From: a plasmid
Length of the DNA stretch: 64,000 bases
Direction: 5' to 3' (one strand)
Sequence record: OW967251.1
Shown here: in pieces, positions 1 to 64,000 of the stretch
How positions within the stretch are numbered: position 1 is the first letter of the stretch
Layout of the letters: each line of letters opens with the position of its first letter
Position numbers and translations under genes: made by a program
The notes under the pieces: generated by a model
What the model was told of the DNA's origin: nothing
Database searches by the model: none
Seen by the model: only the letters and a program-made list of their open reading frames with translations

Positions 1-160
1 GGACGATCTCTTTTGAAAACGATAGTCCCGAATGCCTCTATGAATTCGAGAGACTGCTGAATGATTACGCTTTGCGAGAAAAGCTACAGCATAAAACAGG
101 GGCGTTGAGAGATTCTATTGTCCATAAAGTGCTTCGCAGCGTAGATGAAAGGCTTTCGTA
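1..160 (+). CDS. 3' end of an upstream ORF (possible HxsD-like partner of the His-Xaa-Ser system); 5' end lies outside the window
   Basis: Frame 3 is open from the window edge to a TAA at 158-160, immediately abutting the hxsB ATG at 161 (..TAATGG..). Calling it HxsD rests only on the TIGRFAM description of the hxs cluster, not on recognised motifs. Confidence 0.3.
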
Positions 161-1549
161 ATGGAATTGATGCCATTCAATTTTGACAGATTGCCTAATG
201 GACGGGTTTTTATAAGCAACCTCGCAGGCTTTCATCACTTCATTAATGAGCAAGAGCTGCTTGATCTTTCTGATGAGCAAATCAGTGCGGAGCAATCAAA
301 CCCACTAGAAAGCAAGCTGTTCATAACCAACGAAAGCTCATCAGCTATTGCTCCCTATGCTTTAAGTTCTGCTTTTGCAAAAAGATTGATGAATGAACTG
401 GCGATCAGGCCAATTTTCATGATTGTGTCCACATTGCGTTGCGACCATACCTGCAAGTATTGTCAGGTCAGTAGAGCTTCAGTGAACGCCTCTGGTTATG
501 ATCTAGATCCCGATCTCATCCCTCATATCATTTCGACTATCAAAAAACTATCGATACCACCTTACAAGATAGAGATACAGGGTGGAGAGCCACTCTTGCG
601 GTTCGATTTAATTCAGTCTATCTATGAGCAATGTACTGAAACGTTGGGAAGCTCCGATTTTGAGATGGTGATAGCATCAAGCCTGTCTGTCTTGAATGAG
701 GATATGCTTCAATGGTCGAGAGGCAGGAACATAACGTTCTCTGTTTCGCTTGATGGTGAGGAGGTTGTTCACAACAGTAATCGAATTCTTGGTCATGGGC
801 TTGCTTACAGTAGAACAGTATCAGGAGTAGAGGCTATCAAACGGTCTTTAGGCGCTGGTCGCGTTGCAACGGTTACTACAGTTACTAAAGATCTTATCAG
901 GCATCCTGAATCGATTGTCCAGGCTCACTTGTCTCTTGGCCTCAAGGACATGTTTATCCGACCTGTTAGTCCCTATGGGTTTGCACAAAAAGCATCGTTC
1001 ACATTTTCTATGGAGGAATACTTCAGTTTCTATGCCTCGTTGATAGATGAAATCCTTAAGATGAATAATGAAGGGATAAGGGTTGTGGAACATTCGGCCT
1101 CCATTCATCTGAAAAGGATCTTCAATCCCGGCTTTAGTGGTTATGCGGATTTAAAGTCGCCAAGCGGGGTCGTGCTTAACAGTATTCTTTTCAATTATGA
1201 CGGTCGAGTATATGGTAGCGATGAGAGCCGTATGTTGCAGAAGGTGAACCCTGAAACGGAGTTCAGTGCGGGTGAGGTTAAAACGCTATCATTTTCTAAG
1301 AGTCCTTACTATAACGCAGTGTTGAGTTCATCGTTCAATTTTGCTCTGCCGGGTTGTGATACATGTGCATATCAACCATTTTGCGGTGCAGATCCATGCC
1401 AGAACATAAGTGTACAGGGTGAGCCTGTCGGTGATAGGAGTCGTTCAACGTTTTGTCAGTATCACAAGGGGATGTTCAGGTATCTGATGAACTGCATCTC
1501 AGAAGGTGGTCCGAAGGCTGAGATGCTAAAAGGATGGGCATATGTCTGA
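161..1549 (+). CDS. hxsB: Radical SAM/SPASM-domain maturase, HxsB-like (His-Xaa-Ser system)
   Basis: 462 aa. A CxxxCxxC radical-SAM motif is present (C-DHT-C-KY-C). The C-terminal Cys-rich cluster (CDTCAYQPFCGADPC) is typical of SPASM/twitch auxiliary Fe-S domains. The gene overlaps hxsC by 8 nt, indicating translational coupling. Confidence 0.8.
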   Translation: MELMPFNFDRLPNGRVFISNLAGFHHFINEQELLDLSDEQISAEQSNPLESKLFITNESSSAIAPYALSSAFAKRLMNELAIRPIFMIVSTLRCDHTCKYCQVSRASVNASGYDLDPDLIPHIISTIKKLSIPPYKIEIQGGEPLLRFDLIQSIYEQCTETLGSSDFEMVIASSLSVLNEDMLQWSRGRNITFSVSLDGEEVVHNSNRILGHGLAYSRTVSGVEAIKRSLGAGRVATVTTVTKDLIRHPESIVQAHLSLGLKDMFIRPVSPYGFAQKASFTFSMEEYFSFYASLIDEILKMNNEGIRVVEHSASIHLKRIFNPGFSGYADLKSPSGVVLNSILFNYDGRVYGSDESRMLQKVNPETEFSAGEVKTLSFSKSPYYNAVLSSSFNFALPGCDTCAYQPFCGADPCQNISVQGEPVGDRSRSTFCQYHKGMFRYLMNCISEGGPKAEMLKGWAYV

Positions 1550-2654
1550 GGTTATTAGGAACGATATCTTTCATTTTGCTTCAAAAAAGAATGTGCCCAC
1601 GGGGTTCTATCGGTTATGCAAACAAAAACCAATGAACCCTTTATTCTTTTTACCCAATTTACTGGTAGTTGCTGAAGGCAATAATGATGCCATTCAACCA
1701 TGCTTTGATTTCTCTGTTATTAGCACTGAATTATATGAGTCAATTGAAGATGGAGATATTGGGATAATCAACAATGGCAATATGATACGCGTAATTCTGT
1801 CCCGCAGAGCCAATCATAATACTGTCTTAGTAACGGAACGCTGCAATAACTTGTGTCTGTTTTGTTCGCAGCCACCTAAGAAATCAAATGATGACTGGCT
1901 ACTTACCCAATCAGCTCTTGCTATAGCTTCATTTGGTTTGGATGGAGTTGTTGGGGTCAGCGGTGGAGAACCTTTGCTGTATGGAGATGATTTCCTTCAC
2001 TTCATTGATTTTATCATCGAGAATTCACCAGATACTGCTTTGCATGTTTTAACAAACGGACGCAAATTTTCTGATATCAACTTTACTCAGGAAATGGCAA
2101 AGCGAAGCAAAAAGATAAAAATCACCTTTGGTATCCCGCTCTACTCATCAAGACCACTTGTGCATGATCATCTGGTAGGGAATGATGGCGCATTTAATGA
2201 AACGGTTAAGGGATTAATTAATGCAGGAAACTCAGGGATTAATATCGAACTTAGAGTTATTCCGACACTGGCTAACTATACAGAATTGGATGATATTGTA
2301 GAGTTCGTTGGCCGTGTGTTCTCCAACATCAATCAGATTTCCCTTATGGGGCTGGAATCTATCGGTTGGGCACGAAAGAACTGGTCAACAATCTTCATTG
2401 AGCACAGCAGTTATAGTGAGAAAATAATCTCCGCCATAGACGCTGCGCACAGGTCAGGTATACCTCTAACAATTTTTAATTATCCTTTGTGTCATCTTCC
2501 CGAAAGAGCTTGGGAGCTTGCTGCTCAGTCGATCTCTGATTGGAAAAATTACTATCCTAAAGAATGTGATGAATGCACTCAGAAGTCTTCCTGTACTGGT
2601 TATTTCAGTTCCTCAACAGGCCGTTTTCATCAACCACCGAGACCAATTTTATGA
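1542..2654 (+). CDS. hxsC: Second radical SAM maturase, HxsC-like (His-Xaa-Ser system)
   Basis: 370 aa. A CxxxCxxC motif is present (C-NNL-C-LF-C), and GGEPLL mirrors the GGEPLL of the first enzyme. Its stop overlaps the ATG of the downstream precursor gene as ATGA. Confidence 0.8.
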   Translation: MSEVIRNDIFHFASKKNVPTGFYRLCKQKPMNPLFFLPNLLVVAEGNNDAIQPCFDFSVISTELYESIEDGDIGIINNGNMIRVILSRRANHNTVLVTERCNNLCLFCSQPPKKSNDDWLLTQSALAIASFGLDGVVGVSGGEPLLYGDDFLHFIDFIIENSPDTALHVLTNGRKFSDINFTQEMAKRSKKIKITFGIPLYSSRPLVHDHLVGNDGAFNETVKGLINAGNSGINIELRVIPTLANYTELDDIVEFVGRVFSNINQISLMGLESIGWARKNWSTIFIEHSSYSEKIISAIDAAHRSGIPLTIFNYPLCHLPERAWELAAQSISDWKNYYPKECDECTQKSSCTGYFSSSTGRFHQPPRPIL

Positions 2655-3286
2655 AAAAATTTAATTTTGCTGCTCTACTTCCGGGATTTTTGGCGCTCAA
2701 TAATTCTGTATGGGCAAGTGATTCATCCACCGGAGCAAGTGATTTGCCTGGTATGACCCTTAATGAACATGATTTAGTGATAGCCCCACTTAACACCGAA
2801 GTTCCATTCTACATTGCAGGGCATCGCAGTCATAGCTCCCATCGAAGCCATAGTTCTCACCGATCATCATCAGGTGGCGGGTACTATGGTGGCAGCACTC
2901 CTTATTATCCAAAAACATACAGCTCACCAAGCTCATCTGAGTCTTCAAGTTCAGGAACAAGTTCCTCATCGTCCTCTTCCTCTGTGCGTTCGCTTCGTTC
3001 TAACGACAATAACAACTCTACTACTACGAATTCTGTTGGAACTACAGAAGCTAACCGTGCAAGTAATGGGCTGACTTCTGGTACAGAGAAGCGTAAGCGC
3101 TTAATCATGCGGGTTCAATTCGCTTTGCTGGACAAAGGTTATTACAACGGGAATATTGACGGCATAATGGGGCCTTCCACAAGGCAGTCCATAAAAAATT
3201 ATCGCATTGCGAACGGACTACCAACACCTGCAACTGAAACGCTGGATACTCAATTATTGAACTCGTTAAATATTTTGGCTCGTTAA
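2651..3286 (+). CDS. hxsA: His-Xaa-Ser repeat precursor protein, HxsA-like; secreted, with a C-terminal peptidoglycan-binding domain
   Basis: The ATG at 2651 overlaps the hxsC stop. An N-terminal signal peptide is present (MKKFNFAALLPGFLALNNSVWA). The repeat HRSHSSHRSHSSHRS contains five H-x-S units. It is followed by Gly/Tyr- and Ser-rich low complexity, and the C-terminus matches a PG_binding_1-type motif (LLDKGYYNGNIDGIMGPSTRQSIKNYRIANGLPTPAT). Confidence 0.8.
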   Translation: MKKFNFAALLPGFLALNNSVWASDSSTGASDLPGMTLNEHDLVIAPLNTEVPFYIAGHRSHSSHRSHSSHRSSSGGGYYGGSTPYYPKTYSSPSSSESSSSGTSSSSSSSSVRSLRSNDNNNSTTTNSVGTTEANRASNGLTSGTEKRKRLIMRVQFALLDKGYYNGNIDGIMGPSTRQSIKNYRIANGLPTPATETLDTQLLNSLNILAR

Positions 3287-3394
3287 ATCTCAGTGGGGCA
3301 TAAAATGAAAAGTAATAAATTGCATTAGTCGCGTGCACACTATTGGTCACTAAGAGCAAGCAACGTCCGTGAACCACTCCCCATAAATTAAGAT

Positions 3395-3752
3395 ATTGCG
3401 ATGTTATCAATGTCCGCTTCTGGCACAAAGCAGACGTTAAGACTTACAGCATCGGGAAACTTCTGGATGCCGCGTCAGCGGCATGGAGGCGCCAGATGAG
3501 GTTACATGTGTCTGTGGCGTCAAATGGCGCCGAAAGCCCGGCGTAGCCGGTTACCGGGCTATAAATTCTGCCACCCTACCCCCTGCCCTGATTAGCCTTA
3601 ACCATCTAACAGCAATGAAGAAGTCAAAGTAATCCCTTTTAACCCCGGTGAGCGGGCTTTACGGCGTTTACGACGTAAAGGGCGTGATTTCCGGGGCCTA
3701 AGCGGCGGCAGCTTGCTGCTGACGCTTAGGGGGATGTTCTTCAGTTATTTGT
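3395..3752. repeat. Copy 1 of a ~340-360 bp non-coding segment that recurs at 41536-41895 at about 98% identity; truncated on its right by the IS66 insertion
   Basis: Direct comparison of the two stretches (gtccgcttctggcacaaagcagacgttaagacttacag ... gacgcttagggggatgttc) shows only a handful of mismatches. No ORF is present. GC-rich inverted repeats (ggcgtttacgacgtaaagggcg) suggest structured DNA or RNA. Confidence 0.7.
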
Positions 3753-3821
3753 AAGCGTACAGCGTGAACCGTCTGGTCATAATCTGAAGCATCCGACAAA
3801 GTGGTGTCCACCAAATAAGTA

Positions 3822-4220
3822 GTGGGAACCAAAGTGTCAGATATGCAGAAAAATATGACTCCCGGCAGGCGTAAAGGCTGCCCTAATTATTCTCCTGAGT
3901 TTAAACAGCAACTCGTTGCTGCCTCCTGCGAACCCGGGATATCCATCTCAAAACTGGCGCTTGAAAATGGCATTAATGCCAATCTGCTCTTTAAATGGCG
4001 CCAGCAGTGGCGCGAGGGAAAGCTGCTATTACCTTCCTCTGAGAGTCCTCAGTTACTTCCTGTGACTCTCGATGCCACCGCCGTACAACCAGAACCGCCC
4101 GCTGAGGACTCAGAGCTCAGCATCTGCTGTGAGGTAACGTTCCGGCACGGGACACTCCGCCTCAACGGCACTGTCAGCGAAAAGCTTCTGACTCTGCTGA
4201 TACAGGAACTGAAGCGATGA
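3822..4220 (+). CDS. tnpA: IS66 accessory protein TnpA (orf1)
   Basis: 132 aa first ORF of the IS66 unit. Its stop overlaps the tnpB start as ATGA. Confidence 0.7.
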   Translation: MGTKVSDMQKNMTPGRRKGCPNYSPEFKQQLVAASCEPGISISKLALENGINANLLFKWRQQWREGKLLLPSSESPQLLPVTLDATAVQPEPPAEDSELSICCEVTFRHGTLRLNGTVSEKLLTLLIQELKR

Positions 4221-4564
4221 TCCCGCTACCAACAGGCATCAAAATCTGGCTGGTTGCCGGTATTACCGATATGAGAAACGGCTTCAACGGGCTGGCTGCA
4301 AAAGTGCAGACGGCGCTGAAAGACGAACCGATGTCCGGCCATGTCTTCATCTTCCGGGGCCGCAGCGGCAGTCAGGTTAAACTTCTGTGGTCCACCGGCG
4401 ACGGGCTGTGCCTGCTGACCAAACGGCTGGAGCGCGGGCGCTTCGCCTGGCCGTCAGCTCGCGATGGCAAAGTGTTCCTGACCCCGGCGCAGCTGGCAAT
4501 GCTGCTGGAAGGCATCGACTGGCGACAGCCGAAGCGGTTGCTGACCTCCCTGACCATGCTGTAG
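4217..4564 (+). CDS. tnpB: IS66 Orf2/TnpB
   Basis: 115 aa. The conserved block IWLVAGITDMRNGFNGLAAKVQ...FIFRGRSGSQVKLLWSTGDGLCLLTKRLERGRFAWP is characteristic of IS66 TnpB. Confidence 0.85.
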   Translation: MIPLPTGIKIWLVAGITDMRNGFNGLAAKVQTALKDEPMSGHVFIFRGRSGSQVKLLWSTGDGLCLLTKRLERGRFAWPSARDGKVFLTPAQLAMLLEGIDWRQPKRLLTSLTML

Positions 4565-4613
4565 GCTTCTTTATCCTGGTTGTCGCAGAATAAGCCTGGT
4601 AAAATGCTGGCTT

Positions 4614-6151
4614 ATGAATGACATCTCTTCTGACGACATCCTTCTGCTGAAACAGCGCCTTGCCGAACAGGAAGCGCTGAACCGTGCCCTGCTGGAAAAG
4701 CTGGCAGACCGGGAGCGCGAAATAGACCATCTGCAGGCGCAGCTGGATAAACTTCGCCGGATGAACTTCGGCAGCCGTTCCGAAAAAGTCTCCCGCCGTA
4801 TCGCACAAATGGAAGCCGATCTGAACCGGCTTCAGAAAGAGAGCGATACGCTGACCGGTCGGGTGGATGACCCGGCAGTACAGCGCACTCTGCGTCAGAC
4901 CCGCACCCGCAAACCGTTCCCCGAATCACTCCCCCGCGATGAAAAACGCCTGCGGCCAGCGGGTTCCTGCTGCCCGGAGTGTGGTGGTGCGCTGAGTTAC
5001 CTGGGTGAGGATGCCGCTGAACAGCTGGAGCTGATGCGCAGCGCCTTCCGGGTGATCCGGACCGTACGGGAAAAACATGCCTGCACAAAATGTGATGCCA
5101 TCGTGCAGGCCCCCGCGCCTTCGCGCCCCATTGAGCGGGGTATCGCCGGACCGGGGCTGATGGCCCGCGTGCTGACCTCAAAGTATGCAGAGCACACACC
5201 GCTGTATCGTCAGTCTGAAATATACGGTCGCCAGGGCGTGGAACTGAGCCGTTCACTGCTGTCGGGCTGGGTGGATGCATGCTGCCGGCTGCTGTCCCCG
5301 CTGGAGGAGGCGCTTCAGGACTATGTCCTGACTGAAGGTAAACTCCATGCCGATGATACCCCGGTCCAGGTGCTGTTGCCGGGCAATAAGAAGACGAAGA
5401 CCGGGCGGTTGTGGACGTATGTTCGTGATGACCGCAACGCCGGGTCAGCGCTGGCACCGGCGGTGTGGTTCGCCTACAGCCCGACAGAAAAGGCATCCAT
5501 CCGCAGACCCATCTTGCGGGGTTCAGCGGTGTGCTACAGGCGGATGCGTACGCCGGGTTCAACGAGCTGTACCGCGATGGCCGGATAACGGAAGCCGCCT
5601 GCTGGGCTCACGCCCGCCGTAAAATCCACGATGTGCACGTTCGCACGCCGTCAGCCCTGACGGAGGAAGCCCTGAAGCGTATCGGCGAACTGTATGCCGT
5701 GGAGGCGGAAATAAGAGGAATGCTGGCGGAACAACGGCTTGCTGAACGTCAGCGGAAAACGAAACCGCTGCTTAGTACCCTGGAAAGCTGGTTGCGTGAA
5801 AAAATGAAAACGCTGTCGCGACACTCGGAGCTGGCAAAGGCGTTCACGTACACCCTGAACCAGTGGCCGGCCCTGACGTACTATGCAGAAAACGGCTGGG
5901 CCGAAGCCGATAATAACATCGCTGAAAATGCGCTGCGGATGGTCAGTCTGGGTCGTAAAAACTGGTTGTTCTTCGGCTCAGACCACGGTGGTGAGCGGGG
6001 AGCGTTGCTGTACAGTCTGATCGGGACGTGCAAACTGAACGGCGTGGATCCAGAAAGCTACCTTCGCCATGTCCTTGACGTCATAGCTGACTGGCCGGTC
6101 AACCGGGTCAGCGAGCTGCTACCCTGGCGCATCACACTGCCAACTGAATAA
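4614..6151 (+). pseudogene. tnpC: IS66 transposase TnpC, split into two overlapping frames (4614-5588 and 5465-6151); this is either a frameshift or programmed slippage
   Basis: The N-terminal leucine-zipper-like region and CxxC...CxxC zinc motif lie in frame A. The C-terminal DDE-like region (NNIAENALR...[11 protein letters not shown]) lies in frame B. The frames overlap by about 120 nt. Confidence 0.6.
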
Positions 6152-6188
6152 CACATCCCCGTCAATACGGTTCTCGCTGTACGCTTAC

Positions 6189-6603
6189 AAATCCCTGGAA
6201 AGCTGGCTGCGTGAAAAGATGAAAACCCTGTCGCGACACTCAGAACTGGCGAAAGCGATCGCATACGCCCTGAACCAGTGGCCGGCGCTGACGTACTATG
6301 CAGATGATGGCTGGGCTGAGGCGGACAATAACATCGCTGAAAATGCGCTGCGGATGGTCAGTCTGGGCCGCAAAAACTACCTGTTCTTCGGTTCGGATCA
6401 TGGAGGAGAGCGGGGAGCGCTGCTGTACAACCTGATCGGGACGTGCAAACTGAACGGAGTGGAGCCAGAAAGCTACCTCCGCTATGTCCTTGACGTCATA
6501 GCCGACTGGCCGATAAACCGGGTCGGCGAACTGCTCCCCTGGCGCGTAGCACTGCCGACTGAATAACACATCCCCGTCAATACGGTTCTTGCTGCACGCT
6601 TAC
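6189..6603 (+). mobile_element. Partial second IS66-family copy (tnpC 3' end plus right IR) abutting the complete element; it is divergent and not an exact duplicate
   Basis: ORF 6219-6566 encodes a tnpC C-terminal paralog (AIAYAL/DDGWAE versus AFTYTL/ENGWAE). The terminal gctgcacgcttac at 6591-6603 repeats the right-IR motif. Confidence 0.7.
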
Positions 6604-8039
6604 TTAAATTCTTTGATGTAAACAATATCATACTCAGGAAATAACAACGCCCAGTTCACCTTACGTTCAGAAAGCCGTTTTCTTCTGACCCCTTCGGCTG
6701 CACCGAGGGGGACAGTCGCTCAGGCATCCCCGGTAACTCTACCGGGCGTATTGCCATTCCTGAATGAGGATCGCTTTTTAACCCCCGCGATCCGATGGCC
6801 AGTATTTCACTATCCCGACAAACATGGCGGGTATCTCAGACGGCCGTCAGACCGCTAACTCACGTACCACCGGTGCCGCCATGGCCAACAGACTCCGAAC
6901 ATGCGTAAGAGTGGAGACACTGGAAAGCTGTGTTCATCCCATTTGCCTTGCCTGGAAATGAAGAAAACTACTTTACTTATTAAAATGTACGTTTGAAAAG
7001 TAGACTTCTGCGGTACACTCTGACGGTATCATTTACACGCATCGTGCCGGATGATTTCGGTCCGGACACAGCCTTGGACTAGAGTTCTCCTGGTCTCTAG
7101 CACAACCATAATCAGTGCTGGTACGTCAGCCTACTCAGAAAACCATGTTAGCCGGAAAACCGCCTTCTTTCCTCCCCGGCCTGAAGGACGAGGTTTCCCC
7201 AAGGCATCACGGTATCTGGTTGCATTATTTTCCACGGCCCCGGGTTGCTGTCTGTGCTGCGATGTTGCCGCCTTTCGCACTAAAAACTTTCACTATCACC
7301 TACTGACTGCCTATTCTGCCGAACAATACATTGCACAGCAATTTACGGTTAGTAGCGTCAAACCCGGGTCAGGATCTTAGGCGAAGGTGGGAAAAATACA
7401 GCTCAGCATTTCAGACGTTTTCCGCAGCGAGCCGTGCCGTCCGCAGTGGGACTACCCTGTGTTCATTGCTGTACCTGACCAACTCGGCCATGTAATCCCT
7501 TCCGGCTTTTTCAGCGAGATAAGACCTGCCGCATATAAAAAAGTTGGCTACATGCTACTGGTGAGCGTTCATTACAAACCCAGCTGGTTGAGTACAAAAA
7601 ACAGACAGCTAAATTTACATTTCTTGCCATGGCCTGCCGTCTGTGCTCCCACCTTTTTACCTTGTTCTGGGTCAATAAAAAAGAAAACATCTATGATGCA
7701 AATCACTACATTTACAAATTAGAATGCATCTTGTAAACAAAGACATACATAACTCTATTATGTGTCATCCAGCCTCTGTTCGGTGATACTGCCAGATCAC
7801 TTTGCGTTAAAACAGAGTCTTTTTTTTGGTGGCAAGACTTCGCTCAACTAGTCGTTCCGTCACAGAAGCGCATATAGTGTCGGAGGCCGCCCTGATTCCC
7901 GGAGGCGATATGAACAGAGTGTGTCTATGCATTCTTGTTCTAACTCTCTTTGGCTACCCTGTTGGTAGTCAAAGTGGTTGGTCTATATATGTCAGCCATA
8001 TCAATGTAAATATTTCTTTATAAATCAGATGGTAATAAA

Positions 8040-8073
8040 CAAAAAAACCACCTGCCAGGGTGGTTTTTTTGCG
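8040..8073. terminator. Bidirectional rho-independent terminator
   Basis: The hairpin aaaaaaaccacctgccagggtggtttttttgcg is a perfect stem with an A-run on one side and a T-run on the other. Confidence 0.6.
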
Positions 8074-8386
8074 TTTCCTCTTTCACATTAAAGAACTGGC
8101 AAGACTTCGCTCACGGCAAATTATGCTTTGTCCATCATAGACCCGCAACGGATTTATTAGCCAAAATGGCGTATTTTCTATGACAGGAATCAACAAAATC
8201 ACTCACCTGACTGTGCTAATCACCGACAGTGATCAGATGAAATAAAGGCTATTTGCATTTAGGGCATTTTAGACCGGCTCTATGTCCTGCTATGTGCTAA
8301 CTTTTCCAGTTTAATGGCCTCTCGTCGAGTTGTGTGGCAACAGTGTTGCCACCGGCGGAAATCCGCCGGTTTGAATGCTTTTTTGT

Positions 8387-10120
8387 TCAGCATGCGACGA
8401 GGTGCCCGTCGCCAAAATCGGTAAAGCGCTGCGGTACTCTCTGATAGCCGATGGGTTTGATCGGTTCTGGTCTTATCGGCATTGCGCTGGTGGCTCGGGG
8501 TTGCCGTCTTTGCTGAACGTCAGGTATAGGAACGGCGCTGAGCAAGTGCTGAGTATAAGGATGCTGCGGATGGTGCAACACTCGATCTCGTGGGCCGATC
8601 TCCACGAGCTGGCCGCCAAACATCACCGCTACCCGGTGGCAGATGCGCTCCACCACCGCCATATCATGGGAAATAAACAGATAGCTGAGCCGATAGCGCT
8701 GACGCAAATCTTCCAGCAGCGTCAGCACCTGCGCCTGTACTGAAACATCCAGCGCGGAAACCGATTCATCGGCGATGATCACTTTCGGGTTCAGCGCCAG
8801 CGCGCGGGCAATGCAAATGCGCTGGCGCTGGCCGCCGGAAAACTGGTGCGGATAACGCCGCATCGCTTCCGCTGGCAGGCCGACCTGCTGCAATAGCTGC
8901 GCCACCCGCTCCGTGCGCTGTACTGCGGGCATCTGCTCATGAATCAGCAGCGGCTCCCCAACCAGGTCGAAAATAGTTTTGCGCGGATTGAGCGCCGCCC
9001 AGGGATCCTGAAACACCATCTGCAAATCGCGGCGTACCGCTCTTAACGCCTCGTCCTTCAGGCCGTGCAGCTCCTGTCCGTTAAGCTGCGCGCTGCCGCT
9101 AAATGGCACCATATTCATCAGCGCTTTTGCCGTCGTCGATTTACCGCAGCCGCTTTCACCGACGATGCCCAACGTCTCGCCGGGGAAAAGATCGAAGCTG
9201 ACGCCATCGACGGCATGGACTTCGCGACGCACGCGCAGGCCGTCGCCGCGCACCGGAAAGCGCACGCTGAGGTCGCGGACGCTGAGCAACGGTCGCGTCG
9301 CCTCGACCGGCGCCAGCGCGGGCGCCTGGCCCAGCACCGGTACCGCCTGCAACAGCTGGCGGGTATAAGCCGCCTGCGGCGAGGTAAACAGCGTTTTTGC
9401 CGGAGCCTGCTCCATGATTTTGCCGTGACTCATGACCAGCACATCATCGGCCATTTCTGCCACCACTCCCATATCGTGGGTGATCAACAGCAGGCTGGTG
9501 GAAAACGCCTGCTGCAGTTCGCGCATCAACTCGAGGATCTGCGCCTGAATAGTGACGTCGAGGGCCGTGGTCGGCTCATCGGCAATCAGCACCTGTGGCT
9601 GGCACAGCATTGCCATGGCGATCATCACCCGCTGGCGCATACCGCCGGAAAGCTCGTGCGGATACTGTTGCAGGCGCTTCTCCACATGACTGATTTTGAC
9701 CGCGTCCAGCATCGTGCTGACCCGGCTGCGCCGTTCACGGCGGCCCAGCACTTCGTGGCGTTGCAGCGTCTCTTCCAGCTGCTGGCCCACCGTCATCAGC
9801 GGATTGAGCGAGGTCATCGGTTCCTGAAAAATCATGGCAACCGACTTGCCGCGCAGCAACTGCATTTGCCGCTCCGGCAGGCTGAGCAAATCCTGGTTAT
9901 CAAAAATAATCGCGCCGCCTGGAATCTGTGCCTCCTCCGGAAGCAAACCCATGATCGCCAGCGAAGTCAGCGATTTACCGCTGCCCGACTCGCCGGCAAT
10001 GCACAGAGTTTTTCCCGGCCAGAGCGCAAAGCTGACGTCATCCACCACCCGCTGTGTACCAAACTGGATCGACAGGCGCTCGACCGAGAGCAGCGGCGCC
10101 GGAAATAGGACTGCTGACAT
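8387..10120 (-). CDS. ABC transporter ATP-binding protein, fused double-ATPase (DppD/DppF- or GsiA-like)
   Basis: Two Walker A motifs ([16 protein letters not shown]), two [13 protein letters not shown] signatures and two Walker B motifs. The start MSAVLF has the RBS taggagcg. Confidence 0.85.
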
Positions 10121-10127
10121 AACGCTC

Positions 10128-11075
10128 CTAATTAAACACGCTGTTGGGAAAATAGAACGACACCACCCAGTTAGGCCGATCGACGATTTCGCTGATGCGC
10201 AGATCGCCGCACACGGAGCAGAGCATATAGGCCTCTTCCGCCGACATCCCTTGTTCGCGGCACAGCGCATCGATGGTATAGCTTACCGCGTCGCGGGCGG
10301 CGGTCATCAGGTCAGGGCCAATGCCGGTGAAGGCGCTGTAGCCGTGCCGATCCAGATGTTGGGTCACTGGGCCAGGGGTGGCGAAACGCGGCGTTTTCAG
10401 CGGCATATCTTTAACCACTTCCAGCTTCACCACCACGTCCATCGCGCTTTCAATCGCCGTGCCGCAGACTTCACCATCGCCCTGCGCGGCGTGGGTGTCA
10501 CCAATAGAAAACAACGCGCCTTCTACTTCCACCGGTAGCCATAATGTGCAGCCAGCGGCCAGATCGCGAATATCCAGATTGCCGCCCACGCGGCGCGGCG
10601 GCACCACCGAATGATGGCCCGCGGCGGCGGGAGCGACGCCGAGGGTACCGGCGAAGGGTTTCAGCGGTACGCGGCCATATCGGCCAAAGGCGCAGGGGGT
10701 TAAGCCCTGGCGGTCATATTGCCACAGCGTCAGCGCCGGATCAGAAAACTGATCGGCCAGCAGGCCGAAGCCCGGGATATTCGCAGTCCAGCCAAAGCCG
10801 CTGGGACGAAAGGATTCCAGCGTCACCTTTAGCGCATCGCCCGGCTGAGCGCCTTCCACATAGACCGGGCCACTGACCGGGTTGAGCTTATCAAACGGCA
10901 GCGTTGGGATATCCGCTGCGGTAGAACCGGCGTTGAACCAGCCGTTAGCCGCATCCAGGCAGTGAAACTCCAGTTGGCTGCCGGAAGCTACGTGCAGGAC
11001 CGGGCTCAGGCTGTTATCCCAGCCGAAATGATGTTGAGCATGATGAATGGTCTTCACCAGACAATTTTGGCACAT
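10128..11075 (-). CDS. Acetamidase/formamidase (FmdA_AmdA) family hydrolase
   Basis: 315 aa. Its overall similarity to FmdA/AmdA-family enzymes is recognisable. The stop overlaps the RBS of the downstream ATPase gene. Confidence 0.7.
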   Translation of the reverse strand: MCQNCLVKTIHHAQHHFGWDNSLSPVLHVASGSQLEFHCLDAANGWFNAGSTAADIPTLPFDKLNPVSGPVYVEGAQPGDALKVTLESFRPSGFGWTANIPGFGLLADQFSDPALTLWQYDRQGLTPCAFGRYGRVPLKPFAGTLGVAPAAAGHHSVVPPRRVGGNLDIRDLAAGCTLWLPVEVEGALFSIGDTHAAQGDGEVCGTAIESAMDVVVKLEVVKDMPLKTPRFATPGPVTQHLDRHGYSAFTGIGPDLMTAARDAVSYTIDALCREQGMSAEEAYMLCSVCGDLRISEIVDRPNWVVSFYFPNSVFN

Positions 11076-11119
11076 CCTGACTCTCCTTTAAGCAGCGGCG
11101 CCGTCCCGGCGCCATCAAA

Positions 11120-12727
11120 TTATTTCAGTCCGATATAGTCGTAGTTGACTGGTACATGCACTGGATCGACATACAGCGCGTCCTCGCCCCCCATGCGTGC
11201 GGAATGTACGGTGTAGCGCTTCTCGTTGAATACCGGCACCCAGGGCGCGTCATCCATTGCAGTGATGAAGATTTTGCGCCAGGCTTCAATGCGCGCGTCC
11301 TGCTGGTCGGGTTTCACCATGCTGTCCGCCGCGGCCGCCTGCGCGTCCAGCGCTTTGTTGCAGTAGCGCGCCCAGTTCCAGCCGCCCTCTACCGCCCCGG
11401 CGCAGCCGAGGATCGGGCCATAGAAGTTGGAGGGATCCGGGAAATCGGCGATCCACGCCATGCCGCCGGACCAGACCATCGGCGCTTGGCTGGCGGAGCC
11501 GCCCGCCGCAATCACATTCGCCTGCGCCAGGGATTTGATGCTGGCGTGGATGCCCACTTTGGCCAGATCCTGCTGGATAGACTGAGCGATACGCGGCTGC
11601 GGATCGGTATTCATCACGTACAGTTCGGTAGCAAAACCGTTGGGGAAACCCGCTTCGCTGAGCAGTTGCTTCGCTTTTGCCGGGTCGTAGCTGAAACCCT
11701 GATATGCCTTGTCATAACCGGGCATGGCGGGTGGCAGTGGCTGGTTGGCCGGCGCCGCGCGTCCATTAATGATGCGCACGATGCGATCTTTGTTGACCGC
11801 CATGTTCACCGCCTGGCGGACTTTGAGATTATCGAAAGGCGGCAGCGTGGTTTTCATCGTCACGTAGCCGGTCTGCAACTGGTCGCCGGTGACCATCAGG
11901 CCCTTATAGGCCGGGTTGTTTTTAAACGACAGAAACTGTGCGGGCGGTACGCCGTCGCCGGCAATATCCACTTCGCCTTTTTCCAGCCGCAGCAGAGCGA
12001 CCGAGGGATCCTGTCCCATTTCGAACTTTATGTGATCCAGCCGCGGCACGCCGGCTTTAAAGTAGTTCGGGTTTTTGCGGAAGATCAGCTCCTGGCCCAG
12101 CTTCCACTCCTGGAGCTCAAACGCGCCGCTGCCGACCGGATGCTTGCCGAAGTCGGCACCCCATTTCTCCACCTCCTCACGGGGAACCACCGAGGCAAAG
12201 TTCAGCGCCAGCACATGCAGGAAGGTGGCGTTGGGCTCTTTCAGAGTGATTTTTACCGTATGATCGTCGACGACCTCGATACCGCTCAGGGTCGTGCTTT
12301 TACCGCTGGCCTCCTCGTCATAGCCCGCGATGGGACTGAAGAACCCGGCGCCCGGACTTTGGGTTTTCGGGTTGACTGTGCGTTCCAGAGAATATTTCAC
12401 GTCCGCCGCCGTGACCTCGCGGCCGTTGTGGAATTTCACCCCTTTGCGTAGCACAAAGGTGTAGACCTTGCCGTCCTCGGAAATGGCGTAGCTCTCCGCC
12501 AGGTCGTTCACCAACTCGGTGGTGCCGGGACGATAGTCCATCAGGCCGTCGAACAGGCTTTTGATCATCGACCAGTTTTGCCAGTCATAGCCAATGGCCG
12601 GATCGAGGGTCGCCACGTCGTTCTGGTAGGTCACCACGATATCGCCGCCAGTCTTCTCGTCAGCCTGCGCGCCATAAGAGAAACAGGCCGCGGCCACCGC
12701 CATTGTCAATAACGCATTTTTCATCAT
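11120..12727 (-). CDS. ABC transporter periplasmic substrate-binding protein, family 5 (DppA/OppA-like)
   Basis: 535 aa with a signal peptide (MMKNALLTMAVAAACFSYGAQA). Cluster-5 solute-binding protein features are present. Confidence 0.8.
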   Translation of the reverse strand: MMKNALLTMAVAAACFSYGAQADEKTGGDIVVTYQNDVATLDPAIGYDWQNWSMIKSLFDGLMDYRPGTTELVNDLAESYAISEDGKVYTFVLRKGVKFHNGREVTAADVKYSLERTVNPKTQSPGAGFFSPIAGYDEEASGKSTTLSGIEVVDDHTVKITLKEPNATFLHVLALNFASVVPREEVEKWGADFGKHPVGSGAFELQEWKLGQELIFRKNPNYFKAGVPRLDHIKFEMGQDPSVALLRLEKGEVDIAGDGVPPAQFLSFKNNPAYKGLMVTGDQLQTGYVTMKTTLPPFDNLKVRQAVNMAVNKDRIVRIINGRAAPANQPLPPAMPGYDKAYQGFSYDPAKAKQLLSEAGFPNGFATELYVMNTDPQPRIAQSIQQDLAKVGIHASIKSLAQANVIAAGGSASQAPMVWSGGMAWIADFPDPSNFYGPILGCAGAVEGGWNWARYCNKALDAQAAAADSMVKPDQQDARIEAWRKIFITAMDDAPWVPVFNEKRYTVHSARMGGEDALYVDPVHVPVNYDYIGLK

Positions 12728-12736
12728 CTTCCCCTG

Positions 12737-13657
12737 CTACTTTTTGACATCAATGCGCGGATCGACCCACGGCAGCACCAGATCCGCAATAAGGTTGCCG
12801 CCAACAATGGCAACCGCTGACACGGTGGTTACCCCGACAATCACCGGGATATCCACCTGTTGAATCGCCTGCCAGGCCAGCTGACCGATACCCGGCCAGC
12901 CAAAGACCGATTCGACTACCACCAGTCCGCCCATAAAAATGCCGATATCAATGCCTATCATCGGAATTAGCGGCAGCACGGCATTCGGCAGCACGTGACG
13001 CAGCAGTACGCGGGTTCGGCCCAGCCCTTTGGCCCGCGCGGTACGGATAAAATCCTGATGCAGCACCTCAATCATCGACGAGCGCAACATGCGTGAATAC
13101 CAGCCGCTGCCGAGCAGGCCGAGGGTTAGCGCCGGTAGCGCCAGATGGCTGAAGCCGCCATAGCCTCCCATCGGGAACCAGTTGAGTACCACGGCGAAAA
13201 GATAGAGAAAAAGCATCGCGGCGATGAACTGCGGCGCCGAAACACCGATAAAGGAGAGCGCCATCAGAAGCCGGTCCGCCAGCCCGCCGCGTTTTAACGC
13301 CGCCAGGGTGCCGAGTGCGATCCCCAGTACCAACTCGCAGAGAATACCCGCCGCCATCAGCTGCAGTGACGGCCCAATACGGGCGGAAACCAGTTCACTC
13401 ACTTCGCTGCGCTGAATAAACGAGCGTCCCAGATCGCCGTGCAGCAGCCCCTGCAGATAACGCCAATATTGCTGATAAAACGGCAGATCCAACCCCAACT
13501 GATGGCGGATGTTTTCGACTACTTCCGGCGTGGCACTGCGCCCGGCGATTTGGCGCGCTGGATCGGCGGGCAACATAAACAGCAGCAAATAGCAGATCAA
13601 CGTAACGCCAAGCAGGATCAGCCCGGCATGCAACAGACGTTTTCCCAGAAATAGCAT
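12737..13657 (-). CDS. ABC transporter permease (DppB-like)
   Basis: 306 aa polytopic membrane protein. It carries the BPD-transporter EAA-like motif region. Confidence 0.8.
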   Translation of the reverse strand: MLFLGKRLLHAGLILLGVTLICYLLLFMLPADPARQIAGRSATPEVVENIRHQLGLDLPFYQQYWRYLQGLLHGDLGRSFIQRSEVSELVSARIGPSLQLMAAGILCELVLGIALGTLAALKRGGLADRLLMALSFIGVSAPQFIAAMLFLYLFAVVLNWFPMGGYGGFSHLALPALTLGLLGSGWYSRMLRSSMIEVLHQDFIRTARAKGLGRTRVLLRHVLPNAVLPLIPMIGIDIGIFMGGLVVVESVFGWPGIGQLAWQAIQQVDIPVIVGVTTVSAVAIVGGNLIADLVLPWVDPRIDVKK

Positions 13658-14505
13658 TAGTTTCGTCCTTTTAAGCCGGGATCGAGGGCGTCGCGCAGGG
13701 CGTCACCAGCGATATTGAAAGAGAGCGACAGCAGCACAATCGCCGCGCCGGGAAAGAACACCAGCCAGGGAGCCGAAGTAAAATAGCTCTGGCTTTCAAA
13801 GATGATGTTGCCCCAACTCGGCGTTGGCGGCTGTACCCCCACCCCGAGGAACGATAGAGTAGCTTCCAGCAGGACTGTGGTGGAGATGCCTAGTGTGGCC
13901 CAGACCAGCACCGTTGGCGCCAGATGTGGAATTAAATGCACGCCGAGAATACGCAACGTTCCGGCCCCCAGGGTGCGTTCCACGGCGATAAAGTCGCGGG
14001 CGCTAAGCGCGCTAGTTTCGGCGTAGGTAACCCTGGCGATCTGCACCCAGTTCACCATGGCGATCACCAGGGACACGATCCAGACACTTGGCTGGAAAAT
14101 CGCCGCCAGGGCAATCGCCAGCAGCAGTGCGGGAAACGCCATCATCAGATCGGTAAAGCGCATCAGCAGCCCTCCGATACGCCCCTGCAGATAACCTGCG
14201 CTAAGCCCTACCAGGACGCCGATCAGTACTGCAGTGCCGTTGGCGACAACACCGATGAGTAACGAAGTACGAGCTCCGTAAATTAAACGCGAGAAGAGAT
14301 CGCGTCCCAGCAGATCGGTTCCCAGCCAGTAAGTGCTGTTGGGAGAAAGCGGTGCGCCTTCCAGGCTCAGTCCCTCGACAAACTGTTCATCGGGATCGAA
14401 GGGGGTGAGCCAGGGGGCAAACAGCGCGCTCATCACCACCAGGAGAATAAACAGCAGCGAGAGCAGCAGGGCTGGCCGGCGCAGAAAATATCCGACTCTA
14501 TTCAT
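13657..14505 (-). CDS. ABC transporter permease (DppC-like)
   Basis: The likely start is the internal Met (MNRVGYFLRRPALLL) at 14505, which overlaps the amiR stop as ATGA. The protein has an N-terminal TM helix plus a permease core. Confidence 0.75.
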   Translation of the reverse strand: MNRVGYFLRRPALLLSLLFILLVVMSALFAPWLTPFDPDEQFVEGLSLEGAPLSPNSTYWLGTDLLGRDLFSRLIYGARTSLLIGVVANGTAVLIGVLVGLSAGYLQGRIGGLLMRFTDLMMAFPALLLAIALAAIFQPSVWIVSLVIAMVNWVQIARVTYAETSALSARDFIAVERTLGAGTLRILGVHLIPHLAPTVLVWATLGISTTVLLEATLSFLGVGVQPPTPSWGNIIFESQSYFTSAPWLVFFPGAAIVLLSLSFNIAGDALRDALDPGLKGRN

Positions 14506-15095
14506 TGTGCTCCCCGCTTGCCGGACGACATTCGTAGCAGCCACTTCTGCGCCACCTGTGCCACCGACTGGTTCGTACACATTGATTCCGAGCGCAGGCG
14601 AACCCATGCCTGTTGTTCATCAATACTTTCCGCTTGCATCTGGGCCGCCAGAGCTTGGGTAATCTGCGGCATTGCTGCCAGACGCTGGCGCAGTAGCATC
14701 TGTTGCTGTTGAATGTCATGCAACTGCTGACGCAGCCCCACTGCCATCATCAGGGTGGTATAGATGGCTCGCTGTGTAATAGGCTTGGTAAGGAGCGCTG
14801 TTGCCCCTAACTCCAGCGCGCGCTGTACCTGGTAAAGTCCCTCATGTGAGGTCAGCGCGATCACCGGTATTCCCGCCAGATTGATCTGGCTCAGGGTTAG
14901 CGGGCTGGCGAATGCCTCCAGTTCCACCAGTACTGCACAGGGGGTGAGAGGAGGTAAAGCCTCATCTCCGGTCAGGTGATGCCAGCGGATACCCATCCGC
15001 GTCAGGTTTTTTTCCAGCGCTTCGCGACTCCTTGCTTCACAGTCTACCAGCAGGAGCGGCTGAGCATCTAAATCCGGGGACAGCAGCGTTTTCAT
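14502..15095 (-). CDS. amiR: ANTAR-domain antiterminator response regulator (AmiR-like)
   Basis: 197 aa with an N-terminal receiver-like domain. The C-terminal ANTAR helix region (IEQAKGIL-like: ...SVAQVAQKWLLR...) is present, and the gene is immediately downstream of amiC. Confidence 0.7.
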   Translation of the reverse strand: MKTLLSPDLDAQPLLLVDCEARSREALEKNLTRMGIRWHHLTGDEALPPLTPCAVLVELEAFASPLTLSQINLAGIPVIALTSHEGLYQVQRALELGATALLTKPITQRAIYTTLMMAVGLRQQLHDIQQQQMLLRQRLAAMPQITQALAAQMQAESIDEQQAWVRLRSESMCTNQSVAQVAQKWLLRMSSGKRGAQ

Positions 15096-16219
15096 TTAAC
15101 AATCCTCAGAGCAGGTCTGGCTGCAACCGTTCGGCTTTCACGTAGCTCGGTCGCGGAGAGATAGGGATCGGGCATAACCGGCAGCGGTTCGCGATGCAGT
15201 ATCTGAAAGCAAGTTTGTTGCAACTCAGCGATGTAGCAGGGCAAACAGGCGTGGTTGTTTCGAGCCATTACTGAGCGAGCGCCCGGAGAATCAACGTCGT
15301 GCTGACGATGCAGTGCCGCCAGCACCGCACCCGGCTCGCTGTTTCCGGCCTCGCGCAGGCTATTGGCAAACAGCCTTACTGCCCGCCAGCCGCCGATGTA
15401 GTAGTGGGAGATGCGCTGTGCGCCATGTTGCAGGTGCTGCCGCGCGCAAAAATCGAGATCGACGCTCTCAAAAAACGGTCCGCAGGAAAGCAAACGTACC
15501 GCCCTTAGTGGCGCGACTTCGGCGACTTCGGCTTCGGTAAAATTACAGCTGAGCACCGCTAACGTCCGCCGATCGCGAAGACAGGCCTCGTCCAGTGCGC
15601 GCAGAAACGCATAAGAGGTTTCGCCTACCAGGTTATTGAGTACAAAATCTACCTCTGTGCTGAGAATCGCCTCAATCAACTCGGTCACGTTGCTGTTTCT
15701 CAGGTGCAGATATTTTTCGCCCACCACCGTACCGCCGGAACCTTCCACTACCTCACGGGCGATACGATTGCTTTCCCAGCCCCAGACGTAGTTAGAGCCG
15801 ATCAGCCAGGAGCGATTTCCGAACATATCCAGCGCCAGCCGCAGGAGTGGCAGCAGAGTCTGGTTCGGACAACCGCCCAGATATACGACCTGCTCGCAGC
15901 TCTCGAACCCCTCGTAAGGACAGCCATACCACAGCAGCAGGTTATGCTGCTCCAGGTCCGGGATAATCTCCTTCCGACTGGCAGAGGTAATGGTTCCGAA
16001 GATATGGCGGATGCCGTGAGCGATAAAGGTGCTCACCGCTTCACTGTAGGCTGCGAGTTCACCCGCAGGGTTGATATGTCGGGCCCGCAGCTGAAAAGGA
16101 TAAGCAGGATCGGCATTGATTTCCTCTAAGGCATGGCGCGCACCAAGCAGTGTGCTGTTCGCCAGGTGGCTGTAGGTACCTTCTGTGGAAAGCAAAATTC
16201 CAATATCAATAGTTTGCAC
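15092..16219 (-). CDS. amiC: AmiC-like amide-sensing periplasmic-binding-fold negative regulator
   Basis: 375 aa with a type I periplasmic binding protein fold and no signal peptide. It has a GTG start and is translationally coupled to amiR. Confidence 0.7.
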   Translation of the reverse strand: MQTIDIGILLSTEGTYSHLANSTLLGARHALEEINADPAYPFQLRARHINPAGELAAYSEAVSTFIAHGIRHIFGTITSASRKEIIPDLEQHNLLLWYGCPYEGFESCEQVVYLGGCPNQTLLPLLRLALDMFGNRSWLIGSNYVWGWESNRIAREVVEGSGGTVVGEKYLHLRNSNVTELIEAILSTEVDFVLNNLVGETSYAFLRALDEACLRDRRTLAVLSCNFTEAEVAEVAPLRAVRLLSCGPFFESVDLDFCARQHLQHGAQRISHYYIGGWRAVRLFANSLREAGNSEPGAVLAALHRQHDVDSPGARSVMARNNHACLPCYIAELQQTCFQILHREPLPVMPDPYLSATELRESRTVAARPALRIVK

Positions 16220-16238
16220 GTATGTTTGCTCTCTGCAT

Positions 16239-16283
16239 TAATAAAAAAGCCTGATTGTCCTTATTAGGACAATCAGGCTTCAT
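16239..16283 (-). terminator. Intrinsic terminator hairpin 20 nt upstream of the amiC start, on the minus strand; a candidate ANTAR-controlled leader terminator
   Basis: Read on the minus strand, the sequence is aagcctgattgtcc-taataa-ggacaatcaggctt followed by TTTTTTATT. Confidence 0.5.
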
Positions 16284-16551
16284 TACCTGTCGATATTTAA
16301 TGGATTCAAGGCTTAAGGGTTGCCCCTGCTTGCATATACCCGACATGAAAAATTCATGCCATTTTTAAAGCACAGTTAAATCAATGGATTATTTATTTTT
16401 GGAGACACTTTTGCACCAATGGGATGCGGCTTGCTCAGTTATGGTGCAATTTTCTGATGCAGTCTGGTCTCTTCAACATGAGGTGGAGTAATGCACACCT
16501 GTTTTAGTTCCACGCACTTTTTGAGAGTTCCGGTTTTTCAGCCATCAGCAG

Positions 16552-16812
16552 GTGATCCTCCGGCGTCAGGTTATTCAGGGATTCATGGGGACGCTCTGGA
16601 TGGAAGATCCTCGTGACGAAGCCGAATTTGCCCCCGGCCACGTGCTTTTTTTCGAGCGTAATGTTGTCCATGCATTACCAACCCTTCTTGAAGAACCCGT
16701 AATATTTCTGTCATTGGCCAGCCCTCGTCGTGATCCTGAAGATATTACCTTTGTTGACCCGAAAGATGGCACTGCCAGAACCTTTATGGCCAGAAATAAT
16801 GAGTCAGCATAA
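16552..16812 (+). CDS. Hypothetical small protein, possibly a cupin-like fragment
   Basis: 86 aa ORF with no recognisable motif. It lies in an IS-scarred region. Confidence 0.2.
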   Translation: MILRRQVIQGFMGTLWMEDPRDEAEFAPGHVLFFERNVVHALPTLLEEPVIFLSLASPRRDPEDITFVDPKDGTARTFMARNNESA

Positions 16813-16833
16813 AGGGCCAGAACCAAAGGTAAG

Positions 16834-17298
16834 GTGGAGCGGATGGTGAAATACCTCAAGGAGAACTTCTTCGTCCGGTACCGCCGGTTCGACAGCTTCG
16901 CCCAGGTTAATCAGCTACTGGAGCAGTGGATGGCTGACGTTGCCGACAGGCGGGAACTTCGCCAGTTCAGGCAGACACCGGAACAGCGCTTCACGCAGGA
17001 ACAGGAGCATCTGCAGCCGTTGCCGGATACGGACTTCGATACCAGCTACTTCGATATCCGTCATGTCTCCTGGGATGGCTATATCGAGGTTGGCGGAAAC
17101 CGTTACAGCGTGCCGGAAAGCCTGTGTGGCCAGCCGGTATCAATACGGATCTCGCTGGATGATGAACTGCGGATCTACAGTAATGAGCAGCAGATGGCAT
17201 CGCACCGTCTCTGTTCGGCTGCATCCGGCTGGCAGACCGTGCCGGAGCATCACGCCCCGCTCTGGCAGCAGGTCAGTCAGGTGGAACCCGAAATCTGA
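16834..17298 (+). pseudogene. IS21-family transposase IstA, C-terminal fragment
   Basis: The 154 aa fragment lacks the N-terminal HTH and DDE core. It terminates inside an IS903-type inverted repeat. Confidence 0.6.
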
Positions 17299-17314
17299 TT
17301 TATTCAACAAAGCC
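17286..17314. mobile_element. Solo IS903-type terminal inverted repeat (IRR)
   Basis: cccgaaatctgatttattcaacaaagccg is identical to the right end of the IS903-like element at 34800-34827. Confidence 0.75.
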
Positions 17315-17707
17315 GCACCAAATCATCACTCGAAGATATTCAGGCATGGTACATCCGCGGCAAGCCCCTAATTTGTACTGAGGGGCAAAGTGAAAAAAGT
17401 TACTTTTTGTTGAAACGACAGTTAGCAATATCCCCCGCTTGCGGGGGCCATACCCACCAGGAGCAAACGCAGAAAGCCCGAGATACTTCTGCTGTACCGG
17501 GGGCTGGCGACATTTCAGGCAACACTCATAGTTGACATCCTCCCCGCCCTAAAGGGCGGGGAGGATGTCAATAATAGCAGACCACATCATGATGTCATTC
17601 TGACCGACAGATGCCAGAAGCAGAGGATCCATCCCATTTTATACCTACCTTATAACACTTAGAAAAACAACATGTTAAAAATGTTTATTGGAAACAATTT
17701 TATTTAC

Positions 17708-17742
17708 AATTGTAATGATAACCATTCTCATATTAATATGGC
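17708..17742 (+). promoter_or_regulatory. Fur box / fecI promoter region
   Basis: ttgtaatgataaccattctcatattaatatg matches the E. coli fecI Fur-binding region. Confidence 0.7.
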
Positions 17743-17773
17743 TACGTGATAATTAACTTTTGATGCACTCCGC

Positions 17774-18291
17774 ATGTCTGACCGTGCCACTACCACAGCT
17801 TCCTTAACGTTCGAGTCGCTTTATGGCACCCATCACGGCTGGTTGAAAAGTTGGCTGACGCGCAAACTCCAGTCTGCCTTTGATGCAGATGACATTGCCC
17901 AGGACACTTTTTTGCGGGTAATGAGCAGCGAAACGCTCTCGACGATCCGCGATCCTCGCTCTTTCCTGTGCACTATCGCCAAACGCGTGATGGTGGACCT
18001 GTTTCGCCGAAACGCGCTGGAAAAAGCGTATCTGGAGATGCTGGCGCTTATGCCGGAGGGGGTAGCGCCTTCACCTGAGGAACGCGAAAGCCAGCTCGAG
18101 ACCCTACAACTCGTCGACAGCATGCTGGACGGGCTAAACGGAAAAACACGTGAAGCGTTTCTGCTTTCGCAACTGGATGGCCTGACATACAGCGAGATTG
18201 CGCACAAACTCGGTGTTTCCGTCAGCTCCGTGAAAAAATACGTGGCGAAAGCCGTCGAGCACTGCCTGCTGTTTCGTCTGGAGCATGGGTT

Positions 18292-18295
<4 letters not shown>
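17774..18295 (+). CDS. fecI: ECF sigma factor FecI
   Basis: 173 aa, near-identical to E. coli FecI. Confidence 0.95.
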
Positions 18296-21655
<3,360 letters not shown>

Positions 21656-21693
21656 TGTGTTAACGCCCGGCTTGCCGGGCTTTTAGCTGGAAT

Positions 21694-22602
21694 GTGACTA
21701 TGTTGGCATTTATCCGTTTTCTTTTTGCAGGCCTGCTGCTGGTGATCGGCCACGCCTTTGCCGCCACGGTTCAGGACGAACACGGCACGTTTACACTCGA
21801 TAAAACGCCACAACGGATTGTGGTGCTGGAACTCTCGTTCGCCGATGCGCTGGCCGCCGTGGACGTCAGCCCGATCGGTATTGCCGACGATAACGATGCA
21901 AAACGCATCCTGCCCGAAGTGCGTGCGCACCTGAAACCGTGGCAGTCCGTCGGAACGCGCGCGCAGCCGAGCCTGGAAGCCATTGCTGCCCTGAAACCAG
22001 ACCTGATCATTGCCGACAGCAGTCGCCATGCGGGGATTTACACCGCCTTGCAGCAAATCGCGCCGGTACTGCTGCTTAAGTCCCGCAACGAAACCTACGC
22101 TGAAAATTTGCACTCAGCGGCTATCATCGGCGAAGTGGTAGGTAAAAAACGAGAGATGCAGGCGCGTCTGGAACAACATAAAGAGAAGATGGCGCAGTGG
22201 GCCAGCCAGCTTCCCACAGGGACACGCGTGGCCTTTGGCACATCACGCGAACAGCTATTCAACCTGCATACCCAGGAGACCTGGACCGGCAGCGTGCTGG
22301 CTTCTCTGGGGCTGAACGTTCCCGCTGCGATGGCGGGCGCGTCCATGCCGTCCATCGGCCTGGAGCAACTGCTGGCGGTCAATCCTGCCTGGCTGCTGGT
22401 TGCCCACTATCGCGAAGAGAGCATTGTTAAACGCTGGCAACAAGATCCGCTCTGGCAGATATTAACCGCCGCGCAGAAGCAGCAGGTTGCTTCAGTCGAC
22501 AGTAACGCCTGGGCGCGGATGCGCGGTATTTTTGCCGCAGAGCGTATTGCCGCTGACACGGTAAAAATCTTCCACCATCAGCCGCTTACCGATGTGAAAT
22601 GA
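21694..22602 (+). CDS. fecB: Periplasmic ferric-citrate binding protein FecB
   Basis: 302 aa. Matches E. coli FecB (start MTMLAFIRF/MLAFIRF). Confidence 0.9.
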   Translation: MTMLAFIRFLFAGLLLVIGHAFAATVQDEHGTFTLDKTPQRIVVLELSFADALAAVDVSPIGIADDNDAKRILPEVRAHLKPWQSVGTRAQPSLEAIAALKPDLIIADSSRHAGIYTALQQIAPVLLLKSRNETYAENLHSAAIIGEVVGKKREMQARLEQHKEKMAQWASQLPTGTRVAFGTSREQLFNLHTQETWTGSVLASLGLNVPAAMAGASMPSIGLEQLLAVNPAWLLVAHYREESIVKRWQQDPLWQILTAAQKQQVASVDSNAWARMRGIFAAERIAADTVKIFHHQPLTDVK

Positions 22603-23597
22603 CCGCGCTAAAACACCCGGTGCTGCTGTGGGGGCTTCCCGTTGCAGTACTTATTATTATTTTCTGGCTGAGTCTGTTTTGCTACTCGGCCATTCCTGTT
22701 TCCGGAGCAGACGCAATCCGCGCCCTGCTGCCTGGACACACGCCAACGCTACCAGAAGCGCTGGTGCAAAACCTTCGTTTGCCGCGAAGCCTGGTCGCCG
22801 TTCTGATCGGCGCAAGCCTGGCGCTCGCGGGCACGCTGCTGCAAACCCTGACCCACAACCCAATGGCCTCTCCTTCACTGCTCGGCATTAACAGCGGCGC
22901 GGCGCTGGCTATGGCGCTTACCAGCGCGCTGAGTCCGACGCCGGTTGCAGGCTATTCCCTGTCGTTCATCGCGGCATGCGGGGGCGGCGTGAGCTGGCTG
23001 CTGGTCATGACCGCAGGAGGCGGGTTTCGTCATACCCAGGACAGAAACAAACTGATCCTCGCGGGTATCGCGCTGTCGGCCTTTTGTATGGCCCTGACCC
23101 GCATCACCCTACTGCTGGCCGAAGATCATGCTTACGGCATCTTTTACTGGCTGGCAGGCGGAGTGTCCCACGCCCACTGGCAGGATGTCTGGCAGCTCTT
23201 GCCGGTGGTGGTCACTGCAGTCCCTGTCGTGTTGCTGCTGGCGAATCAACTGAACCTGCTCAACGTCAGCGACAGTACCGCCCATACGCTGGGAGTGAAC
23301 CTGCCGAGACTACGTTTGATCATCAATATGTTAGTGCTGCTTCTGGTTGGCGCGTGCGTCAGTGTGGCAGGTCCGGTGGCGTTTATCGGCCTGCTGGTGC
23401 CACATCTGGCGCGCTTCTGGGCAGGCTTCGATCAGCGCAACGTACTGCCGGTGAGCATGCTGCTGGGGGCCACGCTGATGCTGATGGCAGATGTACTCGC
23501 ACGCGCGCTGGCCTTCCCCGGCGATCTGCCCGCAGGCGCAGTGCTGGCGCTGATTGGCAGTCCTTGCTTTGTCTGGCTGGTGAGGAGGCGAGGATGA
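22599..23597 (+). CDS. fecC: ABC permease FecC
   Basis: 332 aa FecCD-family permease. Confidence 0.9.
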   Translation: MTALKHPVLLWGLPVAVLIIIFWLSLFCYSAIPVSGADAIRALLPGHTPTLPEALVQNLRLPRSLVAVLIGASLALAGTLLQTLTHNPMASPSLLGINSGAALAMALTSALSPTPVAGYSLSFIAACGGGVSWLLVMTAGGGFRHTQDRNKLILAGIALSAFCMALTRITLLLAEDHAYGIFYWLAGGVSHAHWQDVWQLLPVVVTAVPVVLLLANQLNLLNVSDSTAHTLGVNLPRLRLIINMLVLLLVGACVSVAGPVAFIGLLVPHLARFWAGFDQRNVLPVSMLLGATLMLMADVLARALAFPGDLPAGAVLALIGSPCFVWLVRRRG

Positions 23598-24550
23598 AAA
23601 TTGCGCTGGTCATTTCCATCACCCTTGCCCTGGCAGGCTGTGCGCTGTTATCACTCCATATGGGGGTGATCCCCGTGCCGTGGCGCGCGCTGCTGACCGA
23701 CTGGCAGGACGGACGCGAGCATTATTATGTATTGATGGAGTACCGACTGCCGCGCTTGCTGCTGGCACTGTTTGTCGGTGCAGCCCTCGCCGTGGCGGGC
23801 GTGCTGGTACAGGGGATTGTGCGTAACCCGCTAGCATCACCGGATATTCTCGGCATTAACCATGCCGCCAGCCTTGCCTCTGTGGGAGCACTGCTTCTTA
23901 TGCCATCACTATCCGTGATGGTGCTGCCGCTGCTGGCCTTTGCGGGCGGTATGGCGGGGTTGATCTTGCTGAAGATGCTGGCAAAGACCCACCAGCCGAT
24001 GAAGCTGGCGCTCACCGGCGTGGCGCTTTCCGCCTGCTGGGCGAGCCTGACGGATTACCTGATGCTCCTGCACCCGCAGGATGTAAACAGTGCCCTGCTG
24101 TGGCTGACGGGTAGCTTATGGGGGCGCGACTGGCACTTTGTGAAGATTGCCGTGCCGTTGCTCATTCTGTTTTTGCCGCTGAGCCTGCGCTTTTGTCGCG
24201 ATCTCGACCTGCTGGCGCTGGGCGATGCACGAGCAGCCACGCTCGGCGTGTCGGTTCAGCGCACCCGGTTCCAGGGGCTGATGCTGGCTGTCGCGATGAC
24301 AGCAACCGGCGTGGCCGTCTGTGGCCCGATAAGTTTTATTGGTCTCGTCGTGCCGCACATGGTGCGCAGGATCGCCGGCGGGCGTCACCGCTGGCTGATG
24401 CCCGTTTCGGCCCTGACGGGCGCGTTGTTGCTGGTCATTGCCGATCTGCTGGCACGAATCATTCATCCGCCGCTGGAGCTTCCGGCAGGCGTGCTGACCG
24501 CCATTATCGGCGCACCGTGGTTTGTCTGGCTGCTTGTGAGAATGCGATAA
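23594..24550 (+). CDS. fecD: ABC permease FecD
   Basis: The true start is MKIALVISITLALAG at 23594, overlapping the fecC stop. The longer ORF in the track is an out-of-frame N-terminal extension. Confidence 0.9.
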   Translation: MKIALVISITLALAGCALLSLHMGVIPVPWRALLTDWQDGREHYYVLMEYRLPRLLLALFVGAALAVAGVLVQGIVRNPLASPDILGINHAASLASVGALLLMPSLSVMVLPLLAFAGGMAGLILLKMLAKTHQPMKLALTGVALSACWASLTDYLMLLHPQDVNSALLWLTGSLWGRDWHFVKIAVPLLILFLPLSLRFCRDLDLLALGDARAATLGVSVQRTRFQGLMLAVAMTATGVAVCGPISFIGLVVPHMVRRIAGGRHRWLMPVSALTGALLLVIADLLARIIHPPLELPAGVLTAIIGAPWFVWLLVRMR

Positions 24551-25318
24551 ATGAGATTACGTACTGAAAATCTGACCGTCAGCTATGGCGCACAAACCGT
24601 GCTGGATGGACTTTCTCTCGCCCTGCCTGCCGGAAAAATCACGGCCCTGCTCGGCCCTAACGGTTGCGGGAAATCGACGCTGTTGAACTGTTTTTCTCGC
24701 CTGTTAACACCAGACTCTGGCGAGATATTGCTTGATGAAAAACCCATAGCCGGTTTTTCCGCCCGCCAGCTGGCTCGCCGCCTGGCTTTACTGCCGCAAC
24801 ACCATTTATCCCCCGAGGGGATCACTGTACGGGAACTGGTTTCCTACGGCCGCAGCCCGTGGCTGTCGTTGTGGGGGCGACTCTCCGCGGAAGACAACGA
24901 GCGGGTCAACGTGGCAATGAGTCAGACCCGGACGCGCAATCTGGCTGACCGCAGGTTAACCCAGCTTTCCGGCGGCCAGCGCCAGCGTGCGTTTCTGGCG
25001 ATGGTGCTGGCACAGGATACCCCACTCATTCTTCTTGATGAGCCTACGACCTACCTCGATATCAATCATCAGGTTGAACTGATGCGCCTGATGGTTGAAC
25101 TCAAAAGGCAGGGGAAAACCGTAGTGACGGTACTCCACGATCTGAATCAGGCCAGCCGCTATTGCGATCATCTGGTGGTACTGGCAAGCGGTCGCGTGAT
25201 GGCGCAAGGTGCTCCGGAAGCAGTGATGAAACCAGAGCTTCTAAAGACGGTGTTCAGCGTAGAAGCGGAAATCCATCCCGAACCGGTATCTGGCAGACCC
25301 ATGTGTGTGGTGAAGTAG
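24551..25318 (+). CDS. fecE: ABC ATPase FecE
   Basis: 255 aa with Walker A (GPNGCGKST), LSGGQRQR and Walker B motifs. Confidence 0.95.
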   Translation: MRLRTENLTVSYGAQTVLDGLSLALPAGKITALLGPNGCGKSTLLNCFSRLLTPDSGEILLDEKPIAGFSARQLARRLALLPQHHLSPEGITVRELVSYGRSPWLSLWGRLSAEDNERVNVAMSQTRTRNLADRRLTQLSGGQRQRAFLAMVLAQDTPLILLDEPTTYLDINHQVELMRLMVELKRQGKTVVTVLHDLNQASRYCDHLVVLASGRVMAQGAPEAVMKPELLKTVFSVEAEIHPEPVSGRPMCVVK

Positions 25319-25329
25319 TCTGGCGAAGT

Positions 25330-26020
25330 CATAAGGATCATCACAGGACAGATAAAGGAAGTGATAACCACCTGCCAACAGGCACCAAAATCTGGCTGGT
25401 TGCCGGTATCACCGACATGCGCAACGGCTTCAATGGTCTCGCCGCAAAGGTGCAGACGATGCTGAAAGATGACCCGATGTCCGGCCATGTCTTCATCTTC
25501 CGGGGCCGCAGCGGCAGTAAGGTCAAACTGCTGTGGTCCACCGGCGACGGGCTGTGCCTGCTGACCAAACGGCTGGAACGCGGCCGCTTCGCCTGGCCCT
25601 CTGCCCGCGATGGCAAAGTGTTCCTGACCCCGGCGCAGCTGGCAATGCTTCTGGAAGGCATCGACTGGCGGCAGCCTAAAAGACTGCTTACGTCCCTGAC
25701 CATGTTGTAGGCCTCTTTATCCTGGTTGTCGTTGAATAAGCCTGGTAAAATGCGGGCTTATGAACAACACCTCCCCCTGACGACATCCTTCTGCTGAAAC
25801 AGCGCCTGTCCGAACAGGAAGCGCTGAACCGCGCCCTGCTGGAAAAGCAGGCCGACCGGGAGCGCGAAATAGACCATCTGCAGGCGCAGCTGGATAAGCT
25901 TCGCCGGATGAACTTCGGCAGTCGTTCTGAATAAATCTCCCGCCGCATCGCGCAGATAGAAGCCGACCTGAACCGGCTTCAGACAGAAAGCGATACGCTG
26001 ACGGGTCGGGTTGCCGATAC
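25330..26020 (+). mobile_element. Truncated IS66-family remnant (tnpB plus the first ~60 codons of tnpC), beginning right after the fecE stop
   Basis: The tnpB-like ORF (..IWLVAGITDMRNGFNGLAAKVQTMLKDDPMSGHVFIFRGRSGSKVKLLW..) is about 95% identical to the 4217-4564 copy. The tnpC-like reading frame is stopped by TAA at 25930. Confidence 0.8.
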
Positions 26021-26043
26021 GGGCCGGGCCCCGTATCGTTTTA

Positions 26044-26340
26044 ACCCTGAATATTCATCGCAGATATTGTTTCGGGTTTTCCGGTATACCAGCCCTGAAC
26101 TAGGTAACCGGGGCCAAGAGAACGGACGAATTCAAACTGTCCTGGCGTTTCCACCCCTTCAAACACCAGTGGTTTGCCAGTACCACGTAACCCTTTCACC
26201 ACAGAAACAAGTAGCGCTCGCTTCACCGGGTCATCAATATTGGCAATAAAAATACGGTCTATTTTTATCTCATCGAAATCCAGTACCGTCAGCCATTCAA
26301 TATGGGGGCCGCTTGGAAAACGGAAAATATCCTACGTTAA
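26044..26340 (-). pseudogene. 3' fragment of an EAL-domain (c-di-GMP phosphodiesterase) gene
   Basis: The minus-strand translation ..DFDEIKIDRIFIANIDDPVKRALLVSVVKGLRGTGKPLVFEGVETPGQFEFVRSLG..YLVQGWYTGKPE resembles an EAL C-terminal region. No N-terminal part is present. Confidence 0.5.
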
Positions 26341-26661
26341 GCCTGTTTTTTGAGCTGGCATGACGGGCAGCTATGAGCGAAGTATAGTCATTCGCCCTAT
26401 CTCTTTTGTCGCACTTTCAACAAGGGGGTCGCTTGGAAAGCGGAACGAGGTCAGTCTCCGCCCGGACTGCTCAGCTCTTTAAACAGCAAAAGAGAGGCAT
26501 CTTATGAGAAGGGATTATTCAGTATGTCAGGGCAGACTGCTTTTTCATCCGCAGGTACTGAGGGTAAATGCTCAATTCCGGTACGATTCTTACTCTATAG
26601 CCAGACAGAATTCAGCATTGTGCTGAACCCGAATCTTTTTTTACTCTGACAGGCCTGTTCA

Positions 26662-27672
26662 TCAGAACCCTGAAAAAACAATTTTCCCGTTCACATTTTT
26701 ATTTTCCATGTCCTCATGAGCCCGGCGAAGTGCTTTAGCATTCAGCCTGCCATACTCTGCCAGCAACGGAGGTTTGAGCTTACCGGAATCCAGCATGCAT
26801 GAGAGTTTGTTAAGAATATCATGCTGTTTAGACATGTCCGCAGTAGCATGCATGGGGCGGGTAAACATTGCCTCCCAGTGAACAGAAACGCTCTTAAATT
26901 TGATCAAACGCAGATCCAGTGGTTCAGGGTCGTCGATGAGTCCGATACGGCCTTGTGGGGCAATAATTTCGGCCATATTTTCCCAGGCAGATGGCGTGGT
27001 GTACGTTGAGAAAATCCGGGTAATGGGAGGGAGTCCAGCAAGGCTGGCAACCTGTGGCGCAAGCGCACATGAATGATCCAGGACATAATGCGCACCAAAC
27101 CCGCGAACCGCTCTGACACTCTCCTGCCGGGAGGCAGTCCCGATGATGTTCACCCGACTCAGAGTGCGGGCAAGCTGTATAGCCATACAAGGGACTCCGC
27201 CCGCACCGCCAAGCATCAACAGGGTCTGATCAGCATCTCCGTTCACTGACAACTGCAGACGATCAAATAACATTTCCCAGGCTGTCAGACCGGTCAGAGG
27301 AACCGACGCTGCAGCTTCAAAACTTAGTGCTGCCGGCTTTATCCCCGTAATGCGTTCGTCAACCAGCTGAAACTCTGCGTTGGCTCCCTGGCGATCGAGC
27401 ACACCGGCATAGAAAACGTGGTCACCTGGCCTGAACAGCGTCACATCTGGTCCGGTTGCTTCAACAACACCGGAAGCGTCGTATCCCATAACTACCGGAT
27501 TGCCTGCAGAGGGACTGATGTTTCGCCGGCTTTTCAGGTCCCGTGGGTTAACCGCGACCGCCCTGACTCTGATCAAAAGATCACGCCCCTTGGGCATGGA
27601 TGGGTGGGGAAGCGACAAATCTTCAATAACGGATGTACTTTCCCCGGGTTGCCAGAAACCAACGGCTTTCAT
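26662..27672 (-). CDS. Zinc-type alcohol dehydrogenase / quinone oxidoreductase family protein (MDR superfamily)
   Basis: 336 aa with a GroES-like N-terminal domain and a Rossmann GxGxxG-like motif (LMLGGAGGVP). Confidence 0.75.
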   Translation of the reverse strand: MKAVGFWQPGESTSVIEDLSLPHPSMPKGRDLLIRVRAVAVNPRDLKSRRNISPSAGNPVVMGYDASGVVEATGPDVTLFRPGDHVFYAGVLDRQGANAEFQLVDERITGIKPAALSFEAAASVPLTGLTAWEMLFDRLQLSVNGDADQTLLMLGGAGGVPCMAIQLARTLSRVNIIGTASRQESVRAVRGFGAHYVLDHSCALAPQVASLAGLPPITRIFSTYTTPSAWENMAEIIAPQGRIGLIDDPEPLDLRLIKFKSVSVHWEAMFTRPMHATADMSKQHDILNKLSCMLDSGKLKPPLLAEYGRLNAKALRRAHEDMENKNVNGKIVFSGF

Positions 27673-28132
27673 TCTGTCTCCTTAAAAAGGTCAGTCACCA
27701 GATAAATAAATGTAAAAGTGTGCGGAACGCGATACCCGCCAGTGCCCCCGGCAGTGCAAATCGAAAAATACGCAGAAAGCGGGCGCTGATGCCCATGAAT
27801 ATACCAATGCCCGGCAAATCAAAACTGTTGATGAGAAATCCGGCTGAGCGGTTAATTTCGTTAACGGTCAGGTTACCGCTATGGATAAGGTCAGTCGGTA
27901 ATGCTGTCAACCTGTTGATGACTATTTTAATCTGTAGTCATTCAATCCTTGTAACATCAGGATGATCCTGGTGTCAGTGAAAATACGAAATCAACACGTT
28001 GGTATCATTACCCACCTGTGAACTGACGTCGGCATTTTGAATCTCACTTCGGCGTGCCCCCTCCGAATGGCGCAAAACATTTCGTGGTATGGCATGATAG
28101 CACCCGAAGAGAGTCAATTCAGGGTGGTAAAT

Positions 28133-29215
28133 GTGAAACCAGTAACGCTATACGATGTCGCAGAGTATGCCGGTGTCTCTTATCAGACCGTTTCCCGCGT
28201 GGTGAACCAGGCCAGCCACGTCTCTGCGAAAACGCGGGAAAAGGTGGAAGCGGCGATGGCGCAGCTGAACTACATTCCCAACCGCGTGGCACAACAACTG
28301 GCGGGCAAACAGTCGTTGCTGATTGGCGTTGCTACCTCCAGTCTGGCCCTGCACGCGCCGTCGCAAATTGTCGCGGCGATTAAATCTCGCGCCGATCAAC
28401 TGGGTGCCAGCGTGGTGGTGTCGATGGTAGAACGAAGCAGCGTCGAAGCCTGTAAAGCGGCGGTACATAACCTTCTCGCGCAACGCGTCAGTGGTCTGAT
28501 CATTAACTATCCGCTGGATGACGAGGATGCCATTGCTGTGGAAGCTGCCTGCGCTAATGTTCCGGCCCTATTTCTTGATGTCTCTGACCAGACTCCCATC
28601 AACAGTATTATTTTTTCCCATGAAGACGGTACGCGACTGGGCGTGGAGCATCTGATCGCATTGGGTCACCAGCAAATCGCGTTGTTAGCCGGTCCATTAA
28701 GTTCTGTCTCGGCGCGTCTGCGTCTGGCGGACTGGCATAAATATCTCACACGCAATCAAATTCATCCGATAGCGGAACGGGAAGGCGACTGGAGTGCCAT
28801 GTCCGGTTTTCAACAAACTATGCAAATGCTGAATGAGGGCATCGTTCCCACTGCGATGCTGGTTGCCAACGATCAGATGGCGCTGGGCGCAATGCGCGCT
28901 ATTACCGAGTCCGGGCTGCGCGTTGGTGCGGATATCTCGGTAGTGGGATACGACGATACCGAAGACAGCTCGTGTTATATCCCGCCGTTAACCACCATCA
29001 AACAGGATTTTCGCCTGCTGGGGAAAACTAGCGTGGACCGCTTGCTGAAACTCTCTCAGGGCCAGGCGGTGAAGAGCAATCAGCTGTTGCCCGTCTCACT
29101 GGTGAAAAGAAAAACCACCCTACCGCCCAATACGCAAACCACCTCTCCCCGCACGTTGGCAGATTCCTTAATGCAGCTGGCACGACAAGTTTCCCGACTT
29201 GAAAGCGGGCAGTGA
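28133..29215 (+). CDS. lacI: Lactose operon repressor LacI
   Basis: The GTG start is in the same context as E. coli (ggtggtaaatGTGaaaccagtaacg). The protein is about 95% identical to E. coli LacI. The longer track ORF is an N-terminal artefact. Confidence 0.95.
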   Translation: MKPVTLYDVAEYAGVSYQTVSRVVNQASHVSAKTREKVEAAMAQLNYIPNRVAQQLAGKQSLLIGVATSSLALHAPSQIVAAIKSRADQLGASVVVSMVERSSVEACKAAVHNLLAQRVSGLIINYPLDDEDAIAVEAACANVPALFLDVSDQTPINSIIFSHEDGTRLGVEHLIALGHQQIALLAGPLSSVSARLRLADWHKYLTRNQIHPIAEREGDWSAMSGFQQTMQMLNEGIVPTAMLVANDQMALGAMRAITESGLRVGADISVVGYDDTEDSSCYIPPLTTIKQDFRLLGKTSVDRLLKLSQGQAVKSNQLLPVSLVKRKTTLPPNTQTTSPRTLADSLMQLARQVSRLESGQ

Positions 29216-29221
29216 GCGCAA

Positions 29222-32411
<3,190 letters not shown>

Positions 32412-32417
32412 TAATAA

Positions 32418-33716
<1,299 letters not shown>

Positions 33717-33775
33717 GAAATTAATGTCGGATACGGCGCGAGCGCCTTATCCGACCAACTTATCAGGACGGAATG

Positions 33776-34827
33776 GGCTTTGTTGAATAAATCGAACTTT
33801 TGCTGAGTTGAAGGATCAGATCACGTATCTTCCCGACAACGCAGACCGTTCCGTGGCAAAGCAAAAGTTCAAAATCACCAACTGGCCCACCTACAATAAA
33901 GCCCTCATCAACCGTGGCTCCATAACTTTCTGGCTGGATGATGAAGCTATTCAGGCCTGGTATGAGTCAGCAACACCTTCTTCACGAGGCAGACCTCAGC
34001 GCTATTCTGACCTTGCCATCACGACTGTGCTGGTCATTAAACGCGTATTCAGGCTGACCCTGCGCGCTGCGCAGGGCTTTATTGATTCCATTTTTTCTCT
34101 GATGAACGTTCCGCTACGCTGCCCGGATTACAGCTGTGTCAGCAGGCGGGCAAAGTCGGTTAATGTCAGTTTCAAAACGCCCACCCGGGGTGAAATCGCA
34201 CACCTGGTAATTGATTCCACCGGGATGAAGGTCTTCGGTGAAGGCGAGTGGAAAGTCAAAAAGCATGGCCAGGAACGCCGCCGTATCTGGCGTAAGCTGC
34301 ATCTCGCCGTTGACAGTAAAACACATGAAATCATCTGCGCTGACCTGTCGCTGAACAACGTTACGGACTCAGAGGCCTTCCCCGGGTCTTATCCGGCAGA
34401 CTCACAGAAAAATCAGGGCAGCATCGGCAGACGGCGCTTACGACACCCGGCTCTGTCACGATGAACTGCGGCGTAAGAAAATCAGCGCGCTTATCCCACC
34501 CCGAAAAGGTGCGGGTTACTGGCCCGGTGAATATGCAGACCGTAACCGTGCAGTGGCTAATCAGCGAATGACCGGGAGTAATGCGCGGTGGAAATGGACA
34601 ACAGATTACAACCGTCGCTCGATAGCGGAAACGGCGATGTACCGGGTAAAACAGCTGTTCGGGGGTTCACTGACGCTGCGTGACTACGATGGTCAGGTTG
34701 CGGAGGCTATGGCCCTGGTACGAGCGCTGAACAAAATGACGAAAGCAAGTATGCCTGAAAGCGTGCGTATTGCCTGAAAACACAACCCGCTACGGGGGAG
34801 ACTTACCCGAAATCTGATTTATTCAAC
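33776..34827 (+). mobile_element. IS903-like (IS5 family) insertion sequence with 18-bp IRs, inserted 60 bp after lacY where lacA would be
   Basis: The left IR is ggctttgttgaataaatcgaac at 33776. The right IR is cggctttgttgaataaatcagatttcg (reverse complement) at 34800-34827. The element is about 1052 bp. Confidence 0.85.
33808..34777 (+). pseudogene. IS903-type transposase, interrupted by a frameshift (33808-34464 and 34553-34777)
   Basis: An intact IS903 transposase is a single ~307 aa ORF. Here the reading frame breaks near 34440-34550. Confidence 0.6.
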
Positions 34828-35400
34828 AAAGCCGTCTGTCGTTTCCACTAGTCCTCCTATGGCATATAACAGTGCGTTATACCGGTCCCGCAAGGTCGGC
34901 TTCCTTGCAAGCCAGATTACCTTGTAAGGTCAGAAAGTCCAATGACAGCTTTATGTACGAAGCAGTCATTGAGCTACTACGTATAAATGACCGCTCCTGG
35001 CCTACAGCAGACAAGCTTAGGATGCTGAAGGTCTGCTGAGAGCGATAAACGGAAATTCGAGACGGTATAGTCTCTAAAAGCTTCCCTGCCATAAAGTTGC
35101 CGAGATTCTCAGCGAATAGGTAAGTATCATCATACAGTGGTCAGATGTGCATCCGCAGTACATTTGCTCGCATGTTAACGTAGCAGTAGTACAACATCAT
35201 TTAGAGACGAATCGCCTAACAGGTTTTAACACCTTAAAATTTCACTGCTGGTTAAACACATTATTAAATGATTTTTATCATTTAAATCATTGGGTTAATT
35301 TTAATTGTGATTTGCTTTTAACCCTCGCAATTTAGAAGTATTATTTTGAGATTAATCCACTTGCCCTGCCTTCATCACTGCTTGTAAATATGCGTGAAGA

Positions 35401-37731
35401 ATGATTTTAAGGTTATATATCATGGAGTTATTGAATTTTTTGGCGGCGATTTTTGTCATTTACTTGTTGTTTTTTAGAAAGAAAAAACGTAAATCTCCAA
35501 AGTCTTATGCTTCAGACCCCGTGAAAGCACCGCCAAAAGAATGGCTCGCTGACATCAAGAAAAAAGAGGCGGTTGTGCGAAACGATGATAGTGAAGACGA
35601 TAACCTTGCAACTTTTACATTGAGCGGTGGCCGGGGTGTTGAACTTCGGGTGACAACCAATCATTACCGCAACACCTCAAAGTCAGCAGGTGCACTAGCT
35701 CGATGGGTACTTCCGGGTGAGATGATAACTGTAGCTGGTGTAGCAATTAGCGGTGGCCACATTTACGTGGGGCAACGTATGAAGCCCTCCGGTCAGGAAT
35801 CAGGCGGCTATTATGACGATGGAAGTGAGGCATCATTAATTGATGACACATGTAAGATAAAACCTACTTCTTATCTTTACGAGGACAGTTCATTAGGATA
35901 CTGGCCCAGTTTTTCCTCTCTTTCCCCAGAAGCACGCGGTGCGTATGTCAGTTGGCTTGCCAGCGATAGGTCTGATCCATCGTGTCCTATCGGCTATGTT
36001 TTTATCTACCTCTACGGCCTGGAAAGAAAAGCGCTCGTAGATTCCACTGACCCAAAATTCCCTGATGCTGAGTTCCGTAATCTGTTCAATGAAGTCGCTC
36101 GGTTAAGATCGATATTCATTGAGAACCGCTCCTTCCGTGGATATTCGACCCAATTACTCGAAGCCATGTCTATTCTGCGCCCGAACATGGGCTTAGCCAC
36201 TGAGCTCGATAGCAATTCAGGTTTCAGCAACAGCATGCAATTTAAGCTGGCTCTTGCAAAAACTGTACATGAAGGAGTTCCTGTATCAGCTGAACTGGCG
36301 TTGAACTGGGTAATAAACCACACCGAGTATTCGCTGCGTACCCCGGCTCGCCGCTGTGCTAAAGAGTTTGCTGCACTTTTCAAACGGCGTTACACCCTCA
36401 AATATGGTGAAGGGATGGTCGTTAAGGCGAATAAAACGCGCCTGAGGTTAGATTACACACCAGCAAGTCCTAGTTTGCGAGGTGTTCGACTTCCTGTTCC
36501 CGACCTGCCTGATCCAAGTGCGTTGAAGAGCCCTGTCCAGAAAATTATGGCTCTTGCCGATATATGTACAGATGAACTTGATGCTTATAGTCGCTACCTT
36601 GGTAGGAAAGGTACGTCAGTCAATGATACGGCTGCAATTATGCTGCTCCCTTCAGAGATAGTTAATGAAAGCGCAGAAAAAATATTAAGCTCATTCAAAC
36701 GCTGGGCTGATGAGGCGATCCTCGTCAAGGAGGGGTTAGTCTCAGTTGCTGACTTTTGGGCACATATGAATGCCAGTTGCCCCAATAAGATCAATAAAAA
36801 AGAGGCCGATTTGATGCAGGCCTTTGCTCTGAAGATGGGTTACGGTCTGGCACCTGACCCGTATTATCACCATGTGAAGGCGGATGTTGATGGGACACTT
36901 GTTCTATTCCCTGCCGCCGAAGGTGGACGCTTCTCACCTTCTCCTGAATTTATCTCAGCCGTAATGACGCTCAGATTAGGGGCGATGGTCGCCTTGATTG
37001 ACGATTCTCTTGATCAAGCTGAACAGAAAGTGCTTGAGAATGCCATCAACAACAATCCTGGCTTCACCGATGATGAAAAACGCTCTCTACATGCGTATTT
37101 AACGTGGCAACTTCATACCCCAGCCAATATGACAGGAATGAAAAGTAGGATTGAGTTGATGGGGGCCGCGGAAAAAGCTGCTGTGGGTAAGGTTATCGTT
37201 AGTGTTGCCTGTTCGGATGGGACAATAGCGCCTGCCGAAATCAAACAGCTTGAGAAGATTTATTCAAGTTTGGGGCTGGATCCCTCATCTGTCTCGAGCA
37301 ATATCCATCAGCATTCCGCAACTGAACATGATCTCGTCTCGTCTGTACCAACTGATCAGCCAGCAGCAGGGTTCACACTGGATGCTAATGTACTTGCCCG
37401 CCACGAATCTGCCACGGATGATGTTCGTAAATTGCTGAACACAATTTTCACCGAAGAAGAACCGGAAGAGCCAGAAAGCGCTCCAGCCTCATCAACGGAG
37501 GCGGGGGGACTTGACTCCGCACATAGCCAGCTTTATCGCAGTTTGCTGGAGAAAGAACAGTGGTCCCGAAAAGAGGCGACAGAATTGTGCGGAAATTTGA
37601 ATTTGATGCTCGGCGGTGCGCTTGAGGTGATCAATGACTGGTCCTATGCGGTGGTTGATGCTCCAGTACTGGACGATGCCGATGATGATATCTGGGTTGA
37701 CCTGGAAATTGCCAAAGAATTAGAGGGATAG
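35401..37731 (+). CDS. SngA-like TerB-N/TerB/TerB-C protein with an N-terminal transmembrane anchor (Shango-like system, gene 1)
   Basis: 776 aa. A hydrophobic helix (LLNFLAAIFVIYLLFF) is followed by RKKKRK. Two central TerB-like repeats are present (GAMVALIDDSLDQAEQKVLE..; VIVSVACSDGTIAPAEIKQLEKIYSSLGLD). The C-terminus matches the TerB-C-like motif (LDSAHSQLYRSLLEKEQWSRKEATELCGNLNLMLGGALEVINDW). An alternative start is M8 at 35422, which has an AAGG RBS. Confidence 0.6.
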   Translation: MILRLYIMELLNFLAAIFVIYLLFFRKKKRKSPKSYASDPVKAPPKEWLADIKKKEAVVRNDDSEDDNLATFTLSGGRGVELRVTTNHYRNTSKSAGALARWVLPGEMITVAGVAISGGHIYVGQRMKPSGQESGGYYDDGSEASLIDDTCKIKPTSYLYEDSSLGYWPSFSSLSPEARGAYVSWLASDRSDPSCPIGYVFIYLYGLERKALVDSTDPKFPDAEFRNLFNEVARLRSIFIENRSFRGYSTQLLEAMSILRPNMGLATELDSNSGFSNSMQFKLALAKTVHEGVPVSAELALNWVINHTEYSLRTPARRCAKEFAALFKRRYTLKYGEGMVVKANKTRLRLDYTPASPSLRGVRLPVPDLPDPSALKSPVQKIMALADICTDELDAYSRYLGRKGTSVNDTAAIMLLPSEIVNESAEKILSSFKRWADEAILVKEGLVSVADFWAHMNASCPNKINKKEADLMQAFALKMGYGLAPDPYYHHVKADVDGTLVLFPAAEGGRFSPSPEFISAVMTLRLGAMVALIDDSLDQAEQKVLENAINNNPGFTDDEKRSLHAYLTWQLHTPANMTGMKSRIELMGAAEKAAVGKVIVSVACSDGTIAPAEIKQLEKIYSSLGLDPSSVSSNIHQHSATEHDLVSSVPTDQPAAGFTLDANVLARHESATDDVRKLLNTIFTEEEPEEPESAPASSTEAGGLDSAHSQLYRSLLEKEQWSRKEATELCGNLNLMLGGALEVINDWSYAVVDAPVLDDADDDIWVDLEIAKELEG

Positions 37732-37734
37732 TGA

Positions 37735-39051
37735 ATGTCTGTAACACGTATAAGAGTGAAAGAACGCGACGCTATTATTCAGTCACTTAAGTCAGGTGTA
37801 ACGCCAAGGATAGGCATTCAGCATATCCAGGTTGGCCGCGTGAATGAGATCACCGCTCTCCATCAGGATATTGAGAGGATTGCTGACGGTGGTGCAAGCT
37901 TCAGACTTATCATCGGTGAATATGGTTCTGGTAAAACGTTCTTTCTGAGTGTTGTGCGCTCTATTGCGCTGGAGAAGAAGTTGGTGTCAGTCAGTGCTGA
38001 CCTTTCTCCTGACAGACGTATTCACTCATCGGGAGGTCAGGCTCGTAATCTTTATTCTGAGCTCATGAAAAACATGTCCACCAGAAACAAGCCGGATGGT
38101 AATGCGTTACTTAGCGTTGTTGAAAGGTTCGTTACGGAGGCAAGGAAGGAAGCTGACACGGACGGCTCCGAGGTTTCATCAGTTATTCATAAACGCCTGG
38201 CAGCACTATCAGATATGGTCGGTGGATATGACTTTGCGAAGGTCATTGATGCATTCTGGCGGGGGCATGAGCAGGATAACGAAACGCTAAAATCCAATGC
38301 CATTCGCTGGTTGCGTGGAGAGTACACTACTAAAACTGATGCCCGTCACGATCTCGACGTTCGGACTATTATCTCAGACGCATCATTCTATGATTCTTTG
38401 AAGCTGATGAGCCTTTTTGTCCGCCAGGCAGGCTATGCCGGTCTTTTGGTCAGCCTCGACGAAATGGTGAACCTCTTGAAGCTGAATAATACGCAAGCAA
38501 GAACAGCGAACTACGAACAGATTTTGCGGATCCTGAATGACTGCCTGCAAGGCTCAGCCGAGAACATTGGTTTTATCCTCGGGGGTACGCCAGAGTTTCT
38601 TTTCGATCCGCGTAAAGGTCTTTACAGCTATGAGGCGCTCCAGTCGCGTCTGGCGGAAAACCGGTTCGCGCAAAAAGCAGGAGTGATTGACTACTCATCC
38701 CCCACTTTGCATCTTGCCAGCCTCACCCCTGAGGAACTGTATATTTTGCTGAGAAATCTTCGTCATGTTTATGCCGGTGGAGATCCAGAGAATTATCTGG
38801 TACCAGATGAGGCACTGACTGGATTCCTGCATCACTGTAGTAAAACCATTGGAGACGCTTACTTCCGTACCCCCCGTAATACCATAAAAGGTTTCCTGGA
38901 CATGCTGGCCGTGCTGGAACAAAACAGAACGATGAACTGGCAAACACTAATCGAGGGTGTGGCGATTGAAGAGGACCGGCCCAGCGATATGGATGACACC
39001 ACTACGGAGGAAAGCGATGACGACGACGGACTGGCGAACTTCAAACTATGA
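37735..39051 (+). CDS. SngB-like P-loop ATPase (DUF2791/BrxD-like), Shango-like system gene 2
   Basis: 438 aa. Walker A is GEYGSGKTF and Walker B is LLVSLDEMV. The C-terminal tail is acidic. The start lies 4 nt after the gene 1 stop. Confidence 0.6.
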   Translation: MSVTRIRVKERDAIIQSLKSGVTPRIGIQHIQVGRVNEITALHQDIERIADGGASFRLIIGEYGSGKTFFLSVVRSIALEKKLVSVSADLSPDRRIHSSGGQARNLYSELMKNMSTRNKPDGNALLSVVERFVTEARKEADTDGSEVSSVIHKRLAALSDMVGGYDFAKVIDAFWRGHEQDNETLKSNAIRWLRGEYTTKTDARHDLDVRTIISDASFYDSLKLMSLFVRQAGYAGLLVSLDEMVNLLKLNNTQARTANYEQILRILNDCLQGSAENIGFILGGTPEFLFDPRKGLYSYEALQSRLAENRFAQKAGVIDYSSPTLHLASLTPEELYILLRNLRHVYAGGDPENYLVPDEALTGFLHHCSKTIGDAYFRTPRNTIKGFLDMLAVLEQNRTMNWQTLIEGVAIEEDRPSDMDDTTTEESDDDDGLANFKL

Positions 39052-41243
39052 GCAGTGCCTACGATAGCCTCGATCCCCGCGTCCGTAAGTGGGTTTACAA
39101 GCAGGGGTGGTCGACATTAAGGCCCTTGCAGGAGAGTTCTATCCCGGCAATTTTAGCCCGTGATCGAGACGTGCTAATCAGTGCAGGTACAGCAGCGGGT
39201 AAAACAGAGGCTTTCTTTCTTCCTGCCTGTTCGGCAGTTGCAGATCTCACGAATGGATTTGGCATCGTCTATATCAGTCCGTTGAAGGCATTGATTAACG
39301 ATCAGTACCGTCGTCTTGGGAGCCTTGGAGATGCATTGGAAATGCCAGTGACTCCCTGGCACGGGGATGTACCACAAAGCAAAAAGAAGAAGGCTCGGAC
39401 GAACCCTGCTGGCATTTTACTGATTACACCTGAGTCACTTGAGTCTTTGCTCATAAATTCAATGGGCTGGCTCAAACAGGCGTTTTCTTCAGTCGCATAC
39501 ATCGTTATTGATGAGTTTCATGCTTTTATTGGTTCAGAGCGTGGTGTACAGCTGCTTTCTCTGCTCAATAGAATTGACCATGTGCTAGGATGCCAGGTAA
39601 ATCCAATTCCCCGCGTTGCGTTGAGTGCCACGCTGGGGGAACTGGAGAAAGTGCCCGAAATGTTGCGCCCGGACAAACGACTCCCCTGCGTAACTGTTAC
39701 AGATAGTAATAGCATGGCCACTCTTCAGGTACAGGTCAAAGGGTACCTGGAGCGAGTGATCCAAAATGAGGAAGAACTTCAGAGTTCAGCTGAACATGAC
39801 GTTTGCGCTGACATTTTTAGACTTTGCCGTGGCGATTCTCATTTGGTCTTTGCAAACAGCCGAAAACGCACTGAAAGCATTGCGGCAACGCTGAGCGACA
39901 TGTGTGAGGAACAAATTGTTCCGAATGAATTTTTCCCCCACCATGGTTCCCTTGCCAAGGAATTACGTGAGGTGCTTGAATCTCGTCTTCAGAAAGGAAA
40001 TTTGCCCACAACAGCTGTTTGTACAATGACGCTTGAGTTGGGAATTGATATCGGTAAGGTTAAATCGGTTATCCAAGTTACGCCTCCGCATTCTGTTTCC
40101 AGTTTGCGCCAGCGAATGGGGCGTTCTGGGCGACGCGATTCCCCGTCAGTACTCAGAATGCTAATTACAGAAAATGAGCTTACTGTGAGTAGCAGTATCG
40201 TTGATCACCTACGACTCCAGTTGGTGCAGTCGATGGCAATGATCAGGTTGATGATCTCTAAACAATGGTTTGAGCCTGCCGATTCCCGGCAGATGCATTA
40301 CTCCACGCTGCTACACCAGATTCTTGCAATTACCGCACAATGGGGTGGAGTTCGTGCCGACCAGCTCTGGTCACAACTATGCCAGACAGGGCCGTTCAGA
40401 AATGTAGATTTAAACGATTTCAAAAGCCTGCTTAAACATATGGGAGCATGTGGCCTACTCACTCAACTTGCTAGCGGCGAAATGGTTGTTGGGGCAGAGG
40501 GGGAGAAACTGACTAACCATTACACTTTTTATGCCGTGTTCAATACACCAGAAGAGTTCCGCATTATCACCGGAAACAGAACCCTTGGAACAGTGCCTGT
40601 GGACTCCCCACTGCTACCAGACCAACACATCATCTTCGGTGGGCGGCGCTGGAAAGTGACAGAGATCGAGACAGAGAAAAAAGTTATCTATGTAGAGGCA
40701 ACCAAAGGCGGTCAGCCACCACAATTTAGTGGGGGAGGTATGTCTGTTCATGATGCCGTTCGTCAGGAAATGCTCGCTATCTATAGGGAAGGTGATTACC
40801 GCATAGCAATAGGTAGCAAGAAAGTAGATTATGCCGATACTGCCGCCAGAAACCTATTTGCGGAAGGCTGTAGTAACTTTCAGCGTTTTAAACTTCAAAA
40901 TGAGTGTTTTATTACGAGTGGACAACACTGTTACGTAATACCCTGGATGGGGGATAAAGTTGTCAATACGATTACAGCCTTGCTCATACGTTGTGGTTTT
41001 AAAGCAAATTCATTTGCTGGCGTTATAGAAATCGATAACTCCAGTGTAGCTTCCGTTCAGCACGCGCTGAAAGAAATGCTGTTGTCAGGCTTGCCATCTG
41101 CATTTGATCTTGCCACAGATGTTCCAGAAAAGTACTTAGATAAATATGACGAGTATTTACCAGAGTCCCTTCTTGCGAAAGGGTATGGTGCAAAGGCGTA
41201 TGAAACAGAAGGTACGCGCATCTGGTTGCAGAAACATCTTTAG
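39048..41243 (+). CDS. SngC-like superfamily-2 DEAD/DEAH-box helicase (Lhr/BrxHI-like), Shango-like system gene 3
   Basis: 731 aa. Motif I is AGTAAGKTEAF, motif II is VIDEFH, the SAT-like motif is LSATLG, and motif VI is QRMGRSGRR. The start overlaps the gene 2 stop as ATGA. Confidence 0.65.
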   Translation: MSSAYDSLDPRVRKWVYKQGWSTLRPLQESSIPAILARDRDVLISAGTAAGKTEAFFLPACSAVADLTNGFGIVYISPLKALINDQYRRLGSLGDALEMPVTPWHGDVPQSKKKKARTNPAGILLITPESLESLLINSMGWLKQAFSSVAYIVIDEFHAFIGSERGVQLLSLLNRIDHVLGCQVNPIPRVALSATLGELEKVPEMLRPDKRLPCVTVTDSNSMATLQVQVKGYLERVIQNEEELQSSAEHDVCADIFRLCRGDSHLVFANSRKRTESIAATLSDMCEEQIVPNEFFPHHGSLAKELREVLESRLQKGNLPTTAVCTMTLELGIDIGKVKSVIQVTPPHSVSSLRQRMGRSGRRDSPSVLRMLITENELTVSSSIVDHLRLQLVQSMAMIRLMISKQWFEPADSRQMHYSTLLHQILAITAQWGGVRADQLWSQLCQTGPFRNVDLNDFKSLLKHMGACGLLTQLASGEMVVGAEGEKLTNHYTFYAVFNTPEEFRIITGNRTLGTVPVDSPLLPDQHIIFGGRRWKVTEIETEKKVIYVEATKGGQPPQFSGGGMSVHDAVRQEMLAIYREGDYRIAIGSKKVDYADTAARNLFAEGCSNFQRFKLQNECFITSGQHCYVIPWMGDKVVNTITALLIRCGFKANSFAGVIEIDNSSVASVQHALKEMLLSGLPSAFDLATDVPEKYLDKYDEYLPESLLAKGYGAKAYETEGTRIWLQKHL

Positions 41244-41265
41244 TAATCTGGATATGTAATCAGGG

Positions 41266-41308
41266 TATAAATAAGACATATATACCCTGAATTTTTTATT
41301 TCCCTGTA
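41266..41308. terminator. Bidirectional intrinsic terminator after the helicase gene
   Basis: cagggtataaataagacatatataccctg forms a stem, followed by aatttttt. Confidence 0.55.
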
Positions 41309-41424
41309 GATTTACTAGGCTTTAGTCCCGGGGTATTACCAGGAGTATCTTTATTATCACGTCGACGTTGATCCGGTTTTCCTGTCGATTTAGCAATTGG
41401 TTTTGGACCAGGTTTAAGACCCAT
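41296..41424 (-). CDS. Small Lys/Pro/Gly-rich ORF (42 aa), convergent with the Shango-like operon
   Basis: MGLKPGPKPIAKSTGKPDQRRRDNKDTPGNTPGLKPSKSTGK, with a good RBS (aaaggataac-N4-ATG). It falls below the ORF-track cut-off, and its function is unknown. Confidence 0.25.
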   Translation of the reverse strand: MGLKPGPKPIAKSTGKPDQRRRDNKDTPGNTPGLKPSKSTGK

Positions 41425-41535
41425 GATAGTTATCCTTTAGAGGTGTAAGAGGGAAGCCTCAACAATGATATATTGGATAATGTGAAATTTTTCAATGGGA
41501 GCGATCAACATATCCAATGATTAACTCGATATTGT

Positions 41536-41895
41536 GAACAGTGTCCGCTTCTGGCACAAAGCAGACGTTAAGACTTACAGCATCGGGAAACTTCTGGATG
41601 CCGCGTCAGCGGCATGGAGGCGCCAGATGAGGTTACATGTGTCTGTGGAGTCAAATGGCGCCGAAAGCCCGGCGTAGCCGGTTACCTGGCTATAAACTCT
41701 GCCACCCTACCCCCTGCCCTGATTAGCCTTAACCATCTAACAGCAATGAAGAAGTCAAAGTAATCCCTTTTAACCCCGGTGAGCGGGCTTTACGGCGTTT
41801 ACGACGTAAAGGGCGTGATTTCCGGGGCCTTAGCGGCGGCAGCTTGCTGCTGACGCTTAGGGGGATGTTCATCAACTATTTCAGCGACACCAGGG
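41536..41895. repeat. Copy 2 of the ~340-360 bp non-coding segment, intact and continuous with the IncFII ori-distal region
   Basis: Near-identical to 3395-3752, in direct orientation. Confidence 0.7.
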
Positions 41896-42059
41896 AACTT
41901 AACACGGTAGCTGCAAAGCCATACCCGCTTAAAACAGCTCAGACGCCTCTGTACGCGGTCGGAGTGGTCCCGACAAGGCGACAGCCGCAGTCGGGGCGTA
42001 TCTCCGCGTTAGCGGGCCGCAGGGCCGCTTACGAGCGTGTACTAAACAACTGACCACAG

Positions 42060-42689
42060 CACCACCCACAGCGATGAAGAAGAATAGTTACAACACCCAT
42101 CATTAAAAGCGACACTACTCCCGGCCTTCGGCCGGGGGCGGCGGCGCTTTTCAGTGGTGGGGAGGGGCTCCCGGCTGGCAAACCGGCGCCGGTTTTATGA
42201 CGGATTTCCTTTTGAATGCTGTAACTAATGTGGTTCTCCGGTCGGGGCCCGTCGCGCAGCGATGGGAGCTCTCTCTGATGTTGCCGAACCGGCGCGACCG
42301 TCAGGTCGCTGCAAGGGCGGGCACTCTCCGCAGCCTGTCCACAGGGCAGGCGATGAACAGGTTATGTGTTTACAGGATTTATTAAAGGATCTTTAAAAGA
42401 GATACAGAGCTGGTGTTTAAAAGGAACCACGCGCCCTGAAAGTCCGACGGCATGTGCTTTGTACGTATCACGGTTGTAGCCTAATGAAATACTCCCTTGC
42501 AGTTATATGTGGATAACAGAAATCGGCCGTCAGAAGTGACGCCGGCGATAACATTTAAGGCCACGTTGACGCAAGGAAGACCGGAATTATGGTGAGGAAA
42601 GCAGGCCTGAAGATAAGATAATACGTAGTAGCCGGCCAACAGGCGTGCGAAAGCCTCCGGCGCCGGCCGGATTTTTTAAGGAAGGAATG
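42060..42689 (-). other. IncFII oriR region downstream of repA1 (approximate)
   Basis: Its position relative to repA1 matches the R1/R100 organisation. Boundaries were not determined. Confidence 0.4.
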
Positions 42690-43547
42690 TTATAGGGGGA
42701 CAGTGGCCAGTCGCGTGTAGTTGTTCCCGCGCGACAGCAGCATGCGCTCCTGCACACGGCGCTCAACCTCACGCTTCAGCGCTTCTTTATCGCCCATGAA
42801 GCGGCCGGTGGCGTATTCGCGGGTCAGTTGCTGACGCACGCGCGTCTCGATGTCATGACGCTGCCGTGATGCATCCCGCCGTGCAGTATCCCGCTTACGG
42901 CCGTGAGATTTACGCTCAGCCTGATAGCTGCGAAAACGCTCACGCACAAACCGCCACGCTTTTGCGATCAGTTCGTCCATCTCCAGGGGTTTCAGTTTCT
43001 GCTTTTTGCGCTGCAGGTTTTCCCACTCCACACGGCTGCGGCGCGCGGCCACCACAGCCACCTCAGAAACGTCAAGCGCGGAAAACAGAGCCGGGGTGAA
43101 GGTGATATCGGTCGGGATGTTACAGCCGATCTGCGGGTCATATTCAGTCTGATAGGTGATGAGCCCCAGCTCGGCCAGAAACTTCAGCGCCCGGGTGGCA
43201 CGGCTGACTGACAGGTTGCCGCTCCTGGACTCGGTGGCCAGTCCACACTCGATGGCCATATTGGTAATCGAGCGCTGCACGCGATTGGCCAGCGGATCAT
43301 AGTGAAAACACATTGCCTGCAGTAGCGCGTCAATTGCACGCCGGCGCAACAGGGGTGGCATCCTGTGCCGCTTACCCAGCGAACGCAAAAACGCCACATG
43401 AATGGAAAAATCAAAACGGGACGTGAAGCCTTCGGCTTTCGCCATCAGCTTACGGCAGAACGGCAGGGTCTTTTTCCCTTCACGCGGCGTGAATACCGGA
43501 TTCGGGTTTTTAACCTGTGAATAGTGGTTTTGAAGGATATCAGTCAC
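42690..43547 (-). CDS. repA: IncFII replication initiator RepA1
   Basis: 285 aa. Extended blocks recalled from R100/R1 RepA1 are present ([11 protein letters not shown]..., [86 protein letters not shown]). Confidence 0.9.
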
Positions 43548-43559
43548 CGCTTCCTGCGC

Positions 43560-43800
43560 TTATGTTGCACGGAAGGAGCGAATGACACAGAAACTGATCT
43601 TGAAGTTTTCTGAGCATGTACATATACTCCCCGCATAGAGCAACACGTTCTATGCAGTTTATGAAGGCCCCGTTAATCTTTTCCTTCCGCCAAGATTGAA
43701 GAAGATTATCGGGGTTTTTGCTTTTCTGGTCCCGGGTAGATACCTCATCAGAACCAGTTCCCTGCCACCTTAGGGCGTGGCACACCCAAAATTATTCAGA
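43560..43800. ncRNA. copA: repA leader / tap region expected to encode the CopA antisense RNA on the plus strand (approximate)
   Basis: Inferred from the conserved IncFII arrangement copB - copA/tap - repA1. Exact RNA ends were not determined from sequence. Confidence 0.35.
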
Positions 43801-43833
43801 CCATCAACAATCTAGCACTCAATAAAAACATGA

Positions 43834-44112
43834 TCAAGAATGTGAAGTCTTTACATCTATAAGACCACGTTCTGTAAGCTCTCGCTCGAGGAGTTTCTCG
43901 ATAAACTGGGCTTGTGTCAGACCTTCTTCCTCACAAACCGCTATCATCACGTCCTTTAGTGGGTTTTTAACAAAAACCTTAACTTCTTTATGAGTTTCGC
44001 GTTTCCGCGCAATTGCAGCAAGCTGCCTCTCACTGGCAGACATTGGCTTACCTTTCCGGTATGCACGTTTTGCATTCGTAGAGGAAGTGGTTTTATCTGC
44101 TGAACGTGACAT
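43834..44112 (-). CDS. repA2: IncFII copy-number repressor RepA2 (CopB)
   Basis: 92 aa basic protein ([39 protein letters not shown]...) typical of CopB. Confidence 0.85.
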
Positions 44113-44432
44113 TTATCGCTCTCCTGACACCTCAGAAATGTCTTCGGAACGGAGGATACTACAGAACTCTCAGATCCTGCAAATCAATAACTTACTTTCA
44201 ATTTGCAAGAGATCCTTTCTAAAATTGTAATTTGTATTGGCGTACAAATTTCAACTGAATGAGATGCCTATGTCCTCTTTTAAGAGAGTGGGATAGTAGC
44301 CCCATCCTGAACTAAAAGTGAGTACCTTCAGGGGCAAGGCTTAAGAGATAAGATACGAGCGACGGGCGGACCAGGCGCTTTAGCATGGACGTAAGTAAAC
44401 CGTATTGATGCTCGTTTTATGTCTGAGGAGCA

Positions 44433-44993
44433 TTAATAAGCCCGTTTCCAGTCCGTACCCTGCGACCAGCGAGTCAACCAGTGCTGCAGATAGCGTTGAG
44501 CAACGACTGGATCATCCCATACGACAAGCACGTTCTCTGAATTTACCCGATCAGCGGCGCGGGTGTAGTTAAAAGACCCGACTTCAATATTGCGGCCGTC
44601 GGCAATGATGACTTTGTCGTGCATGATTTTGTACTGCGACACTGTGCGAACCGGGATGCCGGCATTGACCAGAAGATTCATGGCCGCCAGGCTCGCCTGG
44701 TTTTGCTTGCCGGTATTGGCTTTCCAGTCCAGAACCACTTTCACATCGACACCACGCCGCTTTGCCCTGACAAGCGCACCGGCGACTTCAGGCGAGGTAA
44801 AGGAATACCCCATCAGTCGGATTTCCTGCTGCGCAGAATCAATAGTCTTCAGGACCAACTGCAGAGCCGTTCCTTCCGGAGAATATCCCGTCTCGATGCT
44901 GGCGGCATACACGGCCGGAACAGGTGCACACAAAGCCAGGCTGATAAGCCCCGACAGACAACATTTGTGGAGTGTACGGTTCATTTTTTTCAC
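44433..44993 (-). CDS. nuc: Periplasmic phospholipase-D family endonuclease Nuc
   Basis: 186 aa with a signal peptide and the HKD motif (IMHDKVIIADG). Confidence 0.85.
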   Translation of the reverse strand: MKKMNRTLHKCCLSGLISLALCAPVPAVYAASIETGYSPEGTALQLVLKTIDSAQQEIRLMGYSFTSPEVAGALVRAKRRGVDVKVVLDWKANTGKQNQASLAAMNLLVNAGIPVRTVSQYKIMHDKVIIADGRNIEVGSFNYTRAADRVNSENVLVVWDDPVVAQRYLQHWLTRWSQGTDWKRAY

Positions 44994-45252
44994 AGTATTT
45001 CCTTAACGGGTGTTTAAGAAACGCCGGGAGCGGGGGAAACTGGCTTTTCCCCGTTCCCGGGGTTGGACAACGACGCCATGCGGAGGCGTCAGGATTTTGT
45101 GGTATGCCGAAACCAGTAGCAGACGGGTCCGTCGCCGGTATCGTGGACAGAGCCCAGAAACCATCCATCATGGGGTCAGTTTGGAGACAGGAAAAAATAA
45201 TGGATATCTAGTAATTATTCTTCAAATCCAGAGTTAAAAATGTGCGGATTCA

Positions 45253-45531
45253 TCACCTGAACCCGCACATCCAATCACGATTTTTAAAACCTGGCTTACC
45301 GTTAGCAGCTCGCCATTCCTTTACGGTTTTAACAATTCCTTTCGCCGAAGAATCTTCGCCTACCTTAGGCTTGAAGATGAGGTTCCAACCAGCAGGATGC
45401 TCTGTTAGTTGGGCGAACGAATAAATAGCATCATCGTTCTCTTTGTCAGTTGGAAAATCAGCAGCGATTATTTTACTAACAAAAGCAGTAAATTCTTCTT
45501 CCGTAAAATCTGAAATTTTATTACCAGCCAT
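45253..45531 (-). CDS. Colicin E9/klebicin-type DNase immunity protein
   Basis: The 92 aa protein has extended blocks matching Im7/Im9 (ISDFTEEEF...LTEHPAGWNLIF...GIVKTVKEWRAANGKPGFK). The start overlaps the bacteriocin stop. Confidence 0.85.
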   Translation of the reverse strand: MAGNKISDFTEEEFTAFVSKIIAADFPTDKENDDAIYSFAQLTEHPAGWNLIFKPKVGEDSSAKGIVKTVKEWRAANGKPGFKNRDWMCGFR

Positions 45532-45532
45532 T

Positions 45533-47887
45533 TTATTTTCCTTTATGTGTCTCAATATGATTTTTAGGTGTTAGCGCCTTAATGTTATCGACATCCATAA
45601 CAGCCCCTCCTTGAGATATTTCTTTTTCGTGGTGTAATTCAATTTTAACACGTTTCCCTACTGATTCTAAAAAGTCCGCAGTAGGTGCCCTTCCAGCTTT
45701 CATCTGATTAATATCAGCTTCACTAAATTGCTTGCTTAGTGCAGAATCGTCAGCAACCGCTTTCCAGAACGCCCGACGGGAAGAATCAAAACTACCGAAA
45801 GTCTTCCCGCGTAATTTATCCGCAATCTGGGAAGGAACAGGAGCACCATCCCCGGTACTGGCCCCCCCCATCCAGTTATTGCCAACGTTCTGCCCTTTGC
45901 CGCTTACTGTACCGGGCATGTTACGAGGGCTACGGTACATCACATACAGCGGTTTTAGGCCGGACTCCGGTGGAAACACCAGAATAATATCGTCAAAATC
46001 GAGGTCATCCGCTACCGGCGTCACGGTTTTATCTGTAGCCTGTGGCGCCGAAATCTGATCACCGGTATGCAGAATACGCTCCGGTAGTGGTACCGGCCCG
46101 CTTAGCGTCAGTGGTCCATTTGCACCAAGTGCGTCAGCCGGGCTGACAAAAATAGTTTGCGCCGGTACATCTGCGACAGCGGGAAGAGTATAGCCCCAGT
46201 AGCCGGTTTCCTTATCCAGTACAGCACGAGCGACCTTCACGGCACCGGCAGTATTGGTTTTGACCAGCTGAACATCCAGAATGCCGCTATCATTCATAAC
46301 CAGACGGCCACGAACCGGCATACTGACAGATGTTTTCTGATCTGCTGCTTTATTCAATGCCGCGGTATCAGGCAGACCAAACGCATCGCCAGGCATCATC
46401 GAACTGATATCCCGACCGGGCACCATATCACTACCGACGCCAACTGATTTCGATAACACAAGACCGGCAATGGTTAATGCTACTGGGTTAGCCACCACAG
46501 CGACACTTAACGTCGCCAGAGCCTCGCTGATGAAAGCTCCCAGGCTGGCCGCAGCATCAGCCGACAGAGTAAAACCTCCACGTGACGCAGTTGACCAGGT
46601 CAGAGGAATAGCAAAAGGTGCCGCTGTAGCCGGGATACCCCTGACAGCCTGAATCTCTGAAGATTTCAGTTTATCTGCGGCTGTACAACGGGCCTGCAGC
46701 GCTTTTGCTTTTTCAGCAATGGCTCTGGCCTCCTCAGCGGCTTTCGCTGCTGCATCAGCCTGTCGTTTTTTTTCTGCCGCAGCGGCGGCTGCTGCTTCCG
46801 CCTCCTGGCGTTTACGTTCAGCAGCGGCGGCTTGTTCTGCGGACGCTAATGCAGCCTGGGCAGCCTGACGGCGCGTTTCTGCAGCATTATAGGCAGCTGA
46901 TGCCTGCAGACTGGCCTGCTCAGCGGCCGTTGCCTGACTGGCAAGACTGGTAGCAGCATTTCGTTTGTTCACCGCATCATTCTGCGCTGCATCAACCTGA
47001 GCTTTTGTGATCCCAGATGGATAGAACCGGTATCCCCAGTGGTCATGCTCTTTATTCGAACTGATAACCTCCCATTTTTGGGTACCGTATTGGCCGTTAT
47101 TATTTAGAGTGAGGCCTTTAATGCTTTGCTGCAGATCCTGATATTTTTTCTCAGCCTGAGTTGCTACTGGTACGGCATCGATAGCTTCCTTTCGCTTATT
47201 CTTCGCTGTATTAAGGGCATTATCTGCCACTGTTTTCAGGCGTGATGCTTCAGCAGTCGCCTGATTCAGATTATTACGCGCATCAGGAACAGTTTGATGT
47301 TGACCTGCAGCAGCCGCAGCAGAAATCGCATTCTGACGTTCTTTTTCAGCAGCGGCGGATGCCGCTGCTGTTTTCGCTGCGAATGCTTTTGCAGCCTCTT
47401 CTGCTTGCTGTTTTTCCTTAGCTACCTTCTCCGCTCGTGCAGCTTTTTCTGCTTCTGATGGACCTACAGCCACAAAAGCGCGGGTAGTATGTTCGTTATT
47501 ACCAGCCCCGGATGATCGGTTTTCCCAGTATCCCATCTGCCCGTTATGCATAACAAGAGACTGTCCCTGTGGCCCCTGCCCACCCTGACTTCCGCCATTA
47601 CCGGTAGAAGAACTGCGGACACCATCGAAGCCACTGACAGTTGTTGAGCCTTCCTCAGAGGACACAGTGTGAATCTGCCCCCGAATATCCGCCATATACC
47701 CACCATTACCATCACTGCGAATATTCGAGACATCTGATGCCCGGATTTGCGTCCCACCAAAACTATTAAACTGATTAGCCACATCACTGGCAGAAGGAGA
47801 GCTAAGGCCTGAGCTCGTAGCACCCTCACCGTTATAGTTAAATCCACCAATCACACATTTCCTTCTTTTGTTTTTTTTGTTTTCCAA
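45533..47887 (-). CDS. Nuclease bacteriocin (klebicin/colicin E-type) with a C-terminal HNH DNase domain
   Basis: 784 aa. The N-terminal domain is Gly-rich and translocation-like, the middle domain is Ala-rich and helical, and a pyocin-S-type domain is present. The C-terminus ...KIELHHEKEISQGGAVMDVDNIKALTPKNHIETHKGK corresponds to the colicin E9 HNH motif. Confidence 0.85.
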   Translation of the reverse strand: MENKKNKRRKCVIGGFNYNGEGATSSGLSSPSASDVANQFNSFGGTQIRASDVSNIRSDGNGGYMADIRGQIHTVSSEEGSTTVSGFDGVRSSSTGNGGSQGGQGPQGQSLVMHNGQMGYWENRSSGAGNNEHTTRAFVAVGPSEAEKAARAEKVAKEKQQAEEAAKAFAAKTAAASAAAEKERQNAISAAAAAGQHQTVPDARNNLNQATAEASRLKTVADNALNTAKNKRKEAIDAVPVATQAEKKYQDLQQSIKGLTLNNNGQYGTQKWEVISSNKEHDHWGYRFYPSGITKAQVDAAQNDAVNKRNAATSLASQATAAEQASLQASAAYNAAETRRQAAQAALASAEQAAAAERKRQEAEAAAAAAAEKKRQADAAAKAAEEARAIAEKAKALQARCTAADKLKSSEIQAVRGIPATAAPFAIPLTWSTASRGGFTLSADAAASLGAFISEALATLSVAVVANPVALTIAGLVLSKSVGVGSDMVPGRDISSMMPGDAFGLPDTAALNKAADQKTSVSMPVRGRLVMNDSGILDVQLVKTNTAGAVKVARAVLDKETGYWGYTLPAVADVPAQTIFVSPADALGANGPLTLSGPVPLPERILHTGDQISAPQATDKTVTPVADDLDFDDIILVFPPESGLKPLYVMYRSPRNMPGTVSGKGQNVGNNWMGGASTGDGAPVPSQIADKLRGKTFGSFDSSRRAFWKAVADDSALSKQFSEADINQMKAGRAPTADFLESVGKRVKIELHHEKEISQGGAVMDVDNIKALTPKNHIETHKGK

Positions 47888-48210
47888 TTTTCTGAAATAC
47901 GGCGTGCGGTTTATTGCTTCAGGACAGCTATCCGGAGGCTGTTATTAGTTCTCTGCCACGCCAGTTACTGCATATAAAAGCATGTATTTATATACAGTAT
48001 TTTGATGCTGCTCTTGATATACCAGCTCTGTCAATATGTCGTGGTTAACAATATTTTTATTTATTTTCATTCACTTAAAAATAACAGCAGAGGTGGACCC
48101 GAGGCAGAATGCGGATCATCAGAAAGAAAAAAAACGATTTGAGCTCTGATTCATAGCCCGATAGATTACTTAGTTCCCCCGAGTGCACGATAAAAAAGAG
48201 AGTATTTCTG

Positions 48211-48756
48211 ATGCCATTACCTGAGCGAATGAAACCCGCACGGGTCACCCGTAAACAGATGAAAGAACTGGTCAGTCAGCTGAATGGCATTCTCGATCAC
48301 ATCGATAACGGGATGGACGAAAACAATGAAGAACTAAAACAGATGATGGCAGACTGGAATGCACAGGTCGTCATACCCTGCGGGTTCTCTGATTTTCGTG
48401 ATTTTTCATCCTGGACAAGTGCACTAGATTTCACCAGGATGGCGCTTAATCAGGAAAAATACCTTGATGACTTTACATGGACAGAACTGAACGACGTTAT
48501 CAACTTCATACGCAAAGCAGAAGGTAGTGCATCTGACCACAGCTATGTACTCCAGTTACTGGAGATTAATTTCAGGGCAAACCCACTGGATCTCATCTAT
48601 CACCCTGACTGCTGGTTCAATGATGAAGCATTGTTTCATGCTCGGCTGACTACCGAAGAAATTGGTGGCTACCTGATGAAAAAATCAGGTCGATGGCTCA
48701 ACGATGCACCGGATATCCAGCTGGTGTATGCCATCCCCCAGGATATTTATGATTAA
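48211..48756 (+). CDS. Hypothetical protein (181 aa); function not recognised
   Basis: Long ORF with reasonable coding appearance. It lies between the bacteriocin module and the tra distal end. Confidence 0.4.
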   Translation: MPLPERMKPARVTRKQMKELVSQLNGILDHIDNGMDENNEELKQMMADWNAQVVIPCGFSDFRDFSSWTSALDFTRMALNQEKYLDDFTWTELNDVINFIRKAEGSASDHSYVLQLLEINFRANPLDLIYHPDCWFNDEALFHARLTTEEIGGYLMKKSGRWLNDAPDIQLVYAIPQDIYD

Positions 48757-48970
48757 CCAAGTCACCCTTTACCATAATCCCTTAATTGTAAGCACCGCCA
48801 GAACGGCCTCAGGGCGTTTCTGACGGGAAACTGGCAAAACACCGAAAACCCGCCAGAAACGCGCAGGGGCTGTTTTTACGGCATGCATGAGTATGCACGC
48901 AAGTGCATAGCGCGGAAATTCATGCCATTCAGCCAGGGTAAGTCCTGTTTCCGGCGTTCTTCTGATTCCG

Positions 48971-49318
48971 TTATAAATCTTTCCAGTCAGGTAATTTATT
49001 CACCTTTCGGCGCCACAGATGAAACAGTGCCATCGTCAGGCCAAATAACACGCCCGCAATAAGACTGATTTTGCAAGCGAACAGGGGTGGCATCCCCTGG
49101 GCCCGCCACACCATCCAGTACATCCACAGTCCGTATCCGACGGAGAAAGAGCCTGCCATCACGCCAAAAACCTGCCAGAACGGAGCAAACGGCAGCGGGG
49201 GAATGTTTATCCCCAGCCGCCACAACAGTCGTATCAGAAGCGGTGCATAATTGCTTTTCCACATCTTACAGCTGGCCATTATCGCCAGCGCCTTTTGTTT
49301 CCGCGCTTCAAAATCCAT
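48971..49318 (-). CDS. Small inner-membrane protein of unknown function
   Basis: 115 aa with two to three hydrophobic helices, located downstream of finO. Confidence 0.4.
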   Translation of the reverse strand: MDFEARKQKALAIMASCKMWKSNYAPLLIRLLWRLGINIPPLPFAPFWQVFGVMAGSFSVGYGLWMYWMVWRAQGMPPLFACKISLIAGVLFGLTMALFHLWRRKVNKLPDWKDL

Positions 49319-49337
49319 TTCCTCTCCTCGATTGTAT

Positions 49338-49949
49338 TCAGCCAGCTGACTGGCTCCGCATACGCTCAGTTCGCAGGAGTTCTTTCATCATGCGCTCGCT
49401 GGCGTACTGCGCTTCCCCTGCAGTGACGGTCGCGACGGCGTTCCCCTGCAGATCATAGCGGGCGGCTCCCTCCTTCATCCGGGACAGATAGCCCGCAGAC
49501 CGGGTCAGACTCTTCAGGCACTTAATCACCTGTTTATGCGACAGCGGCAGGTCACGGTTCACAATGTCGGCAAACAGCTGTTCGCGCATGCCCGTTGCCA
49601 GCAGACGGGGTGAGTTTCCGTCGAACAGCTGTGGCCAGAATGCCTTCAGCGTCATAATGGCCTGTTCCGGCGGCAGCAGGCGAAGATAACGCACCGGAGG
49701 TGGCGTCTTTACCGCTTTAACCGGCACCGGCGCAGCGTTGCGCGCGGCGGCTTCGGCCGCTTGTTTAACCTTCTCAAGTTTCTCTTTTTTTGCCTTCCAG
49801 GCCGGCGGGGACGAGACCACCACGACCTTCTTTCGGCGCACCACACCAGGAGCAGGGGTTGCCTCTGCGGGGGCCGTACTGTTCTCCGCCGGTTTTCGTT
49901 TCAGGCTCAGTACAGGGCGTTTTTCTTCACTCATAAGGGGCCATATCAA
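49338..49949 (-). CDS. finO: Fertility inhibition protein FinO (FinP RNA chaperone)
   Basis: Homologous to F FinO (..KRPVL.LKRK.., LPPEQAIMTLKAFWPQLFDG..PRLLA.G.R..L..D...R.LPLSHK). Confidence 0.85.
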   Translation of the reverse strand: MIWPLMSEEKRPVLSLKRKPAENSTAPAEATPAPGVVRRKKVVVVSSPPAWKAKKEKLEKVKQAAEAAARNAAPVPVKAVKTPPPVRYLRLLPPEQAIMTLKAFWPQLFDGNSPRLLATGMREQLFADIVNRDLPLSHKQVIKCLKSLTRSAGYLSRMKEGAARYDLQGNAVATVTAGEAQYASERMMKELLRTERMRSQSAG

Positions 49950-50091
49950 TAAAAGCTACAGGTCTGTGCTATACGATACGCTAACGGTATCATCGTTTCA
50001 CCTCGCAATGCAGTGGACACAACGATGATGTCCCCTTTGTCACGTTTACGGGCAATGTGCCCGCCCCCCGGACCTGTGTCCGGTTTTTTTT

Positions 50092-50817
50092 TTACATCGA
50101 GACGACAATACCGAGTACCGCCAGGTGCACCGCATAGAACATCACGAAGAACTGCCGCGGCCAGAAGCGTTTCACACGTTCTCCGGCAGATGAGCACACC
50201 ATCAGCGTCAGCAGCGCAATCGCCAGCCCGGCCACTGATTCACTCACGTCATGCATATTCATCAGCAACACCATGAGGGCCCACAGCACCCCGTATCCCA
50301 GCCGTTCCTGTGCATGCTGTGCGCGACAAAGCAGCCAGCTGGCGGTGAGCATGCCCACTCCGGCCATGCCGTAGCTGGCGGTTGACAGGGGTATCCAGGC
50401 GACCAGCAGTCCAGCCGCCGGGAGGGTGTAATACCAGGACGGCTGGCTGACCCACCGCAGGACCTGGCCCGTGACGGCAAAGGCAAACAGAATATTCCCG
50501 GAATACCACGGGTACCCGATGAGCATAAACGACACCTGGGCGACCAGCGCCCAGCCCCACAGGCTGTTCAGCTGCGACTGGCGTATTTCCGCGTGCCGGG
50601 CCAGATTCATTCCCCATGCCAGACCGAACAGCGGAAAACAGCCCCGTCCCAGCAGGCGCATCACTTCATTGTTTCCGGCCAGCAGTAAGCCGGTGTGGTC
50701 AGTCACCATCAGTACCAGTGCGACCGTTTTAATCATATCCGTTTGTCCCGGTGCCCAGGTCAGCAGGCGATGAAGCCAGCGGTCTGTCGCACCTGGAAAT
50801 GTGTGTTGTGCTCTCAT
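50092..50817 (-). CDS. traX: F-pilin acetyltransferase TraX
   Basis: 241 aa polytopic membrane protein between traI and finO. Confidence 0.85.
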   Translation of the reverse strand: MRAQHTFPGATDRWLHRLLTWAPGQTDMIKTVALVLMVTDHTGLLLAGNNEVMRLLGRGCFPLFGLAWGMNLARHAEIRQSQLNSLWGWALVAQVSFMLIGYPWYSGNILFAFAVTGQVLRWVSQPSWYYTLPAAGLLVAWIPLSTASYGMAGVGMLTASWLLCRAQHAQERLGYGVLWALMVLLMNMHDVSESVAGLAIALLTLMVCSSAGERVKRFWPRQFFVMFYAVHLAVLGIVVSM

Positions 50818-50896
50818 GTTTTTTTCCTTTTAGCGCTCCGGCAGACTGCCCGATTTTAATCGGGGAGGCTGCCGGAGCAGACAAGCCGCAGGCGCG

Positions 50897-53800
50897 TCAG
50901 TCGCCCCCGAGGGTTTTCTCGCGGTTAAGGTCACGAACCATGTCCCGCTCCACAGCCTGCAGACGCTCACGCTGCAGACGTTCTGAGGCCACCTGTTGAA
51001 TCGCCTCCTCCTGGCGCCGGAACTGAGGATCATCCGGTAGCGTCGTTTTCTCCGTACCCGGCCGGTCACGCTCCAGTCCGCGAATGACGTCCCCGATAAC
51101 CTCTTTCACCCGGTCCGCCGGCTCGCCGGCTTTACGCGCCTCCCCGGCCATTTCCCGGGCAGTCTGTTCCGCCTTTTTTTCCATTTCCCGGCGCTGCTGT
51201 TCTTCTGCCGCCCGCTGTGCCAGTACCTCTGGCGGGAGGATAATGTCAGCCCCGGCCTGCGGTACCGGAGCCACCGGCGCCGGTTCAGCCCATACCCGCC
51301 CACCGGTCATGGCCCCGGGGTTCCAGGGGCGGTCATCACCGGCCAGCCGCACCACCACCCCCGTATCGGGATTGTCGCGGGCCATTCTGACGCCTTCCCC
51401 CATATTCCCGGCCAGCAGGCTTTCTCCGTTGCGGCTGTTCTGCAGCGCCACGAACCGGGCGTCTTCATTGCCCATAATTCGTCCCTCTCCGCCGATAGCC
51501 TCCAGCCGTCCGTCCCGATCGGTCAGCGGGCTGAGCCAGATACCGGCGGCTTTCCCGTTTTTATCAAATGCCGGCAGCGCCACATGCGGCTGAGGGTACT
51601 TTTTCCCCGGAGAAATGAATTTTCCTGGTGAACTTCCCTGTGCCAGACCGGACTGCTGCAGGGCTGCCCGGCCCGCGGCGGTTTCATCCAGTGGCCTTGC
51701 CCGCCCGAACAGCAGATCGGCTGTTTTCACCGCCCGGTCGTTACGGGGTTCAAGAATATCGTGCGCCGTCGCTTTCTCAGGTGAATTCTTGATGGCCTTT
51801 ATCCAGCCCTCACGGTTGTCGGTGTAGACCTGAACATGCTGTTTCATGCGGGATAAAGCCACATAGGCAGACTCAAAGCTGGCCATCTGTTCCCGACCAC
51901 CGGCCACCCCTTCCAGCGCGATGGCATACGGTTCGCTGGCCCCCTGGGCACCGTGGGCGGTGATGGCGTAGGCGAGGTCGATATGCTGCTGTGCCTGCTC
52001 CGCCTTCGGGGTCAGCGTACGGGTGATTTTGCCATCAGACAGCGTGACACTGTCACCCGAAACAGACTGCACTTCCCAGATACTGTTGGCCACATAGCCG
52101 CGCTCCGGGTCACTTTTGCTGAAGCGCATTCGGTCCCCCTGAGACACGGTGATCTTTTCCTGACGATAGAGCGTGACGCCTTCTGCCGATGCCTCCCGGG
52201 GTGAGATAAATCGCTCCTTTCCTTCACTGTCTGTCAGGGTGATCAGCTGATTATCCTTATCCACCTTGCTGATACGGTGGTATACGTTATCAACCAGCGC
52301 CACCGCCTCCTTGTGAGCCGTCCAGGTCGACAGTTTGCGCAGTTCACCGTCACGGATGTTACTCGTGACCAGCACCGGCAGGGTGATTTCCTCTTTGCCG
52401 GTTTCCCCGTTCTCCCGCCGTGCGTCATGGATCAGACTGTTCAGCGCCCGCCGGTCCTTATTCAGATGGGTGATCACCAGCGTCTGCGACTGTGCCTCCG
52501 GGGTCCGTCCGGTATAGTCCTTCACCAGCGCCTCGTAGAGCGTCGCGGGCTGACCTTCCGGCAGGGTTTTCCCCTCGCTCAGCGCCTTTTCTATCGCCTT
52601 TTCCTGCTTTGGCGTGAATTCCACCACAGAACTGCCCGGCGCCCATGCGCCTTCTTTTCTCGGCACCTGCTCCGGCGTGACCTGCTCGATGGTGGTCAGG
52701 GCGCGGTGCACATCCCGCTCAATCAGGCTGTAGACCGCCGGTCGCAGCTCAGGCATCTGGCGTACAATCTCTTTCATGATGGCAACGTCGGCGGCGCTGC
52801 GCTGCTGCATCAACCTGAACGGCTGGCCCGGCGCGATGGGCTGCAGCTGGTCGTTATCCCCACTGGACACCGCCCGTCCACCGCCGGCGACGATGAGGGA
52901 GTGGGCTTTTGCCATATCGGCCAGCCCCACCATTGAGCTCTCGTCGAGCAGGAACAGGGTGTTGCTGAAATCGGGTGTCTGGCCATTGCGCTGCAGCAGC
53001 TGCGTGTCGTGGAGGAACGATGCCGTCGTGCGCGCATCCACGCCAGCACTCTGCATTTCCCCGACCGCGCGATGCGTCGGCGCCAGACCGATGACGCGCG
53101 GACGGGTCTCTTCCGGCAGCAGACTGATGGCACTCATGACTGCCCGGAACTGGGTGGTTTTCCCCACCCCGGCATACCCCTGAACCACCGTGAAGCGGTC
53201 CGTGCTTTCCAGAATCATCCGGGTCGCCGCCCGCTGTCCGGCGGTCAGGTCCGTCATCAGACTGGCCGGCACGCGGTCCATCAGGGGGGCCACCGCGTCT
53301 TTACCTTCCAGCACGTGGGTCAGGATGCTTTTTTCGGCGTCCCAGGTCTGACGGGAAATCAGCAGGTCATTGCCGTAGCCGTGCGCCACCGGTACATTCA
53401 GCAACTGCCCCGACCTGATTTGTGCCTGGATGGTCGTGTCGATGTCCGCCATCGAAACCTTCCCGCCCCCGGTTTCCATTGCCGTCGCCAGCAGCTGGGG
53501 CCGGGAGAAGGTCAGGTCCTGGCTCTCAAGCAGCGGGATGGCCAGGTGAATGGCCTGTTCTGCCGGGGTATGCAGCCCGGCCTTCTGCTGCGCAATGGCC
53601 GCATCCAGGTCCGTCTCGCCGGATCGGGACTTCAGCTGCTCTGAGACCACGCTGAACGCGGTATGCCGCGACAGCTTCTCCGTCGTACGCGCCGCATCCT
53701 GCGCCGAGTACAGCCGGAGATGACTTCCGCTCTGCGCCAGCTGGTTGAGGGTGGCGTTATCCAGCTCACGCTGCGTCACCGACGCAAAGACCGTTGCCGT

Positions 53801-56158
53801 CTCGCTAACCGACCTGCCGGGACTTTCCACCCAGCCGTGGCCGATTTTAATACCGTCAAACACGCCCGCGCCCACGGCCAGGGTCTGCGTGGTTTTCTGC
53901 CCCGGCCGCTGTACCGTCAGCTGCCCTTCCTCCACTTTCATCACCGTGATGCTTTCCCCGCCCTTCAGGCGTGTGTCCGGTATCTTCCCGAGCACCGCCA
54001 GACGTTCCCCCTCTGCCACCGGCAGTGTCTCTGCCCGGAACAGCGTCCACTGGCTGTCGACCGCGGAAACCTTCAGATCCAGACGGACCCCATCCCGGTC
54101 TTTCAGGGTCAGCATATTGCTGCTCGCGGTCACCCGGTCAATGACAAAGCGATCGTGCGTCCGGTTCTCCGGATCCCAGCGTTCCATCACCATCCCCTCC
54201 CGGTAATAATCCCGCACGCCCCGGCTTTTACTGTCCAGCCACACCGGCGTCAGGGCTGTAATGGTCGTGTCTTTCTCACCCAGCACCCCCTCCTGTCTGA
54301 GGGAGTCACGGATAAGGCCGTTGAGTACGCTCTGTTCACGCGTCCCGCTGATTTGGGCCACGCTTTCCTGCCCTTCACGTACGCTGACGGCAAACTCCTG
54401 TGCCAGCCGGCTGTAGCGTGCTCCTTTATCCGGTTCACTGATGATGTCGGCTGTGGTCTGTTGGCCGCCCTGCCAGCGATACGTATTCACGCCGCTGTCC
54501 TTCAGCACCGTCAGCGCACTGCCGGTCCCGCTGCGCTTCCCGCTGTCTGAGAGCAGGACCTGCACGTTATGGCGCATCGCGCCATCGAGCAGGGAAATCG
54601 TTTCCTTCAGGCTCAGCTTCTCCGCCTGATCCACGATGAGTGTTCCGCCCGGAATAAACGCCGTCCCGTCCTGCAGGGCGGATTTACCGGTCACCGTTTC
54701 CCCGGCCAGACGCACATCACCGGCGAGAAAATCACGTGAGCGGTTATCGGCCGCCAGGATATGGACGTCACGCCCCTGCTCCCGGGCCATCAGGGTTAAC
54801 TCGGCCACCCGCTCCCGCTGGCCGCTTGCACCGCCCTGACCGGAAACGATACCCATTACCGGGCGATCCTGCGCCAGCACGCTGACGGCATCGCTGAAAG
54901 GGACCTGGCGCACCACAGACGCATCAGGCGTGACTGAGACATGATTATGGCGCTGCACCTCCTGACTCAGGGCTTTGACGGCGAGTTCATCGAGAACGTG
55001 GATGTTTGAGGTGAACAGGCCTTTCTCGCGATCGAGAGGGATAAGCTGCTCCCGTTCAATGGCGGCATCGATGCCCTTTCTCGCCAGCTCAAACATACCG
55101 TCCTTCGCCTCCAGCTGGCCGACCGTGCGTGCCAGCAGGTCGGCATACGTGAACTGCACCTTGCGGTCGCTGAGACCGGCAATCGCTTTCGTCACCACAT
55201 CCGTGATATCCGGACCGTCAGTGTTCACCGGCGCGGCAGGTGCACGGGCCAGCTCTGCGGCTCGCGCATCGGCGGCCTCACGGTACCCCCGGATGTCAAA
55301 CCCGGTCTCCTTCAGCGTGTTCATCCACTCCACCATCTTCTCTGCCGGATCGATGGCTTCTTTCGACTTGCGGGTATCGAGCGCGGCCACATCCCGTGAC
55401 TTCAGGGAGGCATCGGGCCCTGCGGCCTCCCTGACCTCCTGAGACCGGGTGGAGAACGGTTCCACAGGGACCCCTTTCATCTCCCACATCCCGTGTTTGC
55501 CCACAACTTCCGTCTCATAGCCAAGCTTCTCAACCAGGGGTTTGAACGCCTCCCGGTAAAGCTTCCCGAACGCTATCTGGTTCGCGTACACGTTCTCGAT
55601 AAAACCTGTTTTACCGATCTTATCTGTGCCGAGAGACTGCCATTTGTCCCCGTTCTGCGTGGCGTTAATGACGACGGCATGGGTGTGTATCTGAGGTTCC
55701 TGGTTACGGTTCGTGTCGTGGTTGAATTTCGCCACAATCAGATTTCCGGTCAGCACCGTTTCGCTTTTACCGTCCGTCATGACACGGGTCGCGGCCAGCG
55801 TCTCCAGTTGCCGCACCGCTTCGGTTACCGCCTGGTTGTGGGCATCGATAAGGCGTTTATCGCCGCCCAGCATCGCCATGACCGACACGCTTTTGGGGGC
55901 CGAGAAGGTCAGGTCATAACCGGGCCGGTGCCTGTTGGCGCCGTCCTGTATCCGGGTCAGGTCGCTGCCATCCGGCAGCTTCCCTTTCAGCAGTTCCGTA
56001 AACAGCGCCTTATCCACGGCTTTCCCGTCGATCCCCAGCGCCTCAGCCCCCTTACCCTGCCAGCGTTCGTCCATACTCCCGATAACGTAGTAATTATCCT
56101 TATCCGTATAGTAATTACCGGCACTGCCCGCTGATTTAACGGAGCCAATCGACATCAT
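50897..56158 (-). CDS. traI: Relaxase/helicase TraI (MOBF)
   Basis: 1753 aa. It has an N-terminal trans-esterase domain ([24 protein letters not shown]) and RecD-like helicase domains. Confidence 0.95.
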   Translation of the reverse strand: MMSIGSVKSAGSAGNYYTDKDNYYVIGSMDERWQGKGAEALGIDGKAVDKALFTELLKGKLPDGSDLTRIQDGANRHRPGYDLTFSAPKSVSVMAMLGGDKRLIDAHNQAVTEAVRQLETLAATRVMTDGKSETVLTGNLIVAKFNHDTNRNQEPQIHTHAVVINATQNGDKWQSLGTDKIGKTGFIENVYANQIAFGKLYREAFKPLVEKLGYETEVVGKHGMWEMKGVPVEPFSTRSQEVREAAGPDASLKSRDVAALDTRKSKEAIDPAEKMVEWMNTLKETGFDIRGYREAADARAAELARAPAAPVNTDGPDITDVVTKAIAGLSDRKVQFTYADLLARTVGQLEAKDGMFELARKGIDAAIEREQLIPLDREKGLFTSNIHVLDELAVKALSQEVQRHNHVSVTPDASVVRQVPFSDAVSVLAQDRPVMGIVSGQGGASGQRERVAELTLMAREQGRDVHILAADNRSRDFLAGDVRLAGETVTGKSALQDGTAFIPGGTLIVDQAEKLSLKETISLLDGAMRHNVQVLLSDSGKRSGTGSALTVLKDSGVNTYRWQGGQQTTADIISEPDKGARYSRLAQEFAVSVREGQESVAQISGTREQSVLNGLIRDSLRQEGVLGEKDTTITALTPVWLDSKSRGVRDYYREGMVMERWDPENRTHDRFVIDRVTASSNMLTLKDRDGVRLDLKVSAVDSQWTLFRAETLPVAEGERLAVLGKIPDTRLKGGESITVMKVEEGQLTVQRPGQKTTQTLAVGAGVFDGIKIGHGWVESPGRSVSETATVFASVTQRELDNATLNQLAQSGSHLRLYSAQDAARTTEKLSRHTAFSVVSEQLKSRSGETDLDAAIAQQKAGLHTPAEQAIHLAIPLLESQDLTFSRPQLLATAMETGGGKVSMADIDTTIQAQIRSGQLLNVPVAHGYGNDLLISRQTWDAEKSILTHVLEGKDAVAPLMDRVPASLMTDLTAGQRAATRMILESTDRFTVVQGYAGVGKTTQFRAVMSAISLLPEETRPRVIGLAPTHRAVGEMQSAGVDARTTASFLHDTQLLQRNGQTPDFSNTLFLLDESSMVGLADMAKAHSLIVAGGGRAVSSGDNDQLQPIAPGQPFRLMQQRSAADVAIMKEIVRQMPELRPAVYSLIERDVHRALTTIEQVTPEQVPRKEGAWAPGSSVVEFTPKQEKAIEKALSEGKTLPEGQPATLYEALVKDYTGRTPEAQSQTLVITHLNKDRRALNSLIHDARRENGETGKEEITLPVLVTSNIRDGELRKLSTWTAHKEAVALVDNVYHRISKVDKDNQLITLTDSEGKERFISPREASAEGVTLYRQEKITVSQGDRMRFSKSDPERGYVANSIWEVQSVSGDSVTLSDGKITRTLTPKAEQAQQHIDLAYAITAHGAQGASEPYAIALEGVAGGREQMASFESAYVALSRMKQHVQVYTDNREGWIKAIKNSPEKATAHDILEPRNDRAVKTADLLFGRARPLDETAAGRAALQQSGLAQGSSPGKFISPGKKYPQPHVALPAFDKNGKAAGIWLSPLTDRDGRLEAIGGEGRIMGNEDARFVALQNSRNGESLLAGNMGEGVRMARDNPDTGVVVRLAGDDRPWNPGAMTGGRVWAEPAPVAPVPQAGADIILPPEVLAQRAAEEQQRREMEKKAEQTAREMAGEARKAGEPADRVKEVIGDVIRGLERDRPGTEKTTLPDDPQFRRQEEAIQQVASERLQRERLQAVERDMVRDLNREKTLGGD

Positions 56159-58467
56159 CAGAAGTTCCCCCCAATCTCGACATCATCCTGCTCATCGTGG
56201 CGGTGGCTGTGGTTGATATTGACCTCTTCACGCCGCTGCATATCCCGCTGCGTCTGCTCATCAGCCCAAGCGTCATACGCCTGCATGTCTTCAATCACAC
56301 CGTCCTCGTTCATGCCGGCCGGCAGCATGTCCTGCCCCTGCTCTGCGGACTGCTGCGCCAGCTCCTGTTCTGTCCCGCCTGCAGCTGCTGCAGGGATACC
56401 GGCAGAGGACGCTGTTGAGGCAGCAGCGGCCGCTGCGGCTGCTTTTGGTTTGATCAACGGTACGGTCGTGACCCGCAGGACGGGCGGCTCCGTTGCTCTG
56501 ACGGAAGGTTCCGCTGCCGGCATCTTCGTTGTCGGCGGCGCTTTTACCGGTGCCGGAGATACTGTCATGTCTGCTGGGGCAGGCTGACTGACCGGCTCAG
56601 GCTGTTCTCCGGCGTGACTGTCTGTATCAGCCGGCCCCGATGCCGGCGCATCCGGCGTGAAAAGTGCCCTGGCAAGACTCCCTTCAGCTTCCCGCTCTTC
56701 AAGCAGCGCACTGAGCCGGGCGTCTACACGCGTATCGAGTCGGCGCGGAATAAATCCCTCGGTAATTTTCGGACGCGGCTTGTATTTGAGGGCCAGCTTC
56801 ACGGCCGGATACGGTCCGGGCAGCGTGACGTAACAGGACAGGTCCGGCAGCGTCTGAATATCGGAGTAACTGACCAGGGTTTCCCGCTCTTTTTCTTTCC
56901 CGGTCGATACACCATCACGCACCGGGTCAGCACCGTAGGAGTACTGCTCGCTGGCCTTGAGGATTTCCTTTTCGCCAATTTCACCGGCAGCAAACTCCGC
57001 GATCTCCCTGCTGGGTGAACGGAAGAAGGCCCGGGTGTTCATTACGTCAAAGAGCGTGGCGGCAGGCTTAACGCCATAGATGTCTTCCAGCTGGGCATAG
57101 GACTGAATACCGAACACATAACAACCACCAAATTTACGCGCCTCCGGGAGGATTTCGACCAGGTCCGGCAGCTTGTGCAGCGTGGGGAGCTCGTCAGCGA
57201 AAATCCAAACACGCCGGTTACGGTTCTCCCCCATCGCCAGCAGGCCGCGGATAGCAATCGACAGCCACATTGAGATAACCGGCTTCAGGGAGGCATGGGT
57301 GTCAGCGTTGGAGGAGATAAACAACCAGCCATTGGGTCGGTCCTCACGGACACCCCGCATCCAGTCCCGGATAGTGAATGGCTCGCCGTTCTTCTCAATG
57401 CCCTGCAGGTAGCGAATAGCCTTGACGTAGTTGGTCAGCACGGCACGAATGGAGATGGCCGTTTTCTCAATTTTCTCTTCAACCAGGTTCGCTGCCGGCG
57501 TGTTCTGCAGATAGGCGCGCAGCTTGTCGATTTTAATGGACAGCATGGTATCGACCAGTTTCTCGTAGCTGCGATCCTTGTCTTCACGCATCAGGTACGC
57601 GCCTTCGGCAAAGATAGTGCGACCGGAACCCTGCCAGAACGGGTCTTCTTTGGTACCCATCGGGATAAGGGTGTTGGAGATGTTGTCGAAGTCCGGCAGC
57701 GTCAGGCACTCTTTCCACAAATCCCAGGCCGCGCAGCGCGAGTCCAGCGGGTTGAGGATTTTATCCAGTGACGGGTCGTAATAGCTTTTGACGAACTCAC
57801 AGGAGCGATCGTAAATGATGGCCATATCGCCCCGGGCACGCACGTAGTTCAGTAGCCGGCGGATCACTTCTGATTTACCGGAACCCACGGTACCGTGGAG
57901 GCAGAAGTTCTGGATTTCGGAGTTTTTAAGAATAGGCAGGTCGCCAATTTTAATATCGGAGGCCATACCATCACGCTTCATCTGACGGGCCACTTCCTTG
58001 GGCTTATCGGAAAGCTGGCGCCCGCCGGTATTCTCATCCTCACTCTGCTGTTTCCCCTGGCGGCCCAGCACCCAGCTGGCGATGAAGAACGTCACGATAC
58101 AGATGACAAGAGAAACCACGGCAGCAAAGACGAAACCGGTCCACAGCTGCTCTCCGCACCAGATAGTATATTTATCGGCCAGGATTTGTTCTGAGGTATA
58201 TTCCAGAGACTGGCCGTAATACTGAATGGTGTATACCGGCTGGGAACGAATAATATCGCGCATCGGACCCAGCGTCGTACACCACCAGTATACGCAGCCG
58301 TTCACAAAGGTTTGCCAGCTAAGCCTATACATCAGCATCAGCCCGCACAGCACCCAGAATAAAATAAACAGCACGTAGAAAATAATATTGGCAATCTGAC
58401 CAAACATGCGAAAGCGCATATTGGCGATCTGACCGCCCTGCGTCATATCTTTGGCATTGAAACTCAT
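56158..58467 (-). CDS. traD: Type IV coupling protein TraD
   Basis: 769 aa with N-terminal TM helices, Walker A GTVGSGKS and a C-terminal Q/P-rich extension. Confidence 0.95.
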
Positions 58468-58826
58468 GGCACTAATCCGTCAGTAAATTATTAGGGTCGA
58501 AAGGACAAATCAATCAGCGAAAACAAACCTCACGGCGTTGCAGGGAATAAGCCTCCCCCATAGCAGGGTGTGGATAAATATCGCCAGGCATCAGTTTATG
58601 TGTTTCAAGAGACATGACAGGTTCAGATATTGCCATAAATAACCTCTATTCAAATAAAGACGAAAAGATTCCGCCGAAGGCGGCAACGCCTCACAGATGC
58701 ACAAATAAATTGCGCAACTGTTCACCGTTCAGATCTGGAATTCATAGATTATTTGACGAATTAATTCTGACACACCAGAAAGGGGATGCCAGTATGGCCC
58801 GGGGACCGGGCCGTGGAATAGAAAGC

Positions 58827-59558
58827 TTACAGAATATTAGCGATCGATTTTGCCAGCTGGTCTTCAAGAACAGGCTGGGCTTCAGGGAACTTGAGGTTAA
58901 CTTTATTAGCGTTAGAGACGACGCGAGTCTGGTATTTGTGCTGATTACCCGTTTCAGTACTTGTCTGCACTTTTGCGCCGGATGTTCCCTGACGTAATAC
59001 GGCCACGTTATCAGTCTGAACCTGAGTTTTGGTTCTTTCCGCGATCTGAACATCGGTGATCATGGTGTAGTTCACATCTTCCACCATCGCGTCAGCAGCC
59101 ATACCAACCAGACCGGCTGCAAGTCCTACACCCAGAGTCGCCCCTGCAGAACTGGAGTTGTAAGCGGTAATCCCTGCCCCTAAAGCGGCGCCAGTCACAG
59201 CGCCCTCATAACCCCGGCTTAACCAGCCCTGAGACTCACGAAGGTCCATTTTATCGGCCTTAAGCACGTTCGCCTGGATCCAGTAGCCCGCCGTATCCGG
59301 GTTACTGACGACCTGATATCCCTTTGAAGTGACGGCGCTGGCAATTTTTGCCTGCAGGCCACTCATATCCTTATCGGAGGTATTTTTGATTTGCAGATAA
59401 ACCGTCTTATTATTTGAAGGTTCCAGCCAGATTGTTTCGCTCATCTGGGTTTTTACTTCCAGATTTCTCTTTTTAATGGCGGTTCCCATTGCACTACATC
59501 CAGATAACACCAGCGCAGAGCTGACGACCATCACAGCCATGACTTTATTAAGCTTCAT
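58827..59558 (-). CDS. traT: Surface-exclusion / serum-resistance lipoprotein TraT
   Basis: Start MKLNKV... with a lipobox LSGC. It is highly similar to F TraT. Confidence 0.9.
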
Positions 59559-59747
59559 CCTGAATCCTTGTGACATAATCAATACGAGTAAATACACATT
59601 CTCTTATGATTTCGGAATGCGCATTCACTATATGCGAATTTTAAGCGAGATGTAAAAACCAATAACAACCTAGACAGATAATAATAACCAAAAGAAATTT
59701 TTAGTCTGTTAATAAACCACCATAATTGATAGGTCGCTTCTGGATGA

Positions 59748-60278
59748 TTACCCCCCCAACTTTTCCGCTCGGAAAGAGTTTATTGCAGAGGTGAGCAATG
59801 ATAGCTGATAGCGTCCAAAATCCAGATTCATGACAAAACCAAAAAAAACAGACGTTAAAATAACCATAAATGCAAAAGAAAATGGCGTGTCATAAACCAC
59901 TCTATTACAAATAGCTAATAACATAATCACTGCCATGTACACAACAGCATAAATCAAAACCTTCTTAGAAAAAAAGCGATATATATTCGATTTTTCTCTA
60001 AAGTTTTTAGGAACTGACAAAAAGAGAGAGCGTGAACTGGCAATACCTAGGAGCATAATGATACTGACCCCGACAGGAAAAACCAAAACATGAAATATAT
60101 ACTTTCCGGTCAAATAAACAGCATCCACACTAATTACAGCGCAAAGCATATTCCATGCAACTAACACTACGCCAGGCCAAAGGCACTTCCAAAAAGATGG
60201 AATTTCAGTCTTCCCTTGTGAAAGTAGATTTTTCAGCTCCTCCACTTCCTCAATAAGTAGTTTGTTCGTAATCATCAT
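59748..60278 (-). CDS. traS: Entry-exclusion inner-membrane protein TraS
   Basis: 176 aa hydrophobic protein in the traG-traS-traT position. The sequence is variable, as expected for TraS. Confidence 0.6.
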   Translation of the reverse strand: MMITNKLLIEEVEELKNLLSQGKTEIPSFWKCLWPGVVLVAWNMLCAVISVDAVYLTGKYIFHVLVFPVGVSIIMLLGIASSRSLFLSVPKNFREKSNIYRFFSKKVLIYAVVYMAVIMLLAICNRVVYDTPFSFAFMVILTSVFFGFVMNLDFGRYQLSLLTSAINSFRAEKLGG

Positions 60279-60280
60279 TT

Positions 60281-63130
60281 TTACCTTTTACCATCAAGAT
60301 AATCCTTTTGAATTTTCGCCGCTTTTGCCTCTAACTCAGTAGGCGAGTCAGCTCCTGGTAAAGATTTCACCTTACTCTTTCTTTCATTATAATCACCTTT
60401 AAACTCATTTGCTTTTGTTTTATGGTCCTTTTCCATTTCAGTATTCTCATTTTTCACCTCTGCGCCTTGCCGTTGTATGTTTTCGCGGGTTTCCTGCTGC
60501 TGTTGTTTATTCTCTGTAATCATCCCACCAACTTTCTGATCCACATTATCCTTAATACCCGCATCTTGCGTCATAGCATCGATACGACCAGAATTTTGTC
60601 GGTAGTCGGCCATTACCGATCCATTGTCACCACCACCTGACACCCCAGCCATATTCTGTCCAATGCTTTCACGACCCTGTTGATACGCAGCATCAACCCT
60701 GGGTTCTACCTGCTCTTTGACGAATTCACGCGCCAGGGCTTCACGCTGCGCCGCAATTTCAGGAGAACTGGTATTGGTCAGAATGGCCTCTGCATCCTGT
60801 GGAGCACGATGCTGAACAAAGTTCGCAAACTGCTGAGTCAGGTTTTCGTTCATCTGGCCAGTCATGCTCTCTGTGCGTGACGCCATCTCACTGTACTCAT
60901 GGCTGCGTGTCCGGCTGCTTGTATACTGGTCATAGCTGTTTTTGGCACTGGAGAGTGACGCGGCAAACTGGTCAACACGCGAGCTGGCATTATTATCGGT
61001 AATGTTGCCCGATGTGGTGGTTTTGCGGCTGGTAAAGTAATCGGATGCTTCCTTAAAGTCTTTGGCCGCCTGACTACTGGTATCATGTCGGCTGTCATTC
61101 GATTCACGACCGGAAGTGCCAACATTATCTGTGTTACCCGAGCTGTGGGTCCAACCCGCACTGCCTTTAACTCCGGCCTCAGCAGATAACCCAGTTCCCC
61201 ATTTACCTAGCTTACCAAACAGCTGATCCCCTGAACTCCACTTACCAGATCCGTATAAATCAACGCCCTGCGTACTTTTAGCTGAATCATCCATCAACTG
61301 CTGGAAAGACTCCTCATTACTGATGTTGTTGGCTTTCGCATTAGCAACAACCGCATTCCACATCTTGCTTCTGGCCATCGAGTCCTGCGAAGACTCGGTA
61401 GTATCAGCTCCGGTCGTTGTTGAGGCGCTGTTCCCTTTATTGGTACCAAATTGCTGCAGACTATTCCAGGCACTTGTCACGCTGCTGTTATAGCCATGCA
61501 GCGCGCTTTCGGCCTGGACATCAGCCTCACGGGCCATCTGTTGCTGCGCACTGGCTATCTGACGACCGACGTTGATATCCACCGGCAGTTTTGACATTGC
61601 ACCACCACTGTCCCAGACCATCGATCCATCCCTCGTCTGCGTGCTAATGCCCCCATTCGCCAGCTGCCGTGACATCTGTCCGAAACTGGTTGTACTGTTG
61701 GTACCCCAGCTGTAGCCGCTGACGTTCTCCATCTGCATGTTGGCGAAAGAGTAATTGCCGTCCACCACGCCGGAGGCAGCCTGCGATGTTGCACTGAGCC
61801 CCGATGAAGAAAAATGGCTGTAGGCACTGGAGAAGGCTGCTCCCATGCTCTTCACGATCCCCCACGACAAAGGCGGTATCATCACGGCAATATAGCCCGC
61901 GGTGGTCGCAATATCCGAGTTTTTGAGCTGAACCTGCGACAACTCAGAGAGAACGACTGGGACGCCATTTTGCTTCGCATAGTAGGCCATTGCGCTGTTC
62001 AGGATGGCGAACAGTAATGGCCACGTCTGCAGCCAGATAAGCGCAAACACATACCCCTTTAGCACCTGCAGAGTCATCATATTAAACATGGCGGCCATCA
62101 CCATGATCGGGAACATCCCAATCATTATCCCCATGATAACGGTCTGCATCAGCGGAAGTGTGCGAAGCGCCTGGTGCCCCATTGTGGCCTGTGCCAGCCG
62201 CTGCTTTTCAAGGGATGATGTGTTAGCCATATTGACCAGACTGGCGGTGTCCCCGCTGCGGGCCGCATAACTCTGGATCCCACTGCGCAGGGCGTTCATC
62301 GTGACGTTCTGGCGGATAATCTGCCCGGCGCTCTGTCCCGAGCTGTAGAAGTAATTGTAGCTGTCGCCAATCATCTGGCTGAAAAGCAGATCGGGATTAG
62401 GTTTGCCGCCAAACAGCTGACGAACATAGTAGTTCCAGGTTTTACCGCCTGTCTGAGTATCCAGCACGAGAGCCGATTTCAGATCCCGTGAGGCCTCCTC
62501 GCATGTCTGGAACTGGTTGTTTTTGTCAAACACGCCACGCAGTGGACTCGGGTTTGCAAAAATCAGGGTATACGGATCAGGTGAATTCAGTAATTCCTCA
62601 AAAGAGTACTTATGATTGAGGAAAATATCGCCCATCACACAGTTTTGTACGTAATCGGAAAACAGCGTCGTAATCTGAGGATTTTGTGACAAAAAATCCG
62701 TACTTTTCGCGACCAGATTACTGCCAAATAACATCCCCGTTTTACTGTACGTGACACTGTCCGGCAGAGCGAAGACCATCTCATAACTCTGGATAAGCGC
62801 GTTTCCTGCCCGTGTTGTCAGCGACGCCGGAATCGCCAGACCAATAGGCACATTATCGACTTCATAGACCTGCGCAACGTTACTGTAATCGATGATCTGC
62901 ACAGGGGTACGAATGACAACCAGCATAGAGACCAGGGTGAGGGAAAAGACCCAGCCAATAAGGTCCATTACGTTGTGTTTTTTTACCCAGTTCCCCGCCA
63001 CAATGAGTACCGAGATGGCGATACACATCTTTTCTATAGTCGACCATGTGCTGGTCCCCATAAACGCCGCAATCGCGTTCAGGTTGCCCCGTAACCAGTC
63101 GCCGCCAGCAATGGCATATATCTCAAGCAT
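60281..63130 (-). CDS. traG: F-type TraG (mating-pair stabilisation; N-terminal VirB6-like region)
   Basis: 949 aa. The N-terminus MLEIYAIAGGDWLRGNLNAIAAFMG matches F TraG. Confidence 0.9.
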   Translation of the reverse strand: MLEIYAIAGGDWLRGNLNAIAAFMGTSTWSTIEKMCIAISVLIVAGNWVKKHNVMDLIGWVFSLTLVSMLVVIRTPVQIIDYSNVAQVYEVDNVPIGLAIPASLTTRAGNALIQSYEMVFALPDSVTYSKTGMLFGSNLVAKSTDFLSQNPQITTLFSDYVQNCVMGDIFLNHKYSFEELLNSPDPYTLIFANPSPLRGVFDKNNQFQTCEEASRDLKSALVLDTQTGGKTWNYYVRQLFGGKPNPDLLFSQMIGDSYNYFYSSGQSAGQIIRQNVTMNALRSGIQSYAARSGDTASLVNMANTSSLEKQRLAQATMGHQALRTLPLMQTVIMGIMIGMFPIMVMAAMFNMMTLQVLKGYVFALIWLQTWPLLFAILNSAMAYYAKQNGVPVVLSELSQVQLKNSDIATTAGYIAVMIPPLSWGIVKSMGAAFSSAYSHFSSSGLSATSQAASGVVDGNYSFANMQMENVSGYSWGTNSTTSFGQMSRQLANGGISTQTRDGSMVWDSGGAMSKLPVDINVGRQIASAQQQMAREADVQAESALHGYNSSVTSAWNSLQQFGTNKGNSASTTTGADTTESSQDSMARSKMWNAVVANAKANNISNEESFQQLMDDSAKSTQGVDLYGSGKWSSGDQLFGKLGKWGTGLSAEAGVKGSAGWTHSSGNTDNVGTSGRESNDSRHDTSSQAAKDFKEASDYFTSRKTTTSGNITDNNASSRVDQFAASLSSAKNSYDQYTSSRTRSHEYSEMASRTESMTGQMNENLTQQFANFVQHRAPQDAEAILTNTSSPEIAAQREALAREFVKEQVEPRVDAAYQQGRESIGQNMAGVSGGGDNGSVMADYRQNSGRIDAMTQDAGIKDNVDQKVGGMITENKQQQQETRENIQRQGAEVKNENTEMEKDHKTKANEFKGDYNERKSKVKSLPGADSPTELEAKAAKIQKDYLDGKR

Positions 63131-64000
63131 TACAGATTCCCCCCAAAATGATAGTTATTCTGGTAGCGGGTCATCATGCGGGCAGAGACCTGCTGGCGCA
63201 TGTAACTCATTTGCCTGTCAACCACAAGCAAGGCGTCCTGCTGAACCTGAACACGGGACTGAAAAGCGGCAATCTGGACACTCGCCTGATTGAGGTTTTC
63301 CATGATCATATCCATTGTCGACTGGGGATAATTACCGGTTGAAATCATCGCCCGGGCCTGCTGGATAAGTTCCTGAATGTACTGCAGCAGGATGTCGTAG
63401 CCGATATAGTCCGTCAGCTGGTAAATAAGTGAGTTAGACACCCCGAGCATCTGCGGATCGACCAGGTATTTGAATACCGGAATGGTGGTGCTGGAGATAA
63501 ACCCTTTCTCCTGATCCGTCAGTTTTTCATCAGCCACTGCTTTATTCTGGATACTGCTTAACAAAGCGGAAATCTGGCTTTTTAGCGCTTTACTGGAAGT
63601 GATGGTCACGGTCGCATCAGCAACGACCTTAAGACACTTATCCGAATCATTGCAGTGGTAGATTTTAGCCGTGCCGCCCTCCATCATGGCTCTAATCAGA
63701 TCCTGGTCAGTGGTGCGTGCCGGCAGCGGCGTGATTTCACTGTTCTCCCCGAAAATCAGCGTACCGGTGAGCGTCATGATGAATTCCTTCAGCTCCTTAT
63801 TGCCGTCGAAGAGCCGGTTCTTCGATAAGGCATTCCACATGATGTTGATGTTTTTCATCACACGTTCTTTGTCTTTATCGCTGGCCTTATCCTGGACGCT
63901 GTCCATCTTGCCGCCCACCGTACAACCCTGGCGCGACGCGGCCCAGTCCGAAAAGATATTGCTTTCACCGGCAATGTCCTGGCAGACCTTTTGTTGAGCG
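63130..64000 (-). CDS. traH: TraH, C-terminal part (the gene continues beyond the window edge)
   Basis: Located upstream of traG in the F gene order. The frame stays open to the window edge. Confidence 0.7.
   Translation of the reverse strand, partial: AQQKVCQDIAGESNIFSDWAASRQGCTVGGKMDSVQDKASDKDKERVMKNINIMWNALSKNRLFDGNKELKEFIMTLTGTLIFGENSEITPLPARTTDQDLIRAMMEGGTAKIYHCNDSDKCLKVVADATVTITSSKALKSQISALLSSIQNKAVADEKLTDQEKGFISSTTIPVFKYLVDPQMLGVSNSLIYQLTDYIGYDILLQYIQELIQQARAMISTGNYPQSTMDMIMENLNQASVQIAAFQSRVQVQQDALLVVDRQMSYMRQQVSARMMTRYQNNYHFGGNL

What the first reader, a model, noticed from the sequence alone, without database searches (positions are those of the whole stretch)
1..3286. His-Xaa-Ser (hxs) locus: two radical-SAM/SPASM enzymes plus an (HxS)5 precursor that is secreted and peptidoglycan-binding
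Two consecutive CxxxCxxC radical-SAM genes are translationally coupled to a small precursor ORF by an 8-nt overlap and an ATGA overlap. The only striking feature of that precursor is HRSHSSHRSHSSHRS. This is the HxsB/HxsC/HxsA arrangement catalogued in TIGRFAMs, for which no chemistry or function has been established. The low GC and the position next to IS66 suggest horizontal acquisition. The system is a RiPP-like modification locus, and its product is unknown.
Basis: partly seen in the sequence, partly recalled or inferred. Interest (0 to 1): 0.75.

Follow-up and report, generated by a model that had tools for sequence, protein, structure and literature searches.

The report
Known HXS antiphage operon, damaged copy
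This is the hxsDBCA operon, shown in 2026 to protect bacteria by blocking phage DNA entry; it is already annotated on hundreds of Klebsiella plasmids, and this copy has probably been crippled by an IS1-mediated deletion and a mutation at an invariant residue.

Summary
Window 1-3286 holds the last 52 codons of hxsD, then hxsB, hxsC and hxsA. All four score above NCBIfam's curated equivalog cut-offs, and the gene overlaps and the (HxS)5 repeat are exactly as described.

A 2026 paper (Nat Commun 17:3910) showed that this four-gene system, HXS, is a broad antiphage defence. HxsB, HxsC and HxsD mature HxsA by N-terminal processing and a +8 Da modification on SHRSS. Mature HxsA acts in the periplasm, needs its peptidoglycan-binding domain, and delays phage DNA entry.

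The window is 100% identical to Klebsiella pneumoniae IncFIB(K)/IncFII(K) plasmids such as pKPN-498, where PGAP already names all four genes.

This particular lineage looks damaged:
- A 681-bp IS1-adjacent deletion ends 55 nt before the window. It removed the conserved promoter-like leader and hxsD codons 1-21.
- Window position 428 turns HxsB Pro90 into Ser. Pro90 is invariant in 34 homologues.
- 34 of the 35 plasmids with this allele also carry the IS1 junction.

Verdict: an already known system, of low interest. The one point worth noting is that many epidemic Klebsiella plasmid copies are probably non-functional.

The parts
3..161 (+). 3' end of hxsD: the last 52 codons plus the stop, containing the LLNDYALRE motif. 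The gene is cut by the window edge.
   Evidence: Translation. TIGR03976 scores 51.0 bits against a cut-off of 50. PGAP annotates hxsD on identical plasmids. The stop overlaps the hxsB start (TAATG).
161..1549 (+). hxsB, a radical SAM maturase of 462 aa
   Evidence: TIGR03978 scores 556.9 bits against a cut-off of 370, matching end to end (3-460 of the protein to 1-466 of the profile). Pfam Radical_SAM hit. Cysteines at 94, 98, 101, 399, 402, 408, 413, 432 and 445. These are the same residue numbers as those mutated in PMC13128918 (C98, C101, C399, C402).
440..463 (+). HxsB CxxxCxxC radical SAM cluster motif (C94, C98, C101)
   Evidence: The paper's C98A/C101A mutant abolishes HxsA cleavage and defence.
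428..428 (+). T instead of C, giving HxsB Ser90 instead of Pro90. This is the only difference from the lineage with full-length hxsD over window positions 1-3400.
   Evidence: L004 has C; E. coli has Pro. Pro90 is invariant in 34 homologues of 53-97% identity. The T allele is in 35 plasmids and the other allele in 273.
1542..2654 (+). hxsC, a radical SAM maturase of 370 aa that overlaps hxsB by 8 nt
   Evidence: TIGR03977 scores 402.3 bits against a cut-off of 267.9. The protein is 100% identical to HxsC of E. coli ECC-1470. Cysteines at 101, 105, 108, 317, 342, 345 and 351.
1842..1865 (+). HxsC CxxxCxxC radical SAM cluster motif (C101, C105, C108)
   Evidence: The paper's C105A/C108A mutant abolishes HxsA cleavage and defence.
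2651..3286 (+). hxsA, the effector precursor of 211 aa, with an ATGA overlap onto hxsC
   Evidence: TIGR03979 scores 162.8 bits against a cut-off of 121.65. It differs at 5 residues from E. coli ECC-1470 HxsA.
2651..2716 (+). HxsA signal peptide, residues 1-22 (MKKFNFAALLPGFLALNNSVWA)
   Evidence: Read directly from the sequence. The paper gives residues 1-22 as the signal peptide. AALLPGFL is kept even in homologues whose HxsB is only 53-56% identical.
2822..2866 (+). Five His-Xaa-Ser repeats (HRS HSS HRS HSS HRS, residues 58-72)
   Evidence: The same five repeats (or six) are followed by SSGGGY in 33 homologues. In the paper, replacing any one repeat with AAA abolishes defence.
2855..2869 (+). 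SHRSS (residues 69-73), the site of the published +8 Da modification
   Evidence: The motif is present unchanged. Modification site from PMC13128918. Whether it is modified in this copy was not tested.
3110..3223 (+). Peptidoglycan-binding domain of HxsA (residues 154-191)
   Evidence: Pfam PF01471 scores 25.5 bits against a cut-off of 23. In the paper, mutations in this domain abolish defence.

Best explanation
Window 1-3286 is the hxsD(3' end)-hxsB-hxsC-hxsA operon, the HXS antiphage system. It sits on a Klebsiella pneumoniae IncFIB(K)/IncFII(K) conjugative plasmid of the pKPN-498 / pKN-LS6 type.

Mechanism in the characterised E. coli system (PMC13128918):
- The two radical SAM enzymes HxsB and HxsC act on the precursor HxsA in the cytoplasm. 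HxsC forms a complex with the small protein HxsD.
- Maturation is N-terminal processing that is not plain signal-peptide removal, plus a +8 Da change (+C, -4H) within SHRSS in the last HxS repeat.
- Mature HxsA reaches the periplasm. It needs its C-terminal peptidoglycan-binding domain for defence, and it delays entry of phage DNA.
- The result is a fall in plating efficiency, without abortive infection and without any change in adsorption.

What the paper shows: the defence phenotype, the need for all four genes, the need for the cluster cysteines, periplasmic location, delayed DNA entry, the +8 Da shift, and DNA binding in vitro.

What is inferred: that the rSAM enzymes install the +8 Da group, its chemistry, anchoring of HxsA to the cell wall, and electrostatic capture of the incoming DNA.

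For this copy I infer the system is probably impaired. In every identical plasmid examined, an IS1-adjacent 681-bp deletion removed the conserved upstream leader and hxsD codons 1-21. HxsB also carries Ser in place of the invariant Pro90, four residues before the first cluster cysteine.
For: Identity:
- The NCBIfam equivalog models for HxsB, HxsC, HxsA and HxsD all score above their cut-offs.
- There are no differences from pKPN-498 (L001) or pKPN (L003) over positions 1-3400.
- 350 plasmids match, 345 of them Klebsiella, and the whole window is colinear with pKN-LS6.

Function:
- PMC13128918.
- The residues it mutated have the same numbers here: HxsB C98/C101/C399/C402, HxsC C105/C108/C342/C345, the HxsA 1-22 signal peptide, chymotryptic limits at 48 and 78, and SHRSS at 69-73.

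Impairment:
- The IS1 right end abuts hxsD immediately before the LYW motif in L001 and L003.
- The deletion is exactly 681 bp relative to pNU-CRE047_1 (L004), with the IS1 itself identical.
- The lost residues include the block SEWV(I/L)RN(S/A), which is conserved in nearly all of the 34 HxsD homologues.
- The lost ~95-nt leader is conserved across 11 loci. It holds an invariant CTGTAACATA and a -10-like GTATC(A/C)T, and is the only promoter-like site found there. No such site is found at the IS1 junction.
- Pro90 is invariant in 34 HxsB homologues.
- 35 plasmids carry the window's T428 allele, and 34 plasmids carry that allele together with the IS1 junction.
- Two plasmids of the same lineage additionally have ISKpn26 inside the locus.
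Against: - The IS1 junction lies 55 nt outside the window, so truncation of this copy is inferred from linkage (34 of 35 plasmids), not read directly.
- The LYW and LLNDYxLRE motifs that the paper tested are both retained in the truncated HxsD, and the first 21 residues were never tested.
- hxsB, hxsC and hxsA remain intact open reading frames.
- Transcription could come from IS1 or from a hybrid promoter, and the promoter scans are consensus matches only.
- A single substitution does not prove loss of activity.
- The antiphage function rests on one laboratory's work with an E. coli operon (strain MEM). I could not retrieve its sequence, so its exact identity to this copy is unknown.
- The reported m/z of 714.5 (5+) for HxsA(48-78)+8 does not fit this sequence, which would give 678.7.
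Confidence: 0.8

Rival explanations
1. The same HXS system, but this copy is still a working defence. It would be transcribed from IS1 or from an upstream plasmid promoter. HxsD would be translated from an in-frame start at the IS1 end (TTG at L001 11931), or would function without its first 21 residues. HxsB P90S would be tolerated.
For: - All three complete genes are intact, and the HxsD motifs tested in the paper (LYW, LLNDYxLRE) are retained.
- The truncated HxsD still scores 69.6 bits against a cut-off of 50.
- The truncated form persists in at least 93 plasmids.
Against: - The deleted leader and the SEWVxRNS block are conserved across genera.
- No promoter-like site is found at the junction.
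- From general knowledge, IS1 insertions are strongly polar.
- Pro90 is invariant.
- The two lineages differ by one base in 3400, so the intact reading frames say nothing about selection.
- Further IS insertions into the locus occur in the same lineage.
Confidence: 0.33
2. A rival mechanism for the family. Mature HxsA would not stop phage by binding DNA electrostatically. Instead, peptidoglycan-bound HxsA would obstruct assembly or passage of the phage ejection channel through the cell wall and periplasm.
For: - T7 escape mutations map to the ejectosome proteins gp15 and gp16.
- The authors themselves note that phage DNA crosses the periplasm inside a protein channel, and they list channel-directed alternatives.
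- Mature HxsA here is only weakly basic: 17 Lys+Arg against 13 Asp+Glu, plus 6 His.
- The peptidoglycan-binding domain is required.
Against: - Pull-downs found no HxsA-gp15/gp16 interaction, while periplasmic HxsA shifted DNA in vitro.
- Protection against 110 of 113 diverse phages argues against recognition of one phage protein.
Confidence: 0.3
3. One reading: a RiPP-like locus whose modified product is an unknown secreted peptide natural product.
For: - Two rSAM enzymes are translationally coupled to a repeat-bearing substrate gene.
- HxsB is distantly similar to RiPP maturases such as PapB (72.8 bits, far below the 340 cut-off).
Against: - HxsA is a 211-aa protein with a folded peptidoglycan-binding domain.
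- The cassette has no dedicated peptidase or exporter gene. Homology to the E. coli copies starts about 95 nt before hxsD and stops at the hxsA stop codon.
- The mature product covers about residues 48-214 and acts as a protein in the periplasm.
Confidence: 0.03
4. The rSAM genes belong to another characterised family, for example anaerobic sulfatase maturase, and the HxS ORF is incidental.
For: There are weak hits to anSME (53.6 bits) and to other SPASM maturases.
Against: - All such hits are far below their cut-offs (53.6 against 349), while the Hxs models match end to end above theirs.
- No sulfatase is annotated in the 64-kb window.
- The D-B-C-A order recurs in 34 genomes.
Confidence: 0.01

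Closest known systems
HXS antiphage system of E. coli strain MEM (Li et al., Nat Commun 2026;17:3910, PMC13128918)
   Same: - The four genes are in the same order, D-B-C-A.
- The functional residue numbers match: HxsB C98/C101/C399/C402, HxsC C105/C108/C342/C345, the HxsA 1-22 signal peptide, five HxS repeats, SHRSS at 69-73, and the peptidoglycan-binding domain.
- E. coli chromosomal copies are 91-97.7% identical in DNA.
- HxsC is 100% identical to that of E. coli ECC-1470.
   Different: - This copy is plasmid-borne in Klebsiella rather than chromosomal in E. coli.
- hxsD has lost codons 1-21 and the native leader to an IS1-adjacent deletion in the identical plasmids.
- HxsB has Ser90 in place of Pro90.
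- HxsA is 211 aa here against 214 reported.
- The MEM sequence itself could not be compared.
His-Xaa-Ser system of TIGRFAMs/NCBIfam (TIGR03976 HxsD, TIGR03978 HxsB, TIGR03977 HxsC, TIGR03979 HxsA; Haft and Basu 2011, as cited in PMC9062424)
   Same: All four models are met above their curated cut-offs.
   Different: None in family terms. Only the 3' part of hxsD lies in the window.
Radical SAM/SPASM peptide maturases (PapB, anSME, CteB; PDB 5wgg)
   Same: - A CxxxCxxC core followed by a Cys-rich C-terminal region in HxsB.
- HxsB aligns to the PapB and anSME profiles over most of their length.
- The only PDB sequence hit is 5wgg, at E = 1.4e-4 over the core.
   Different: - Scores are far below those families' cut-offs.
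- Pfam SPASM is not detected.
- The substrate is a full-size secreted protein rather than a short leader-core peptide.
- Two different rSAM enzymes plus HxsD are all required.
Prokaryotic viperins (pVip), the other radical SAM enzymes known in phage defence
   Same: The radical SAM core. There are weak PADLOC pVip hits of 21-27 bits, and the 2026 authors found HXS while searching for viperin homologues.
   Different: Viperins make chain-terminating nucleotides in the cytoplasm. HXS matures a periplasmic protein and acts before the DNA enters the cell.
Phage-encoded superinfection exclusion that blocks DNA entry (T4 Imm and Sp), as compared in PMC13128918
   Same: Both act at the DNA-entry step in the cell envelope.
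   Different: Those systems are phage-encoded, narrow in range and involve no enzyme maturation. HXS is host- or plasmid-encoded, broad in range and rSAM-dependent.

Membership tests
HXS / His-Xaa-Ser system (hxsDBCA) | HxsB radical SAM maturase (TIGR03978 equivalog) with CxxxCxxC | tested here: met
   556.9 bits against a cut-off of 370, matching end to end. C94/C98/C101 present. Caveat: the invariant Pro90 is replaced by Ser.
HXS / His-Xaa-Ser system (hxsDBCA) | HxsC radical SAM maturase (TIGR03977 equivalog) adjacent to HxsB | tested here: met
   402.3 bits against a cut-off of 267.9. It overlaps hxsB by 8 nt. C101/C105/C108 present.
HXS / His-Xaa-Ser system (hxsDBCA) | HxsA with tandem His-Xaa-Ser repeats, an N-terminal signal peptide and a C-terminal peptidoglycan-binding domain | tested here: met
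   TIGR03979 scores 162.8 bits against a cut-off of 121.65. Five repeats at residues 58-72. PG_binding_1 scores 25.5 bits against 23. The signal peptide was read from the sequence and matches the paper's residues 1-22.
HXS / His-Xaa-Ser system (hxsDBCA) | Full-length HxsD (TIGR03976) with the LYW and LLNDYxLRE motifs, upstream of hxsB | tested here: inconclusive
   The window holds only the last 52 residues, including LLNDYALRE (51.0 bits against a cut-off of 50). In identical plasmids the gene keeps LYW but lacks codons 1-21, and still scores 69.6 bits. The full-length form scores 93.6 bits.
HXS / His-Xaa-Ser system (hxsDBCA) | Gene order D-B-C-A as one operon | tested here: met
   The same order is seen in 34 loci from other genomes. 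The paper reports this order in 99.6% of systems.
HXS / His-Xaa-Ser system (hxsDBCA) | Confers phage resistance by delaying DNA entry; HxsA is cleaved and carries +8 Da on SHRSS | not testable with these tools
   Experimental properties from PMC13128918. This copy may fail them because of the hxsD truncation and HxsB P90S.
SPASM-domain radical SAM enzymes | A C-terminal SPASM domain (seven-Cys motif; Pfam PF13186) binding two auxiliary clusters | tested here: inconclusive
   No Pfam hit at E <= 1 for either C-terminal region. HxsB has C399-x2-C402-x5-C408-x4-C413 plus C432 and C445, and aligns with SPASM maturase profiles up to residue 416-444. HxsC has only four C-terminal Cys, enough for one cluster.
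Anaerobic sulfatase maturase | TIGR03942 above its cut-off, with a cognate sulfatase nearby | tested here: not met
   53.6 bits against a cut-off of 349.45. No sulfatase appears in the annotated 64-kb context.
RiPP biosynthetic gene cluster | A short leader-core precursor released as a small modified peptide, usually with a peptidase or exporter | tested here: not met
   The precursor is a 211-aa protein with a folded domain. The conserved cassette contains only the four hxs genes. The published mature product is a protein of about 167 residues.

The most novel reading that the evidence does not exclude
The hxs copy carried by epidemic K. pneumoniae plasmids of the pKPN-498 / pKN-LS6 type (KPNIH1 and relatives) may be a naturally inactivated HXS system, with promoter and HxsD N-terminus deleted by IS1 and then HxsB P90S.

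If so, the published figure of 27% of Klebsiella genomes carrying HXS overstates the number of functional systems. These clones would also have lost a block to phage DNA entry. That matters for phage therapy and for transduction into them.

Alternatively, if the copy still works, HxsD residues 1-21 and the native promoter are dispensable, which would redraw the minimal system.
Probability: 0.55. Interest if true: 0.35.

Novelty: already known. Interest (0 to 1): 0.2.

Why it matters
The locus itself adds nothing new. It is a named, HMM-defined system that PGAP annotates automatically, and its function was published in 2026.

It matters in two modest ways:
- Anyone still treating hxs as an orphan RiPP-like cluster should update. 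It is an antiphage system that acts at DNA entry, and the chemistry of its +8 Da modification is still unsolved.
- Presence of the hxs genes is not the same as a working system. At least 93 of about 350 hxs-bearing plasmids in PLSDB have the IS1-truncated hxsD. Of those, 34 also carry HxsB P90S, and others have IS elements inside the locus.

Surveys of defence systems in Klebsiella, and choices of phage for therapy, should take this into account.

Tried and rejected
- **Anaerobic sulfatase maturase and other characterised rSAM families.** All score far below their cut-offs.
- **Pfam SPASM on the C-terminal thirds of HxsB and HxsC.** No hit. My first attempt used the wrong reading frame.
- **PADLOC-DB 2023.** It has no HXS model and gives only weak viperin hits, so the system would be missed by that version.
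- **PDB sequence search with HxsB.** It returned only a marginal core match to 5wgg, and I did not pursue structures.
- **Reconciling the paper's m/z 714.5 (5+) for HxsA(48-78)+8 with this sequence.** The window's peptide would give 678.71, and none of nine sequence variants fits. The supplement is not held. This remains unexplained.
- **Finding the tested E. coli MEM operon (CP012378) among 155 E. coli hits.** It was not in the rows shown, so exact identity to the tested system is undetermined.
- **Promoter and terminator scans inside positions 1-3900.** The counts are no higher than in shuffled sequence, so I place no weight on internal sites.
- **Structure prediction of HxsD.** Not run, because the full-length protein is not encoded in the window.


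Full report
**1. Observation**

The ORF list and the sequence confirm the layout.

- hxsB is 161..1549 and hxsC is 1542..2654, overlapping by 8 nt.
- A small gene has its real start at the ATG at 2651, which overlaps the hxsC stop as ATGA. It ends at 3286.
- Both large proteins carry CxxxCxxC: HxsB at C94/C98/C101 and HxsC at C101/C105/C108.
- The small protein carries HRSHSSHRSHSSHRS at residues 58-72.
- The small protein has a Sec-type N-terminus and a Pfam PG_binding_1 hit at residues 154-191.
- G+C is 0.40-0.45 here, against about 0.6 further along the window.
- The neighbouring element is an IS66-family insertion sequence with a frameshifted transposase.
- Positions 3..161 encode the C-terminal 52 residues of a fourth protein. 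They contain LLNDYALRE, and the stop overlaps the hxsB start.

**2. Identity**

NCBIfam equivalog models give these scores:

| Protein | Score (bits) | Cut-off (bits) |
|---|---|---|
| HxsB | 556.9 | 370 |
| HxsC | 402.3 | 267.9 |
| HxsA | 162.8 | 121.65 |
| HxsD fragment | 51.0 | 50 |

Positions 1-3400 match 350 plasmids in PLSDB. Of these, 345 are Klebsiella and 349 are at least 99% identical. PGAP already names hxsD, hxsB, hxsC and hxsA on them.

The whole 64-kb window is colinear with pKN-LS6 (NC_021654.1), an IncFIB/IncFII conjugative plasmid.

In E. coli the cassette is chromosomal in 155 of 5426 complete genomes, in variants about 97%, 95%, 91% and 75% identical.

Homology between the Klebsiella and E. 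coli copies begins about 95 nt upstream of hxsD and ends within 3 nt of the hxsA stop. HxsB is 93-97% identical in Brenneria, Enterobacter, Kluyvera, Hafnia, Raoultella, Klebsiella oxytoca, Serratia and Buttiauxella.

**3. Function**

Li et al. (Nat Commun 2026;17:3910, PMC13128918, with a bioRxiv preprint) cloned the E. coli MEM hxsDBCA operon. Their findings:

- The operon restricts 110 of 113 coliphages.
- All four genes are needed.
- Adsorption is unchanged and there is no abortive infection.
- T7 escape mutations map to the ejectosome proteins gp15 and gp16.
- T7 DNA entry is delayed from about 8-12 min to 30-50 min.
- HxsA needs its signal peptide and its peptidoglycan-binding domain, and is found in the periplasm in an N-terminally processed form. 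That processing depends on HxsB, HxsC and HxsD.
- The cluster cysteines of both enzymes and the LYW and LLNDYxLRE motifs of HxsD are required.
- HxsC binds HxsD.
- A chymotryptic peptide covering residues 48-78 carries +8 Da, localised to SHRSS.
- Each HxS repeat is required.
- Periplasmic HxsA shifts DNA in vitro.

Several points remain inferred, as the authors themselves say: that the rSAM enzymes install the +8 Da group, its chemistry, anchoring of HxsA to the cell wall, and capture of incoming DNA by charge. No in vitro reconstitution exists.

No other paper in the library characterises the system. A 2022 paper still lists HxsB and HxsC as putative.

The residue numbers used in the 2026 paper coincide with this window's proteins. 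The tested operon is therefore of the same type, although I could not retrieve the MEM sequence itself.

**4. This particular copy**

The window is identical, with 0 differences in 3400 nt, to pKPN-498 of KPNIH1 and to pKPN. It differs at one base (position 428) from pNU-CRE047_1.

*The IS1 deletion.*
- In pNU-CRE047_1, hxsD is full length and an IS1 lies 620 nt upstream.
- In pKPN-498, pKPN and pKN-LS6, the same IS1 abuts hxsD directly.
- The difference is an exact 681-bp deletion starting at the IS1 right end. It ends 55 nt before window position 1.
- It removes hxsD codons 1-21, counting from the MAM start as the paper does, and stops immediately before the LYW motif.

*What the deletion removed.*
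- The lost residues include the block SEWV(I/L)RN(S/A), which is conserved in nearly all of the 34 HxsD homologues I extracted.
- The lost DNA includes a ~95-nt leader conserved across 11 loci of several genera. It has an invariant CTGTAACATA and a -10-like GTATC(A/C)T, the only promoter-like match in that region.
- No promoter-like match exists at the IS1 junction. These scans are consensus matches only.

*The HxsB substitution.*
- Position 428 changes HxsB Pro90 to Ser.
- Pro90 lies four residues before the first cluster cysteine and is invariant in all 34 homologues of 53-97% identity.

*Counts in PLSDB.*
- 213 plasmids have the native hxsD 5' end.
- 93 plasmids have the IS1 junction.
- 35 plasmids have the T428 allele.
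- 34 plasmids have the junction and the allele together.

The window's source therefore almost certainly carries the truncated hxsD.

Two plasmids of the same lineage also have ISKpn26 inside the locus. IS insertions in hxsB or hxsC also occur in E. coli.

I conclude that this copy is probably impaired, with roughly 0.6 confidence. The caveats are that LYW and LLNDYxLRE are kept, that hxsB, hxsC and hxsA are intact, and that the two lineages are too close for intact reading frames to say anything about selection.

**5. Mechanistic remarks**

The HxsA N-terminus (AALLPGFL), the repeat block and the following SSGGGY are almost unchanged even where HxsB is only 53-73% identical. This fits a dual role for the N-terminal region as export signal and as recognition element for the maturases. 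That is my inference.

Mature HxsA here is only mildly basic: 17 Lys+Arg against 13 Asp+Glu, plus 6 His. Together with the gp15/gp16 escape mutations and the requirement for peptidoglycan binding, this keeps a channel-obstruction mechanism alive as a rival to DNA capture.

The MS search in the paper used +12.000 and -2.016 as variable changes. So +8 corresponds to one added carbon and four lost hydrogens, for example a one-carbon bridge plus two further dehydrogenations or cross-links. The chemistry is open.

**6. Unresolved**

The paper's m/z of 714.5 (5+) for HxsA(48-78)+8 does not fit this sequence, which would give 678.71, nor any of nine variants. The paper also gives HxsA as 214 residues where this one has 211. 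Either MEM HxsA differs in this stretch or the figure legend is imprecise. The supplement is not held.

**7. Verdict**

The family assignment is right. The claim that the function is unknown is superseded.

This is a known system that is annotated automatically, so both novelty and interest are low. The one useful addition is that the copy on these epidemic Klebsiella plasmids is likely a damaged one, and the cloning experiment listed under next steps can test that directly.

Noticed in passing
window 35401-41243 (+): A complete Shango antiphage system lies on the same plasmid: SngA 35401..37731, SngB 37735..39051 and SngC 39048..41243. The PADLOC scores are 350, 618 and 936 bits. PGAP annotates them only as a TerB-N domain protein, an ATP-binding protein and a DEAD/DEAH helicase.
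   Followed up: partly
L001 11177-11944 and L004 3978-4658 (just upstream of window position 1): A 681-bp IS1-adjacent deletion removes the conserved hxs leader and hxsD codons 1-21 in the window's plasmid lineage. At least 93 PLSDB plasmids carry this junction, against 213 with the native 5' end.
   Followed up: yes
L004 4501-4596 and the equivalent region in L002, L005-L011, L027 and L032: A ~95-nt leader upstream of hxsD is conserved across several genera. It has an invariant CTGTAACATA and a -10-like GTATC(A/C)T, and is probably the native promoter. Conservation starts abruptly there, which marks the left edge of the mobile cassette. In two of the loci the first of the two candidate start ATGs is not conserved, which favours the 90-aa HxsD start.
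   Followed up: partly
window 3822-6566 (+): The IS66-family element next to hxsA is degenerate. tnpA (3822..4220) and tnpB (4217..4564) are intact. tnpC is split by a frameshift (4614..5588 and 5465..6151). A second tnpC 3' fragment follows at 6219..6566.
   Followed up: partly
plasmids OW967394.1 and NZ_CP070562.1; E. coli NZ_OW968288.1, NZ_CP101269.1, NZ_CP035860.1 and NZ_CP117717.1: The hxs locus is repeatedly hit by insertion sequences. ISKpn26 sits in the Klebsiella plasmid copy, where hxsA is no longer annotated. IS2, IS3 and ISVsa5 sit in hxsB or hxsC in E. coli.
   Followed up: no
HxsA residues 48-78 (window 2792-2884) compared with PMC13128918 Fig. 4c: The reported precursor m/z of 714.5 (5+) for the +8 Da peptide does not match this sequence, which would give 678.71, nor any of nine homologous variants. 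The paper also gives HxsA as 214 aa where this one has 211.
   Followed up: partly
window 44433-47551 (-): A phospholipase D family protein (44433..44993) gives weak DrmC-like PADLOC hits. Next to it lies an S-type pyocin / klebicin-like bacteriocin with its immunity gene (about 45253..47551), beside the IncFII repA at 42690..43547.
   Followed up: no
window 8387-33716: Cargo with about 0.6 G+C: an acetamidase/formamidase gene with an ABC transporter and an ANTAR regulator (8387..16219, minus strand), fecIRABC... (from 17774, plus strand) and lacI-lacZ-lacY (28037..33716, plus strand). The F-type transfer genes finO through traH occupy 49338..64000.
   Followed up: no
E. coli NZ_LR536431.1 4072854-4076253: One E. 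coli chromosome carries the Klebsiella-plasmid version of the locus at 99.9% identity, including the sequence beyond hxsA. This suggests integration of plasmid DNA.
   Followed up: no

Follow-up and report, generated by a model that had tools for sequence, protein, structure and literature searches.

The operon and its surroundings

Three co-oriented and tightly coupled open reading frames (ORFs), flanked on one side by a broken IS5-family transposase and on the other by the IncFII replicon, are present in the 64,000-nt stretch of the plasmid sequence record OW967251.1 that we analyzed (hereafter the window). The first, sngA, appeared in the ORF list at 35401-37731 (+ strand, 776 aa), and is followed in the same list by sngB (37735..39051, + strand, 438 aa) and sngC (39048..41243, + strand, 731 aa). 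The initial annotation had described the genes as coupled by a 4-nt gap and an ATGA overlap; the ATGA overlap between sngB and sngC stands, while the sngA/sngB junction reads as a TAG stop codon, then TGA, then ATG, which leaves a gap of 3 nt rather than 4. The first gene likewise stands as an ORF, but with a better supported start at 35422 (35422..37731, + strand, 769 aa) than at 35401. We regard the downstream start as the most likely one because SngA is annotated at 769 aa in RefSeq, a cluster of 2,719 members is headed by the exact 769-aa protein, full-length homologs span 766-778 aa among the matches listed, and the experimentally validated SngA of Escherichia coli KTE113 is also 769 aa long; furthermore, the upstream ATG is missing from the E. 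coli chromosomal allele, in which the TAAGGTTAT ahead of 35422 is conserved.

Upstream of sngA, a block at 35306..35362 (+ strand) shows ~93% identity to its counterpart in the E. coli chromosomal allele, whereas beyond it the two sequences are unrelated. The native-promoter fragment cloned from KTE113 includes the same block. A sigma-70 scan called no consensus match within 35306..35362 and gave fewer matches overall than in shuffled sequences. The block is probably the operon's own promoter or a regulatory region. At the other end, the shared terminator that had been proposed 3′ of the genes was recovered as an intrinsic terminator at 41260..41303 (+ strand), composed of a hairpin at 41260-41290 (CAGGGTATA...TATACCCTG) and a T-run with T6 at 41292-41297; its fold has an energy of -16.4 kcal/mol (z = -2.6 vs shuffles), and it is kept in the E. 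coli allele with differences only in the loop. A simple terminator scan gave no match at the operon end because this loop is longer than 8 nt.

The IS903-like element noted upstream corresponds to a broken IS5-family DDE transposase in two fragments (33808-34464 and 34553-34777), which is compatible with the IS903 group. Downstream lie the IncFII RepA gene (42690-43547, - strand), CopB (43834-44112, - strand) and the CopA RNA (43635-43723, Rfam); searches against Rfam returned nothing in or beside the operon, and only the IncFII CopA RNA and pseudoknot signals. The lower GC content of the operon relative to its flanks was borne out, at 0.479, with both lacIZY and the window as a whole at 0.534. 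The operon is very probably a separately acquired cassette of ~6.3 kb (35305 to ~41560), carried by a pKPN3-like IncFIB(K)/IncFII(K) conjugative plasmid of Klebsiella pneumoniae, a common resistance plasmid.

Family assignment of the three proteins

The best PADLOC matches of the three proteins are the SngA, SngB and SngC models of the Shango defense system (E-values of 1e-104 to 1e-281), and the searches against Pfam and PADLOC thus had the outcome that was predicted for them, with the three Sng models on top and the TerB_N, TerB and TerB_C domains present. For SngA (8.8e-105 against the PADLOC model), the three TerB regions read from the sequence were matched in Pfam above their gathering scores, at 1.6e-46 for TerB_N, 2e-07 for TerB and 5.5e-26 for TerB_C. 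The protein begins with a predicted membrane anchor (residues 2-18) followed by RKKKRK and a disordered linker (22-84), and continues with TerB_N (105-316), a conserved middle region (317-524), TerB (525-631) and TerB_C (652-775, in the 776-aa numbering). The anchor is the only hydrophobic segment, and an N-terminal hydrophobic helix of this kind recurs in at least 70 of 99 SngA representatives that share 29-67% identity. Pfam scans of the N-terminus and of the middle region 317-524 gave nothing meaningful, no enzyme-like or pore-forming fold was found in SngA, and searches of PDB sequences with SngA and with SngB gave no matches.

The second protein, described at the outset as a P-loop ATPase, is a full-length member of PF10923 (BrxC_BrxD, formerly DUF2791; E = 2.4e-150 in Pfam) and matches the PADLOC SngB model over positions 1-439 of 439 (3.4e-186, 617.6 bits). 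Its Walker A motif GEYGSGKT occupies residues 61-68 (with K67) and its Walker B motif LLVSLDE residues 237-243 (with D242); G61, G64, G66, K67 and D242 are invariant in 59 orthologs. SngB ends in an acidic linker with the tail DDDDGLANFKL, and the corresponding C-terminal motif, D-D-x-L-A-x-F-[KR]-L, is conserved across phyla.

SngC carries the superfamily 2 helicase motifs I (GTAAGKT, 47-53), II (DEFH, 155-158) and VI (QRMGRSGR, 355-362) that had been pointed out, together with motif III (SAT, 193-195). Pfam recognizes its DEAD and Helicase_C domains, with the Lhr winged helix (WH_Lhr) below threshold, and the PADLOC SngC model matches at 4.6e-282 (936 bits). The closest solved relatives are Lhr (5v9x, 7lhl) and MrfA (6znp), which are the nearest structures for its motor core and winged helix. 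Lhr and MrfA are 3′-to-5′ single-strand translocases that act in DNA repair. A profile of the C-terminal ~270 aa of SngC, however, found no relative among PDB sequences, and the gene context is one of defense rather than repair. The AF2 model of SngC, which was built from a shallow alignment (at least 63% identity), was poor (pLDDT 60.9, pTM 0.38), and its Foldseek search confirmed no more than that the protein is Lhr- or MrfA-like; because of this poor model, the C-terminal 270 aa may still harbor an effector activity.

The resemblance of the ATPase and helicase to BrxD and BrxHI of BREX type 2 is real, as these are the clear second-best PADLOC models; the BrxD model scores 147.7 bits on SngB (1.4e-43) and BrxHI 383 bits on SngC (5.4e-115, nearly full length), compared with 618 and 936 bits for SngB and SngC, and BrxC reaches 14 bits only, on the P-loop. 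The reported absence of PglZ and methyltransferase genes also agrees with the annotation of an identical plasmid stretch, in which no PglZ, PglX methyltransferase or BrxC is annotated across window positions ~12,000-60,900 and no terZACDE genes in the neighborhood of the operon.

Two Shango systems have been experimentally validated against phages, that of E. coli KTE113 (Millman et al. 2022, system SG206) and that of Pseudomonas aeruginosa PA14 (PA14_RS11735-45; Johnson et al. 2023), and anti-phage protection has been shown only for these two alleles. The KTE113 proteins, at 769 aa (SngA), 438 aa (SngB) and 732 aa (SngC), share with our operon the gene order, the lengths of SngA and SngB, the upstream block and, within one residue, the length of SngC; over residues 1-399 of each protein, the part that this comparison covers, identity is 76% for SngA, 97% for SngB and 90% for SngC. 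Our operon is a separate allele and resides on a plasmid, unlike the chromosomal KTE113 system. A complete chromosomal allele from E. coli shows 81%, 97% and 88% identity for SngA, SngB and SngC, and the E. coli chromosomal copies are ~83% identical to the operon in DNA; most of the divergence lies in the N-terminal 300 residues of SngA. The PA14 system resembles the operon in combining a TerB-like protein, an ATPase and a DEAD/DEAH helicase within a defense hotspot, a comparison that covers the gene architecture; the PA14 copy resides in the core chromosomal hotspot cDHS1.

With full-length ORFs, intact ATPase and helicase motifs, the TerB architecture of SngA, Sng models that outscore BrxD and BrxHI, the A-B-C gene order and a close validated homolog, the operon is very probably an intact plasmid-borne sngA-sngB-sngC Shango system with a role in defense. 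The gene triad was therefore correctly recognized, and the wording of a "candidate Shango-like" system proved too cautious for what appears to be a straightforward member of the family. The central claim that Shango occurs on such plasmids is correct but already known, as a 2026 preprint has reported the system on the pKPN3-like plasmid type. The recurrence of the anchor, the lack of an enzyme-like fold in SngA, the gene order, the ranking of the proteins by conservation, the SngB tail and a constrained small ORF beside sngC are incremental points.

Distribution and a neighboring small ORF

About 490-500 plasmids, most of them from Klebsiella, carry the operon DNA at 99% identity or more, and 533 of the 647 records that carry the operon are conjugative plasmids. 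Close alleles are chromosomal in ~440 E. coli genomes, and a second allele is found on Salmonella megaplasmids of ~285-320 kb, many of which are of poultry origin. More broadly, Shango homologs occur in integrase-flanked islands, where their neighbors include AbiE, Wadjet, a SIR2-STAND protein and other genes of this kind. Some sister plasmids and genomes have an operon broken by an IS element; the operon is therefore dispensable and may be costly. Among the genome loci with enough downstream sequence, which come from many phyla, all 71 have the A-B-C order on one strand, most with an overlap between the second and third genes. The three proteins differ in conservation, in the order SngB, SngC and SngA; in the most distant bin, mean identity is 66%, 48% and 36%, respectively.

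Convergent with sngC is a 42-aa Lys/Pro/Gly-rich ORF (41296..41424, - strand) that is preceded by an AAGGA Shine-Dalgarno sequence and has no match in Pfam or Rfam. It is strongly constrained in the three loci compared, with synonymous/non-synonymous substitution counts of 11/0 for E. coli, 11/2 for APEC and 9/3 for Dickeya, and among 5,426 complete genomes of E. coli, 870 contain its DNA. By length arithmetic, it probably lies within the validated KTE113 clone as well. We considered it as a possible fourth Shango gene and rejected this, given that it is found in 4 and absent from 76 of the 80 Shango loci across bacteria and also adjoins other, unrelated defense cargo; it travels with the cassette and is not a core Shango gene.

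Possible mode of action and alternatives

Our literature search found no published mechanism for Shango, as the matches were noise or non-mechanistic, and the scheme we outline here is drawn at every step from domain content. SngA would be held at the cytoplasmic face of the inner membrane by its single N-terminal helix, with the polybasic stretch inside, and its body (TerB_N, a winged-helix-like region, TerB and TerB_C) would act as a fast-evolving, non-enzymatic sensor and scaffold that detects a membrane-associated cue of infection, for instance the entry of DNA or a disturbance of the envelope; Millman et al. proposed "membrane surveillance" for TerB systems. SngB is the best conserved of the three and could then serve as an ATP-driven switch or loader, with its conserved C-terminal tail as the probable docking site for a partner. 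The effector would be SngC, a putative Lhr-like 3′-to-5′ translocase and helicase that targets the nucleic acid of the phage and might, for example, unwind replication or R-loop intermediates or strip off proteins. Because the operon encodes no nuclease or toxin, the outcome would be direct, non-suicidal interference. Such an outcome would agree with the modest protection observed in plating assays, which is reported as roughly 10-fold in E. coli and 10-100-fold in P. aeruginosa. We offer this scheme tentatively, as possible rather than probable when taken as a whole; the overall explanation of the locus as an intact Shango system is nonetheless, in our judgment, quite likely.

One may postulate an alternative scenario of abortive infection, in which SngB and SngC drive membrane-bound SngA to damage the membrane or halt the cell, with death of the infected cell as the result. 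The predicted anchor of SngA is in keeping with this scenario, as are the membrane effectors of other TerB systems; Bunzi combines TerB with transmembrane helices and Dionysus combines it with a pore-forming toxin, such that both share a TerB domain and membrane association with Shango. In both, the partners of TerB are transmembrane or pore-forming effectors; in Shango, they are an ATPase and a helicase. A single hydrophobic segment in a protein with no detected pore-forming or enzymatic fold, in an operon in which Pfam and PADLOC found no toxin gene, makes abortive infection unlikely in our estimate.

A further scenario, which we rate as somewhat more doubtful, is that the operon serves mainly in conflict between mobile elements, with lytic phages not its principal target; it would keep out phage-plasmids and DNA arriving by conjugation or transformation, and would do so at the membrane. 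A membrane-tethered sensor with an Lhr/MrfA-related helicase would suit single-stranded DNA that enters by conjugation, and the predominance of conjugative plasmids among the carriers, along with the second allele on Salmonella megaplasmids, points in the same direction. Plasmid carriage is common to many ordinary defense systems, however, and close alleles reside on the chromosomes of E. coli; moreover, the alleles assayed so far act against phages, and the literature search returned no anti-plasmid test of Shango. In an extended and distinctly improbable version of this idea, SngA and the single-strand translocase would monitor the passage of DNA across the inner membrane, mainly for entry exclusion or for anti-plasmid or anti-phage-plasmid activity, and the 42-aa basic protein would be a regulator or cofactor shared by enterobacterial defense cassettes.

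Public annotations as "tellurite resistance TerB family protein" (SngA) and "Lhr-like helicase" (SngC), and the repair functions of Lhr and MrfA, could suggest a housekeeping or stress module for Ter-type tellurite or stress resistance or for Lhr-type DNA repair instead of immunity. HMM scores and gene context led us to reject both the Ter stress module and the Lhr repair helicase, and we consider such a role very improbable. The NCBIfam models for SngC fall far below their cut-offs (DEXH_lig_assoc at 231 vs 850 bits, PRK09751 for Lhr at 110 vs 1496), no Ter cluster accompanies the operon, and the TerB domain accounts for just a portion of a multidomain protein of 769 aa; in addition, the system occurs patchily, on islands or plasmids, with GC below that of the flanks, and a system of 76-97% identity has direct experimental anti-phage activity. 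A remnant of BREX type 2 that lost its PglZ and methyltransferase core, as the homology of SngB to BrxD and of SngC to BrxHI might suggest, is effectively refuted by HMM scores and gene context, since the Sng models score 2.4 to 4 times the Brx models in bits, the NCBIfam BrxD equivalog gives SngB 145 bits against a cut-off of 350, the three genes form a unit by themselves at 71 of 71 loci from different phyla, and PglZ, PglX and BrxC are replaced by a TerB protein, where BREX to our knowledge includes no TerB protein.

For the intact Shango system that we favor, the SngA anchor, the lack of an enzyme fold in SngA, the order of conservation and the SngB tail provide handles for mutagenesis. 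Klebsiella resistance plasmids of a very common family thus very probably carry an intact phage-defense system, and the spread of these plasmids can therefore alter phage susceptibility; the choice of phages for therapy against K. pneumoniae would be affected by plasmid-borne Shango.

Identity and layout of the operon

The three plus-strand ORFs that the initial annotation had read as a Shango-like anti-phage operon were all found where it had placed them (sngA 35401–37731, sngB 37735–39051, sngC 39048–41243), and both that observation and its interpretation proved correct. We searched the proteins against Pfam and PADLOC, as had been proposed. Pfam matched TerB_N, TerB and TerB_C in SngA, BrxC_BrxD (PF10923) over the full length of SngB, and DEAD and Helicase_C in SngC; the top PADLOC models were SngA (8.8e-105), SngB (3.4e-186) and SngC (4.6e-282), the latter two matched as whole models from end to end. 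The ATPase and helicase motifs quoted earlier are likewise all present. The Shango that Millman et al. validated (E. coli KTE113, SG206) encodes SngA, SngB and SngC of 769, 438 and 732 aa; over the first 399 residues of each, their counterparts in the window show 76%, 97% and 90% identity. Gap-free comparison with a complete chromosomal allele from E. coli gives 81%, 97% and 88%. An upstream block of ~57 nt (35306–35362) is common to the window, the E. coli allele and the KTE113 clone. Given these profile matches, identities and the common upstream block, the operon is a regular Shango member, and we consider its Shango identity together with a defence role highly probable.

The close coupling described earlier stands for the ATGA overlap of sngB and sngC, but the supposed 4-nt gap between sngA and sngB is 3 nt, since the sngA TAG is followed by TGA and then by the sngB ATG. 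A start of sngA at 35422 (769 aa) is more likely than one at 35401. RefSeq annotates a 769-aa product on identical plasmids, the exact 769-aa SngA represents a cluster of 2,719 sequences, and full-length homologues among the matches listed span 766–778 aa; the validated KTE113 SngA begins as the window protein does from 35422, and the E. coli allele lacks the ATG of 35401 while keeping the TAAGG directly upstream of 35422. At the 3′ end, a hairpin at 41260–41290 followed by a T-run (−16.4 kcal/mol, z = −2.6) is a plausible operon terminator, in keeping with the shared terminator proposed after the third gene.

Plasmid setting and distribution

Across 24.9 kb, conjugative plasmids of K. pneumoniae with IncFIB/IncFII replicons match the window at 100%, with the gene order fec, lac, IS remnant, Shango, repA, phospholipase D gene, klebicin gene, tra. 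As first described, the operon lies between an insertion element, here a degenerate IS5-family DDE transposase (ORFs of 218 and 74 aa, 33808–34777, plus strand; DDE_Tnp_1_5, DDE_Tnp_1), and an IncFII replicon whose control region is complete, with RepA (42690–43547) and CopB (RepB-RCR_reg, 43834–44112) on the minus strand and the CopA antisense RNA (43635–43723, 82 bits) on the plus strand. Past the replicon, an identical plasmid has genes for a nuclease of the phospholipase D family and for a klebicin/S-type pyocin, the latter accompanied by its immunity gene. The lower GC content noted for the operon was borne out (0.479 versus 0.534 in the lac genes). Homology to the chromosomal allele, which is ~83% identical and occurs in ~440 of 5,426 complete E. 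coli genomes, begins at 35305, ~530 nt downstream of the IS5-family remnant, and ends at ~41560; by sequence comparison, this interval marks the extent of the acquired cassette.

Copies of the operon with at least 99% identity occur in 487–502 plasmid records, most from Klebsiella, and an allele of ~84% identity resides on Salmonella enterica plasmids of ~285–320 kb, many of poultry source (H145–H154). Judged from this second allele, Shango is therefore carried by at least two plasmid lineages, each found in many isolates. In some sister plasmids (H1–H6, H139) the operon is broken by ISVsa5, IS26, ISKpn26 or IS1B; a DDE_3 transposase gene lies between sngB and sngC in Dickeya solani (L005, 9752–10789), and the table of Millman et al. 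includes one sngA split by a transposase. Such interruptions suggest that the operon is inactivated now and then, and possibly that it carries a fitness cost.

Conservation, protein features and a possible mechanism

The SngA family comprises 4,011 representatives (50% identity level, E ≤ 1e-3). Across 80 genome loci from Proteobacteria, Bacteroidota, Actinomycetota, Cyanobacteria, Chloroflexota, Spirochaetes, Planctomycetota and others (L019–L098), sngB follows sngA in all 80, the A-B-C order on one strand is kept in all 71 having enough downstream sequence, and the sngB/sngC overlap is kept in most. Mean identity in the most distant bin falls from SngB (66%) through SngC (48%) to SngA (36%), a gradient that, with the fixed order, fits a constrained ATPase core with a fast-evolving sensor.

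The predicted SngA fold is confident (pLDDT 86.7) and consists of a helix (2–18), a disordered stretch (22–84), a structured core (90–640) and TerB_C (655–769). Its sole strongly hydrophobic segment is the N-terminus, followed by RKKKRK (residues 1–21, window 35422–35485); at least 70 of 99 diverse homologues have a similar segment, though not the sequence itself, and the Shango literature consulted does not state membrane tethering for SngA. From H-E-H-H-E-E patterns in the model, we infer winged helices at 416–497 and 699–759. In SngB, the Walker residues are invariant and a C-terminal D-D-x-L-A-x-F-[KR]-L is present in all 59 orthologues, from many phyla, preceded by an acidic linker of varying length (window 38953–39048, residues ~407–438); by analogy with the SSB C-terminal tail, it looks like a docking peptide. 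The closest structures to SngC are Lhr and MrfA. A profile search of PDB sequences returned no relative of its last 270 residues, and the predicted SngC model is of low quality, with a C-terminal region that is not readable from it.

Our literature search found no published mechanism for Shango. One may tentatively postulate three steps, although as a whole this model is somewhat less likely to be right than wrong: SngA, membrane-tethered, non-enzymatic and fast-evolving, would monitor the inner membrane for an infection cue; SngB, a highly conserved ATPase, would serve as switch or loader, docking via its tail; and the Lhr-like SngC would act on phage nucleic acid. We favour direct interference over abortive infection, because Pfam and PADLOC searches of the three proteins revealed no nuclease or toxin and because Johnson et al., studying the Shango of P. 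aeruginosa PA14, reported a 10–100-fold effect on plates and protection of liquid cultures across a wide range of phage doses. Both observations count against abortive infection via the membrane, which we regard as unlikely. A chiefly anti-plasmid role, which would be compatible with phage defence, appears slightly less probable still. A housekeeping function of Ter or Lhr type is very improbable on HMM scores and gene context, as NCBIfam assigned no housekeeping equivalog to any of the three proteins and its BrxD, Lhr and ligase-associated helicase models scored far under their cut-offs; a remnant of BREX type 2, whose BrxD and BrxHI were the second-best PADLOC models but far behind the Sng models, fails on the same grounds and is the least credible reading.

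A conserved small ORF beside sngC

A Lys/Pro/Gly-rich ORF of 42 aa (MGLKPGPKPIAKSTGKPDQRRRDNKDTPGNTPGLKPSKSTGK) with a good Shine-Dalgarno lies on the minus strand at 41296–41424, 53 nt past sngC, and has no family assignment. Its 11 nucleotide differences from the E. coli chromosomal copy are all synonymous, leaving the protein identical; comparison with APEC gives 11 synonymous and 2 non-synonymous differences, and with Dickeya 9 and 3. These substitutions indicate very strong purifying selection. Length arithmetic probably places the ORF inside the 6,700-bp KTE113 clone. It occurs at only 4 of the 80 Shango loci and is therefore not a core component. Its DNA is found in 870 of 5,426 E. coli genomes, ~2x the count with full Shango, and it also adjoins defence cargo of other kinds (nSTAND3/Mrr, KAP NTPase, AbiH and SIR2-STAND proteins). 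It frequently follows a 1,210-aa AAA_11/AAA_12 helicase, and in E. coli 042 and APEC it comes after an IbrA-IbrB-PerC-like module. The ORF resembles a backbone or boundary gene belonging to a family of enterobacterial islands.

Shango is a known system with an established name; close relatives of this copy have been validated, and its presence on this plasmid type had been noted before. The remaining value of the present analysis lies in the structural handles it offers on the unsolved Shango mechanism and in the 42-aa ORF.
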